Shown: positions 1 through 64,000 of the stretch, piece after piece
Layout of the letters: every line of letters begins with the position of its first letter
How positions within the stretch are numbered: position 1 is the first letter of the stretch
Assembly (NCBI GenBank): GCA_973895155.1
Contig: OZ316896.1
Location: 17,782,754-17,846,753, forward strand
DNA length: 64,000 nt
DNA from: Marsupella aquatica
Lineage: Eukaryota > Plantae > Marchantiophyta
Direction: 5' to 3'
Program-made: the position numbers and the translations under genes
Notes under the pieces: generated by a model
Seen by the model: only the letters and a program-made list of their open reading frames with translations
Databases searched by the model: none
Told to the model about the DNA's origin: nothing

Positions 1-3000
1 AAACATGTTGGGCAATAATCTCCACTCAAAACTTGAGCTTGAAGCTCTTGTTGTTCAAGGCAGCATATCCCACAATGCACAGGACATTAGTATATACATA
101 ACGCTCTTGCTGATTTGTCTTCTTTGTAATTTCTAGTGTTTTATGGAGAAAATACACTGTCCATATGTGGATGGGGGCATTATGAAACCTCTCCGCTACT
201 TTTACTGAAAGTAGTGATACTAAAACATCTCTTAGGCCCGCAATGGCCCGTTACCAGGACATTACTATATACTTATTGTGTCGGTTGTATCCTCCAGACA
301 AACCAGAGCACTTCAGTAGACAGTATGTTCCTGTTTGGCTACCCCTTCACTTCTGCCGATTTATTTTTTAGTTTAAAAATAAATAAAATTCTTCCTGAAA
401 ATGATGCTCGGACCACAATCTTGGTCTTTGAAAACCCCCATGGACCACATTTTGGTTTATTTACCATCATGGAATGTGGAGGGGTAAATTCTCTTAGATT
501 AATTTCCATTGTGTTAATATGGAATATTCAGATTTGTGTTTTTTTGTGTCTCCTCCTTCTCAGGTTGCCTTGAAAGTGAAAAACTAAAAATTATCTTAAA
601 ATTCATAATCATCAAGTTAGAAACCCACAACTCACATGGATCACCAAAATGTGGTACATGGGAGCACTATGTCCAACACAGAGGTACATGGGGGCTTCAG
701 TTCAGTCTTTTTGGAGGTCCATCTGGGCTTCACTTTCAGTCTTCTTGGAGGTCCGTCCTGGCTTCACTTTTAGTCTTCCTAGGCAGGCAAAAAGTAAAAA
801 GAAAGAAATTAAAGCACTTCAGCAAAAAATAAAAGAAAGAAAATAAAGCACTTCATTCAGTAGAGTTTGAGCTCGAGGAGAAGAGGAGAAGAGGAGCGGG
901 GGATCGTGGATAAGGGTTTAGCGGGAGAGGAGAGGCAAAGCCTTTCGAATTACTCGTGTTCCAAGGGTTTCACGCGAATTGAAAGTTTGAACGCGATGAA
1001 AAGAAGAGAAGCACTCGCTCGCTCGCCCGTAGGGAGAGAGAGGAGGGCAAGCAGCAGCAGTGGCAGAGCTCAAGATCGAGCAGGCAAGAAGCCAGTCAGT
1101 CAGCATGTAGGGTAGCAGAGGCAGCAATGGTAGCGGCGGCCTGATAGTGTCGTCCTTCTCCTCTGTTACGATCGGTCCTCTCTCTCTCTCTCTCCGGCGT
1201 TCATTTGCGAAGCATTCATTCGTTCATTCGTTTCAGGCCTTTCGGGAGCAGGAGACGAGCCTCAGAGGGTTGGGAAGCTTTCTTTCTACGCTACTCTACT
1301 CTGTTCTGTTCTGTTGTACCCTAGAACTTGGCTTGACGTGCCTTTGCCGTTTTGATGATCGTGGCTTCGTTCTTTGGAACTTTGGGGATCTCCTGCCGTT
1401 GCCATTGTTTTGGTGGTGTTACTCCTCGTGCTCGATTTTGACTTTCGGAGTGTTCGCGGTGATCGGGGTATTAGGGCGACTGCAGCGAGTGCCGATGAGC
1501 TGAGGGCTTGGTGTCGGTTACTGGACAAATTCACGGGGAGCCGGACCAATTCTACAAGACGCAGCATGAGGCGGGCATTGTTGGATATTTAAGGGAATGG
1601 TGGGAAATTTATGCCGGGGTTGATGTAGTGCGTTGGTGGAAGACAGTCACGAGGATTGCCCAGTGCCGCCGACTGTCGACTGAACGGAGGTGAGAGGAAC
1701 TTTGTAGTGAGACTTACGAAGGGTTTGTGAGGCAATGGGACGAAAGGAAATTGAGGTGGGGGGGAACTGCGTGCAATGCATTTTGCGAAGGCTGTCGTAG
1801 TGTACCATATTGTTTTAATTCCCTGGGCACCCTATGTCAATTTGCCGTTCAACGAGGTTTGTCGACTATCCGTCACCCGAGGCAGGCTCTGAGCCGAATT
1901 TCATGCAAGTTCTTGCATATCTTGGGCCGTATTCCGCCTGTCCAATAGCGCAGACGAACTATCTTGAGTGTCTAAATATTTGGAAGGAGACTGTTAGATA
2001 TATCTGGTCGAGGAGGAAAGACCTATTTCACCTTCGTCGAAGCCTTTTGAAATTCAAGTTGTGGGTGACTGAGCGCTTGATGGATAATTTACCTTGAGAA
2101 GCAACGCTTTCATGATCCGCTTTGATGTTGTCATCAGAGTAACGCCCGTAGAAAAAGATATTGACTGAACCTCCCTACAGATAGAAAGCCTTTTTGCTGC
2201 TTGTAGATTCCAAAAGTAATGAGTGCGTTCTCAGTAGGAATTTCGCTGGCCCGTTCGTCCCATCTGTCTTAGAAGGAAATGGATCTATAAATGAGTGATT
2301 GGCTTCTTCAATTGTGGTAACTGTATTTCTGTTGGTCAAGGATTCGAGATACCGCCATCCTCAAGGACGAACACGGATTGTTGCCTAACTCTCACTCGCT
2401 CATGCGATCTTAGTCGCAGCAGGATCTGCTTTCACCTCAGTCTTACAGGGGTTTCCTCGACCCCTTCTTCTTGTGTTGATGCAAAATTGCGGACTTTTTT
2501 GTGAGTTCGAGGTGAACCAACTGTGGCGTTCTGGTTTGGTAGGTTCCGTTTAGGGATTTTGAAGGGACGTAACTGAAAGGGAAAGAGGGTCAGATTTTGT
2601 CTTTGTTCTTTAGAGCATTCGATTTTGGCAACTCTTTACGTGACTTTGGTTTCGCTCTATTGTTGTTAAGTGTATTGTGAATGGCCTTGTCAAAATATGG
2701 GGGAATACTTACGACGCATGAAAGACATCGATTGAAACTTACCCTAAAGAGAAAATGGCTCCTTAGAATGTTGAGTGCTTCGTACTTGAATTGTGAACCG
2801 TCGATTGATTTGTTAGCCTCTTCTTTAGTTCGATGAGGGTCGCTTGCTTCGCCTTGCTAGAATTGTGAATATGCTGCCGTGGCTGGAAGAGCAAGAGAGC
2901 CGTCGAGATGTGACCGGTGTTGGAGTTGGAGGGCATGCTGAATCAATTTGCTGATCCCCCAATTCCTCGCTGTGTAATCCCATTAAGTTGCTGCTGATGA

Positions 3001-3902
3001 TGAGCGAGTGGAGGAGCAGCGAAGAAAATTTGCTAGAGATTAATGTGCGCCCGGATCCGATCGAGGATGACTGATCGGAGCTTCAGTATTCCTTGTAAGT
3101 GTTTCTTGAATGTTGATGGTGCCATCCTGTGTGTGCATGATGACAGGATTCCTAGTGTAGATTGTCGATAAGATTCGATCTGCGTGGATGCCGTGAGTGC
3201 CTTGGACGGCTATAACGTTATATGGGTGTCAGGTATTCACTGAAGCTAACAGGGTAATGCAAACCTATAGTAGCAATCACTTAGTTCCTCTTGGTGTGGA
3301 CCATGAATGGTGGGAAATTCAAGAACATGGGAAAGAGTTCTAGTTGGAGCTCATCGGTGATTTCCCAGCATGGACTGAAGTCCTAAAGGACATCGTATGT
3401 ACGTCTAAAACTACCATGCGAAATATGAAATTCTAGAGAGATGAGGACAACTAAGGGAGTTTGATTGCGAACGTGTCTACGTGAATGAACACCCTAAAAA
3501 ACGTTTTCCTATGGCCTTGGAACATTTACTTGTCAAATAGCGGTGGTAGGTTGAGAAGGTGCCGATTCAGAACTAAATATGGACCTATAATTTCTGCTAC
3601 CGTGTCAAGATATTTCTATGAATTTGTTGTATTAAACTGAAGAGTGGTTTGTTGTAGTTGTGCCGATGCTATCCTGGTTGGAGAGTTGAAGCAGAAGTTC
3701 TGCAACTGCTGCTGGAGTGGACGGGATCAGTCCGATTGCAAGCTAGTCATCAAACGGAGGTATACTAGTGTTCCAGACCATTTTAGAGATGTGTTTGTTA
3801 AAGGAGTGGAAGCCGTGGCACCTTCATTATCTTTTCCATTTTATGAGCTGCTAGCTGGGCGAGGAATTCTGGCCCTCACTGTCGAAGGATCATGTGTTCC
3901 AG

Positions 3903-6900
3903 ATGCATCGTGCTCAGCAGCGGAATGAGCATTTGGATTCAAGTATTAGTTCCAGGTCAATGGATTCAGGATTGAGCTCGATGGAGAACCCTGATGAGGC
4001 CTTGCAGCAGAGGCTACATGAGGTTTCGCGTCAAAGAGAACAATTCCAGCAGGCGGAAGTGGAGCTAAGGGCACAATTTATTGCCCGATCGGAAGTCATC
4101 CGCATGCAGAATGGCTTTGACGAACAGTCCAAGCAACATTCTGAAATAGTGTCGAACTTACAGGTAATATTCATCTCTAGCACTTTGACCTAGACCTATA
4201 TAACATTCACCCTCTTGTCGTGGGAATGACTCTTAGCTGCTCCGCATCAGACTCTTAAATCCGGCAATCTGTGAACTTGTGTCTGAAGTTATTGTCCTTC
4301 TCTCCTCTTTACAGGGACAAATTCAGGAACGAGAGCAGCAAATACGTCATTTGGAGCAAAACCTTGAAGAGAAAGAGCGAGAACTCCACGTCAATCAGAT
4401 GGAGACCAATGAAGCGGTGAGAGCAATTAACTGGATAGACTTTTATTTGGTCTTTGGTTTGGCGCAAAGGCATGTATGAATCCGGGTTTGGCCATCGTAA
4501 TGATGCGGTTCTTATCATATTAAGTTGAATTGCAGGTGTGGGCAAAAGATGGTCTTCTGAGGGAACAAACTAACGAGTTGGCAAACTTGCGGTAAACTTC
4601 TGTCTCTTCTGTACGTTGTGATCTGAAGTTCCTTTGCCTAATTTCATTACGATTGTCTGTCCACCTTACTGTGATACCGGAATACGTAGTCCATTCTGTA
4701 GATGAATGTCCTCGAGACGAAAATCTGGCATCGAATTCCAGATCAGCTTTCTCTGTGATCAGATAATCGGTGGAATCTGAGGTTTGGTCGCACAGAGTTG
4801 TAGTCCTACGAACCCAGATTCAACGGTTCTCATTGTTGTACCCTTTTGTAGTCGAGACCGTGATGCTGCCGTTAGCGAACATCAAGCAGCGGCTGCTCAG
4901 GTTGATGCCGAGAGGACAGAGCACATTGCACAACTTGAAAGCTTCAAAGACCAAGTTCGAGAGAAAGATCGACAATTACAGGAAGTAGAGGAACAGGTGT
5001 GTGACAAACCCCAGAGTGAGTTGTATGACGGCCCTCGTAAAGGCATTGCTCTATCATCGAGTTTCGATGTTTGAACTTGGTTCCAACGGTCTCCTCAAGT
5101 TGGTATGAATTGATGAGTAAATACTGTAGTTTTCAGCGCTTCTCTGATCAAATGATGTTTCTGCATCACAGAGCCGAAGTACTCAAGAAATAGTCGTATT
5201 TAAGGATGAACAGTTGCGGGAGGCACAAGCTTGGATGGCTCGAGCTCAGGAGTTAGATGCCTACCATGTCAATACAAACAATACACTGCATGCTGAGTTG
5301 CGCGATCGCACGGAGCAAATGAATCAGCTTTGGGTTGGATACCAGAGGCAGGTGAGTGCGGATGCTCTGTTGTATGCTTATCTGGTCCATCACCGCCTGC
5401 CTTTGTGGCGAGGAACTGTTTTTAGTAGCTTTCTAAACTCCAGCATTAGCAGAGAAGCTTTTCCCCATTGTTACACCGTTCTCGCTAGGCCCATTAAGTC
5501 CAGTGTACTTGAAAATGATCTTTAATTACGTTCATCTCAAGAGTGACGGTTTCAACTGTGCAGCTTGCAGAAGTCGAAAGATACCACGCTCAAATGATTC
5601 AGAGGCTGCAACAGGAGCTTACTGATGCCAGAGAACAGATCCGTGTCCTAAAAGGTCCTGGAACCCCTGATCATCTTGATGCGAAGGAGGGGAGATCCAC
5701 AGCTGCTGAAAGTAAAGAAGGTGGACGCATTGAGGCCATTGATGAGGCTGGAATCAAGGGAAATAGGATTTTAATGGCTGTTAGCGCTGGTCTTAATCGA
5801 GCAAAAAATGACGTCGTGACTAATGGCAACATGGAGGGTCTCCTGCCCGTTCTCCTACCTCGTGATGGGATCCAGCCTAAGGTTTGTGACGGGTTTGCAT
5901 GTGAATATGAATACCAAGTTTTGTTGTCTTCTGAGGAAACTCTCGCAGTAAATTCCCTGTCAGTTCTCTGAGCTCTCTTGTGCAATCTCTTTATACGTCC
6001 TACTTTCTCTGATTTTCCATCTTTTATTTTAGGCGTTATCATCTGTCAGTTTGGTTGCCCTATGTAAACCCGTGTGGGTGAACTGCCCTGAGTGAAATTG
6101 CTCTCTTTCCATGTGTTCCAGGTTGAACATGCTACTGGGCTTCCTGTGGTACCTCCACCACTATTGGGAATCACCACCGTGCTTCCACCGTCCGGGCCAA
6201 ACTCAGTTTGGCATCATCAACAGGGCATGCCGCCAAGCCTGCAACCTTCGCCCTTGCAGGTTCCGCAGCCTTCTTTGGGACAATTGCAGCCGATAGCTGC
6301 TGTTATAGCTCCACAACAACACCTGCCTCCCTTACAACATCAACAGGTATCTTCTTTAACTCTATTTAAATTTTCTTTAAACGACGACACACGCTCTAAA
6401 TACCCCTGGCCTTACACCATATTCGTCGAACAATTCTCTAGTGGCTGGGGTTCGGCATCATTTTTGACGATCGCTACGCAGGTTCTTCAGCACCACCATC
6501 ATCCCCAGCAACACCCGTCGTCGCAAATACATCGCCTTTCTCAGAGACCACAGACGCAGCCACTACTGCAGCAGCAGACCTCCCAGCCTACTCAGATTCA
6601 GCACTCACAGCAGCAGTCTATACAATCTCAGGGGCAGCAGATAAGGCACCAAGAACTTCAGCTTCAGCAGCAGCAACAGGACCAAGCAGCACGCGATCAG
6701 GCAGCAACACAAGCTGAGCAACAAAATGGGCTTGCGTCTCAGACTTCGACACTTCCACCACAGCACCAGTCCCACAGTCAAACGCAGCAACAGCAACAGC
6801 AACAGTTGCCGTCCCAACTGCTGCACCAGCAGCAACAGGCTGTGGCAGTATCTGAGCAGAAAGACCTTTCATCTGTGTCGCAGCAGGCACGACCGGATGA

Positions 6901-8822
6901 GCAACAAGTTCTACCTCCAGATTTACAGCAGCAAGAATCCGTAGAAGTGCTGCAAGAGCCAGACATCACAGTGCAACATCGCCAGCAAAGCAAGCAGCAA
7001 GAAAGACAGGTCTTTAAGCTGAAGATAATGGATTTGTTACGATCGTCCTCGTTATGCTGTATTACGGCCTTGGTCCTGCATTGCTATGCAATCGGATTGT
7101 TTCTCTTGCAACTTTTTGATATTGTTCTAAAACCTTATTTTCCTGTTCTGATAGGCACACGATCAGCGCCGACGACTGGATCCTCGATTACAGCAGTTCA
7201 CTCACCAGCAATCAAAGCAGGTTCATGGTCCGACTCATCAACATTTGAAGCACGATAATAACGTGGAAACCCAAACTCAGCAGCTCCAACATCAGCAGGG
7301 TATATCTAATAGCATGGGACATTTGGGAGGGGCTGCACATTCGTCATCTATGTCTCAGGAAGATTCTTCTGGTCTTTTATCACGTGAAGTGTCAGCGGCG
7401 TCGGTTAATGTGTCCAACGCTGACAATCAAGAACTTCAGAAATCTGTCGCTCAAATCTCGAAGCAGCAGCACTTTGCTGAGGCGAACACTAAAGCTCTAG
7501 AACCAGTACTACTTGATGAACGATCGCTTCTGGCTTGCTTATTGAGAGCAGTACCTCCAGAACCCAACGCGAGAATCAGGATTAGCTCCACTGTGAGTAC
7601 AGTCCATGCTCAGCAACTCAACCTCATTGCTAGATCCTGTATCTTATATTACGTCATAGGTAAAAGGTTATGAGTAGTAGAAGTGTTTCGTCATGATTAG
7701 AAGCTCTTCTGACCCACCATTTGGCGTGGAAACGGTACAGCTGCCAAACAGATTGGGAAAGATGCTAGCTCCCTTACACTGGCATGACTACAGGAAGCAG
7801 TATGGACGGCTTGACGAGTTTGTTGGGTCACATCCAGAGGTGCATCCAGTCCTTTGCATCTCCTGAAAACGATTGTTGCGTTTCCTTTATTGCAGCTTCA
7901 TTGCTCTTTGATCTCAGTATTGTTGCCTGTTCGTTGTCGAAGCCAAATGTCTAAGCATGTGATGGATACATTGGTGGTCTTCACAGCTTTTTGTTATCGA
8001 AGGGGACTTCATCCACTTACGAGAAGGAGCACATGCTACATTTTCTGCGACAACTGCTGTAGCAAAGGCCGCCGCCGCAGCTGCTGCCGTGACTCCGCTT
8101 GGGCCAACTCGCTTGCCAACTGTGGCTGTCACTCCTGTCGCTCAATCCACATTACAACGTGGGAGAAGCCTCAAGAATTCAAATAATCCTCAGAAGGAGA
8201 GCAAAGCAGGACCCGCTGATACGGCAATTCAGTCACCATCGTTAACTCAGGTTGGTAACACAAGGCCAATTCACAGTCCAGTTATGAGCAGGAGTGCTGC
8301 TGAAAATGGAAATGTGAATACACATCATTCCAGCGTCAATGGGGTTAGCACAGCTAAGACTGGCAACAAAAGGGAAGGACAACATCATGTGCAAGGAGCC
8401 GGAGCTAGAACAAATGGGGTATCATCCGGTCATGGCAATGAGAATTCTGGTACCTTTGAGAATGGAGGGACGAATGGATATGGGATGTCAGGGAAGGCGA
8501 GTGGATACTACGGGAGCAGACAACAGCAAGGACGGTCCGTCACATTTCTTTTTCATACTTTTTAGACAGGACGTCACTCGCTATATTTCAAGATGCTTTT
8601 TGCAGTGTCCAGAGTTACAAGAGCGTCTGTTATTGAAGATTTGGATGCAGTTATCACATGATTGAACACCAGTTGTTCCATACTGTCCTCCGACTGAATG
8701 TTTGACTGGCTCTTGATGGCTGCAGAGGACCACTATCTGGCTCTGGGCAGTACAGAAAACAAGAAAATCAAGTCAGACCACAAACTCAGGAAAGCCGACG
8801 TGCTGGCTCAGCTTCTACTTGA
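3903..8822 (+). CDS. Multi-exon coiled-coil / Gln-rich protein with a conserved plant C-terminal domain (DUF7725-like family of uncharacterised plant proteins)
   Basis: GT-AG exons join in frame: 3903-4163, 4315-4416, 4536-4591, 4852-4996, 5172-5351, 5584-5881, 6122-6346, 6482-7009, 7155-7593, 7741-7839, 7987-~8534 and 8726-8822 (TGA). The N-terminus is a coiled coil and the middle is Q-rich. The C-terminal block reads LLDERSLLACLLRAVP..RIRISST|LPNRLGKMLAPLHWHDYRKQYGRLDEFVGSHPE|LFVIEGDFIHLREGA. The start ATG directly follows an acceptor AG, so an upstream UTR exon (about 0.9-1.7 kb) is likely. Confidence 0.85.
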
Positions 8823-9157
8823 GCACAGTAAGGTATGCTGAACAGTTAATGTTAGTTTACTCTATATGAACTACATTGTCTCTATAACGTGACACTCGTG
8901 CAAATTAGGAACTAGCTGCATTTCGCTTGAATAATGGGAACAATCATTGAAACAAGGAATGTCGTCTCTGTGGTGTCTCACACTAATCATGGAGAAGACT
9001 CAGAATTGTTGCAGGAGGCACTAACCTTTGAGTTTCACCTTTGAATATTTAGTGTTGGGGTTTAAGGAGCTATCTCCTTCAACAAATTTCGAATATTGTG
9101 ATCTAAAACGTGCACTCCTCTGATTGTTGTGGACATGACTGCTTTTCAATTTACTCC

Positions 9158-9297
9158 ACAGCCTGAATTCTGCTTACTTTGACGAATTATTCCATCCAAT
9201 GAATTGCTTGGTGACCGCACGGTTTACACTACAGCCTGAATTCTGCTTACTTTGACGAATTATTCCATCCAATCAATTGCTTCGTGACAGCACGGTT
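9158..9297. repeat. Tandem duplication of about 73 bp
   Basis: acagcctgaattctgcttactttgacgaattattccatccaat occurs twice in tandem. Confidence 0.85.
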
Positions 9298-11068
9298 GTC
9301 TTCCTCTTTGCAGGTTGCAATATCATTCTCAACCATTGAGATCGTTGAATTTGAGAGAGTGGAGACAGTCGAAACTGTGCTACACGACGCTCAGTTGGTG
9401 GTCGTCCGTTTTAGTCATCCCCCTAGTGCTCACTGGTGGAGGCATTACAACTAAGTCCTCTGTCGTTGGAAAGCCAAGAGTATCGACAATTTTGTGTCAT
9501 TAAATATTAGGCTGAGGCATTAGATTCACGTCGATGATGCTGTGGGCAGTTTTCCTTTTGCTATTTTGCTATTTTCATTTTGCCGTCGGTCTTACGAGAT
9601 ATGGCAAAGGGCCTTATTCTCTAATTGAGAGCTCTTCTTTGGCTACATCAAGCTGGCAGCCAAACTTAGAGGTCATGGTCGAGCATAAAATACACAGCGA
9701 AAATCTAGAGTAGAACATGCAGATGTATTTCACGTCTCGGTCCCTATTTACAGCAGTTAAAGAGTGCACTGCTGGAAATTGTAATCTAGGAAAGGAGGCC
9801 CTATTTGTGGGCAGGCAACCTTAGGGATTGGAAAAGTTCTTTAGTGTTGACAGTGGACTGTTTCCCATAGGCCAAATGAAATCGTTTTTGCATTCATTTT
9901 CAATTTAACTTCCATCTAGTCCTAAACTAGACAAAAATAAGTGTCTTGTGATCAACAGAAAAAGAGCTCCCACCTCAAACAGGAAACTTGTCTGAAAACC
10001 GTCAGAAGCTGCTTGTGACCCTTTTTATTGTTACTAGAATCGATTCCTGTTTCTTCTTGGATTTGTGATAGTTTGCTATGGGTACCGCAGTAGCACATAG
10101 GTCTTTTACCAGCAAAACCTTCGACATGTATAGCCCCAGAAGTACATGGACCAAGTATTTTTGCAAAATGCCATTCAGGTGGGTTAAGGGGAGTATGGAG
10201 ACATGGGTCCTGGGTCCTTGGTGGGTTAGGTGAATATGGGAGGATGGGAAGTACTGAATTAGAACATCGATAGTGATGGTATTTGATGCATCATACATGC
10301 GGAAATCGGGATTTGATACAGTCAGAACCATCAGCTACGGTCACATACAGAATGGCTCTGGACGGTAAGGAAGCAGTGGACATGACTGTTTCTGCCAGGG
10401 CTAGTTATGTTGCAGGACGGAATCGGAATCTCTTTCTACCCAATCTCTTCTGAAGAAGTCCTGGTTGTGACTAATGACAAAATTGTACACTAAACTTTTT
10501 CCGTAAGATATTGGTGAGTATCTTCTGTTACCTATGAGCCTGACATTTCAAAAGCTTGTTATTGAGCTTTTAACTCATACCAAACAATAATCCTTGGGCC
10601 TCAAAGTAAAGCTAATTTCATCCCTGCTTGGGTAGATGGTGATGGTTTTTCTTCCCATCATTCTGATTGCAAATGACTATAACAGATGGATCTTTTTCTC
10701 ACCATAAAAGGTGGCCCAAAACTTCTGATAGACGTTAACCCACGGTTGGCAGCGTCAGTCTCCACTGCTAATGATTTATTGTACTTTGGATGTTTCAACA
10801 AAATATGGATGGAAAATTCCATCTTGTTGTGCTGCTTTACAGACTTTACAGAAAGGTTACACGGGTGTTACATGGTTCTTTCCCCATCCTATTGTGCCAA
10901 AGAGGAAGGGGGAAGAAAGTTGATTAAACTCCTGAGGAGTGATGCTGTACGTTTCTAGATCATTGACTCCAGTAAAGTCATATAATGCGCCTGGACACTA
11001 AATTGAGAGAAAGCTTGGTGTTCAGCTTTTCCTGCACAAACCAGATAGTTAAGGTCCTCTGGTCTTCC

Positions 11069-11343
11069 ATTCAGGTTCTGGTTCACTCATACCTGACATA
11101 TCAACACATTTCTCAAGGATTCTCTTTCATTAGAAATGTTAAGGCATATCAACACATTTCTCAAGGATTCTCTTTCATTAGAAATGTTAAGGTCTTCAAT
11201 TCAGGTTCTGGTTCACTCATACACTGACACATCAACATATTTCTCAAGGATTCTATCTCATTAGAAATGTTAAGGCTGTCTGGTGGTTCTGGTTCACTCA
11301 TACCCTGACACATCAACACATTTCTCAAGGATTCTCTCTCATT
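11069..11343. repeat. Tandem repeat array of four related units
   Basis: catatcaacacatttctcaaggattctctttcattagaaatgttaagg and ggttctggttcactcatac recur. Confidence 0.85.
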
Positions 11344-11506
11344 TGATACAAACTATATGACATGTACGTCTGCTAAGTTAGTATGTTTGCCAGTCCAATA
11401 GTTGGATGTTCAGGATGTTATTAATACACATGGCAAAATAAGTTTTGTCAATGTTTGACAACCTTATTGTAATGTTAAAGTTGCTCAGTCATCCCTTTAT
11501 GGGATA

Positions 11507-12375
11507 CTAGCTCAATACCCGTGTGTTCCACAAAAGATGTCGTGTTGGCCAAGATGTCATGTTGGCCAAGATGTCTTTCAGAAAAAAGATGGCGTGTCGG
11601 CCAAGACATCATTGAGAAAAATGATATCGTGTCGGCCAAGATGCTGTGTCAGCCAAGAAGTCGTTGCGACAAAAGATGTCATGTCAGCCAAGAAGTCGTT
11701 GCGACAAAAGATGTTGTGTCGGCCAAGAGGTCGTGAAGAGAGAATATGTCGTGTCGGCCAAGACGCCGTGGAGAGAAAAGATGTCGTGTCGGCCAAGAGG
11801 CAATGAGAGAAAAGATGTCATGTCGGCCAAGAGGTCGTGGGGAGAAAAGACGTTGTGTCAGCCAAGAGGTCTTGAGAGAAAAGAAGTTGTTGAGAAAACA
11901 GATGTCGTGTCAGCCAAGAGGTCCCTGAGAAAAAATATGTCGTGTCAGCCAAGAAGTCATTGAGAAAAAAAATGTCATGTCGGCCAAGATGTTGTTAAGA
12001 AAAAAATTGTCATGTCGGCCTGGATGTTGTTGAGAAAAAAGACGTCATGTCGGCAAAGATGTCGTTGAGGGAAAAGATGTGGTGTCGGCCAAGACACCGT
12101 TCAGGGAAAATACCTGTGCGTTTCACAAAAGATGTTGTTAAGAAAAAAAATGTTGCCTCGCCCAAGATGTTGTTATGTGAAAGATGTCACAAAGTAAAAA
12201 GATGTCGTTACAAAAAAAGAAGTCATTTGCCAAAGATGCCATTATGCGAAAGATGTTGTTAAGAAAAATGTGTCATTTTGCCTAAGATATTGTGAAGTAA
12301 AAGATGTTACAAGAAAAATGGTGTTGTTTCACCCAAGTTGTCGTTATGTGAAAGATGTTATGAAGTAAAAGGTCA
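11507..12375 (-). mobile_element. Non-autonomous Helitron-like element end with a minisatellite of about 33 bp units
   Basis: The minus strand ends TGTGGAACACACGGGTATTGAG-CTAG|T, i.e. a small hairpin about 12 nt before CTAG followed by T. On the + strand this is followed by more than 20 degenerate aaaagatgtcgtgtcggccaag units. The same family occurs at about 13070, 36900-37450 and 50470-50827. Confidence 0.55.
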
Positions 12376-12538
12376 AGGAAAGAAGGAGCGAGTCTTTTTC
12401 TTTGTTTTGTTTTTTTACTCAAAATGCCCTTGCATTTGAATGGAGACCACTCTATAAATTGGTGCAACGTTATATTATCGGTTTCAGGTTTAGTGTTTTA
12501 GGGTTTAGGGTTTAGCAAAGATAATCGTTCTGCCGGTA

Positions 12539-13055
12539 TCCCTCGGGAATCACTTAGGCTAAAACTCCTAATACCCCTGTGAACACTTACATGTTACATA
12601 CCCCTTATTAATTTTCATATGAAAAATTTAAAAGACCCTTGAAAAATATAACAAATAATTTTCAATATATTAAAAACACCCTTGAGTTATTTATAAGTAC
12701 TTTGGAAACTCATTGTAAACCCTTGTGTCTTTATATAGTATCGCATATACAGTACAAAGACATGATCAAGTGCACATGTATAGTTCTTGCTTAACCGCCA
12801 ATATCATTGTAAAAAAATAAACTACTCATACATGACCTACACTAAGCAAGTGACATATGGACCAATCCGCTAGTGAGGCATGGCATACACTATGTGGTAA
12901 TACCCTTCATAGAAATAAAAATAATATGAGATAAAGAGTTAATTAATCACCTTCATTAAAAATTTATGATTATAATTATTAATTGGACAGTATTTTAAAT
13001 ACCCTTCATTTGTTCGCACGTGGTTCTAAGAATTTGACGAGTGATTTCCCAGGGG
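12539..13055. mobile_element. Possible MITE of about 520 bp
   Basis: Imperfect terminal inverted repeats CCCTCGGGAATCACT and AGTGATTTCCCAGGGG bound an AT-rich interior. The sequence cggtatc occurs at both junctions. Confidence 0.35.
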
Positions 13056-13894
13056 TCGGTATCCTTTCAATCCCCGTGCGTTGCATAAAAGATGTTGTTT
13101 GGTTAAAGATGTTGTTCAGAAATAGATAGTGGTGCAAAAAATATCATTGAATATTTTTGTTTGTTTGTTAAAGTACATTATTGCACAAAAACTTTTGTTG
13201 AGTGAAAGATATCATTGTGCAAAATACTGGCTATGGCAGCCACAAAAGTTCCCTTTTTCTTTTTTTCTTTGTTCTCCTTGCACAAAAAAATTCTTGAATA
13301 AAAAATGTCATTGCACAAAAAACTGGCTATGACAACCACAACAGTATAACAAAATGAGAGGTGGTTTTTTTATTTTTTCATTTTTCATTTTTCCCTTTTT
13401 TCCCTTTTTTCTCTAATGTTCCTTTTAAACCTTAATATCCCCCTTTTCCCCATTTCCGTATTTCTGGTTTTCTCTTTTTCTCATTCACCATCACTTCACT
13501 CGTTCGCCGCCCCCCCCCGTCCCCACCCATGCAAGACTGGAGCCCTTCGAGGGGCTGCCCTATATTGCGAGTGTGCCCCTCACCCGACACCTTGCCATCA
13601 ACGCCAGTGCCATGCGCTTCACTATGTCGTTGGGCCTTATTACTTTTGTTTGTTGACATTGAAAATGATAGTGCAAATGACTGTAAAATTCACCACAAAT
13701 ATTGGGAGAACAGTTTTTTATTGATCTAGTGATTAAAATATTATTAGCAATTAAACTCTTCTTACCAGGATTATACAAAACTATGCACACAATATTGAAC
13801 ATGTACAATATTTATTTGCATGTGAGTATGTACAATATTAATTGTTTTTTAAGGGAAATAAGTGAAGCCCCACATAAAGGGAAGAGTCAGTCCA

Positions 13895-14038
13895 CAATAG
13901 TTGAACCTAAGACCTATCATTCTCTACTCAAGTGAACTATCACAAAGTCATGCCTATGTGGATAATTAACAATAGTTGAACCTAAGACCTATCATTCTCT
14001 ACTCAAGTGAACTATCACAAAGTCATGCCTATGTGGAC
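13895..14038. repeat. Tandem duplication of about 74 bp
   Basis: caatagttgaacctaagacctatcattctctactcaagtgaactatcacaaagtcatgcctatgtgga occurs twice. Confidence 0.9.
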
Positions 14039-17000
14039 AATTATGTACAATATTTACTGGCATGGATCATGGAGGGAGTGCATTGTGTTAAAGTGTTTCA
14101 TTTTTTGTTGGTGTCTGGTGTGATTATTGGTTTGTCTTGGACAATGATGCAACTTTTTGTGAGTCACAATAAACTCAATTCACACTTTATCATTATTACT
14201 TACCTTTGACAGTCTTTTACAACGGTGCAACTTTTTGTGAGTCACACTAAACTCATATTCACACTTTATTATTATTAATTACCTTAGACCAAATTTTTTA
14301 ATTTTTTCCTCTCCACTACTACTACTCTAAAAAGTGGCGAAACTATGTATTGTAGTTTAGGATTTAGGATAATATAAAATAATAATATAGTCTCCCATAT
14401 TCACATATGCGGGTCGATCGACTGTATATCTCATACATTTTGAATCGGGAGAAAGGACAGCTTCAATTCAATCTCGATCTTTTCAATCCTGCAGCTTCGA
14501 TCAAGTCTCTACCTCCAGAATCAATCTCACTTCAGTTGGACTTTACGTCAACTAAAGGCAAGGCGAAAGAAACAGAAAGGACTAAAGCAATATATCTATC
14601 TTTGTCTCCGCCCTTTCGCGCGGAGATGGCGGATGATGAGGCGAACCCGATCCATGGACAGATGGGTGGATCGATTAAGAATTCGAATCTTGACGTTCCT
14701 CTTAACCCCTTGGAGTTTTCACATCTGGCCCAACTTGTAGAAATTATACCACAGTCTGCTTAAGTATGATAAGCATCCTCCCGCACAGAGCGTTTGTAGG
14801 AGTTGATTGATTTTGCTAAATTCCGAAACACATTGCAGTAGATCCTCAAGTGGATCGCCTCTTGTCTCGGCAGCTTCGAGCGGTGTCCCCCGTCACCTCC
14901 AATTGTCAGTGAGTGATAGCAATATTTATCTGTCAAGGTTGCAGATGGGAAGCGTTTCTGAATGGACTGGCCCATCAACGAAGGTCATCACGTACGGGAT
15001 TCAGAATCGATTGTGTTGATGTTGATGTCGACGTCGATGTGAGATGGAAGTTTTCGTGACCGAAGTGCTCGACCGTCTAGTGACTGGATCGTGACCTCTT
15101 TCCCGAGGGCTTTCCCAGGACTTGCTTGGGTTGGGAGCTTTTTCAGGTACTTCTGAAGAATTGAGGTAGCTAAGAGTAGTTCTATTCGGCTCTGTTGGTC
15201 TGCCACTCGGAGTGATTCATGGACATAAGGTGATATTCACCGGAAAGAGTATGCGCGTGGTCTTCAACAGCATGTCAAACAAGTAGAATCAAATGTCAGA
15301 ACTGCCATAGCCTGATTAGTTTACCCAAGTTGTTATTTTCGGGTTTCTCGCATTGTACTTGATCACATGAAGTATAGAACCCGCTTTAGCAGTACTCCAT
15401 CTTCAAGAACATTGTGATCGTTCAAAGGCATGTCTAGAGTTTGTGCTATCCCGCAACAAGTTTCTCTCTTGCAATAACGTGTGTACATGAATGCCTGTAG
15501 GTACTCTTTCTCCCAATTGGCCTACGCGCGATCGGAACTACTGCAACTGCTTGCTTGAATCAATCAGCTTTTCAGCAGTTTAGGACCTTGCTAGGTGTGG
15601 ATCTGTGTTCCTCTTGTCGATCATCCGAACACTGATTGAGACTTCTCACGAAAGTTTGCAAGTTTTCTGTAATCTGTGTCGCTCGGTTGCTAAGCTGAGC
15701 TTCAGTATTATGTCCTGGATGGAAATTCTTGGATTTATGTATTTATCTTAGTGAATGACTCGGACACAGAGCATGTAATTAAGTTTCTCTGATTTGGGCC
15801 ACCAGTCCACCTATTCTTTTAACTTTGCCTTGCCACCGTCACTCGTTGGTGTCATATACGTATATCCTGATTCGGTTTATGACCATCGTCGAAGGATTCG
15901 GGATCGGGTCTTAAGGGTAAAGAGCTTTGGAGTGCTGTTGCGAATGATCCGCGGGATGGACGGCTTTCTGTTCAGTGTTGTTTAGATTGTAACGAACCTC
16001 GTTGATTGCTCTCAAATCAAAACTTCGAATCATACCCTCGTTTCGTCACTTATCTATTTAGCAAAATGTAGCTCAGATTCACTACTCTGTTAGTCACACT
16101 AATTCCGTAGCCTTCAAAGTGTGTTACACTCGAGATAGTGTGAGTCACATTAAATTTGGTGTCACTCTAATTGCAGTACACGTTATGTTTGTAGGTAAGC
16201 ATTCTGAGGCTCGGCAGAACAGGTCCACTCTGGTGCTAGCTCCAAAATGGACGTCTGATTACCAGAACAAGTTTGCAGCAATTCTAAGCCATCGCTATGG
16301 CTCAAGGGGCCTCTTCTAGTCGCACCCACAGTGCGGAGCCCCCCAAGAACACAATTACTCCGGTACTTACGGCATTGACCTCGATTCCCGCCTCGATTTG
16401 AACCTGTTTGGAAATACCCGTTCTGTTTAGAGATTGATACTTTCGATAATATGCAACCTGAAGATCTATCTCAACCATGAGTATTTTGAATTGATCTATA
16501 TCTGCAAGTTTTCAGTTTCTCGTTGTACCCAATCTGTCTCATCCAGCTAATTTCTATTCGTACTGTATTATGGCGTACTTGGGTTGTACAGCTTAATGAA
16601 TCTCTCTTTGAACTTCACAAACCGAACGGCCGACCTAGCATGGTCGTGTTGTTTTTTCACGGCTTCCAGCATGGAAATTATGAAAATGCCCATTTGACGG
16701 CTTGGAAAACAGAGGATGGACGAGAGGATGGATCATCCACATGGCTCCAGACTTGGCTGGTTGATGACGACCAGTACCCCGACGCTCACATCCTTTCTGT
16801 TGCATATAATGCTAGCTTGATGAAAAGCAAGGAAAGAGGGAGCTTTGACCTTTACAACATAGGGGAAAATATTATTTCAGATTTGTTACAGGCAGACATT
16901 GCGCAAGATCCCCACTGTCCCATAGTATTGATAGGACACAGTTTTGGGGGCCTCGTAGTGAAGGAAGTGTGTGTTCAAGCACATAAGAGAGGCAGCATGG

Positions 17001-19970
17001 GTAGCGCCAAGCATAAAACCTTTCTGGAAAATATCAAGGGGGCGTTTTTCTATTCCACCCCTCATCATGGGATTTCAGGAGAAACTTCAGAGTATTTTGT
17101 GAGCAAAAGAAATGAACCCTTGTTGGAATATGTGAAAGTCCTTAGTACTTGTGCAGCAAGATTGCATGATGATTTTGACAAGGTACGAAAGCAGTGCGTA
17201 TGGCAGACGGCAGGAGTAGGAGAAGGTTTATCCACCCATCTGGTACTGGCATTGTCTCCGAGTCTTATCAAACGGAAATATATTGAAGATCAAATCAATC
17301 ATCAGATATTACATATACAGTACACGTTTTTAGATTGCTAAATAATTTGTCTCAATTTTTTCCAGAGAATTGCTGAACAAAGGCAAAGCGCAGTAACAGT
17401 TCCATAGCGAAGTGGACCTCTATCGATGCAATCTAGTTTAGTACTAATTCATCTAACTGGCATATAAGTGAGTTTATAAAGAGTAATTTTTGTAAAGGAT
17501 ATTGTAGATATTTCATTTATTGGATCGTCACTTAGTTGTTTGCTTGTACGTGCACAGAGCACATTTAAAACACAGGTAATTGTACCAGAAGGATCGTCAA
17601 GATATGGAGAAATCTTTGTGATCGTGCCAGACGCTGATCACATATCAATCTGTCGGCCAAAATCAAAAATCTCAAGACCGTTCACGTCCTTGTCCAGCTT
17701 TCTGCGTGGAGTGTCCACTACTTGGGAGGTGAAGTCAATCTTCGCGCGCTCATAGTTTTGGTGTATTTCATACAGAAGATAATCTTATGTCGCCTTGTTC
17801 CCACCGGTACTTAAATTTATATTTGCTATGCATTGTTGACTTACAGAGACCAGTCCGCCCTCACAACCATCAATCTTTGCCCAAGTCAACGATTGGTATT
17901 GATAATGTCATGAAGGAGCTCAAACAGCAGCTTAGGACGGTCACCAGTTTGGGCTTGGCAGGTATGGGAGGGATTGGAAAGACCACCATGGCCAAGGCGT
18001 TATTCAATGATATGGAGCATCTTTACGAGTACACCTGTTTCGTTGAGGATGTGAAGAATATTGAGCACAAGGTTCAGGGTGTGGTCTTAAGGACAATGCA
18101 TGGGACGAAGGTTCACAGAGAAGGGTGGTGGGTTAGAGTTCTTGGAGGGGAAACAGTTACTGTTGGTTGTCGATGATGTGGCCTCAGAAAAACACATTGC
18201 GCTCTTGTCAACCTTGATTGATGACATTGGCATCCATGAAGATAGTCGCTTCGTGGTAACATCGAGAGATAGCGAACTTCTAAATCAATGCTTGGAGGCA
18301 GTGTACCCTATGCCGTTTCTAAGCCAAGGAGATGCGAGGAAACTTTTCTTGGCCCATGCTGTTAGGCAAGAAACTTCTCCTTCGTTTGAGGAACACATAG
18401 ACATTGTTGTGAGAAAGTGCAGTGGGCTGGCTTTGAGTCTGGAAGTCATCGGGAAGCATCTCTATAAAAAATCTTTTGCGATTTGGATGGAAGCGATCTC
18501 TATACTGGACAGGGCAGATTCTGTCCGTGGATTTGATGAGAAGTTGTGGAGTAAGCTTCGGATAAGTTTTGATGGTTTAGATCTCGAGGGAAAAGACATG
18601 TTCCTTGATTGTGCAACAGTGTTCCTTCGGGAACCTCTAGGTAGGGCAAAGGCAGCATGGAACATCACCACAAACGGGCTGCAGGAAACACTGTGGCAAC
18701 ATCTTCTCGACTTATCGTTGGTCTGGGAAATTAATGAGGGAAGTTATATGACTTGTGGCATGCATGAGCAACTTTTGAGCCTTGGGAGGAAGATAGCATC
18801 AGATGAAGTGGAACATGGCCTCAGGATGTGGGATGACCCAGAGAGGGATTTCTTGTTGTTGTCAGCTAAGAATTGCACTGAAAATGATGTGAAGGTAAGT
18901 TTTAAGAGTATGGTCTTGATCTGAACTTCCATGCACCGCACCCAAGAATTGCCTAGTGGTTTGCAGGCTGGCCATTATTGAATGCTGCGTGGTGTAGACC
19001 AAGGAAGGTCTCCAATATTGAACTTTCTGAACATATTACTGATATGGAGGAGTATTCCACTTTCATCATGTACAGGGATGTCATACATAGAAATTGGCTT
19101 TTGCAAGAAAGCATGACTTTTGAGTCGGCATTTGCAGGACATTGTTGCTATCAATGTGGATGGAGGAGGAGGACGAGTCCTACATTTAAATCATGAGGTT
19201 TGTTGGTAGCTTTTTTGCTGAGAATCATATTTCGAATTGTTGATGGCCTTTTCTGGAGAATGGTTTTGCGCATTGTTGGTGGCTTTCTCCTGAGAATGGT
19301 TTTTCGCATTGTTGGTGGCTTTGTGAAAAAGTTATTGTGGAAAAGTTATAAGGCAAACCTTCTCGAGATGAATGCTTAGAATTAAATGGATAATTGGGGT
19401 TACCTTGTTGAAAGATATTAGATAAAAGCTCACTTGGTGTGAATGGATAAATCCTTGTTTTTTGAATTATTTTAAGAAGTAGCTATGTAAGCATAGCCTC
19501 AAAGTAAAATGTTTTCTCTGAAAGTAACTTGATATTTTTAGAAGAGCATGGACTCTTTACTCCTATCCGTGAAGGTACAACTTATGTATATGTTTGTGAC
19601 CCTTTTTGAAATTGTTTGAAAACTTCTTACATTGATTTGGATTCCAAAAATGATTTCATGCAAATCTTTTCTTTCTTGCTAGTTCTTCATTTTGTGCCAC
19701 TTCTTTCCCCCAAAAAGGAGCCCACTGGTCGTGCCTTGGTAAGTAAGTTGGCAGATAGGTCTAGTTTTTAAAGATAGACTAGTAATTCATTATTTGGTTT
19801 TAATCTCCATCAGCCCAACCTACGTTGAATGAATTATCTATATGCTAGTCAGAGGTAATTTGCTGGGGCAGCTGGAACTCTGAGGGGTGAGAATGTTTTA
19901 AGTAGGTTCATAGTTAATATAAAGCTCTTAACCTTGAAACTAACAGCTTTGAATTTCTGTACTGTCATAG

Positions 19971-20141
19971 CCTTCAAGCAAGGCCCTCCACGAGGGTGTT
20001 CAGTGTGACGAGTGTTCAATGGAGCCCATCGATGGCCCGAGATTCATGTCTAGGGTACAATTCAACTATGATTTGTGTGTTGGGTGTTTTGAGAAAGGGG
20101 ACCTTAAAAAAGAGGAGTACTTTCGTCTCGATCTACCGTCT
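19971..20141 (+). CDS. ZZ zinc-finger exon (NBR1-type) of NLR copy 1
   Basis: Bounded by catag| and |gtaagt, 171 nt, phase 0-0. Translates as PSSKALHEGVQCDECSMEPIDGPRFMSRVQFNYDLCVGCFEKGDLKKEEYFRLDLPS. Confidence 0.85.
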
Positions 20142-21041
20142 GTAAGTAACACCACGCAAATGATATCTTGGAAGAATGTAAATGATTTTTAATGAGCATG
20201 TCATCTGGTCAGACAAAACTCTTACTGTAGAAGGGTTCACAGCTTGGCAGAAACACAACATTCCCATTTGAATATTAGAGTGTTTTGAAAACAGAGCGCA
20301 TGATCCTCTTCTGGAACGAATGTCCTAAGCTCCTTCACTGGAGAATGTATAAAAAGTCAGTAAATTGATAATTAAAACATGTTGACGGAACCTAAGAGAG
20401 CAGAATCACAACCAAGTCAGATCTTTGACGTGCGTGCATGAGATGTTTTGAAATGAATCTTGAATGTAGCTTTCTAAAGAAGATATGCACCTTTAAGCCT
20501 TTGCGAACATCGTGTGGTTCCCCATGCATGTGGAGTTGTGAGGCAATCCTACTCTCGCAGGATATACTACTAAAGAGGAGATGAAAGTGAATACATTAAG
20601 AAATAAACGAAGACGGTAGTACAGGACGGAGCAAAAGAATATGTTCTAATGAAATATGTTCATTTATGGGGATTAACTATAAAATTTACTTTTACTATGG
20701 GATTTGTAAGAGATATCGGGCTATCAATGTCGGAGGAGGAGCAAGCGTCAGTCTTATTATTATGACCCTTGTTCTTTTTCGTCAAAGGGGTTTGCCTTAT
20801 AATGAGGTTTGATGATGGGATTTGAAGAAGTTATCGTGGAAAAACTTTCTAGCGCAGAGCTTTGTATACACTAGATACATGGAGCTAAATGTGTAATTGG
20901 GTTATTCTTGTTGAAAAATAACCCAATTAATATAAAACCCTAAAAAAGGAAAGATCCCATGAAGAGATGGAACGTTTCACTCTAACAAAACTGGTTTCTG
21001 GAAATTTTGGGAAATGTATGTGGGGACTTATAATGGCCAAA

Positions 21042-21520
21042 TAATTGGCTGAACTTTAGTTCAGTAGTTGTGATGGGGGCCCAAAAATGGCCCCAACATG
21101 TATTTGTCAGATATACTTTCCTCTGCAGTACTTTTGTCTGCAGTACTTTCGTCTGCAATACTTTCGTTCCCTTTGGTGTGCCATACTTTGTCTTTTGTAA
21201 TTGGCTGAACTATGTTCAGCTATGTGATGGGGGCCCAAAAAATGCTCCCAAGATGCTTTTGTCAAAAATACATACTGACTGCAATACTAGACTGCAAGAC
21301 TAAACTTCTATACAGTTTCCTTTGTTTTAAAGAGACCAAAACAAAACACATGTATTTCATACAGTATTTGTATTCAAAGCAAGATCATGATGGCTTACAT
21401 AGGCAGAGGAAAGAGATGAGGGGGACATTTAATGATTTTGTCTTTTGTGTTTACTTCATTCTTTTGTTTATTTTCACTTTGTTCAGCCTAATGTGACCAA
21501 ACCCCCTTTGGTCACGGGCC
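21042..21520 (+). mobile_element. Intronic insertion of about 480 bp, Helentron/HINE-like non-autonomous element
   Basis: It is absent at the paralogous site in copy 2 (about 29260-29275). It has a subterminal inverted repeat GGCTGAAC...GTTCAGCC and a 3' hairpin GTGACCAAA-CCCCC-TTTGGTCAC (21493-21515). No clear target-site duplication is visible. Confidence 0.55.
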
Positions 21521-23256
21521 TGGTAGAAAGTTTGTAATCTGAGGAGATGTGTTTGTAGTTTCGAGGTGGTCCATGTGTAGCCCAAGGATATCTTCTAAAG
21601 AGAAGATGAATGTGATTCCATTTAGAAATTCTAAGATGGCAGGTTTTATCCTATCATTTTTAATGTTGTTAATCTGGGTTTCAAGGAGCAGTCTAAGACG
21701 GAAGTAGAGGACCAAGTACAAGCAAATTTAAAACTGAATCATGCTCAGGATATATTAATTCAAAGCTGCAGCCTGCATTACTTACATTGACAGTTGTTAA
21801 GCCAATTGCAAACTATGAGAGAAACTAACCTGTTGTTTGGTGCTGTGAATGCCATTTGGTAGGACTTGCCCACCATTGAAGGAAGCACATTCTGCAAAAT
21901 GCGAAATCTGAGATATCTGGGGTTGGCCCACATAGCCATTGATCAAACTCATTGTGCAACACTGCCGTCTACACTTGTCTTCCTTCGGATGTATGGGGTG
22001 CAGTTTTCTGTCTTTCCTTTCCGCCCAAGCGACCATGAGCGGATGGCCATTCTGCACATATCCGGTTGCCTTGGACTTCGTGCCCTTCCCACTGCTTTTG
22101 GCCGACTCTCATCCCTTCAAGAGTTACGTATTTTTGGGGCTCCTAATTTGACGACCTTACCTGACTCGCTTGGGAGTTTTCGAAAGCTGGCGTATCTAAG
22201 GTTGGACGATTGTTCTAGTCTAGGGGAGTTACCCCAAACATTTGGCCAACTGGTAGCTTTGGAAAATTTAGACATAAGTGACTGCGATGCTCTCTCAGCC
22301 TTGCCAAAGTCGTTTGGATGTTTACCGAAACTCAAAACTCTGCGTATCAGAGGCTGTCGTAGTCTTCACACCCTGCCCGATACATTCCTGGAGCTTCAAA
22401 GATTGGAGTCGCTAGAACTGTTCGGGACATATTTGCAGAGCATTCCCAACTTGGAGAATCTTAGGTCATTGAAACATCTCCGTGTATATCAGAAAGCTCC
22501 TCATTTTCAAATCCGCAGTCTATCCGATTGGCTTCGTCACACGGTTTAGTAAGAAACTGGTGGGGCTGAGGAGGAAAATGGTGATGAATAAAGTTGGCTT
22601 CTCTTGAAGTTTCTCTCTTGCAAGGACGTGTGTACATGAATGCCTGTAGGTACTCTTTCTCCGCAATTGGCCTACGCGCGATCGGAACTACTGCAATGCG
22701 CGATCGGAACTACTGCAACTGCTCACTTGAATCAGTCAGCTTTTCAGCAGTTTAGGACCTTGCTAGGTGTGGATCTGTGCTCCTCTTGTCGATCATCCGA
22801 ACACTGATTGAAGACTTCTCACGAAAGGTTGCAAGTTTTCTGTAATCTGTGTCGCTCTGTTGGTAAGCTGAGCTTCAGTATTATGTCTTGGATGGAATTC
22901 TTGGATTGATGATTGTCTTTATCTTAGTGAATGACTCGGACACGGAGCAGGTAATTAAGTCTCTCTGATTTGGGCCAGCACTCCTCCTATTCTCTTAACT
23001 TGCCTTGCCACCGTCACATGTTGGTGTCATATACGTATATCCTGACTAGGTTTATGAGCGTCGTCGAAAGATTCGAGATCGGATTTTAAGGGTGAAGAGC
23101 TTTGGAGTGCTGTTGCGAATGATCCCCGGGATGGACGGCTTTCTGTTTCAGTGTTGTTTAGATTGTAACGAACCTCGTTGATTGCTCTCAAATGAAAACT
23201 TCGAATCATACCCTCGTTTCGTCACTTATCTATCGAGCAAAATGTAGCTCAGATTC

Positions 23257-23828
23257 ACTACTCTGTTAGTCACACTAATTTCGTAGCCTTCAAAGTGTGT
23301 CTTACAGTCGAGAGAGTGTGAGTCACATTATTTCGGTGTGACTCTAATTGCAGTACACGTTAAGTCACACTGTCAGACACAATTGTTTTCCTGCTCAAAG
23401 ATAAAACTTTAGTGAAATGAGAGACAACATTCTTGAGCCCAGCAGCTTCATTAAAGATCCAGGAGTTCAGTTGCGGCAGCAAACAATCACTTGAAGAATT
23501 GACTTAACTCGAGGACTCTCGAGACTGCCCGACTCTACGCATGGAGAATCACAACAAACTCTCATGTACTCCATTAGTCTGATTCCTGATTAAAAATTGG
23601 TTGGGACACAAGTTAGTGCGAGTCACACTAATTTAGGGGTCACGGTAATGAAGGCAGAGGGCATGACAGCTGCGTCCTTTCGCGTGTGTTCCCGGGTGCG
23701 CGAGGCAGCACGGACTTAGCTCCAGCAGGCAGTGTTCTTCCGTCACACTAATCAGCTGGACTGTGCGAGTCACAGTAATTTAGGGGTCACAGTAATTCTT
23801 CAGTAACACTAGTTGAGGTGGACTGTGG
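23257..23828. repeat. Small insertion rich in AGTCACAC(TAATT) motifs, possibly a non-autonomous TE
   Basis: About 10 copies of (g/a)gtcacac/gtcacagtaatt. It is absent in the copy 3 upstream region and truncated in copy 1 (16081-16183). Confidence 0.45.
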
Positions 23829-24636
23829 AGCATCTGTATTTATTTAGATGTAAATTTACACTTCCTCGTTTGTTTTTTGTTTTCTCAGCTTACGTTCTTC
23901 ACATGATTTCCCCAACTGAATCCTTGCTGTTGCGTTAGTCGTCGATTGCTCTGAAATCAAGAGCTCGACCCTTTGTTCGTCACTTATCTATTTAGCAGAA
24001 TCTAGCTCGCATTCATTACCTTCTATTAGATGTACATTTATTAAGTTATGTTGTCCGTTTTGCGGCTTACGATCGTCCCATGATGGGACTCAGTGGACCG
24101 AATCTGTGCTCCAGCCGTGACTTTGATGCAGTATAGCAGTATGCAATTCTAGATCATGGGAGATTTTTAGCCATTCTTGAAAGCAAAGAGGACAAGGACA
24201 CATTAGGAAGCCATCGCTAGCTTGCTTGCACATGCACAAATCCGTCCGTCCTTCAGTTTCTTTCCATGAAGTTTCTGGACACTATTCCCCATCAGAGGCT
24301 TTGAAATAGCAAAAGGATTTATTCTTCAGTTTGGAAATCTTATACACATTTCCCGATTTTGGGAGTGTCGATACATGAGCAGGTCTGAGCAGGTCTGAGC
24401 ACTTCTAGGCTGATGTCGCATTCTCTTTCATTAGACGTTCTGAAGTCTCTTCAAGCTGATGCGGAGCCTACGATTGGTTTCATATGGGCATCATTTTCAT
24501 TCTGACTTAAATATATGGAATTGAATGTTTGTAGGTAAGCATTCTGAGGCTCGGCAGAATAGGTCCACTCTGGTGCTACCTCCAAAATGGACGCCTGATT
24601 ACCAGAACAAGTTTGCAGCAATTCTAAGCCATCGCT

Positions 24637-27600
24637 ATGGGTCAAGGGGCCTCTTCTAGTCGCACCCAAAGTGCAGAGCCCCCCAATAACACAATTACTC
24701 AGGTATCTTACGGCATTGACCTCGATTTGAACCTGTTTGGAAATACCCGTTCTGTTTAGAGATTGATACTTTCGATAATATGCAACCTGAAGATCTATCT
24801 CAATCATAAGTATTTTGAAATTGATCTATATCTGCAAGTTTTCAGTTTTTTGTTGTATCCAATCTGTCTCATCGAGCTAATTTCTTTGCCTACTGTATTG
24901 TGGCATGCTTGGGTTGTACAGCTTAATGAATCTCTCTTTGAACTTCACAAACCGAACGGCCGACCTAGCATGATCGTGTTGATTTTTCACGGCTTTCAGC
25001 GTGGGAATTATGAAAATGCCCATTTGACGGCTTGGAAAACAGAGGAAGGACGAGAGGATGGATCATCCACATGGCTCCAGACTTGGCTGGTTGATGACGA
25101 CCAGTACCCCGACGCTCACATCCTTTCTGTTGCATATAATGCTAGCTTGATGAAAAGCAAGGACGAGGAAGGTTTGACCTCTTCATCATAGGGGAGAATA
25201 TTATTTCAGATTTGTTACAGGCGAATATTGCGCAAGATCCCCACTGTCCCATAGTATTGGTAGGACACAGTTTTGGGGGCCTCGTAGTGAAGGAAGTGTG
25301 TGTTCAAGCACATAAGAGAGGCAGCATGGGTAGCGCCAAGCATAAAACCTTTCTGGAAAATATCAAGGGGGCATTTTTCTATTCCACCCCTCATCATGGG
25401 ATTTCAGGAGAAATTTCAGAGTATTTTGTGAGCAAAAGAAATGAACCCTTGTTGGAATATGTGAAAGTCCTTAGTACATTTGCAGCAAGAATCCATAACG
25501 ACTTTGACCAGCTACGAAAGCATTGGGCTTGGCAGACGGCAGGAGTAGGAGAAGGGTCATCCACCCATCTGGTACTGGCATACCCTCTCAATCTTATCAA
25601 ACGGAAATATTGAAGATCAAATCAATGATCAGATATACCTTATACACTATACTTTTCTAGATCGTTGACTAATTTGTCTCAATTTATTCCACAGAATTGA
25701 TAGACAAAAGGCAAAGCGCACTACCAGTTTCATAGCCAAGTGCAACTCTATGGATGCAGTCTAGTTGAGCACTGATTCATCTAAGTAGCATCTAAGTGAG
25801 TTAATAAAGAGTAATATGTGTGAAAGATATTGTAGATACTTCATTCATTGGATAGTCACTTGGTTGTTTGCTGGTACGGTCACAGGGCACATTTAGAACA
25901 CAGGTAATTGTATCAGAAGCATCGTCAAGATATGGAGACGCCTTTGTTATCGTGCCAGACGCTGATCACATATCAATCTGTCGGCCAATATCAAAAATCT
26001 CAAGACCGTTCACGTCCTTGTCCAACTTCCTCCGTGGAGTTTCCACTACTTGGGAGGTGACGTCAAATTCTGGCGCGCTCATATTTTTGGTGTGTTTCAT
26101 ACAGAAGGTAATTTTATGTTGCCTAGCTTGTTCCCACCGGTACTTATCTATATTTGCTATGCATTGTTGACTTACAGAGACCAGTCCGTCCTCACAACCA
26201 TCAATCCTTGCCCAAGTCAACGATTGGTATTGACAACGTCATGAAGGAACTCGAACAGCAGCTTAAGACGGTCACCAGTTTGGGCTTGGCGGGTATGGGA
26301 GGGATTGGAAAGACCACCATGGCCAAGGCGTTATTCAATGATATGGAACATCTTTACGAGTACACCTGTTTCGTTGGGGACGTGAAGAATAGTGAGAACG
26401 AGGTTGACGGTATGGTTTTAAGGAACATGCATCGTATGGGAACGAGGTTCACAGAGAAGGATGGTGGGTTAGTGTTCTTGAGGGGGAAACAGTTACTGTT
26501 GGTTCTGGATGATGTGGCTTCAGAGAAACACATTAGGCTATTGTCAACCTTGATTGATGACATTGGCATCCATGAAGATAGTCGCTTCGTCGTAACATCG
26601 AGAGATAGCGAACTTCTACGTCAATGCACGGACGCAGTGCACCCTATGTCGCTTCTTAGCCAAGGAGATGCGAGGAAACTTTTCTTGGCCCATGCTGTTA
26701 GGGAAGAAGCTTCTCCTTCCTTTGAGGAACACGTAGACCATGTCGTGAAAAAGTGCGATGGGCTGGCTTTGACTCTGGAAGTCATCGGGAAGCATCTGTA
26801 TAAAAAACCTGTGGCGATTTGGATGGAATCGATCTCTATACTGCACAGGGCAGATTCTGTCCGTGGATTTGATGAGAAGTTTGGATAAGTTTTGATGGTT
26901 TAGATCTCGAGGGAAAGCACCTGTTCCTTGATTGTGCGACTGTGTTCCATGGGGGACATCTAGCTACGGCAAAGGCAGCATGGAGCATCACAACAAATGG
27001 GCTGCAGGAGACACTGTGGCAACATCTTCTCGACTTATCGTTGGTGTGGGAAATTCCAAAGGGCGATTGGGGCATGCATGAGCAACTTTTGAGCCTTGGG
27101 AGGAAGATAGCATCAGATGAAGTGGAACATGGCCTCAGGATGTGGCCCCATGGAGGGATTTCTTGTTGTTGTCAGCTAAGAATTGCACTGAAAATGATGT
27201 GAAGGTAAGTTTTAAGAGTATGGTCTTGATCTGAACTTCCATGCACCGCACCCAAGAATCGCCTAGCGGTTTACATGTTGGCCATTATTGAATGCTCCAT
27301 GGTGTAGACCAAGGAAGGTCTCCAATCAATGTTGAACTTTCTGGACTTATCACTGATATTGAGGAGTATTCCACTTTGATCATGTACAGGGATGTTATAT
27401 GTAGAAATTGGCTTGTGCAAAAACACATGACTTGTGAGTTGGGATTCGCAGGACATTATTGCTATCAATGTGGAAGGGCGCGCTCCTGGAGTCCGACATT
27501 TAGTTTATGAGGTTTGTTGGTGGCTTTCTCCTAGGAATGGTTTTGCTCATTGTTGGTGGCTTTTGGAAAAAGTTCTTGTGTGAGAGTTATAAAACAAACC

Positions 27601-30303
27601 TTCTCGAGATGAATGCATAGAATTCCCTTGTTGAAATGTATTAGTTAAAGAGCGCACAGGGTGTGAATCGATAAATCCTTGTATTTTGAATTTTAATAAG
27701 AAATAGATATGTAAGGAAAGTCTCAAAGTGAAATGTTTTCTCTCAAAGTTGATATTTTTAGAAGAGCATGGACTCTTTACCCCTATCCGTGAACGTATGA
27801 CTTATGTATATGTTGGTGCCCCTTTTTGAAATTTTTTGAAAACAGTTTTTACGGTGATTTGGCTTTCAAAAATGGTTTCATGCAAATCTTGTCTTTCGTG
27901 CTAGTTCTTCATTTTGTGCCACTTCTTTCCCCCAGAAAAGAGCCACTGGTCGTCCCATGGTAAGTAAGTTGGCAGATAGGTCTTGTTTTTAAAGACAGAC
28001 TAGTAATTCTTCTTTTGGTTTCAATCTCCATCAGCCCACATACATTTAATGAATCATCTATATGCTAGTCAGAGGTAATTTGCTGGAGCAGCTGCAACTC
28101 TGAGGGGTGAGAATATTTTAAGCAGGTTCATAGTCAATTTAAAGCTCATAACCTTGAAACTAACAGCGTGAATTTCTGTACTGTCATAGCCTTCGAGCAA
28201 GGCCTTCCACGAGGGTGTTCTGTGCGACGAGTGTTTAATGATGCCCATAGAGGGCCCGAGATTCAAGTCTAGGGTACAGTTCAACTATGATTTGTGTGTT
28301 GGGTGTTTTGAGAAAGGGGGCCTCAAAACAGAGGAGTACTTTCGTCTCGATCTACCGTCTGTAAGTAACAGTCACACCACGCAAATGATATCTTGCAAGA
28401 ATTTAAATGATTTTTAATGAGCATGTCATCTGGTCACACAAAACTCTTACTGTAGAAGGGTTCACAGCTTGACAGAAACACATTCCCATTTGAATATTAG
28501 AGTATTTTGAAAACAGAGCGCATGATCCACTTCTGGAACGAATGTCCTAAGTCCTTTACTGGAGAATGTATAAAAAGTAAATTGATAATTAAAACATATT
28601 GACGGAACATAAGAGAGCAGAATCACAACCAAGTCAGATCTTTGACGTGCGTGCATGAGATGTTTTGAAATGAATCTTGAATGTAGCTTTTTAAAGAAGA
28701 TCTGCACCTTTAAGCCTTTGCGAAGATCGTGTGGTTCCCCATGGATGTGGAGTTGTGAGGCAATCCTACTCTCGCAGGATACTACTAAAGAGGAGATGAA
28801 AGTGAATACATTAAGAAATAAACGAAGGCGGTAGTAGAGGACAGAGCAAAAGAATATGTTCTAATGAAATATCTTCATTTTATGGGGATTAACTATAAAA
28901 TTTACTTTTTACTATGGGATTTGTAAGAGATATCGGGCTATCAAAGTGGGAGGAGGAGCAAGCTTCAGTCTTATTCTTATGACCCCTTGTTCGTTTTTGT
29001 TTTTGGGACAAAGGGGTTTGCCTTATAATGAGGTTTGATGATGGGATTGAAGAAGTTATCGTCGAAAATCTTTCTAACGCAGAGCTTTGTATACACTAGA
29101 TACATGGAGCTAAATGTGTAATTGGGTTATTCTTGTTGAAAAATAACCCAATTAATATAAAACCCTAAAAAAGGAAAGATCCCATGAAGAGATGGAACGT
29201 TTCACTCCAACAAAACTGGTTTCTGGAAATGTTGGAAATGTATGTGGGGACTTAAAATTGGCCAAATGATAGAAACTTTGTCATCTGAGGAGATGTGTTT
29301 GTAGTTTCGAGGTTGTCCCTGTGTAGCCCAAGGATATCTTCTAAATGAGAAGATGAATGTGATTCCAGTTAGAAACAAAGCCTAAGATGGCAGGTTATAT
29401 CCTATCATTTTTAATGTTGTTAATCTGGGTTTCAAGGTGCAGTCTAAGACGGAAGCAGAGGACCAAGTACAAGCAAATTTAAAACGAATCATGCTCAAGA
29501 TATATTAATTCAAAGCTGCAGCCTGCATTACTTACATTGACAGTAGTTAAGCCAATTGCAACCTATGAGAGAAACTAACCTGTTGTTTGGTGCCGTGGAT
29601 GCCATTTGGTAGGACTTGCCCACCATTGAAGGAAGCACATTCTGCAAAATGCGAAATCTGAGATATCTGGGGTTGGCCCACATAGCCATTGATCAAACTC
29701 ATTGTGCAACACTGCCGTCGACACTTGTCTACCTTTGGATGTATGGGGTGCAGTTTTCTGTCTTTCCTTTCCGCCCAAGCGACCATGAGCGGATGGCCCT
29801 TCTGTACATATGGGAGTGTCCTTCGTGCCCTTCCCAATACTTTTGGCCGACTCTCATCCCTTCAAGAGTTACAAATTCGTTGGGCTCCTCATTTGAAGAC
29901 CTTGCCTGACTCGCTTGGGAGTTTGCGAAAGCTGGTAACTCTATGGTTGGACGATTGTTCTAGTTTAGCGGAGTTACCGCAAATATTTGGCCAACTGGTA
30001 GCTTTGGAAAGTTTACGCATAGGGGACTGCAATGCTCTCTCAGCCTTGCCAAAGTCGTTTGGATATTTACCCAAACTCAAAACTCTGGTTATCTCGGGCT
30101 GCCGTCGTCTTCACATCCTGCCCGATACATTCCTGGAGCTTCCAAGATTGGAGTGTCTAGTGCTAGACTGGACATATTTCCAGAGCTTTCCCAACTTGGA
30201 GAATCTTAGGTCATTGAAACATCTCGTTGTATTTCAGGAAGCTCCTCATTGTATATCGTTGTATATCCGCAGTCTATCCGATTGGCTTCGTCGCACGGTT
30301 TAG
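24637..30303 (+). pseudogene. Hydrolase-NB-ARC-ZZ-LRR NLR copy 2, with multiple frameshifts
   Basis: Same exon structure as copy 1: 24637-24702 (MGQGASSS), hydrolase from 24922, NB-ARC about 26177-27204, ZZ exon 28190-28360, LRR 29613-30303. Frameshifts occur at about 25166 (-1), 26881 (-13, giving TAA), 27146 (-4) and 29822 (-5). Confidence 0.88.
28190..28360 (+). CDS. ZZ zinc-finger exon of NLR copy 2
   Basis: Translates as PSSKAFHEGVLCDECLMMPIEGPRFKSRVQFNYDLCVGCFEKGGLKTEEYFRLDLPS, bounded by AG and GT. Confidence 0.85.
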
Positions 30304-33003
30304 TAAGAAACTCGTGGGGCTGAGGAGGAAAATGGTGATGAATAAAGTTGGCTTCTCCTGCAGACAAACATTTGTGAAACGGCCATTTCTCTACAGCCCC
30401 CCCGGGTCGATTGACTTAAGGGGGGAGGGTAATCATCGGCAAGTAATCTCCACGAGCGAACAAGACTCTGTCTAGTCTCACCCGGATGGAAAGGGCCACA
30501 ACTGAAACACCTGCGAGAGAGAACTGTCTGGTCTCTGGAGTATGGTGACAATTATCGACTCGTTCCTAGGTGCATATTGTTCAGTGGATGTAGACATGGG
30601 AGTTGGAGCACAGTAGAGTTGGAATAATTGTCGCGGATCAGTGCACAGCTACATCCTGATTGCACGTGATCCCTTGAATCCATCGGCTAGGATAAGATTT
30701 ATATAGAGAGAAAAATGTGCAATCTCGCCATACTCAACTTACCTGATACATTTCTGTACCATCAGAGACTCGAGCGCCCAGGCCTAGTAAGCACACATTT
30801 GCAGAGTATTTCTGACTTGGAGAAATTTCCGCTATGCCGGTTAACTCGGGCTGACGAAAGTGGTCAGGAGTAGAATGTAGCTCTTGCAGGCTGTGAATAG
30901 TCGAACAGCCATTTCTCTGTAACATCTCCTAATCCATCTCGATCTGACGGGGGAGGGGCATCATCTGCAAGTAATCATCCAGCAATACACATCACTCTGG
31001 CGAGTCCAAGGATTGAAACTTCTGGAATGTGTTCGGAACAGATTGATTATGTCCTCTGCGAACCCCAAATTCTTGAAAGATTGGCCTCTCTGAGTCAACT
31101 GGTTATTCCTATCTTGAGCCTGGTGTGATCCATGTGGTTAGTAAATTAGTCTCACCCGGATCGGGAATTACACAACTGAAACGCCTGCAAGTGAATCACG
31201 GCTGGTCATGGAGTAACGCCATCCAGACAAGGGACATGAAGCAGAGCAAAATTTGCCTTTTCCAGGAGCAGTGTACAGGTGCGTTTTGATCCCCGATCTC
31301 AGCCTGAATGAGTTTTGCCGTTCAGTAGCGCTTGACTCTACTTCGTAATTCTTTTTTCTAAATATGATAACGTTTGTGTTGTGCTTCACACTATATCATC
31401 AGGACACATACCTCGGCAAATTAAGGCTGCAACGGATGCACAGTTTCCATGATCGATCAGAAGCAGAACCAAAAGTTATTCTTAAGATTCATTTCAAAAT
31501 ATTAAATGGATGCACATTGCAGTTCTTAGCACATAAACTCGGCAGACTACTCATTCTGTGTATTGGAAGCAGCCTAGGTCGGTAATAAGAAGGTGGATCT
31601 TGAGTTCTGATTACTGACTTTATATACAAATGGGAATATGGTGGTTGAAAATGCTTCAGACAAACTTTCCATCTAGACTTAGGTGCGATCAGGTCAAATG
31701 ATCATTTAAAATTATTGGAAAGTGTTCCCGAAGGTTGCCTCGTAGGGGTTACTAACACAACGTAGATCGAAATGAAAGTAGTGATTATTCCCGAGTAGGT
31801 TCTCCGAACTCTGACCGCTGGGATGAGAAAACATGAAATATTTCTGCTGGATAATGATACATGTTAGTGTCCATTGGAGTGGAATGGGGTATTAATACTG
31901 ACTACCCATACTCCCAGGGATACGAAGTGCAGATATAAGCAATGGAGACGGCTTCTGATGAGAATGTTTACCTCAATTGCTGTGGATCTAGCATCAGACA
32001 ATTTTGACTCGGCTGCGCAATGAACATTGTCTGCTTCACACTCAGAAGGTCCATATTTGGAGCAAAAAGCCGTTCAGTCAGCTTGGTTACTCTCGGACTG
32101 CACCTCAGTCCACTTGTGCCCCGACAAGTCACTGAAATCTGCAGCCTAGAATCCTCCTATCAATGCAGTTCGCAGGGGATCGTCATCAGAGTACCTGTGC
32201 ATGCAAGTTTGCCCCATTATTAGGAGAAAGAACTGTGGAATAAACTCAAGCTCTAGCATGTGCTGTTTGCGCTCAGGGTCGTAACCCTTAACTAATTTCG
32301 ATTACTGCTGTCAGAGGAGGCTCTAAGTAGTGAATTTCTAGCCAGAATATTCTGAAATCCTCTCGAATATGCGTTTTCATTGTCGAAGGGATTGTGTACT
32401 TTGGTGACTATTTCAATGCAGGGGAGATTCTCGAACAGGCAAGCTCTGCATTAGTTGTGAGGGTAAAGAGCTTTAGAACTTATAGACTGTAAGTGTATGA
32501 TTTCGCTACACCGTCCACTTCACGACCAGCTGATGAAAGGAGCACATCATGAGCTCTAGGGACTGATCGTTATGATACCGAGGAAATTTGGTGTCATCTG
32601 TAGTGAGCAATCTTAGGATGAGAAGCTTTTAATACCATACCTAAGGGAAGGCAGCTGATGTAAGATTGAATTCCCTCCCCATGTGGAAAGCTGAAGAGGA
32701 CTAATTGATGGCTGTAAAGTACTCAGGATTGTTGTACATGTTATAATTTAGACTTGGATGTCACAAAGCCTTCGAAGGATTTTGGTTGCAGAGTTACTCC
32801 GGGTTGTGACGATGGACGATCACCAAGTTACCATTATTCAACTGAAATTTAGGAGTTACATCAATATTACGGATGAATCATCTTGTGGTATTGAATGACT
32901 TTTCGAACTAACCAGTCTTTTTACTGTTGCATACCAATCCAGTTCGGTTTGCAAACTTTCAAAGAAACTGCCTGTTGTTTGTTGCTTTGATGCGATTTGG
33001 TAG

Positions 33004-33612
33004 GGCTGATTGCCCCATCTTCAAGGAAGCACATTGTATAAAATGCGAAAACTGAGATATTGGGAGATCATGGATCATTGATCAAAGTCACGGTGTAACA
33101 CTGCCGTCGACACTCGTCGCCCTGAGATGTCAACGGTGTTTTTCTCTGATTCCCTTTCAGCCTAAGGGGTCACGAGAGGACGGCCGTTCTGAAAAAGTTA
33201 TGTCGAGGACTTTACACCCTCCCCGCTCCTTTGGACCAACTCTCATTCCTACAAGGGTTATGCATTGACTGGTATCCTTTGAAGAGATTGCCTGACTCTG
33301 TTGGGAGTTTACCTAAGCTGACTTATCTGACTAGCATTGTTGCATTGCAGTGGTTCAGCTGAGTTCCCTAATTAAGTCATCTGGCCAATTCGTAGCTTTA
33401 GAAAGATTGGAAATAGGTATATGCAATGCTGTATCAACTTTCCCAAAGTCATTTGGATGTTTATCAAGGCTCTGATATCTGCTTCTGAGGGGCTGTTGTA
33501 GTCTTCACGACGTGCCAGATACATTCATACAACTTCAGGGACTGGAGCGCCTCTACCATATAGTCAAATATTTACAGATCGTGAGAATTCTAGAATTGGA
33601 GAATTTAAGATC
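33004..33612 (+). pseudogene. Degenerate orphan LRR exon of the same NLR family
   Basis: Homologous to the LRR exon (ggaagcacattgtataaaatgcgaaaactgagatat, acactgccgtcgacactcgtc, ccaaagtcatttggatgttta, ttggagaatttaag), with many stops and indels. The preceding intron end is also conserved. Confidence 0.8.
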
Positions 33613-34552
33613 TTCGGTTGTGTGTACACAAGGCTTCACGTTCTTGCTCTCGAGCGTTTCGGTCAGGAGAGGACAATCTAGAGTGCTTTAATAAACTTCA
33701 AACAGGTGTCTATATTTTCACAAAAGACAACTTCATAACCTACTAGCTAGACAGGTGGTTGAATGAGTTACAAAAATTCATAACCCATTGTCTCCACGCC
33801 CCTCAATGTTCACAAATATGATTTGTCCGGAAATCTAGCCAGTGATCTAAGTCTTGAGGGGCAATTATCGCACATAATGTCCTGACGACCGGGTCTTAGA
33901 TACTTTAGCCCAAACTACTCAGAGTGGTCCGAGCTGTTAGCACATAAGTGAAGCAGCTTACTCTCTGAAATTGGACTATTTTGATTGAATCTCTCGTCAA
34001 TTAGACCACTTCGATTCAATCTCTGCCCTTTGAATCAGTCAGCGTCCATTCTATCTCTGCCACGTAATTCAGTCAAACAGCTTCAAAATGACAAAATTTA
34101 AAGAAAGAAACGGCTTTGCAAAAAAATATTTTTCACTTATAAGTTAGGGGGGTCAAACCTTAAAATGTCGCACGCGATGTATGGCCCTCCATATAATGAC
34201 CGACCCCCCCCCCCCCCCGCGAGCTAGAGATCCATGAAAATTTAGCCTTCCCAGGTAACTTGATGTTGGAATAGTTACCCGTTCCCTATGTGGTTGGTTG
34301 ATCTGGGAGATTTGTAGAAGGCAGTCCCAGTCAGAGACAAATGCACCAAAAGTACATTGAAAACTCGAGTTGCAATGAAAACAATCTACTTTATTTATAG
34401 TAAACTCTCTCATGAGATATGTAGTAGTGTAGTGGAACCTGAGAGTAGGATCTGGAGGTGAAAGATATTATTATTGTTGCACCATTCGGGAGAATGTTTT
34501 TGTTGAATATTGCCTACTGTAGAATGTTTGCAGTTCCATACTTCTTTGTGCA

Positions 34553-34741
34553 TTTGTGCATTTCCATACTTCTTTGTTAATTAGCCTGGGAAAATGTCAA
34601 ATTACCAAGAGATTCTCCTACCTGGGTGTGGGACCAGTTTTCAGTTTACACAATTTGTGCATTTCCATACTTCTTTGTTAATTAGCCTGGGAAAATGTCA
34701 AATTACCAAGAGATTCTCCTACCTGGGTGTGGGACCAGTTT
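34553..34741. repeat. Tandem duplication with period about 101 bp
   Basis: tttgtgcatttccatacttc...ctgggtgtgggaccagttt occurs twice. Confidence 0.9.
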
Positions 34742-35597
34742 GCCTTGTGTATATAGACGTGAGACTACAGTCTCTAGTGCACCATGTATAAGTGCAATCC
34801 TGGGTATGTGGCAGGCCAGCTCTACTTTCCCACTCTTTCTTTTGTAAAATTGCAATTTTCTTGCACTTTTTTACACATGTTTCCCTAAATTGGTAAAATA
34901 GTAAATCTTAGAATTGTTTGTCATGCATGATTTATTTGAAAAAAAAACAACTTTAAAAAAATAGCACCTGGATAGCACCCAAAACCTCGGGGGTTTCACT
35001 TCCACAAAAATGGCATATCACGTGCGACGAAGGATAGGGTCATTTTATTGGTTCTAAGGGAAGACTTAAGAATTTTTGTAGAAGAACAATATGGTCTTTT
35101 AAATTCAATTTTGACACTTATAAGAACATTAGGGTCTTTTTAATCCATTTTTTGGAATATTCCAAGAATATTCCAACTTTATAGGGGTTAAAAAATTAAA
35201 AAAAATTCTTACATTTTAGGGGGTCCGAGGCCTAAAAACGTCGCAGGCGATGGGGAGGTCCCCATATAGTGAGACCCCCGAGCCCAAAACCATTGGTCCT
35301 TCTTACGAAACTTCAGGTAAGACTATGCTTTAGAGACATACTTTCAGGTATGAGTACTTCCAAAAAATTGAGAGGGAACAACTAAAGGGAGTAAACAAAT
35401 TTACTTACCCTAAGTACTACTTCACCCAAAAAGGCTGGAAGTGGGACCCAAAAATGAGGAGGGTCTTCTGGTGAGATGTGGAGGAGAAACGAGGTGCAAT
35501 TAATGACAAAACAGGGATGAGTCTCTCTGAATGTTCTCGATAATTGCAAAGCTTTCAGAATTGGCACAATGGCCTAGTGCAATACACAAAGTAGGCT

Positions 35598-35703
35598 GTT
35601 GCTTTATTAATTAGTTTGCAAACACCACCTCCAGGTCAATCTGCTTTTCTATGTTTGCAGATTGACCTGGAGGTGGTGTTTGCAAACTAATTAATAAAGC
35701 AAC
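35598..35703. repeat. Perfect 47-bp inverted repeat with a 12-nt loop
   Basis: 35598-35644 is the exact reverse complement of 35657-35703. Confidence 0.95.
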
Positions 35704-38168
35704 TCACTCTTTGTCCACATCACTGTTTAAACTGAATCTCTCATCAATTGGACAGCTTCGATTCAATCTCAACCTCGTCAATCACACAACTCGAGTCAAT
35801 TACACTGTGTACTAATATATCAATTCAGGTTTAGTTAAGAACTGGGATTTATTTCTCTTTCAAACACAACACTCCTTTCAACACAAACGAAAATCTGCAC
35901 AAGACTCGGCATAATTCCGTGCATGTCAAGCAAAATTATTTTTTATTATTGTATCGTCACACACGTACTGTAGTATGTGGGTCCATTGCATGGCAGGCCA
36001 TAACTTGTCAGCGGAAGAATCTTGGGGAAAAGAATTGGATATCCTAGTTAAAATATAATACAAGGTTGCCAAGGGGTCAAATTTGCAGTGTCCAAAAAAA
36101 TTAATCATGTCAAAGAGAAGGAATAAAGACTATATTAAATTTAGTGTGCACCAAAAAAGTAATAAGTGCATTCCAAACAAGAGGGGAATCGAACGGGACA
36201 CACAATGCCAATGGAACACACAAAACAAGGGAGCGAATGCACATGCATGAATATTAAGTAGGTTCCTGATCCATACACAAGAAATACAAAGATACATAAT
36301 GTATGTGATATTGCATAATATAAAATGATAATAATTTAATTAAAATAGATTAATTAAACACAATAGGTTAGATGATAGAGAGAATGTCAAAAGCTATAAT
36401 AAAATGTTATTTTTTTATAGCATGGTAGTCATTCAAATTTGCAATATCCCAAACATGAAAAACATATATGAAAGAATCTAACCAACGAGAAGTAATAAAA
36501 CCCCAAAAAATCAATATTGTGAATGAAAATGGAGAGCAATGTTTCCAAGCAAAAAATGAATCTAATAGTACAAAGAAAATAGGGAGGGTCTCTAGCAATG
36601 CAGGAGTACCAAGGAGACCTCCCTTTGCCATATACCACTATAATTCTTATCCTGTCCCTTTACAAACTAAAGAAAGTGAGAATCAATCTTGAATGTTCAT
36701 CAAAACTTAATTTTTTTCCACGCTGTCAGATCTATCCATACACCCCTTTTAAAAAATGCCCAAGATACCCTTTAACCTTCCCATACCTGCCACAATGAAA
36801 AAATTAATCAAATTTTAAATAAATCTATTCATATATAAATATAATTCTATTTTTTTGAAATAATTTTGAATATAAACAAAATATATAGAACATATTTTCT
36901 TATCTTGACATCTTTTCTTCATATGAAGATCTTCTCACCTCAAGATCTTTGCTCATCTTGACATATTTTTCCGGGTATTTTTCTCACCTCAAGATCTTTT
37001 CTCACCTCGACATATGTCTTTTCTCTCCTTGACATGTTTTTCTCTAATCGACATATTTTTCTCATCTTGCCATCTTTTCTCTCCTTGACATATTTTTCTC
37101 AGATCGGAATGTTTTTCTCTCATCGACATCTTTTTTCACCTTGACATATTTTCTCACCTCAACATGCATCATTTGTGCAATGCACAAGTATCAAACCCAA
37201 GATGTACTTAACAACATCTTTTACTTCACAACATCTTTGACTAATGATATACTTTATCTATTGACCATTTGTACTTAACAACATCTTAATACATAACGAC
37301 ATCATTGACTACATGACATCTATTTACTTGACAACAATTTTTGATGACCTTTTGAGCAACATGCCATCTTTGGTAAAATGACTTCTTTTTCTTAACAACA
37401 TCATTTTACTACATGACATCTTTTAGATAAGAATATTATTTTTGGGAAACAAAACATATTTTCTCTTAAATCACCCTATTCATTAAAACTGGAATTTCTC
37501 TAGTCCAGAAGTTGACCTTCAAATTTCTTATTTTACCCCCAAAAGTTCTATAACTTGTTGCCCAAAAGCATACATTTTAGTGGCCAAATATACACTTTTT
37601 GAAGTCTAAAATTACAATTCTAATGCCCAAATTATTAATTAAATAATTCAGTTATCAATTATTAATACTTATTAATTAAAAGACATTAAAGTGTTCTTAT
37701 TATATACAATCTAAACAATGAAAAAATAGAATAAGACAATATAATAAATTCAAATGACCCTGATAACCAAGTTACACAAAGTAACACGGAAGGTAAACCG
37801 GTGATGTATTATAAAAGTAAAAAACCTATTTTTACAGGGTCGAGACCACGTCTGCCCCAATGCAGGCTCTAGATGGTTTTGACCGGTTGTTGAATGTATA
37901 TCAATTACTATGTAAAAATCTATGTCAAGATTATCTCGACCCAAATGTAGGGTCCACATAATTTTGACCCGTTGTTGAATCTATATCTCTAGCTATTCCC
38001 TTTGTATAGGGTCTAGACCCAAATAACCTTTTTCTGAGAACATATCTACAAGTAAATGAGAGCATCTAGACTCAAATGGATAGTACGCATAGCTTCACTC
38101 TTTTTTCGAGTAAGAATATGTATATGTACAACTCACATCGTAACTGTTCAGTGTAGGGTCGAGATAAT

Positions 38169-39443
38169 CTAGACCCAAATCTCATGCTCCTCCACCCCGC
38201 AGAATTCATTTGAGCAAGTAAATCTAGACCCTGACGGGTCATATTTCATATCGCGATTACAGAAATTGAGAGGCTTTCTATTCCAAAACTTTGTGGTGAG
38301 GTCCCTACACCTCAAGACTTCCAAAACAAATCCCCGATGATTGTCTCTGTAGGGTCCTGTGTACTGATATCCAATTAATGTCTTTGCAAGGTCGTTGATT
38401 GCCTCCTCCGTCAATTCCTCCATTGGTGGTAATTGTTGCACTTCATTTTTGATATCCCAGGGAATTTCGTCCGCTGTAACATCCATGACTGTATGGATAA
38501 CATTGGGAACCCATACCATACTACCCCACCTCTCCGACAACAGAGCATAAATGGCAGCCTGTTGATCCCTGTCCGATAAAACATTGATCATAGACCACTT
38601 TGGATGATTGATAAAAAGATAGTGCTGGAGATTGAAGGCATGATACAATTTCCTGAGCAGAGGCCACAGTATTTCTGGAAAGAATGTATCATCCGTGGAG
38701 TGATGCAAAAATGAGGAAGGAAACAACCCACAATTCTCTGGATTTGCAAACGCCTTCATTGGAGTGTCATCAAGAAGGAGTGTATTAGTTTCGTCGTATA
38801 ATCCACCATAACGTTTCCAAACAACCCTCAAATCCTTCAAAAGAATATTTGCCTTCCCATCGGTAATGTCAGGCCTCTGGATTCCAGTATTGAATGTATC
38901 TTCTTGAGTAAGAATAAACTTGAATTGCTCTCTCTCTTCTTGATTGAAGATCAAATGAATCATTTCATCCGTCCTGGGTTTCCTTGCACAAGTCCAAATG
39001 GCAACATCAAATAATGAAAAAGCTGCGATTAAGAACTCGTGAAGATGGGGTCGCTCAACATACATAAAGTTAAACCCTCCACGTCTCCCCCAATGGACAC
39101 CATTGACACTTGTCGCACTACGGCGCGGTCCGGAACTTGGCGTTTTGACAGAATCCCAGCACATTTTGTTGAGGTCAAGAATCAATAGCTTCCGTCTGAT
39201 CGGACCGTGAAGTGGAGGCAAGGGTCCTGCAAAGTAGGAACACCAACGTTAGAATTGTGGGAGATAAAACAAAGGAATGCTCGAGATGATCTCGAGCATC
39301 ACAAGTGAATGAACAACAGTCAACATCATACCTGTTGTTTGTGGAAGGTCAGTAGTTGAAGAAATCTCAGGACATCTTCGGAGATTATTGTCGATGCACT
39401 CCACAATTGGTAAGGGCCCGCCTATTTCTGTGAAGGTAGACAT
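38169..39443 (-). CDS. FCP1/NIF-family HAD phosphatase-like protein (transposon cargo)
   Basis: Exon 39443-39332 (phase-1 donor AG|GTATG) joins exon 39226-38169 (TTTGCAG|). Motifs: RKLLILDLNK (variant of DxDxT), ERPHLHEFL, FDVAIWT, LKDLRVVW, NTLLLDDTPMKA. A C-terminal Cys cluster is present. Confidence 0.8.
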
Positions 39444-39497
39444 AATAATTTAGACGGCTGAATTTCCGGACAGTTCAAACTAACTTGGGTTTCAACC

Positions 39498-42400
39498 TCA
39501 CGTGCTGAAAGACCCAAATTCATCTAGAAGGTTATCTCCTAGTTGGCTTTGGATGTCCAAATTTATCCCTCCGGGAAGGGTCTCAACAAGAGCTGGCTCA
39601 GACCAAACTGGCACTAATTTGAACTTATCCATCCTATACTTTCTAGATCGAATAATCTTCTCAGACTGCTCTATAGAGACTTGTTGACCTTTTGACGGTC
39701 CATCAGTCCAAACATAATGAGTAGCACTTGCTTTGAGTGATTTGTAACCAGTTCTACCGATTTCAGTCCTCGGTTTCCTAACAAAAGGGAGAATTACGGG
39801 GCTTCCAATAGAAAAATTTGTGAAAACAAGCTTATTCTCTGAAGCGCAAAACATTTGGTCCAAGGGAGAGGACGATGCACCTGCCTCGTCCTGAGGGGGA
39901 GTATGGAAGCCACTAGCTTTCTTAGTAGAGAAAATCTCATCCAGTTGAGGAGGGCTTGGAATTGGTTGGCTAACTGCATCCTGCAGGGTGGATTCCCAGC
40001 CAACATCCAAGGATGAAGACTGTTGTTCACGTTGTGCATCCCCAAGGCCACCCGATGAAGGAACACTTGGAACATCGAGATCATCTCGAGCATCATTTCC
40101 AAATTCAGGGAGTATTTCACCCTCCTCTTCCATGTAGCTTGTAATTTTCGGGCCCTCCGTTTTGCGATGCTCTAAATTCTCCGCAAATACTTCCTCATAA
40201 ACACTGGCTTCCACTGGAGCTATGTCTGCGGCCGCCTCTTCTATAAGAACGAGGGGACCAACAGTAATTTCCTCAGATGGTAACGGCTCCTTGGGTGGCA
40301 CATATAAAACTTGCTTGTTGTCATGAAGGAGCTGAGCAAAGGCTTCTGTGAATTCCATCTCTTGAGCTGTGTCCGAATACACAAAACAATCCCGACCAAG
40401 AATGACACAAGCTTTCAATGTCTGTCCTCCAGAGAAGAAATCCAACACTGTATGACCTGGGCACGAGAAATAATCAACAAGACGCTTTGTCATTCGCAAA
40501 GGCTTTGCTCTCGGATTTACAAAGCCACCACGCCGGCCGACCATCTCATAAGATGGGGCCATGTTCTCCAAAACTTCGACATCAACAGTGGATTCATCGA
40601 GCTTCTCTTTCCCCTTTGATTGGTCTTTGTTGTTCCCAGTAGGGGCCTTCAAAGGCAAGACTGTGAAGTCTTTGTCCCACTTCTCACTGTAGCTCCAGAA
40701 CGCATAAAAGTCATCAAAGAAAATTTGGGACCAGTCTGGTTCCTCTTCACAACAAATTCCCCCAAAGATGATTGAGTCCCGAGCTCCAATGAGAAAATCT
40801 CCCTCCTCCTTGGGCACCTGATCACGGTAGTAGCTCCCGTACTCCAGCTTCGTGTGCACTTTCTTCTCACGATGAATCTTTTCAAAGGCACTCTGAATCT
40901 GGCCTATCAATGGGCCTTGACGGACAAAAAAGATTACTAAGAGCTCCGTCGAGTTCGCCATCTGCAAGCAATACTCCAGCAAGACAAAAATTTTGGCATC
41001 TGTCCACTGCCATTGTCAAATACGACCAAAATTGACAATGGAGAGTGGACACGTCCTTTGCACCGAGTCAACAACCTCAGGCTTCATTGTCCTCATCAAA
41101 TTATCGCTAAAAAATGTGCGATAAGGAGTATCCTCCATTGAAGGCAATCCGCCAAATACCTTGCAATATATCTGCTCAAGCCTCACAATGAGACTTTGCG
41201 GAAATGGGTCTTTTGGCCTATTTCTTTTTAGGAGGTTGGAAATCCAAACCTCTCCAGCAAGTTGTCTAAGTTTGGGCAACTCACCACGATCCATAAATGC
41301 AGGCAACAATTGAGTTAGCTCAAACCAAGTGAGTGAATTGGTAAACCGATCCGGATACTTCAAAACGAAGTACTCCACAATTTTTACCCTCAGCTTGGTC
41401 ATGACTTTGAAAGTATGAGCCATATCACTCATTGATTGAATATCAGATTTGTTGGCTGGGTCTTTCTTCAAGAAAACCTTCTGTTGTTGAACGGCAGTAA
41501 AAACTTTCAGAATGTTGTCATTACTCAGGTCTCCTTCAAAGCATCTAAACAATGGCGGCGTAATCATTTTTGTTGTCCGGGCTTTCCCGTTTATTTTTGA
41601 ACCTAACTCCCCTAGACCATCTGGAAGAAGTCCCTTGACCCAATCGATGCATATTTGTCTCCAAGTTTGGAAGAGGTTCTCATCCGAAAACAACAACCAA
41701 AAAATATTCCTCAGATCGGATTTTCCAGTCGTTATTTTGGCAAGGGCCATAAAATCCTGGTCCAAACAGTACAAAACAAATCTGAGGCTCGAGACGATCT
41801 CGAGGTAGAATTAAGGAACTATGGTAAAATTTATGGGGAATACATGAAGATAAATCAAATACAGAAACTTGACCTCGAGGCTCGAGACAATCTCGAGCTC
41901 GAAGTGGATTTGAGTTCAAATATACCTGGAACTTTTGATGATCCGTTAGTCTATTGGACCCAATCACGGGTCTCTCCGGACGGCCACACTCGTCAAACTG
42001 TCGACGCGCATGGACCATAGTATCAAGAAAACAGGACTCATACTCCATTGTCTTATTAACAGCATTTGCCCTTTGTGAGTGTTGAGCAAGTATTGTCCTT
42101 GGAGTTCTGTCCGAAAGAATTCGTGACTTTCGATATTGCAGACTCTTCGCGACCTCCTTCAACTTTGCATCGCTCTTAGCCCAACCTATGATCCAAACAG
42201 CTGCTTTTGCCGAGTGTTGTCCACTGATTGCAAGGAACTGCACCTTCTTATTCTTAACACCCCACTCAAACTCCTTTCGATCCTCAGCAGTATTCTCATA
42301 ATGGAGCAACTGCAAACTCTCTCTTGAATACGGAATTAAATCTGCCACAGCTGGTACCATTCCAGGGTTTCTAACCATGGATTTTGCGACCTCCATGGCA

Positions 42401-44420
42401 TGGTCTTTATTGAACATCCTATAAACCAAAACTGCAGATGGCGAATCTATACTGGTGACAGGAATGTCAAAAGTTTTATTCATGCCAAATGTGTAATACT
42501 CCTCAATCTCCTTAAGAACTTCGGCTCCTTCCTTAACGCTCTTTTCTCCCGGAGCATCTCCTGGAGTGCCATCATCATCGGTATGTGCATTCACACCCGA
42601 GGAAGATGCCGGAATGAGATCTACCTTGGGCAATGCAGACTTTTTTGGCGGATGAGCCTTCTTCGATTTGATTTTGGGTTTGTCAACCCTCTTCCTCTTT
42701 TGAGACACCTTCGCTTCCTTTTTGTCCGAACCGGAGGTCTTGTCTCCTGCAGCTACGGATTTCACTTTACCTGTTTGTCTCCGATGAGACAACACCCACT
42801 TTTTACAAGCATCCTGGTCAAATTCTCCGGCTCCAAACACAAAATCAGGGGATATAGATTCAAACTCCCCCAATTTGGATTCCAACATTAGTCTCAAAAC
42901 CTTCCACGTGAAAGGAGTCGTGAATGCATCATCGCGATCAAGCCCATACTTCCGACAATAAAGGAATCCAAAAATTATGTCCGCTCCAGATATAGGAGTA
43001 TCTTCTAGCAAATTACTTGTAGTAAAACCCTCGGGGAAGAAACCCATTGATATCACGCTCAGTTGTTTCCTGGTTGCACGTTCAATGTTAAGATCGCAAG
43101 AGTAGTTTTTGGCGTGAAGTCTAATTAGAGCCCACTTCCCTGTTTCGTGGTTCTCCACCGTCAAAACCATGTCCTTACCGTTACTCGTCACAATAGAAAC
43201 AACAGGCCCTAGAAGGCTGCACACCAGAGGATCGACTGATGGAGACCTCGTCTTCACACAAATAATAGTTCCTTCCATGTCTTCAGTTTCAGCAAGCTCA
43301 ATGGCCCAACAGAATCCAAATAAACTCTGTCCAGGGCAGGAAATCTCAATTGCATGTTCATCTTCGACTACCAAATTAGGCGATCCCAATTTCGCACCTG
43401 GTATAGCAAAAATGTAGCAATTGTCAGGAACATGTACTACAAAACCAAGAAACAAATAGGTGGCTCGAGATGATCTCGATCTTCAGTTTACTATTCAGAC
43501 ATGTTCCAATGCCATTTCATCCGTGGAATTTAAAAAGAGATTTCAAACCCAAGAATCCCAGGAAACACAATAGGCTTGAGATGATCTCGAGCCACCATCT
43601 GTTTAAAAGAAAAAGATAAGGGCTCGAGATGATCTCGATCCACATATATATCAGTTGAGGCTTTATTCCAACTGGTCCAAAAGGCAAGCTTGGATCACAT
43701 TGAAAAGGATATTAGTAATTGAAGTAGACAACAAGGAGTCCTTCCAACTGGAAGAAATTGGCCAAGGGAGATGAATGAACATAAGGGAAGACGGTGTGGG
43801 ATATATTCGGCTCGAGACGATCTCGAGCCTAACATATCAAATGAGTGATCTGAATATCATATTCAACAATTAACATCATATTCAATCAACGATAAAAAAT
43901 CCACTTTCTCCATTAACTTCTGATACCCACAAACCCGTTCGGATGTCAATGATCAGAACGAGTTGGAGGGCACAAAAGTCCTTGGAGGAAGGAAATTTTA
44001 GATATTTTGGATATGATGTTCAATTTTGAAGGGTAAGGGTTTCCAACTTGAAGAAATCTCACTAGGTCACATGCAGGAATTGCATATTGGCTCGAGACGA
44101 TCTCGAGCCTCATGCCACTTCCATCAAATGCAAAATCAATTAATAGATCACAACTTTTGAAACAAAGTATTGGAGAAAACATCAATAGGCTCGAGATGAT
44201 CTCGAGCCTCAATGGCATCCAAGGAATCCAAAAACAAGTGGACCAATTGAAGCTCGAGACGATCTCGAGTTAAACCTGAACAGAACAAAGATGAAGAATT
44301 ATGTTTAATGGTGCGATGGATCTGATGTGCTGAGTCTAGATGGGTTTGGAGCTCTTCGCCAACGGTTGCAAGGTTGTACTCAACGAAGTCCTCCTTGGAG
44401 AAATCTACAACAGTCGACAT
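39498..44420 (-). CDS. About 1290-aa protein with a ParB/Srx-like domain and an N4/N6 DNA methyltransferase-fold domain; one in-frame TGA
   Basis: Phase-compatible exons are 44420-44276, 43397-41926 and 41756-39498. FLAISGQHSAKAA resembles the ParB-type GxHR motif. NPRAKPLRMTKRLVDYFSCPGHTVLDFFSGGQTLKACVILGR matches the HPxxKP..LI..S.PG..VLDPF.GSGTT..A...GR block of beta-class N4/N6 MTases. The TGA at 41016-41018 is in frame with the downstream ORF. The C-terminal tail is acidic and likely disordered. Confidence 0.65.
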
Positions 44421-44689
44421 GGCCGGTGATGAGAGGAACGTACTACGGGCTGAGAACTTAAAAAAAATCTCAAGCCTAAAAAGAAAATCTCGACCCTATC
44501 GAAGCTCGAGCCTAAACACAAAATCTTGACCCTATAAAATCTTGAGGAAAAAACCTAATCTCGATCCTTTGCAATCTCGAGGCTAATAGAAGGATCTCGA
44601 GGCAAGAGCGCGAAACGATCTAGAGGCAAGGAGGCAAGGGACGCGAGGAGGCGAAGAGGCAAAGAGGCGAGGAGGCAAATGTGAAAATG

Positions 44690-45070
44690 GGGAATTCAAA
44701 ACCCCTGAAGCCACTATAAGCCCCTCGGGGGTCGGCCTTGGCCGTGCCAAGCGTGCCAGGCGTGCCAAGCGTGCCAGGGCTCGTGCAGGCTCAGGCAGGC
44801 TGCCACGCAACCTGCTGGGTGCATACAGTCATTATTACGGTCACACGTGTTGTCATTATTGTTATCCGTACTTCAGCCCTGCCGCAAGTTTAGCCGTGAC
44901 ACAAGTTCAACCATTCCGTCTTATTGCCCTTTTTGTCTGTCAGGGTTTTATATATTGCTTCTCCTTGCTCTTCAGCGGGTCATTCTTCTCATTTTGTTTC
45001 ACCGCTCGCTCATTTCTTCCTCTGCCTCTCTGCTCTCTCTCCCTCTCCCTCTCCCTAGCTCTAGATTTGT
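44690..45070. promoter_or_regulatory. Putative bidirectional promoter of the transposon
   Basis: Lies between the divergent ORFs. It has a GC-rich core with four CGTGCCA(A/G)G repeats (44743-44779), a TATA-like TTTATATAT at about 44947, and CT-rich leader tracts on both strands. Confidence 0.5.
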
Positions 45071-45579
45071 GCTCTGATCTCTTTCTGTTGTTCTTTTCAA
45101 GGGTTTTGGAGTCTACGTTTGTGTTTAGGATATTTTGAGAAATTGTCATTTTAAGCCCCGAAGGAGGTCTAAAATAATTGAGCTCCTATCTTTTAGAAAA
45201 CCGAACCTTTTCAGCTTATACTAATGTCGGTCAAAATCCATTTGGAAGCCTTTTCCCTCTATTTGATGGCCTTTTAGAAGCTTTTTCTCAGTGTCTGGAA
45301 GTAAACTGGGAGCCTACTTTCTTAATTGCACCAAATCATTCCTCTAGATCATCTAGAGCCATTTATATGTTCTTATTTTGGGTGGCTTATTATTCCTAAT
45401 AGTTTCTTTGTCCAATACAATGTCCTTTTTGGCTCGAGATCATCTCGAGTCATAAGTTTGGTCCTCAAACTTATTCACTTTCCCCTTCTTTCTAATGGTG
45501 CATTTGGTTTTCCTTCTTATAATAAATGTTTTTAGAGTGTCGGAGGTATAGAATCTTAGTTTGATATTCAGTGAGATTC

Positions 45580-45810
45580 ATATTTTACCTCGAGATCGTC
45601 TCGAGCTAAATACTTCTGAATTTTTACATATTGGTGTTTTTGGTCCCTTTTCTACCTCGAGATCGTCTCGAGCTAAATACTTCTGAATTTTTACATATTG
45701 GTTGTTTTGGTCCCTCTTCTACCTCGAGATCGTCTCGAGCTAAATACTTCTGAATTTTGACGTATTGGTGTTTTTGTCCCTCTTCTACCTCGAGATCGTC
45801 TCGAGGTAGA
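45580..45810. repeat. Tandem repeat of 66-67 bp (about 3.5 copies), each carrying the palindrome
   Basis: The unit tacctcgagatcgtctcgagctaaatacttctgaatttttacatattgg...tttttggtccc repeats. Confidence 0.9.
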
Positions 45811-45937
45811 AGAGCTTCTTATTTTCTCTATCACACAATTTTGTGGGATAAACTTCTACACTTGGGTTTTTGTAGTCACTTTACCTCGAGATCATCTCGA
45901 GGTAACTACATCCAACGGTTTGGGCCACGTTTTCAAA

Positions 45938-46933
45938 ATGGGGAGTTTCTCTCGAGGGGACAAGGTGTGCCTCGTAATCGATGGAGTGGAAGTTGCTTGC
46001 GGGACGGTCCTCAAGGTTGACCCGGGTGACTCAGTGCGTAATGTTGATTTGGGAAGTAATCATATAGGAGTTCTCATTGAGAAGTGCTATGAGGGATCAC
46101 GGGAAATTCCTTACCCTTTGCCGCCGATCAGGACCCTGTTTGATGCTGTCGACTCTTGCATTATTTGGGATGCCCCTTTTGCATATTTGAAGTCACAGTC
46201 AACTCCAACGACAACGAAAATGGATGCCTCCTGTTCTACAAAGGATACGGTTCCGGGTTTTGTACCAGAGAAATCGTCGGTGGAAAGTTTTGGAGACTCG
46301 ATTGTATCTGGCGATGAAGTCGAGGTCTGGATCGGCAATCAGATTGTGGCTCGTGGATTTGTGTTCAAGACGAATCCCGATGAGACATGTCACAATGAAA
46401 GACTTGGCACTTCTAGGATTAGTGTGAAAATATGTGAAGTTTTTCAAGGAAGGGAGAGGTTACCCTTTCCTCACAATGGAGCTGATACCGTTCAGGAAGC
46501 ATTGGATACTTTTGTATTGTGGAATTTAAAGGATGTTACTCGGAGGAGTTCTTCCCGGGATATGCTAAACAACCTGTCCAGACAGGATGTTTTTTCAAAT
46601 TATAATTTCAAGGATTATAGTTTGCGTTCTAATTGGATGACCGAGGAGGCGGAATTGTATGCTGAGGATAATCGGACCAAAGTGGGGGTTGGCATCATCA
46701 CAGTTCCTTTCGAGTCAGGTGCAATTGATGATGATGTTCTTGGACCAGATCATGTTGGGGTTGCTGTCACAAGCGTGATTGATCCTATATTTTTCCCACA
46801 TATCTCCCCAGGAGTGCCTGGTCTTGTTAGGTGGGCCGTCCGTTCACTTTTGCTGATATCAAGGGGTATTTTTCTTCTGGATTTCATTGAAGAGGTTTCT
46901 CCGAAACCATTATTGATGGTCGAGATCATCTAG
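45938..46933 (+). CDS. Transposon protein with three tandem Tnp1/En/Spm-like (DUF8039-type) domains; probably the 5' exon of the transposase
   Basis: Three repeats follow the pattern VA.G.V....P....H...LG.....V.I..V......LP.P.....T..DA....I.W. A phase-0 intron at 46895-46968 would join this ORF to the transposase ORF. Confidence 0.6.
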   Translation: MGSFSRGDKVCLVIDGVEVACGTVLKVDPGDSVRNVDLGSNHIGVLIEKCYEGSREIPYPLPPIRTLFDAVDSCIIWDAPFAYLKSQSTPTTTKMDASCSTKDTVPGFVPEKSSVESFGDSIVSGDEVEVWIGNQIVARGFVFKTNPDETCHNERLGTSRISVKICEVFQGRERLPFPHNGADTVQEALDTFVLWNLKDVTRRSSSRDMLNNLSRQDVFSNYNFKDYSLRSNWMTEEAELYAEDNRTKVGVGIITVPFESGAIDDDVLGPDHVGVAVTSVIDPIFFPHISPGVPGLVRWAVRSLLLISRGIFLLDFIEEVSPKPLLMVEII

Positions 46934-46941
46934 AGGTAGAT

Positions 46942-49626
46942 ATGAAAGGTGACACTGAGTTTTTGAAGCGCCCATATAATTTCATCAAGAGAACGAAGGT
47001 CAACCCAGATGAAAAAAGGAAGAAGCACTTGGAGTCTCGGGCGATACTGAAAATCACAGAGGAGGAAATCGACTCCATCCAAAGAGAAGGTTGTTGTAAG
47101 TTGAAGTGTTGCCTCAGCATGCCGAGAGAAGACCTACAGGAGATAAGGAGGGAATACCATGGGATGTCAAGCGACAACAAAACCAGTCACATTCTCACTC
47201 TTTTTGGCTGTAGGGAGAAGGAAGTGGAGACAAAAGGATATTTTGTTGTAAGAAGTAGACTTGTTTGCAAGGGTGCATTTATTAAAATGCATGGATTCAG
47301 CACTGCCAAGTATTATGATTACAAAAATCAATATGAAGCAGGTTGCACGGTTGGATTCCACGGAAACAAGGGTTCACACAAGACACGGGGAAGCACCTTG
47401 CATGCTCGTGCTTTGTTGGAGTCCATTCTAACCCAAAACGGAGAACCCATGCCGCATCTTCCCTATGGAGGGTCTCACGGGACTGACACAGTTGAGTACA
47501 GACTTCCATCTTGTTTCACGAAGAAAGAGATTTTTGAGGAGGTATACTCAAAAATGGAATTAGATGGCTACGTGAAGGTGAGTGAAAACACTATGTATAA
47601 ACTCTGGAGTGAGTCCTTCATGAATTTTGACTTTCACAAGGGAAGTGCATTTGCAAAGTGTACACTTTGCACTGAGTTCAAAGATCAGTTGATGCGGGAG
47701 AAGAGAAAGAAAGAGCGTTTAGAGATTGAGGAAAGAAGAGCTCGCCATCTTCGTGAGCAAATGTCTAGGAGATATGTTTACTATGCTCATAGGGTTCTTG
47801 CGAAGAAGGATCCTAAGAACTATCTTTGCATTATACATGACAAGATGGACCAGGCCAAGACATGGATCCCTAGGTTGGTCCCCACTCCTAAATCATTGTC
47901 TGGTAGTGGTCAATCGCTCCCCATTGCGCTCACTGGGATGTTGACCCATGGAAGGGATCCCGGAGTGTATGCTCACTTCAGTTTTACTGGGCTTTGGCCA
48001 GGAGATGCAGACTTCACAGTGACATCATTGGCCAAGTGCCTTAGAGATCTGGAGGATTACAAGGGGGACAAATCTGGAGACCTCCTTGAAGGATTATATT
48101 GGGCTGCAACGAGGCCAATTTTTCAATCTCTTTTGGACTTTGAAGCATTTCTCGCAGGTTACTTAGAACCCAAAAAAGTCTCAATTGCTAGATTTCAAGG
48201 AGCTGAAGATGACCAAGACGACTTTGGTGTTGATCCCAAGGCTATGTCTACCTCTTTCAAACCATTGCCAAGGCACCTGACCTTGCAAATGGATAATTCA
48301 GGGAAAGATAACAAAAACCAGTACGTGATGGCATTTTGCAGTGAGCTTGTTAGTAGAGGGGTTTTTGAAACAGTGCAGATGTTGTTTCTCATGGTTGGTC
48401 ACACCCATGAGGATGTCGATGCATTGTTTTCAAAAGTATCCAACCAAGTGAAGTACAAGGAGGTTTCTACCCTCTTGGGGTTGATGGCTGAGGTTTGGGA
48501 GTGTGAAAGCATTCATCCTGTGCCACGGTTGATCCAAGAGGTTGCAGCTTACAAAGAGTTTTTGAAAACTTTCAAGGTAAAAGACATAGAGGGTCACTCA
48601 AAACCAGTGGCATTTCTTTTCTCTATGAGAGATAATGTTCCAATATATCAATACAAAGCACATGTGAAACAACCTTGGTACCCTCCAACCGGAAGGTCCA
48701 TTTGGAGAACTGATTCCAGCACCAATGCTCTCATTTTACCAGAAGGTCAACCGTTTGCAAAACCCATCTCCGGGGATGTACGAGGCAAGGTTGAAGAAAT
48801 CATCCCATTCCTTAATCGTTACATTGAGTTTTTGAAGAAGAGCTGTAAGGATGAGACCTCTACAGCATATCGTGAGCGGTTTCCTTTGGTGAAATATTGG
48901 GAGATGGTGGTGCAAGTATTATCTGGGGAGCTTACAATTGAAGGGGAGGCAGAAATACAGTTAGCATTGACATATGAATTCTGGCCAAAAACTAACCACG
49001 GAACTGGTTACAAGGTTAATAGTACAGGAACCTCTGAACCATTGGGGGAGCCTAGTAGTAGTACACAGAATCCACAAATGGTGGAGCTTCAGAATGAGTA
49101 CCTGGAAGAGATGGAGGATCAAGTTGCAATATTTGTTGGTGCTCGACACGAGCGAGAACTTGCACGTTGGATTCCTCTGCAGGACATTCAAGAGGGTCAC
49201 TTTGTATTTCTCCGTCCAGAGGATGAATGGGAAAAGAAGAATGGGAAAGAACGTTTCTGGTTGGTGAGAGCTTTGGGTGTTGTGGACCCAAACCATGAGG
49301 TTCCTTCAGGAGACTTGCAATGCAATGAGAATTCTCCTACTAGTACACGGTATGCTCCTATGTTCCAAGTGCAATGGTGGAGGCCTAAACATGGTAAGCA
49401 TGATGCACCGGATCATGTGCGATATTCACGTTGCTTTCAGACCACTAAGACTTGGGAGGTGGATCCTGGGTTTGACAGTGCCACTGAACGTTGACAATTT
49501 GCTAATTCTGCTATGTATGGATTCAAGTCACGCTCTAGAGAAGAAAATATAATTGATAGAGGTTTGACCATTCCCAAGAATGTTTTGAAAACACTCAAAA
49601 CCTACATGGAAGGGATTGTTGAGTAA
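46942..49626 (+). CDS. Sola-like (DUF7869-type) DDD/E transposase with a C-terminal SH3/Tudor-like domain; in-frame TGA at 49492
   Basis: Motifs: CCKLKC, VCKGAF, CTLC, IIHDKMDQAK, LQMDNSGKDNKN and FLMVGHTHEDVDALFS. The C-terminus has GHFVFLRP..RFWLVR..FQVQWWRP. The reading frame stays open 43 codons past the TGA, to TAA at 49624-49626. Confidence 0.8.
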
Positions 49627-50469
49627 GTCAAATGTTTTTTAGTAGTCACTCTGTCAGAGTGAGGGAGTCTAGTATGTCAATTAGTTTGGAATTAGACATG
49701 TCAGAGTGAGGGAGTCTAGTATGTCAATTAGTTTGGAATCAGACATGTCTTTAGTACTTACTGAGTGTTGGTTAGTACTAAGGACTAGTATATCTATTTA
49801 AGGAACTAATTATTATAATATTTTGGGATACTAGTTTGAATAGGTGCAGGTAATTGGACTTGGATACCTTTATAATTGCTTTAATTAATTATTATATCAA
49901 TACAGACTATATATTACATGAAGTCTTAATATCCATGATAGGATGTGAGTGCCTCTTAGTACTGTCTAGTAAACCTTAGTTTCAACTCGAGTTGCTTAGA
50001 ATGTACTAACAAATTACTTGTCTGAATGGATATTTAAACTAAACCCTAAGTAGAAGGTTAATTTAGCTAGCTAAGGGTAGAGATCATATTGAAGCTTTAC
50101 TAGTTATATGGGTAGAGATCATATTATTTGAAGCTTTACTAGTTATATGGGTAGAGATCATATTGAAGCTTTACTAGACACTTATATTCTATTAGTCAAA
50201 TTGAATCAATGTAAGTAAATTCTACTTCTTATCCAACATATTTTACATTATTATCACCCAAATGTTTTTCTTTAGAATCCAAATTAATATTTCATTTTCT
50301 CCTATGTACAATCTTGATCCCCCAAATGTACAACATCTGGTGCCCAAATGTACAACTCCCACTGCCCAAATGTACAATTCTTGTGCCCAAATATATATTT
50401 TTTGGTGCCTAAATGTCCAAAGATCAAAGAATTTTCCAGTTTTAATGAATAGACTGATTTAACAGCATT

Positions 50470-50828
50470 TTGGGCGCCACAACACTTTTCTCTTAGCAAC
50501 ATCTTGCGGGACACGACATCTGTTTTCTTAACGATATCTTGGGCGCCACAACATGGTTATTTTAACTACATTTTGGGCAACATATGTTTTCTTACCGACA
50601 TCTTTTGTGGAACGCACAGGTATTTCCCCTCAACGATGTCTTGGCTGAGACGACATCTTTTCCCTCAACAATGTCTATATCAACATGACATCTTTTTTTT
50701 CAACAATATCTTGACCGACAATATATACTTTCTCTCAACAACCTATTGGCCAACTCGACATACTTTTTTCTCTACGGCATCTTGACCGACACGATTTCTT
50801 TTATGCAACGCATGGGTATTGAGCTATG
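50470..50828 (+). repeat. Minisatellite block ending in a Helitron-like 3' terminus
   Basis: Reverse-complement homolog of 11507-12300. It ends ATGC-AAC-GCAT (hairpin) followed by GGGTATTGAGCTAT. Confidence 0.6.
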
Positions 50829-50946
50829 AAAAAATAATATTGGGTAGGGTGGCCACGAGCAGCTGCGGGCTAGAGGCCACCATCATCGGTTTGGATAGCC
50901 GCAGATCTGCACAGCTTGTTCATTAGATCCACTCCTGCATACAGAG

Positions 50947-50957
50947 TTTATATATAG
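50947..50957 (+). promoter_or_regulatory. Candidate TATA box of NLR copy 3
   Basis: TTTATATATAG precedes a block (gtggatcgcctc...gtgagt) that is conserved upstream of copies 1 (about 14850) and 4 (about 62555) and looks like a 5' UTR exon. Confidence 0.4.
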
Positions 50958-52421
50958 CAGCGGAGTTCGCAAAATCCCGAAGCAAAGTCCAGTGGATCGC
51001 CTCTTCTCTCAGCAGGTTCAGCGCTGTCATCCGTCCGTCACCTCCATTTGTCAATGAGTGAGTGTTCCTGGGATGGGCGCCTTTCTACCTAAGTGATGGT
51101 TTGATGTTAATGACCCTCATTGATGGCTCTATCGAATCACACCCTTGTTTCGTCTCTTACCTATTTAGCAAAATTTAGCTCATTAGCATCTGTCTTAATT
51201 AAGATCATGTAACTTTAGTTCCCTTTGCTTATGTTTTGGTTTTTTTGGGCTCTATTACGTATATATCTATTACGTTCTCCGCATGATTTCCCCTCCACCG
51301 AATCCTTGCTCCCGCCATAACTCATTGATTGCTCTGAAATCAAGAGCTCAACCCTTGTTTCGTCACTTCTCTATTTAGCAAAATCTAGCTCATTTTATAT
51401 TCTTTAGCTTCGTTGAGACGTAACTTACATATCTGCACTTTCGGAGTCGCAAACCCCTCGTGAATTTTTTTCTTTGTATATGTGTACTAGGTTATGAGGC
51501 ATTACCCCCAGGTGAAGTCACGGAACCCCTGGGCCAGCCTGGCCTGGGGATTATGAAATTTGTATGAGAAATAGGGTAAGTGCAACTGGCAGATAGTGAC
51601 GGATCACCCTTTTACTATATAAAACTGAACTGAATGATAGTGACGGATCACCCTTTTACTATATAAAACTGAACTGAATGTTGAGTAAAAATTCACTCAC
51701 TCGGTAACTCATCCTCACTTGGGGATAATGGATCTAACCCCCTCGGGCTCAGCGCCCTCTGGGATTACATACCATTACCCCCTCTTGGGGATGGGTTACC
51801 CTACACGTTTCTTCCGGCTTATGTTCTTTCCGTGACTTCCCTCGACCGAATCCTTGCTCCACCCGCGACAGTGATGAAGTGTAGCAGTTATGTGGAGTTC
51901 TAGATCATGGGGAATTTGTAGCCATTCTTGAAAGCAGAATGTACAAGGACAGATTAGGAAGGCATCGCTAGCTTTCTTGCCCATGCCACAAATCCGCCCG
52001 TCCTGCTATTGTTTCCAGGAACTTCTACACACTATCCCCAATCAGAGGCATCGAAATAGCAACAGGACAATTAGCCACCACAATTAAATTCCAGTACGAT
52101 TTCCTCTTTAGATTGCAAAATGTTACCCACATCCCCCGATTTTGGGGCTGTCAATATATGCGCAGGTCTGAGCACTCGGGCGAATTCTCTCACATCAGAC
52201 GTGCTCAAGTCAATGCAAGCTGATGCGGAGCCTAGCTACTATTGGTTTCTATCTGGGCATCCCTTTCGTTCTTGCCGGCCATGATTAATTTGTGTAATTG
52301 AATGTTTGTAGCTACCCAAGCATTTTGAGGCTCGGCACAGCACGTACGTCCACTCTGGAGATAACTGCAAAATTGATGTCTAGTTACCAGAACAAGTTTC
52401 CAGCAATTCTAAGCCATCGCT

Positions 52422-55400
52422 ATGGCTCAAAGGGCCTCTTCTAGTCGCACCAATAACACAATTACTCAGGTATCTTACGGCACTGACCTCGACCTGAACC
52501 TGTTTGGAAAATGCCCGTTCCGTTTAGAGATTGATACTTTGGACAGTTTGCAATGATCATGAGTATTTTAGTTTTTGGAGTTTTCAGGTTTTATCCAATC
52601 TATACAGCTAATTTCTATGCCTACCCGTTGGCGTGCTTGGGTTTTACAGCTTAATGAATCTCTCTTTGAACTTTACAAACCGAAAGGCCGTGCTAGCATG
52701 GTGGTCTTGTTTTTTCACGGCTTTCAGCATGGAAATTATGAAAATGCCTATTTGTCAACATGGACAACTGACGATGGACGAGAGGATGGATCATCCACAT
52801 GGCCCCAGACTTGGTTGGTTGATGACGACCAGTACCCCGATGCTCACATCCTTTCTGTTGAGTATAATGCGAGCTTGATGAAAAGCAACCAAGAAGGAAG
52901 CTCTGACCTCTACGTCATAGGGGAAAATATTATTTCTGATTTGCTAGAGGCAAATATTGCGCAAGATCCCCACTGTCCCATAGTATTGGTAGGACACAGT
53001 TTTGGGGGCCTTGTAGTGAAGGAACTGTGTGTTCAAGCACATAAGAGAGGCAGCATGGGTAGCTCCAAGCACAAAACCTTTCTGGAAAATATCAAGGGGG
53101 TATTTTTCTACTCCACCCCTCATCATGGGATTTCAGGAGAAATTTCCGAGTATTTTGTGAGCAAAACAAATGAACCCTTGTTGAAATATGTGAAAGTCCT
53201 GAGTACTTCTGCAGCAAGATTGCATGAAGATTTTGAAAAGGTACGAAAGCAGTGCGCTTGGCAGACGGCAGGAGTAGGAGAAGGTTTACCTACCCATCTG
53301 GTACGGGGCATTCACTCTCAATCTTATGAAATGAAAATATATTGAAAATCTCTGACAGCTTCCAATTATTTGTAAAGCAAATCAATGATAAGATATTACT
53401 TATAGACGGTAAACATTTTCTCGATTGTTGACTAATTTGTTTCAGTTCATTCCATAGAACTGATAGAAGAAGGAAATGCGCAGTAACAGTCTCATTTCTA
53501 TGGATACCACCTAGTTTAGTACTAAGTCATCCAAGTAGCATATAAGGGAGTTGATCAAGAGTAATTTGTGTGAAGGATATTGTAGATGCTTCATTCATTG
53601 GATCGTCACTTGCTTGTTTGCTTGTATGTGCGCAGAGCACATTTAAAACAGCGGTAATTGTACAGGAGGGATCGTCAAGATATGGAGACACCTTTGTTAT
53701 CGTGCCAGAGGCTGATCACATATCAATCTGTCGGCCAAAATCAAAAATCTCAAGAACATTCAAGTCCTTGTCCAGCTTCCTGCGTGGAGTTTCCATTACT
53801 TGGAAGGTGAAGTCAAATTGTCGCTCATATTTTTGGCGTACTTAATACAGAAGGTAGTGCTATGTCGCTTTGTGTCCACCGGTGCTTATTTGAGATTTGC
53901 TTTGTATTCATTGTTGAATTACAGAGACCAGTCCGGCCTCAGAACCGTCAATCTTTACCCAAATCAACGATTGGTATTGATAATGTCATGAAAGAACTGA
54001 AACACAAGCTTGAGACGGTCACCAGTTTGGGCCTGGCAGGCATGGGAGGGATTGGAAAGACAACCATGGCCAAGGCGTTATTCAATGATATTGAGCATCT
54101 TTACGGGTACACCTGTTTCGTTGGGAATGTGAAGAATTTTGAACAGGAGGTTGAGGATATCGTCTTAAAGGAAATGCATCATATGGGAAGGAGGTTAGCA
54201 GAGAAGCATGGTGGGTTAGAGTTCTTGGAGGGGAAACAGTTATTGTTGGTACTGGATGATGTTGCTGCAAAAAAACAGACTGCCATATTGTCTACCTTGA
54301 TTCGTGACATTGGTGTCCATGTAGATAGTCGCTTTGTTGTAACATCGAGAGATTGCGAACTTCTAGATCAATGCTTGGAGGCAGTGCACAGCATTCCCTT
54401 TCTAAGCCAAGGAGACGCGAGGAAACTTTTGTTAGCCCATGCTTTCAGGCAAGAAGCTTCTCCTTTATTTGAGGAACACATAGACATTGTTGTGAAAAAG
54501 TGCGGCGGGCTGGCTTTGACTCTGGAAGTCATAGGGGAGCATCTGTATAAAAAACCTCTGCCTATATGGAAGGAAGCTGTCACTATACTAGAGAGGGCAG
54601 ATGCTGTGCGCGGATTTGACGAAAAGTTGTGGAGTAAGCTTCGGATAAGTTTTGATGGTTTGGATCTTGAGGAGAAACACGTGTTTTTGGATTGTGCGAC
54701 AGTATTCTATTTGCAACCTCTAGATAGGGCAAAGATAGCATGGAGCGTCACCACAAATGGGCTTCAAGAGACACTGTGGCAACATCTTGTCGACTTATCG
54801 TTGGTCTGCGAACTTCCTTCGGGAGAATATCAAAGTTGTTGTGGCATGCATGACCAACTTTTGAGCCTTGGGAGGAAAATAGCATCAAATGAAGTGGAAT
54901 ATGGCCTCAGGATGTGGGATCACCCGAGAAGGGCCTTCCTTTTGTTATCGCCAGATAATTCCATTGACAATGATGTGAAGGTGAGTTTGAAGAGTATGGT
55001 CTTTATCTGAGAATTTCCATGCACTGCATCCAAGAATTGCCCAGGGGTTTGTATCTTGGCCATTATTGAATGCTGCATGGTGTAGACCAAGGAAGGTCTC
55101 CCATGCTGTTGAATTTTCTCAAGACGTCACTGATATTGAGGAATATTCCACTTTGATCATGGACAGGGCTACGTGTAGCAATTGGGTTTTGAAACTAAGA
55201 ATGACTTGTGAGTTGGAATTTGTAGGACATTACTGCTATCAATGTGGATGGACGAGCACAAGGACATTTAAGTAATGACAAGGTTTGTTGGTGGCATTTT
55301 GAAAAAGATAATATGGTCAGTGGAAACGTTATAAGACAAGACTTCTATTGATGGATCTTAGAACTAAATGGATACTTGTGATTTCCTTTTTGATAGTAAG

Positions 55401-57879
55401 GTACTCAACGAAGAGCCCATTTGGTGTGAATGTATAAATGTTCAAACTGCACGAAAACAGTCATGACCTTTGCAAAATATATATTTTGACCAATGTTAGA
55501 AAGTTTGTGAAAACCGGATGCGAGATATCGAATGGTAATTCTGTATTGCTTTGGTTTTAGTTTCCAGTAGTTTCACTACATTCCAAGTCTAGGAAATCAT
55601 CTGTATGCTAAAGGCAATTTGCTGCAGCAGATGCAACTTCAGAAGGTCAGGATATTTAAAAACTGTTTCATAGCTGGTCGGCTGTAACTCTTAACCTTGA
55701 ATTTTTCTACTTTGTTCAGGAAAGTATCACTCCCGTTAATACTGGGGACGCCAAAAACAGAACTCTATCAGAAAACTCAACAGCAGAGACTTCCACCAGG
55801 GTTGTCCACAAGTATATAACTTGTGACGAGTGTTTAATGAGACCCATAAAGGGCCCGAGATTCAAGTCTATGGTACAATATGACTATGATTTGTGTGGCG
55901 GGTGTTTCGAGAAGGGCGGTCACAGAAAAGACGAGTATGTTCGTGTTGATCTACCTATTGTAAGTAACCGCAAAGCAACTGATCGACCTCTTGAAAGAAT
56001 TAAAGATATTTTTAATGAGCATTTCATCTGCTCACACACAACTTTAATTATGGAAGGTACGTTTGGCTGGACGCAAACACAGCATTCCCGTTGGAATATT
56101 AGAGTGTATTGAAACCGAGTGCATGATCCACATTATGGAACACATGCCATAATTGAGCTAGATGTGGATGAACAAATGATATAGAAAGTATACAAGTCAG
56201 TAAAAGTGATTTCATTAAAAGAGGTTGAAGGAAGATCAGATAGCTCTACAGTAGCACCAACATGTCAGACCTCTGACATGCCTGCACTGGATGTTTTGAA
56301 ATGAATTTGCGTACAATGGTGGAAATTTTGATCCATAGTAGCCCATCGTAGCCTTTGCTAATGTAGCGTGCTCCCCCGAGGCATCTGGAGTGTTGAGGCT
56401 GTCCTATTGTCCCAAGGATATCTGACTAAAGAGGAGATGAAAGTGGTTACATTTAGAAACAAATTCTAAGACGCTTGTAGAGGAATGAGCACAAGAATAT
56501 TTTCTATTGGGTTATTTAGATTACATGGGGATGAAATACAAATTGACTTTTGAGTTGGGATTTGTAGGATTTTCGGGCTATTTATGTCGGCGGAGGAGCA
56601 CATTTCCAATCACATTGTGATAAGGTTTGTTTGTTCCCTTGTGTTGACTAAGGGAAACCTGGGGCATTCTGAGGTTTGTTGGTGAGATTTTGGAAAAGTT
56701 ATTGTGGAAAAGCACTCTAACCTAGACTTTAGTATAGATGAGTATATAGAACTAAATGTGTATTTGAGATTTTTTTTTTTTTCCTCAGATGGTCCAACAT
56801 GAAGAGCTACAGTAGTTTGGTACAAATGTTCAAAACCTCTTACTTTAAGCTAAAAATAATAAAATCTTCTGAAGAGATGGAACCTTATCAGGATAACAAA
56901 AGTGTTTTCTCGAAATTTCTGGAAATTATTTGTTGATTCATAGTATGACCGAATGCTAGAAAGTTTGTACTATCGGAGGACATATCTGTAAATTTGAGGT
57001 TGTCCATGTGTCTCCCAAAGGTACACTCTAAACAAAGTCTTAGAAGTAGAGGACCAAGTACAAGCAAATTTAAAACTGAATCATGTTCAGGATATATTAA
57101 TTCAAAGCTGCAGCCTTCGTTACTTACACTGACAGTAGTTAAGCCAATTGCAAATTATGAGAGAAACTAACCTGTTGTTTGGTGCCGTCGATGCCATTTG
57201 GTAGGACTTGCCCTCCGTTGAAGGAAGCACATTCTGCAAAATGCCAAATCTGAGATATCTGGAGTTGTCCTTCTTAACCATTGATCTAACCCATGGTGCA
57301 ACACTGCCGTCGACACTCGTCTCCCTTCGGATGTATGGGGTGCAGTTTTCTGTCTTTCCTTTCCGCCCAAGCGACCATGAGAGGATGGCCCTTCTGCACA
57401 TATGGGATTGTCCTGGACTTCGTGCCCTTCCCACTACTTTTGGCCGACTCTCATCCCTTCAACATTTAGGTATTTCTGGGGCTCCTAAATTGAAGAGCTT
57501 GCCTGACTCGCTTGGGAGTTTGCGAAAGCTGGCGTATCTATGGTTGGACGATTGTGATAGTCTAGCGGAGTTACCGCAAACATTTGGCCAACTGGTAGCT
57601 TTGGAAAATATATACATACGTGACTGCGAAGCTCTATCAGCCTTGCCAAAGTCGTTTGGATATTTACGAAATCTCAAAAATCTGACTATCGTGGGCTGCC
57701 ATCGTCTTCACACGCTTCCCGATACGTTCCTGGAGCTTCAAGGATTGGAGAGGCTAATACTATGGAGTACATTTTTGCAGAGCATTCCCAACTTGGAGAA
57801 TCTTAGGTCATTGAAACATCTCCGTGTATATCAGGATGCTCCTGATGTTGACATCCGATTTGATGCGTTGGAAGGCTGA
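52422..57879 (+). CDS. Intact alpha/beta-hydrolase-NB-ARC-ZZ-LRR immune receptor (NLR copy 3, about 984 aa)
   Basis: All exons are phase 0 and lack internal stops: 52422-52469, 52650-53300, 53636-53806, 53925-54980, 55226-55282, 55720-55959 (ZZ), 56568-56624 and 57205-57879. Motifs: GHSFGG, ADHISIC, GMGGIGKTT, LLVLDDV, GLAL, MHDQL and about 8 LRRs. Confidence 0.9.
55720..55959 (+). CDS. ZZ zinc-finger exon of NLR copy 3
   Basis: Bounded by ttcag| and |gtaagt, 240 nt. Translates in part as VVHKYITCDECLMRPIKGPRFKSMVQYDYDLCGGCFEKGGHRKDEYVRVDLPI. Confidence 0.88.
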
Positions 57880-59819
57880 GAGCGAAGCTCGTGAGGTTGA
57901 GGAGGAAACTGGTCATGAAGAAAGTTGAGCTCTTGCAGACAAATATTTGTTCAACGCCCATTTCTCTACAGCCCCACCGTGTCGGTTGACGCAAGAAGGG
58001 AAGGCTATCGTCCACAAGTAATCTTCTACGAGCGAGCATGACTCTAGCTAGTCTCATCCTAATTGAAAGTGCCACAACTGAAACACCTGCGAGGGAGAAC
58101 CGTCTGGTCTCTGGAGTATGGTGACAATTTGTCGACTCCTTCCTAGACAGCATATTGTTCAGTGGATCTAGACATGTGAGATGAAGCACAGTAGAATTGG
58201 AACTCTCGCGGAGCAGTGTTGAGTTATATCCGCATTGCACATGATCACCTGAATCCATGGGCTTGGGAAAGAATTACATGGAGGGATACGTCCAGGTAAA
58301 TGTGCAATCTCGCCATAGTCAAGCTTGAGTACTGTAAATTTGATTTCATTGTAGTGTGCCCAAGCCACATGGTTATGCTTTGGATCTTATTCACATTTGG
58401 AATGTTCTGTGCATCCAAGGTCTGACTTCAATGTGCTCTGTACACTGGGCGCAGATCTCCGCCTGAGTAGGTACTGGCACATGCTGATCCCAAATGCGTA
58501 CTCGATGGAGGAAACATCTGGCAAGGAGTCATGGGAACTATACAATTTTCTCCACTGGTCCGAGGAGGCTGGGGTGCTTCGGGACGAGCTTTAGGTTACC
58601 ATTCAATTCGGGGCGACGATGGACGGACGGGAAACGTGACTAGCAGCGCTAGGGTGGTACGTTAGCTAGCTTCGGTGTAATTTGCACACCAGATCATGCT
58701 GATCGAATCAGATGACTGGCTCAGTTGAAGGACGTTCTGTAGACTACTTGTTTTCTTTTCCAAGGGCTTTCTTAAGGTTGCACTATTCTTCATCGCAATT
58801 TGCATGATATGCTGCACTTTGGTCTTCAAGATGATCGGGATCGTTCAAAGACATGTTTACAATTTCTGGCCATTCATGAACAACTTTCTTTCGTGCGATG
58901 ACCTGTGTAAATGAATGCCTGTAGATAGTCATTCTCCCAATAAGCATATGCGATCTGAATTACTGCAAACCGGTCACTTGAATCTATAAGCTTGTCCGAG
59001 GTATAGGATCAGGGCACCTCTTCTCGTTCATCCGAGCACTGAAGACTTCCAACGAAAGTAAGCAAATTCTTTGTAATCTGTCATTCTGCGCATTGATTAC
59101 TTAGTCTTTATCCCAGCGAACGCTTAGATTTGGATCCACAAAATTGTCTGACCTCTTTGCTGTCTCACTCCTTGGGATGAACATCCTCGCGAATTTGAAA
59201 AGCGTCTGGACTTCTCATTAATTTTGTGCGCATCGACGATGGATCTTAGTCTCAACAATAACAAGCTTTTCGCTTAGTCTTGGGTAAACACCATTCTAGA
59301 TAAGTGTCGATTTGGTGCAAGAGTTGAAGGATTGGAAATGATTTTGAACCTCATTGATTGCTCTGCAAGAGTTTGGATCAAGCTCCTGTTTCCTCACATC
59401 TATTCACATATCTATTACTGAAATAAAATCTAGGTCAGATTCATTCGCTGCATATAAATTTAAATGTCCCTCACGTCTATTGTCCAATATTGTTCCCTAT
59501 TGCCCTTCAACCTAATCCTTGCTCCAGTTGTAACCTTGATCCAATCTAGCGATATGCAATTCTAGATGATGGATCTGTTCCATGGTTTGAAGACAGAATG
59601 GACGTGGACAGATCAGTAAAGCATCGCTAGCTTGCACACGAATCCCCCTGTTCTTCCATTCTTCGATCTAAGTATACACTGGCGTTCGTGAGCCTATGAG
59701 ACGGACACATCCATTTGGCTAGTTATTTGTAAGGTCATTCAAATACATTGAAATTGATGCGGCTTTAAAGTACCACGAGGGTCCAGTTACACAATGACAC
59801 ACAAATTAGCAAACTCCCT

Positions 59820-60497
59820 AGAACGAATGGATCCACTGATGGCAATGGGAATCCAGGTATTTTTGAGAATTGAGGAAGAAATGGATATGGGATGTCAGGG
59901 AAAGGCGAATGGATCTACCAGAGTAGACAACAGCAAGGGAGGTCTGTAGTTTACCTCGTTTTAGTTCATTTTAGACGAAGCGTTAGTTGCTATATGCCAT
60001 CCAAATTGTCGGCTGCTTTTAATAATAAGTATTCCAAGATGCTTTGCAATTTTGCAGAGTCTGTAGAGTTTCTGGTACTTAAACTTTTGATACAGTTATC
60101 AAAAACGCTTCTTGTTGCATGTTGTCGTGAGATTGAATGGTTGAACAGTCATTGATGAGGCAGCAGAGGACCACTATATGGCTCTGGGCAGTGAACCAAA
60201 CAAGAAAATCAAGTCATAGACGTCCTGGATCAACTTCTACATTAAGGTATGGTTCGACAGCTCTTGGAATTGTATTCTTTTGAAACTACACTTCTCTTTT
60301 GACACTCGTGCGCGTTATGAATTTTGCAGCACTTAGTTTAAAAAAAATCTAAATGCATCTAATGTATTTGGAACACTGAATAACAATTTTGCAACGGCTG
60401 ACATTAATGCTGGATAATACCAAGAATTTTAGAAGATCTGGCTAACCTTTGAATTTCATCTGCGAACAGATAATGTCAGCATCAAGCTTCTTCAACA
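59820..60497 (+). pseudogene. Degenerate duplicate of the 3' end (last two exons and 3' region) of the 3903-8822 gene
   Basis: atggatatgggatgtcaggg..agacaacagcaagg and gcagaggaccactat..ggctctgggcagt..aaacaagaaaatcaagtca match 8474-8775. The intron is retained. Confidence 0.85.
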
Positions 60498-60501
60498 CCC
60501 G

Positions 60502-60680
60502 CTAAGGAGGAAGCTTTGACCTCTACGTTATAAGGGAAAATATATTTCAGATTTGCTGGAGGCAAATATTGCTTAAGATCCCCACTGTCCCGTAATATTG
60601 GTAGGACACAGTTTTGGGGGCCTCGTGGTAAAGGAACTCTGTGTGCAGGCACATAAGAGAGGCAGCATGGGGTAGCACTA
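60502..60680 (+). pseudogene. Fragment of the NLR hydrolase exon
   Basis: Matches the FDLY.IGENIISDLLEANIAQDPHCP.LVGHSFGGLVVKELCVQAHKRGSMG coding DNA, with indels and a stop. Confidence 0.85.
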
Positions 60681-63545
60681 AGTACTCGTCGCCTTCTCCT
60701 TCCCGTAGTTAATAATTCTCTGTGTGCTCTTCCTCGTCCCGTCTGCTGTTTGGAGCCTTCACTGCTTCCGCGTAAGAAGCACCGACGTTGTTTACTGTCG
60801 TTGGCTCTGCAGCAGGAGTCAGTCTTTCGTGACCTTGTGAGTAATCCTGCTCTCCTTTATTTGTCTCGCGGAATCACCCTGGCTTCCGACATTTCGCTCC
60901 CTAGTTGTTCCTATCTTTCGATCTGCATTCGTTCTTAATTACATTAACCGGCCTCCTGATCTCCTACCTAATCCATTGCCTTTCAAACCAAGATGTGCTT
61001 GTGTCTCTTGTCCTTCCCGATTCGGCGAGCTCATAGTTCAGTGATTCCTGCATAAAACTCTGTCTGCACATGTCTCGGCCACCCTGTGTCCTTGCTCAAG
61101 AGCGCCATCGCCAGCCCCCGCCCGTTTGCTCTTGCAAGTCATGAATCCTGGCACACAGATCATTGATATACTATATTGAGGTTTTACTTAGGACTAGTAT
61201 GTAGAACAGACAGATCATGAATCTGCCGACATTGTGTGTACTGTTGTGAGCAGACAGATGAAATGTGAAATAGGACAACATCTTAAACGTTTTCTGCATT
61301 CAATAATGACCATTATGAGTCTTCTTGACTGGGGTGAACACACCTTTGTCCCCTGTGAATATGGTGGGATATTTTTCTCCGAAAAAGGTGTTAATTTTGT
61401 AGTAGATTGCTGTACTCCAAGCACAGTTGATGGAAGGTGTCTGGCATGATTCTGATTTTATGTCCATAAAAGAGAAGTGAAATTTCAAACGAGAATTGAG
61501 GACCTGAAACCTATTGGATCGCGCTGGCTGGAGAATTGAATTTTGAATCAATAGAGGGAATACTCATTCATGGAACACTCCTATGCGCTGGCTGACAGTG
61601 TTGAAAAAAGTTGGAAAATTGTGGAAAATTCTAATATCCTATCCCCATCCATATCATATGTATTATGGACCTCCAAAAGGCCATTACAAAGTTCCCTCCA
61701 TCTATTACAAGAAACCGTTCTGTCAAGAGGCAACATTATGCAAATGGGGCCCTCGGACCGAACGTTCACCAGACGGTAACCGGGACAAGAGATCAATATT
61801 AGGTATTTGTGGTTTAGTTGCACAATCCGACACTTACAAACTGTGCAATTTTTTGTTGCACAAATTACAAAGGAAAGTGCTGTCATTTTAGGGGACTACA
61901 CAAGCATGCAGTTATACACGGTGCACTTATGCAAGGTAGACCTTATATTGTAGACTTGAGACTAGATATCATCGATGGTGGCCCAAACACGGAAAAAGCA
62001 GATTGACCTGACGCAGACATGGACCACGCTATCCAGGCCAAGTCAAACCAGCTTATATTACTGTACAGAGCACATGAAGCTACTGTACTTACTTCCTGAA
62101 AAGCGGACTATTTTGATTGAATCTCTCGTCAATCATACAGCTTGTATTCAATCTCTGCCACCTAAATCAGACAGCGCCGATACAATCTCTACCTCGTCAT
62201 TCAGACGGGTGCGATTCAACAATCTTTCTTCAATCAGGCAATCAGGCTGACATACTACCAAGGTCTGTCCAAGAATTGGGATGCACTTCTCTAGCAAGTA
62301 ATATGCCCTCTGACTCAATGTGCACACGTTCTTGCGGGGCCAAGCAAAACTATCTTTTATTATCGTCGTAGGAGAATTGTAGTTTGTGGGTCCATAGCAC
62401 GGTAGGCTATCTCGTTGCTACCACAGTGAACCAATATTAAAACAATTGGAAATGAAAACCACATTCACGGTTTGGGGTAGCTGCATATCTGCAGACCTTG
62501 GTCAGCTTCCGCTCCCGCAGGGAGAGTTTGTACTAGTGGACTCCGCAAAGTGCTGTGGATCGCCTCGTCTCTCAGTAGGTTCGAGCAGTGTCATCCGTCA
62601 CTCGGTCCCGTCTAATTTCACTGGGTGATGGCGACATTTGTCAACCAGGGTTACAAAACGGAGCTCTTTCTGAGTAGATTGGCCCATGAACAACGCGATT
62701 CGACACCGGCAGTGTCGATGTGGACTTCGATCTGCCGGTTGAAGTTTTCAAGGATGAGGTGCTGGACCTTCTAGTCTTTGGATCTGGACAGCTTTTCTAG
62801 GACTAATTGGGCTGGGAGCTATTTCGATGACCTCAGACGAATGGGAGGAAACTTAAACTAGTTGAATACTTCTCTGTCCGTCTGCCCCCCGGACAGATTC
62901 ATCAACGTCAGTTGCATAGGAAAGAATGTGCTGTCTGAACATGATCTCAAACAAACAGACTCAAATTCTGAAATTGTCATAGCGTGATTACATTTGGTAC
63001 AAGCAAGCTGTTTTTACTCGTAATTCTCACATTAGACTGGATCTAAACCTGAAGTTTGAACCCGCTTTAGTAGCATTCCGTCTTTGCGAAATCGGGATCA
63101 TTCAAGGATCTTTTGTGCGATGACATGTGTATATGAATGCCTGTAGATACTCATGTCCCCAATTGTCCTACGCGCGAGCGGGACGACTGCAAACTGCTCA
63201 CTTGCATTAAATGAATCAGCGTTTCCGTAGGTTACGATCTTTCTAGGGTTAGATCCGGGCTTCTCTTCGCGTTATCCAAACATTGATCAAAACTTCGGAC
63301 AAACACAAGCAAGTTCTGTTTAAACCTGTGTCATTTGGTTCCTACCGCGGGCTCTCTGCAAGCTGATGCGGAGTCTACAATTGGTTTTGTACGGTCATCA
63401 CTTTCGTTCTTTCCATGATTAATTGGTGATTGATGTTTGTAGACTCGAGTTTTGAGGCTCGACAGAGCAAGTCCACTCTGGAGGTAGCTGCAAAATTGAT
63501 GTCTGACCAGAACACGTTTTTCGGGCGTACTAATAAGCCATCGCT

Positions 63546-64000
63546 ATGGGTCAGGGGGGCTCTTCTAGTCTCACACAATCTGCACAGCCCTGCAATACTA
63601 ATATTCAATTCAAGCAGGTACTATCTTTCCTTGAAACTTTTTTATTTTAATCAGGTACTATCTTTGATCAGTACTTCTTTGGAAATACCCGTTTTGTTTT
63701 GAGATGGCTACTTGCGACAATATGCTACCGAACAATCGATCTCCATCATTACTATTTTGAATTGATCTATCCGTAAGTGTTCTGTTTCTGTGCTGTATCC
63801 AATTTGAGCTCTGAACAGGAATTTTGTATGCTTACTGTACGTTGGCGTGCTTGGGTTTTACAGCTTAATGAATCTCTCTTTGAACTCCACAAACCGAGAG
63901 GGCAACCTAGTATCGTGATCTTATTCTTTCACGGCTTTCAGCATGGAAACTATGAAATGCCCATTTATCAACATGGAAAACTGAGGATGGATCATCCACA
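63546..64000 (+). CDS. NLR copy 4, 5' part, truncated by the window end, with an apparent 1-bp frameshift
   Basis: Exon 63546-63617 encodes MGQGGSSSLTQSAQPCNTNIQFKQ. The exon from 63864 encodes LNESLFELHKP..FFHGFQHGNYE. One A is missing at about 63955 (tatgaaatgccc versus tatgaaaatgccc). Confidence 0.75.

Follow-up and report, generated by a model that had tools for sequence, protein, structure and literature searches.

The window, a stretch of 64,000 nucleotides from the liverwort Marsupella aquatica, contains a DNA transposon that carries, beside its transposase, a gene combining a predicted ParB/Srx-fold domain with a beta-class methyltransferase fold, a gene with a NIF phosphatase fold, and 19 copies of a 17-bp palindrome. 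We put it slightly above even that the ParB/methyltransferase-fold protein binds the palindromes of its own element and helps to keep the element transcribed, probably without methylating DNA.

The transposon spans 12,989 bp (37470-50458). It is flanked by TTAA target-site duplications (37466..37469 and 50459..50462) and bounded by terminal inverted repeats (TIRs); the left TIR (37470..37495, plus strand) begins with ATCA and is identical to the right TIR (50433..50458, minus strand) at 23 of 26 positions. The empty site is present in two public runs, with the joint 37465->50459 recovered on two contigs of run X2 and one contig of run X6. The TIRs, target duplication and empty site identify a cut-and-paste DDE DNA transposon. 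The initial annotation had delimited the element as 38158..49626, an interval that does lie inside it; the true ends are wider, and the TTAA duplication had been missed. Five subterminal repeats of the CCCAAATGT type (repeat family D9) lie at 50257..50394 on the plus strand, and two further copies lie at 37538 and 37940. They constitute a motif system distinct from the palindromes and are likely the sites of the transposase.

The transposase gene (45938..49626, plus strand) encodes a DUF7869 core (Pfam, 2.1e-43) with CxxC and D..D..E/D blocks and N-terminal repeats with a weak likeness to Transposase_23 (E = 0.15). We take its DN..NKN and GH.H/S blocks to resemble those of Sola. Sola3 elements have TTAA target duplications and GAG termini. 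The ATCA..TGAT termini of this element, which has the 4-bp TTAA duplication, differ from those GAG ends and from the ends of Sola1-1_Ec32. Kolobok membership was considered and rejected: Kolobok is defined by TTAA duplications and 5'-RR..YY-3' termini (PMC9587614), and the termini here are AT..AT.

On the minus strand, a spliced gene of 1291 codons (gene 1; 39498..44420, exons 44420-44276, 43397-41926 and 41756-39498) corresponds to the divergent reading frame of about 1290 codons recognized previously. All its introns are GT-AG, and two contiguous homologs (P0020 and P0110) agree with the join between exons 2 and 3. The encoded protein comprises, in order, a PH-like domain, a Lys-rich linker, the ParB/Srx-fold domain, a helical region, the methyltransferase fold, an acidic linker and a small conserved C-terminal domain. 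The PH-like assignment of the N-terminal domain (42919..43368, minus strand) is weak (Z about 5); the domain is kept in six homologs, and an Atlas search with it gave low-recognition matches only. The region between gene 1 and the transposase gene (44421..45300) is likely a divergent promoter; it lacks a full palindrome but has a number of half-sites and a tandem repeat of high GC content.

The damage to the copy in the window went unnoticed in the initial annotation. Codon 786 of gene 1 is a premature stop (41016-41018), and the transposase gene has a frameshift near 46908 and a stop at 49492-49494, giving two premature stops and one frameshift in all. An intron at 41016 was rejected as an explanation for the first stop in favor of a point change, as position 41018 is G in the other copies in all four public runs compared. 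This TTAA-targeting DNA transposon exists in multiple copies, of which the one in the window is broken.

The ParB-type domain proposed for gene 1 (42046..42501, minus strand) is supported by structure prediction. The model has a pLDDT of 80-96 across residues 301-440, and the signature ISGQHS lies at residue 439 (42228-42211). Structure comparison (VIA) gave PadC (Z 8.2), KorB (7.8) and a serine kinase (7.5) as top matches, followed by the pNOB8 ParB (6.9), SbnI (6.3) and Srx (6.3). The Z-scores are modest, with 8.2 the best, and the best Foldseek matches, Noc and ParB (probability 0.95-1.0), all have E > 0.001; the ParB/Srx fold ranks first across three structure libraries. Pfam, PDB-sequence and NCBIfam searches did not detect a ParB domain, the nearest match being DndB (E = 0.03), and an Atlas search with the ParB part returned DUF3723 and ParB_N look-alikes. 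The His-Arg pair of the Srx GCHR or DGQHR signature has a role in binding NTP phosphates (PMC4619093). In this family the arginine is replaced by serine (G-Q-H-S) in 30 of 30 aligned rows, which makes CTP clamping by the gene 1 protein doubtful and leaves a parS/CTP clamp unsupported as a reading of the parS/ParB-like module that had been envisaged. Other conserved Arg and Asn residues could form an altered pocket.

Profile matches likewise bear out the methyltransferase block (40293..41120, minus strand). Gene 1 matches Pfam N6_N4_Mtase (PF01555) above the cut-off (2.3e-6), the methyltransferase part matches M.RsrI (2e-8), and hhalign gave a probability of 97%. By sequence, the protein has a beta-class N4C/N6A fold with the motif order IV..X-I; motif I, LDFFSGG, lies at residue 977 (40445-40425). 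The catalytic (D/N/S)PP(Y/F/W) motif IV appears to have been replaced. At its position (41033-41022) this copy has NFGR and its relatives have D-F-S/T/A-R, typically DFSR, which three of four hhalign runs set on DPPY. The placement relies on low-confidence profile columns because the single-sequence model of the helical/methyltransferase half has a pLDDT of only 38. The only (D/N/S)PP(Y/F/W) motif among the proteins compared is in the bacterial P0086. Since the DPPY loop is replaced in 47 of 47 aligned rows, DNA methylation by the gene 1 protein is doubtful, and the suggestion in the initial annotation that the module marks the element is not supported. An active enzyme with a remodelled site, writing 4mC or 6mA on the palindromes or near them, is an improbable alternative; it corresponds to the initial annotation taken literally and to what was proposed for the algal proteins. 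It draws support from the motif X Lys (60 of 62 rows), the strongly kept DFFSGG of motif I, the motif IV Asp (42 of 47 rows) and the two TCGA words in each palindrome, TCGA being a bacterial N4C target in the available part of one account (PMC8885841). It fits poorly with the absence of PPY, PPF or PPW from all 47 rows, with a motif II acid in just 18 of 54 rows and with the Asn that replaces Asp in the present copy. Inactive transposon-borne methyltransferase folds also have a precedent in DIRS1, as described in the accessible text of PMC4738411. Because the SAM-side motifs are kept and the DPPY loop is lost, a pseudo-enzyme role is the likelier one.

We identified 19 palindromes of the form CTCGAGA-NNN-TCTCGAG (38 strand-matches with up to 2 mismatches), all within 39280-46935, close to the roughly 20 copies counted earlier. 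They start at 39280, 40074, 41788, 41881, 43464, 43575, 43623, 43811, 44091, 44190, 44253, 45342, 45433, 45589, 45656, 45723, 45789, 45885 and 46919, and two variants lie at 37925 and 38159. The number expected by chance is 0.08, and none of 100 shuffles reached the observed count. A relaxed scan gave 21 sites, every one inside the element. Coding sequence makes up 67% of the element, while 17 of the 19 palindromes are non-coding, the two in coding sequence being those at 40074 and 46919. The 3-nt center reads TYR on the sense strand in 18 of the 19 and flips at the putative divergent promoter.

We give little credence to the idea that the N-terminal repeats of the transposase bind the palindromes and self-activate, leaving the ParB protein with another job. 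The Transposase_23 likeness of those repeats would suit it, and transposases have been described as sequence-specific activators in the accessible part of a report (10.64898/2026.08.24.746577); however, a different repeated motif occupies the element ends, full palindromes are missing from the last 3.5 kb, and in red algae, where the elements belong to a different superfamily, it is ParB genes that adjoin inverted repeats. A role in RNA, in which palindromes of introns and 5' leaders would form hairpins and be bound while the transcript is being made, is very unlikely. All 19 do lie in presumed transcribed regions, 18 of them sense-oriented, and they fold strongly as RNA (z -6 to -9), but both strands fold about equally and a 67-bp local duplication accounts for the common orientation. 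ParB-fold fusions, moreover, normally bind DNA.

The least probable account is a neutral one, in which local duplication threw up the palindromes as by-products and the cargo genes are mere passengers. Three sites do lie in the 67-bp tandem repeat. In a relative 28% identical (L009), the intron that lies where intron 2 does contains no TCGAGA/TCTCGA word, and conservation of the palindrome arms in intron 2 was not significant (variable positions 3/28 vs 30/135, p = 0.2). Against neutrality, most flanks are unrelated, coding sequence is avoided, the sites occupy five separate non-coding regions, and the cargo, at 25-45% identity, has retained its order and a set of invariant residues. A higher-depth subfamily (runs X2 and X6) aligns at the 41788 palindrome and its flanks and not in the remaining intron, and a homolog 50% identical (P0109) reads into the intron of this palindrome and contains two peptide signatures of it. 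CpG retention, a proxy for a VANC-like lowering of DNA methylation, is mixed: 0.8-0.97 in coding DNA near palindromes, 0.34-0.68 in the distal transposase gene and 0.27-0.49 in masked introns.

The third gene (38169..39443, minus strand, exons 39443-39332 and 39226-38169) starts 54 nt past the gene 1 stop and encodes a NIF/HAD-IIID protein of 389 aa. It had been described as an FCP1/NIF-like phosphatase that might act on the Pol II CTD. The NIF fold stands (Pfam PF03031, 1.3e-16), but the best profile matches are HAD-IIID (1.9e-13) and UBLCP1 (1e-9), ahead of FCP1 (6e-4). FCP1/SCP Pol II CTD phosphatases have a DxDxT/V motif. Here motif I is DLNKM, and it is DVEGL in five of the five relatives that cover it; DxDxT is absent. 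By sequence, the protein is UBLCP1-like and lacks the FCP1/SCP motif, and a role as a Pol II CTD phosphatase is not supported.

Riccia and Calypogeia have expanded sets of relatives. The helical/methyltransferase part matches 97 proteins, and 30 of the 33 matches to the ParB profile are genes of Riccia sorocarpa on seven chromosome-scale sequences. Five Riccia gene models join the methyltransferase fold and then NIF, three of them also with ParB. This shared order indicates that the cargo did not come together by chance nesting, and together with the single TIR/TSD pair it led us to reject independent nested insertions. None of 139 homologs matched the transposase. Because of this, and because no contig spans the whole element in the other public runs, linkage of all three genes is shown only in this copy, plus parallel depth in four runs. 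A first homolog search with longer proteins gave no match, and viral-contig scans and a first metagenome scan gave no relative; a second metagenome scan yielded a single locus of eukaryote type (L009) and, from bacteria, a single DPPY enzyme (L010). A tblastn search of P0100 against phages found no match, and the methyltransferase part had weak matches to phage methylases. In a quick tree, 34 family rows fell on one side of a branch and nine prokaryotic references on the other.

In the mechanism that we favor, the protein would descend from a prokaryotic ParB-methyltransferase fusion. A dimer would dock on the two-fold site TCGAGA-N3-TCTCGA, possibly through the helical region, which lies where ParB proteins carry their HTH. 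The methyltransferase fold would more likely be a pseudo-enzyme that binds DNA or acts as a scaffold, shielding the CG-rich sites or bringing in chromatin factors in the manner of VANC at VANDAL elements, and the NIF-fold protein, whose active site is atypical, would be a partner inherited along with it. The motif-free intron of L009, the arm statistic in intron 2 and the mixed CpG retention weigh against this mechanism. More tentatively, and in our view rather unlikely, the cassette could represent, across Marchantiopsida and Jungermanniopsida, a second independent land-plant anti-silencing system of prokaryotic derivation built from remodelled enzymes, with a palindrome-docking, spreading ParB fold, a shield or reader methyltransferase fold, a nuclear phosphatase-fold partner and a site code that differs from family to family. 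ParB-methyltransferase cargo has been noted in transposons of brown, red and green algae, for which the accounts available go no further than hypotheses. The liverwort element supplies a defined 17-bp candidate site, tractable liverwort models and many divergent families for co-variation, and its prediction, binding without methylation, is unlike the published algal one. If that prediction holds, a bacterial or phage site-docking module would have become a transposon self-protection device, and a sequence-specific chromatin tool could follow.

We compared the element to known systems. Like bacterial ParB, Noc and KorB with their parS, NBS and OB sites, it has a ParB/Srx fold and dispersed two-fold sites of 16-17 bp, and like phage fusions it has a ParB domain followed by a beta-class methyltransferase; unlike these, it has Ser for arginine, no ParA gene, introns and a lost DPPY. 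Marchantia DN4MT1a/b and bdelloid N4CMT, compared by description from partial accounts, are likewise eukaryotic carriers of a beta-class amino-methyltransferase fold of bacterial type but are active host genes that keep SPPY, with no ParB domain reported there; the tie to the Marchantia 4mC enzymes is not supported, as DN4MT1 keeps TSPPY. The analogy to Arabidopsis VANC/VANDAL holds for layout: in the available text of PMC5735166, an element-encoded accessory protein, with binding and demethylation shown experimentally, acts with short motifs that crowd introns and upstream regions, share an orientation and lie partly in tandem repeats. That text describes a 9-nt non-palindromic motif and a MuDR-type element and mentions no ParB or methyltransferase domain.

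The initial annotation knew of no description of this combination, but ParB-methyltransferase Sola cargo and ParB genes beside inverted repeats have both been published, going by the accessible portions of the two reports. In the first (PMC12477816), Ectocarpus Sola1-1_Ec32 has an opposite-strand gene for a ParB-like and N4/N6 methyltransferase protein of 1104 aa, for which self-binding and self-modification were proposed. Likened by architecture alone, it too is a DNA transposon of large size that has a TSD of 4 bp and places a ParB-methyltransferase gene opposite the transposase. It differs in its brown-algal host, 21.5-kb length, AACCG termini and 282-bp TIR, and that portion of its account includes no phosphatase gene, palindromic sites or catalytic-motif loss. 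In the second (10.1101/2025.02.11.637652), the accessory genes PAG2 and PAG3 of red-algal Plavaka elements encode PF01555 and ParB-like domains as cargo, with ParB genes beside inverted repeats proposed as sites. The transposase of these elements is of EnSpm type, ParB and methylase belong to different genes, in fusions with 2OG-oxygenase and SET, the repeats form tandem arrays whereas those here are dispersed, and no NIF gene is reported in the text available. Our literature search, in which subscription papers were largely outside the scope, found no publication that describes such cargo in a liverwort element. ParB-methyltransferase transposon cargo with a self-targeting hypothesis is already published for algae, and within the scope of that search the land-plant variant is new.

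The features under study lie within one DNA transposon, as the initial annotation implied, although the transposon extends beyond the span it gave (38158..49626). Inverted repeats at 37470-37495 and 50433-50458 (23 of 26 bases identical), with TTAA on either side, delimit an element of 12,989 bp at 37470-50458. The corresponding empty site, with 37465 joined to 50459, occurs in public contigs from two sequencing runs (X2 and X6). All 30 bins of a 16-kb stretch were covered in four runs (X1, X2, X5 and X6), and depth in X5 and X6 was lower over the element's non-coding parts; therefore, related copies exist. No contig in the four runs spanned the whole element. The insertion site is another repeat, an array of ~35-bp units (36000-37469 and 50459-50950) that is abundant and separate, with high depth in X1 and X2. 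Both sides of the element (16490-30303 and 52572-57879) contain pieces of alpha/beta-hydrolase (DUF676/PGAP1-like), NB-ARC and LRR genes, a cluster that also includes a ZZ zinc finger (55660-56109). To the left are a perfect inverted repeat whose 47-bp arms are separated by 12 nt (35598-35703), an exact 89-bp direct duplication (34552-34741) and an ORF with a DUF7725 match (7155-7670).

The plus-strand transposase (45938 to 49626) matches DUF7869 in Pfam and is putatively Sola-like, to judge from motif resemblance and the 4-bp TSD. The divergent ParB/Srx-fold and methyltransferase-fold gene (gene 1) has 1291 codons in three exons joined at GT-AG junctions, in agreement with the spliced ORF of ~1290 aa first annotated. 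Homologs P0020 and P0110 are contiguous across its exon 2/3 junction, and a eukaryote-type metagenome locus (L009) has an intron at the equivalent position. The NIF gene, of 389 aa in two exons, starts 54 nt past the end of gene 1. To judge from its reading frames, this copy is dead, because gene 1 has a stop at codon 786 and the transposase has a frameshift near 46908 and a stop at 49492. The codon 786 stop results from a CGA-to-TGA change, with G at 41018 in most of the depth of all four runs. Near 46908, one extra base is present in X5 (90/90 depth) and part of X2 (3039/6130) but was not seen in X1 and X6.

PF01555 scored above its cut-off in gene 1, over motifs X and I only. The family profile matched M.RsrI at 2e-8, and its alignment to nine prokaryotic beta-class domains had a probability of about 97%. 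The annotated methyltransferase fold is supported, but the catalytic motif was not found: among the 47 rows that cover the motif IV position, 42 have Asp and none PPY/F/W. The family's D-F-S-R aligned on D-P-P-Y in three of four runs, in columns of low confidence. Motif I is well conserved, and the motif II acid occurs in 18/54. The bacterial P0086 is alone among all proteins examined in carrying that catalytic sequence. On the motifs tested, gene 1 would not be an active amino-methyltransferase, and a pseudo-enzyme is the likeliest reading.

Sequence-library searches did not detect the ParB domain of gene 1. Its structural model (33 sequences) has a pLDDT of 80-96 over residues 301-440. The best VIA match was PadC (Z 8.2, rmsd 3.5, 100 aligned), followed by KorB (7.8), a serine kinase (7.5), pNOB8 ParB (6.9), and SbnI and sulfiredoxin (6.3); the serine kinase and SbnI share the ParB/Srx fold. 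Foldseek ranked Noc, ParB and Srx at the top in the PDB and phage ParB proteins in BFVD, with no match at E ≤ 0.001 in either database. The modelled ParB/Srx fold, and with it the ParB-type protein initially proposed, is supported by agreement across matches of modest score, no single one being strong. The signature is G-Q-H-S, with Ser after His in 30/30 rows, whereas Srx has His-Arg, in contact with the beta and gamma phosphates (accessible part of PMC4619093). The protein would not qualify as a canonical ParB CTPase on the motifs tested, and a CTP-clamp reading of the parS/ParB-like module suggested for this element is not supported. An altered ligand pocket is possible because R328, N331, R424, R427, N446 and N449 are conserved.

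The N-terminal domain of gene 1 (42919-43368) weakly resembles a PH fold (Z about 5); the M18BP1 SANTA domain scores Z 5.0, no better than many PH/PTB domains at the same value. For the ParB part (41968-42546), the best Atlas look-alike was a fungal cluster with DUF3723 in 31% of members, followed by basidiomycete and mollusc clusters; ParB-fold cargo may be widespread in eukaryotes. A small conserved C-terminal domain (39501-39905) was matched by 9/139 proteins, but the five Riccia models that continue into NIF were not among them. This domain might be where the separate NIF protein docks.

The NIF gene has a NIF fold by Pfam, which preserves that half of the annotated FCP1/NIF-like phosphatase, but it is nearer to UBLCP1 and HAD-IIID than to FCP1. 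Its protein scores under every NCBIfam cut-off, and motif I reads DLNKM in this copy and DVEGL in 5/5 relatives covering the position. On these motifs it is predicted to fall outside the FCP1-type phosphatases, and the suggested Pol II CTD substrate found no support. Across the family, 97 representatives matched the helical/methyltransferase part and 10 matched exon 2. Riccia genes, on seven chromosome-scale sequences, account for 30 of 33 ParB-profile matches; the named homologs examined belong to Riccia sorocarpa and Calypogeia fissa, which makes a liverwort host likely. A methyltransferase fold followed by NIF in one protein occurs in 5/139, all Riccia models; in three, ParB precedes the methyltransferase fold, and transposase sequence is present in none. 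The cargo cassette is thus old, and its order has been retained.

The 17-bp palindrome (CTCGAGA-NNN-TCTCGAG) occurs at 19 sites versus 0.08 expected (21 with a relaxed core), and none lies elsewhere in the 64-kb window even with the relaxed core. As annotated (~20 non-coding copies), 17/19 are outside coding sequence (p = 5e-7), and the centre is TYR on the sense strand in 18/19 (left 10/11, right 8/8), although the p-values for placement and orientation overstate significance because the copies are not independent. The element ends carry a different motif. In intron 2, none of the four runs has an arm change at a share of at least 8% in the palindrome at 41788. X2 and X6 contain a subfamily of higher depth whose alignment is limited to this palindrome and its flanks. 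The palindrome at 41881 has three CpG transitions; over intron 2, 3/28 arm positions are variable versus 30/135 of the remainder (p = 0.2). At the end of the homolog P0109, residues derived from the intron include two peptide signatures of the palindrome, of which only the position is telling, because three signatures were seen versus ~3.7 expected across 139 proteins. The palindrome word was not found in L009 (28% identity). Folding is equally good on both strands. At 45789, flanks lengthen the hairpin to perfect 16-bp arms (45773-45821), and the palindrome at 45342 has symmetric changes in both arms.

Overall, the initial observation was confirmed and its interpretation supported in part. 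We lean slightly towards the element acting as a self-recognition system, of the VANC kind (model in the accessible part of PMC5735166) or the algal ParB-methyltransferase kind. Our literature search returned no report of a land-plant element, a NIF partner or family-wide loss of the catalytic motif. The combination had been thought undescribed, but ParB and methyltransferase cargo has been published. The available text of PMC12477816 describes an opposite-strand 1104-aa ParB and N4/N6 methyltransferase gene in Ectocarpus Sola1-1_Ec32, with self-binding and self-modification as a proposal for its protein. Plavaka elements of red algae carry PF01555 and ParB-like accessory genes with inverted repeats adjoining (available part of the Bostrychia preprint, 10.1101/2025.02.11.637652). 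DIRS1 offers a precedent for inactive transposon-borne methyltransferase folds (PMC4738411, in part). Marchantia DN4MT1, in the portion of its source available, retains TSPPY, whereas the gene 1 family lacks the catalytic PPY/F/W.

Follow-up and report, generated by a model that had tools for sequence, protein, structure and literature searches.

A ZZ finger of likely NBR1-family origin within the LRR domain of a liverwort hydrolase NLR: a possible sensor of protein N-termini

The gene at positions 52422-57879 of a 64,000-nt stretch of Marsupella aquatica DNA (OZ316896.1, 17,782,754-17,846,753, forward strand; hereafter the window, to which all coordinates refer) is predicted to encode a hydrolase-NB-ARC-LRR receptor, P3, with a ZZ finger. 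An autophagy receptor gene of the NBR1 family is the likely donor of this finger, which is, judging from sequence, most likely the integrated sensor domain of a self-sufficient NLR. That this built-in sensor reads foreign or newly cleaved protein N-termini through its acidic pocket is a plausible reading, held here at slightly less than even confidence. P3 is one of three tandem paralogs on the + strand and the only intact one (984 aa, eight predicted exons in a single open frame). All eight exons have AG..GT boundaries and are in phase 0, and the predicted order is hydrolase, NB-ARC, first LRR strand, ZZ and the remaining LRR array. The features are as follows.

16297..22549, + strand: paralog P1; ZZ exon at 19971-20141, D/N/D pocket
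24637..30303, + strand: paralog P2; ZZ exon at 28190-28360, D/N/D pocket
52422..52469, + strand: first P3 exon, 16 aa from the ATG start codon to a GT donor; its homologues are exon 1 of P1 and P2 and the start of Calypogeia fissa P0004
52650..53300, + strand: P3 exon 2, DUF676/PGAP1-like alpha/beta-hydrolase whose nucleophile elbow is GHSFGG; Pfam DUF676
53636..53806, + strand: P3 exon 3, end of the hydrolase with DHISICRP histidine motif, common to C. fissa relatives
53925..54980, + strand: P3 exon 4, NB-ARC in which the P-loop (GMGGIGKT), Walker B (LVLDDV) and MHD motifs are intact; Pfam
55226..55282, + strand: P3 micro-exon A (57 bases, 19 aa), predicted first LRR strand; AG..GT, phase 0
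55720..55959, + strand: P3 ZZ exon, 80 aa, linker and one-zinc NBR1-type ZZ with D/D/D pocket; Pfam ZZ and fold
56568..56624, + strand: P3 micro-exon B, copy of micro-exon A on the 3′ side of the ZZ, recognised by repeat identity; inclusion uncertain
57205..57879, + strand: final P3 exon, encoding the LRR array up to the stop codon; Pfam LRR_14, 67.5 bits

By the criteria for Hyd-NLRs, P3 has an alpha/beta-hydrolase at its N-terminus, a central NB-ARC and a C-terminal LRR, and the hydrolase-NLR architecture recognised in an earlier note on this DNA is borne out by Pfam matches to DUF676 (29.9 bits, cut-off 20.3), NB-ARC (83.2 bits) and LRR_14; among solved-structure sequences the hydrolase had no clear match (best E 0.33). 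The same note counted three complete paralogs, which does not hold: in the assembly sequence alone, P1 is frameshifted by a 5-base deletion within its NB-ARC exon (about 18100) and P2 by four frame-breaking indels (about 25166, 26880, 27146 and 29821). The micro-exon A peptide has homologues in P1, P2 and C. fissa. In P3 the surroundings of the micro-exons are duplicated (55190-55446 and 56532-56834, 67-70% identity), and the frame is open with micro-exon B (984 aa) or without it (965 aa).

The additional ZZ-encoding exon reported in each of the three paralogs was found in all of them as one phase-0 exon bounded by AG and GT, with the motif H..CDEC...PI.GPRF(K/M)S.V..(D/N)YDLC..CF...EY.R.DLP. 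Matches to Pfam ZZ (PF00569) reach 36.1 bits in P3 and 37.8 bits in P2, with a cut-off of 21.4. The finger is of the four-cysteine form; the second zinc site is absent, since each of the three copies in the window has Ser and Gln instead of its two cysteines. The finger is therefore not a canonical two-zinc ZZ of the p62, KCMF1 or HERC2 type, and such a ZZ was also rejected as donor. A structure model of the P3 finger (pLDDT 83.8) has as its top 18 structural matches only entries with ZZ or ZZ-type domains, the best being HERC2 (Z 9.0, rmsd 2.7 over 58), and p62 is matched with Z 6.2 (rmsd 2.1 over 46).

Of 74 matches, 19 are C. fissa proteins, and five of these (P0004, P0005, P0006, P0001 and P0008), all of them unnamed and undescribed NCBI gene models, have the same insert at the same site. 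The NB-ARC identity of these ZZ carriers is 48-65% overall (63-65% in P0004-P0006, 52-54% in P0001 and P0008), and a single clade of the eight ZZ carriers among 28 NB-ARC rows is not rejected (p-AU 0.695). Since five gene models of another liverwort share the insertion site, the ZZ insert is an old family trait. The C. fissa models resemble P3 in architecture and insertion site, but they have MHE where P3 has MHD, P0004-P0006 lack the second micro-exon peptide behind the ZZ, and the finger is eroded in three of the five copies: P0005 lacks the equivalent of p62 Asp149, P0008 one cysteine and P0006 all four cysteines, all three being otherwise full-length models.

The ZZ exon is under purifying selection (dN/dS about 0.3). 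The dN/dS of the ZZ core is 0.34 and 0.30 for P3 versus P1 and P2, respectively (Fisher p 0.005 and 0.006, from rounded counts), and the core is 75-78% identical without gaps, whereas the flanking introns are 63-64% identical with gaps, which supports coding constraint on the exon. It is very improbable that the exon is an intronic relic excluded from the mRNA: the phase-0 splice sites are conserved in three paralogs, a synonymous excess marks a gapless exon between gapped introns, and independent C. fissa gene models contain the ZZ exon, although that inclusion is seen at the level of gene models and skipping of the exon would preserve the frame. The ZZ is predicted to be part of the mature NLR, with strong genomic support in addition to the C. 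fissa models.

In public contigs, the four cysteines and the three pocket aspartates are untouched in all of the 40 variant rows examined (of a total of 67), and many replacements fall at T34, L39-M40-R41 and K44 of the ZZ exon; the best-matching public data may share the window's own source. An apparent stop at L39 was dismissed as an artefact in which one base of a double change was read alone, both changes having equal contig depths. No RNA run is listed among the public data matching this sequence; the four sequencing runs compared with it extend through the introns, have none of the GT..AG joints expected at the exon junctions, and thus behave as DNA and do not bear on splicing.

The earlier note placed the ZZ between NB-ARC and LRR. 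It does lie on the 3′ side of the NB-ARC, but within the LRR: in TIR-NLRs, and in relatives that lack the ZZ, the strand encoded by micro-exon A is followed immediately by the first LRR turn, and therefore the ZZ appears to occupy the loop behind the apparent first LRR strand, adjoining the winged-helix/LRR junction. In a full-length model of P0004, the best structural matches of which are RPP1, NRC2 and Sr35, the equivalent of micro-exon A is a strand (645-649); because ZZ residues 652-724 have pLDDT below 50 (alignment of 20 rows), no contact of the ZZ with the LRR or NB-ARC is claimed. The equivalent loop of P0009 is occupied by an acidic stretch, and therefore tolerates unrelated inserts.

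A phase-0 exon in so permissive a loop might be a tolerated passenger, folded only to avoid harming a receptor whose LRR does the recognising. The acidic insert of P0009 and the eroded C. fissa fingers are consistent with a passenger, as is an LRR dN/dS above 1 (1.1-1.6; 1.13 in the last exon for P3 versus P1), but a clean loss of the exon would be free in frame (885 aa) and yet the exon has been kept across 48-65% NB-ARC identity, with a dN/dS of about 0.3 and its pocket residues untouched; we consider a passenger unlikely. The LRR, evolving at these rates, is itself a candidate recognition surface, an observation that also runs against the sensor reading, as do the erosion of the finger in three of five C. 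fissa copies and the broken state of two of the three window copies.

The NBR1-family origin of the ZZ, as originally proposed, agrees with search ranks and tree placement. Outside the NLRs, the second ZZ domain of the NBR1-like C. fissa P0227 matches best (48% over 73 residues, gapless). The second ZZ domains of P0227 and P0090 hold ranks 4-5 of 751 domains (85.2 and 83.7 bits), followed by Netrium and angiosperm NBR1, and P0090 is the top domain in a search built from window sequences alone. The NBR1-type match is far above PRT1, BIG and p62; with phmmer it scores 72 bits, compared with 37 for KCMF1, 18 for PRT1 and 16.5 for BIG. In trees that left out the plant non-NBR1 ZZ domains PRT1, BIG, HAC and ADA2, the NLR ZZ falls with NBR1-type domains (35 rows, starred branch 98/94) and the two-zinc ZZ rows lie on one side (63 rows, branch 87/92). 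A check for non-NBR1 closest relatives thus returned the NBR1 family as the nearest outside the NLRs. Neither a two-ZZ model without FW nor a canonical single-ZZ NBR1 is rejected as sister in an AU test of the donor (p 0.246 and 0.309, respectively), and no canonical C. fissa NBR1 is among the matches listed. The four-cysteine form had been taken as a mark of plant NBR1, of which it is typical but not exclusive: 112 of 517 ZZ domains lack both second-site cysteines, including some in proteins of different domain composition, an alpha-kinase fusion for example, and the form was discarded as a diagnostic.

A finger that resembles an NBR1-like second ZZ, upstream linker included, and that varies at surface positions might be a classical integrated decoy, mimicking an NBR1 surface attacked or hijacked by an effector, in which case the N-terminus pocket would be dispensable for recognition. 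Pathogen proteins are reported to engage NBR1 (PMC9582228), and Joka2 without PB1 and ZZ is reported not to reach haustoria (PMC6029844). Against this, the effector-NBR1 contact mapped in PMC13140610 is the UBA domain, no ZZ-binding effector is named in the publication titles or abstract openings found, and the NLR ZZ is merely about 50% identical to its presumed target; a decoy of this kind seems rather unlikely.

The earlier note offered two candidate roles, a guard of the NBR1 pathway and a sensor of N-degrons. The sensor reading draws on the pocket. In p62, Asp129, Asp147 and Asp149 bind the alpha-amino group and the first peptide bond, whatever the residue, and Asn132 reads the first side chain (PMC6098011). 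The three acidic positions are D/D/D in P3 and D/N/D in P1 and P2, and that of Asn132 is not kept (P3 and P2 have Leu there, and P1 has Ser). The pocket of fission-yeast Nbr1 ZZ1 is reported to bind cargo N-termini, a hairpin loop being the cargo-specific contact (bioRxiv 2021.02.07.430097); Kwon et al. were doubtful of the NBR1 ZZ as an N-recognin. Because ordinary NBR1-type ZZ domains keep the pocket equally (76 of 80 are D/D/D or D/N/D), its retention may reflect only fold or ancestry.

The finger would have been captured as a symmetric phase-0 exon by a gene with all its introns in phase 0, leaving the frame unbroken on arrival. Its acidic pocket would grip a foreign or newly cleaved protein by the free N-terminus; by analogy, a ligand held beside the winged-helix/LRR junction might loosen the LRR clamp, allowing ADP/ATP exchange and oligomerisation, which might in turn cluster the hydrolase domains and trigger cell death. 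As its switch motifs are intact and neither a paired helper nor a head-to-head partner NLR lies within the 64-kb window, P3 likely senses and signals alone. It is a more speculative and rather doubtful extension that a whole liverwort NLR family uses as its trigger the pocket with which an autophagy receptor binds cargo. In that reading the ZZ would be an exchangeable cassette, with specificity set by its loop, and the N-termini detected would be those of processed effectors or of cleavage products of pathogen proteases. If this is true, the receptor is one for N-terminus surveillance in immunity, and the plant NBR1 ZZ domain, for which no ligand was found in the publications consulted, gains a ligand class.

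Alternatively, the ZZ might bind a host partner and set the autoinhibition or turnover of the NLR; the partners proposed are NBR1 cargo and the N-terminus of the receptor itself or of a neighbour. The rice NLR BPH14 is reported to bind OsNBR1, with a dampened response (PMC10284691), and a position at the winged-helix/LRR junction would suit such a module. However, an insert without PB1, FW or UBA would not by itself route the receptor to autophagosomes, and the loop beside the pocket differs among copies; regulation of this sort is quite unlikely.

Integrated domains indicate which host proteins pathogens engage, and a long-kept, amplified and selected NBR1-type ZZ in a bryophyte NLR would single out the ZZ as an immune interface of early land plants. 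The P3 ZZ is a small, foldable candidate bait of 55 residues with natural variants (intact, D-to-N and eroded), and P3 pairs a candidate trigger with a hydrolase NLR and has, in its first LRR loop, a natural insertion site.

P3 shares with plant NBR1/Joka2 and with P0090 and P0227, which are PB1-ZZ-ZZ-UBA-UBA models without an FW domain and not canonical NBR1, a one-zinc ZZ in which Ser replaces the first second-site Cys, and a D/(D,N)/D pocket; the NLR insert differs in consisting of finger and short linker only, with no PB1, FW or UBA. It resembles the ZZ of p62/SQSTM1 and fission-yeast Nbr1 ZZ1 in fold and in the three acidic pocket positions, but it lacks the second zinc site, its binding is only predicted and, compared with p62, Asn132 is not kept. 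With the Hyd-NLRs of Chia et al. 2024 (PMC11218826) it has alpha/beta-hydrolase, NB-ARC and LRR in common; integrated domains are stated there to occur in bryophyte Hyd-NLRs, and the hydrolase domains of two Marchantia NLRs to cause HR-like death in N. benthamiana, and the passages concerned name neither a ZZ or NBR1-derived domain nor Calypogeia, its supplementary integrated-domain list, which may include ZZ, aside. As in cloned NLR-IDs (HMA, WRKY, BED, Exo70, NOI; PMC9528084), a host-derived domain is fused as likely bait or sensor; ZZ is absent from the table of cloned NLR-IDs in that source, and P3 differs from them in being a hydrolase NLR that has its switch motifs intact and its ZZ within the loop of the first LRR. 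No ZZ is among the NLR integrated domains of Sarris et al. 2016 (supplementary file 10) or Andolfo et al. 2019, and no earlier report of a liverwort, NBR1-derived, intra-LRR ZZ in an NLR was found in the literature. Seven Aquilegia coerulea CNLs, however, are tabulated with an integrated ZZ (PMC12787737, Tables S1 and S4), so that of the new sensor type envisaged in the earlier note the hydrolase-NB-ARC-ZZ-LRR architecture stands, but not the novelty of ZZ as an integrated domain. The Aquilegia ZZ, like that of P3, has expanded within one lineage; those NLRs are of CC type and have their ZZ around residues 994-1181, its subtype and donor not being given in the tables cited. We infer that it was captured in an event separate from the liverwort one, which suggests repeated recruitment of ZZ by plant NLRs.

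Three tandem paralogs of a hydrolase-type NLR (P1, P2 and P3), each with a phase-0 exon for a four-Cys ZZ finger, lie on the + strand; the window also contains remnants of the same family. The earlier note had counted three complete paralogs, but P1 has a 5-base deletion and P2 four frame-breaking indels, leaving one intact copy of three in this assembly (P3), as judged from the assembled sequence.

16297-22549, + strand: P1, 5-base deletion at about 18100
24637-30303, + strand: P2, frame-breaking indels at about 25166, 26880, 27146 and 29821
32949-33613: NLR-family remnant, LRR piece
37463-50465: 13-kb element between P2 and P3, 32-base inverted ends, 91% complementary
38169-39248, - strand: NIF phosphatase-like ORF (Pfam) in the element
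39498-41015, - strand: ORF with N6/N4 DNA methylase match (Pfam 28.2 bits, cut-off 26.7) in the element
41680-43482, - strand: long ORF without Pfam match in the element
45761-46933, + strand: long ORF without Pfam match in the element
46891-49494, + strand: DUF7869 transposase-like ORF (Pfam) in the element
52422-57879, + strand: P3, intact, 984 aa
52422-52469, 52650-53300, 53636-53806, 53925-54980, 55226-55282, 55720-55959, 56568-56624, 57205-57879, + strand: P3 exons
60482-60685: NLR-family remnant, hydrolase piece
63357-64000: NLR-family remnant, hydrolase piece cut by the window end

The 13-kb element, read as a plant DNA transposon with a bacterial-type methylase, contains many copies, in both orientations, of a roughly 17-base near-palindromic repeat (CTCGAGACGATCTCGAG type; 40062-46935). 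At 35598-35703 lies an inverted repeat whose 47-base arms are perfect and enclose a 12-base loop, and a glutamine-rich multi-exon gene (about 3855-8665; DUF7725 match at 7155-7670) lies upstream of the cluster.

The open frame of P3 consists of eight AG..GT exons, every one phase 0. Pfam matches all four domains of the hydrolase-NB-ARC-ZZ-LRR architecture proposed in the earlier note: DUF676 hydrolase (29.9 bits, cut-off 20.3), NB-ARC (83.2 bits), ZZ (36.1 bits, cut-off 21.4) and LRR_14 (67.5 bits). GHSFGG and DHISICRP are kept in the hydrolase, and GMGGIGKT, LVLDDV and MHD in NB-ARC. All four introns flanking ZZ in the predicted gene contain in-frame stops, so the gene requires splicing; that the ZZ exon is not spliced into the mRNA is considered very improbable. 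MHE or IHE replaces MHD in P1, P2 and most Calypogeia fissa hydrolase NLRs (models P0001-P0013), several of which repeat the NB-ARC unit.

ZZ had been placed between NB-ARC and LRR; it does come after NB-ARC, but follows the apparent first LRR strand and lies in the loop behind that strand. In the TIR-NLR matches P0028 and P0031, a short strand and then a short loop separate the winged helix from the first LRR turn. ZZ-less C. fissa relatives have this strand-loop-LRR order too, their loop being some 20-40 residues long; in carriers, ZZ sits in this loop, and in C. fissa P0009 a long acidic stretch does. For P0004, a C. fissa carrier, the AlphaFold model (mean pLDDT 73.6, 20-row alignment) has a confident strand at 645-649, pLDDT under 50 at 652-724 and LRR strands again from about 728; the structures it matches best are those of plant NLRs, led by RPP1. 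From these sequence and model patterns we infer that the strand ahead of ZZ is the first LRR strand. Its peptide in P3 is encoded by a 19-aa micro-exon (55226-55282). A diverged copy of this micro-exon and of the intron after it follows the ZZ exon, at 67-70% identity in P3 and 66-69% in P1, with none detected in P2 at E 0.01; the duplication may be an insertion scar or a later event.

With the NB-ARC exon as query, 19 of 74 matches, including the best 13, were C. fissa gene models, which makes a leafy liverwort the probable source of the window. The insertion site is shared by five of the 19: ZZ exceeds the Pfam cut-off in P0001, P0004, P0005 and P0008, and P0006 has a cysteine-less remnant. 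No other NLR among the 74 contained the ZZ motif. In a 28-row NB-ARC tree the eight carriers form two starred clades in an open fork with non-carriers (two changes); constraining them to one group was not rejected (p-AU 0.695) and slightly improved the likelihood, so that a single old insertion, though unproven, is the most economical reading. Further ZZ-exon variants occur in public contigs under two organism labels (11 to 32 contigs per run, in runs that include introns and possibly the window's own source).

A profile of the three window ZZ domains matched 3167 of 1.84 billion representatives, of which the best 150 by whole-protein score, a ranking that favours multi-ZZ proteins, were used. 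Among these, the best single domain was the second ZZ (ZZ2) in the PB1-ZZ-ZZ-UBA-UBA model P0090 from C. fissa, followed by Netrium and angiosperm NBR1. After widening with 120 of 1083 matches from a query that included NBR1 domains, which enriched the set in NBR1, ZZ2 of P0227 (85.2 bits) and P0090 (83.7 bits) ranked 4-5 of 751 domains, above the C. fissa NLR ZZ domains themselves; Marchantia paleacea NBR1 scored 63.3 bits. The P3 exon and ZZ2 of C. fissa P0227 are 48% identical in a gap-free alignment of 73 residues that takes in about 20 residues of upstream linker; with M. paleacea NBR1 the identity is 49% across 63 residues, with one gap. The same query gave 72 bits for P0227 versus 37, 33, 18 and 16.5 for the solved ZZ domains of KCMF1, p62, PRT1 and BIG. 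In 57-column trees, the seven NLR domains fall on one side of a branch with 63 rows (83/85, bootstrap not settled) and with 35 rows (74/83; 9 long or unlabelled rows dropped, 19 thinned out), the latter tree also placing them among NBR1-type domains and separating off the two-zinc domains (98/94). As sister, neither C. fissa ZZ2 (p-AU 0.246) nor M. paleacea NBR1 (0.309) was rejected. Search, alignment and trees thus bear out the NBR1-type origin suggested earlier; the four-Cys form, then called characteristic of plant NBR1, is not by itself diagnostic, both second-site cysteines being absent in 112 of 517 ZZ domains of the window-profile set.

Neither P0090 nor P0227 has an FW domain, which may reflect a real FW-less paralog or a gene-model gap. 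Riccia also has PB1-ZZ-ZZ models without FW (P0117, P0253), and M. paleacea has a canonical single-ZZ NBR1 (P0310); the two-ZZ models may stand for an additional, p62-like liverwort receptor or for gaps in the gene models.

Over 50 ZZ codons (Nei-Gojobori counts; Fisher tests on rounded counts), dS exceeds dN for P3/P1 (0.635 and 0.219, p 0.005) and P3/P2 (0.594 and 0.179, p 0.006), and the ZZ core is 75-78% identical without gaps versus 63-64% with gaps in introns. Outside ZZ, P3 and P1 differ less at silent sites (hydrolase 0.16-0.19, NB-ARC 0.22-0.37, LRR 0.11), probably because recombination has evened out the flanking parts, with ZZ cassettes of older types surviving between them. Of the 40 variant rows used, out of 67 from public contigs, 31 lie in the ZZ core, 8 being silent and 23 replacing when every base is read by itself; replacements cluster at T34, L39-R41 and K44 of the exon, and none of these rows changes C35, D36, C38, P42, I43, P46-S50, D55, D57, L58, C59 or C62. 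Predicted alone, the domain folds with pLDDT 83.8 (28 rows) and matches ZZ structures (HERC2, Z 9.0; KCMF1, Z 8.0). Counted against a functional exon is the erosion in C. fissa, where the full set of four cysteines and two amino-group aspartates survives only in P0004 and P0001 of five copies. That ZZ is a tolerated passenger in the receptor is judged unlikely.

In p62, Asp129, Asp147 and Asp149 contact the alpha-amino group and the first peptide bond whatever the residue (PMC6098011). Fission-yeast Nbr1 ZZ1 uses this pocket to bind cargo N-termini, the hairpin loop being among its further, cargo-specific contacts (bioRxiv 2021.02.07.430097). The pocket triplet equivalent to p62 Asp129/Asp147/Asp149 is D/D/D in P3 and D/N/D in P1, P2 and the presumed donor, states found in 76 of 80 NBR1-type domains scored, near-duplicates and NLR copies included; the position of p62 Asn132, which reads the first side chain, is L in P3, S in P1 and L in P2. 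An invariant pocket next to a loop that varies is how a ligand sensor would be expected to look, and for the function of ZZ in the hydrolase NLR we infer this as the best reading, held tentatively. NLR activation generally proceeds by ligand-induced release, oligomerisation and signalling. A ligand bound by ZZ in the first LRR loop would release the NLR switch, upon which the NLR would oligomerise and its hydrolase domains would signal; those of two Marchantia NLRs reportedly elicit HR-like death in N. benthamiana (PMC11218826). That ZZ is instead a decoy for an effector attacking NBR1 is unlikely: many pathogen proteins contact NBR1 (PMC9582228) and Joka2 needs PB1 plus ZZ to reach haustoria (PMC6029844), but SDE4405 binds UBA (PMC13140610). 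A regulatory module, in line with the binding of OsNBR1 by BPH14 (PMC10284691), is more doubtful still.

Hyd-NLRs with integrated domains are already published (PMC11218826). The domain table of Sarris et al. 2016 (file 10) has no ZZ entry, nor has the Andolfo et al. 2019 supplement or, in section 3 of PMC9528084, the table of cloned NLRs that carry integrated domains (NLR-IDs). The literature searched gave no report of an NBR1-type ZZ in a hydrolase NLR from liverworts, though the supplement of PMC11218826 may include it. The gene architecture is real, conserved and apparently undescribed, within the known NLR-ID class; its NBR1-type donor family is traceable, its insertion site unusual and its function putative. 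In a survey of 305 angiosperm genomes (PMC12787737), whose NLR-ID list, as far as available, shows no NBR1 FW domain, 7 of the 9651 NLR-ID genes contain ZZ, each of them a CNL from Aquilegia coerulea with the finger at about residues 994-1181 (Tables S4 and S1); there ZZ is carried by a CC-type NLR, here by a hydrolase NLR, in the first LRR loop.
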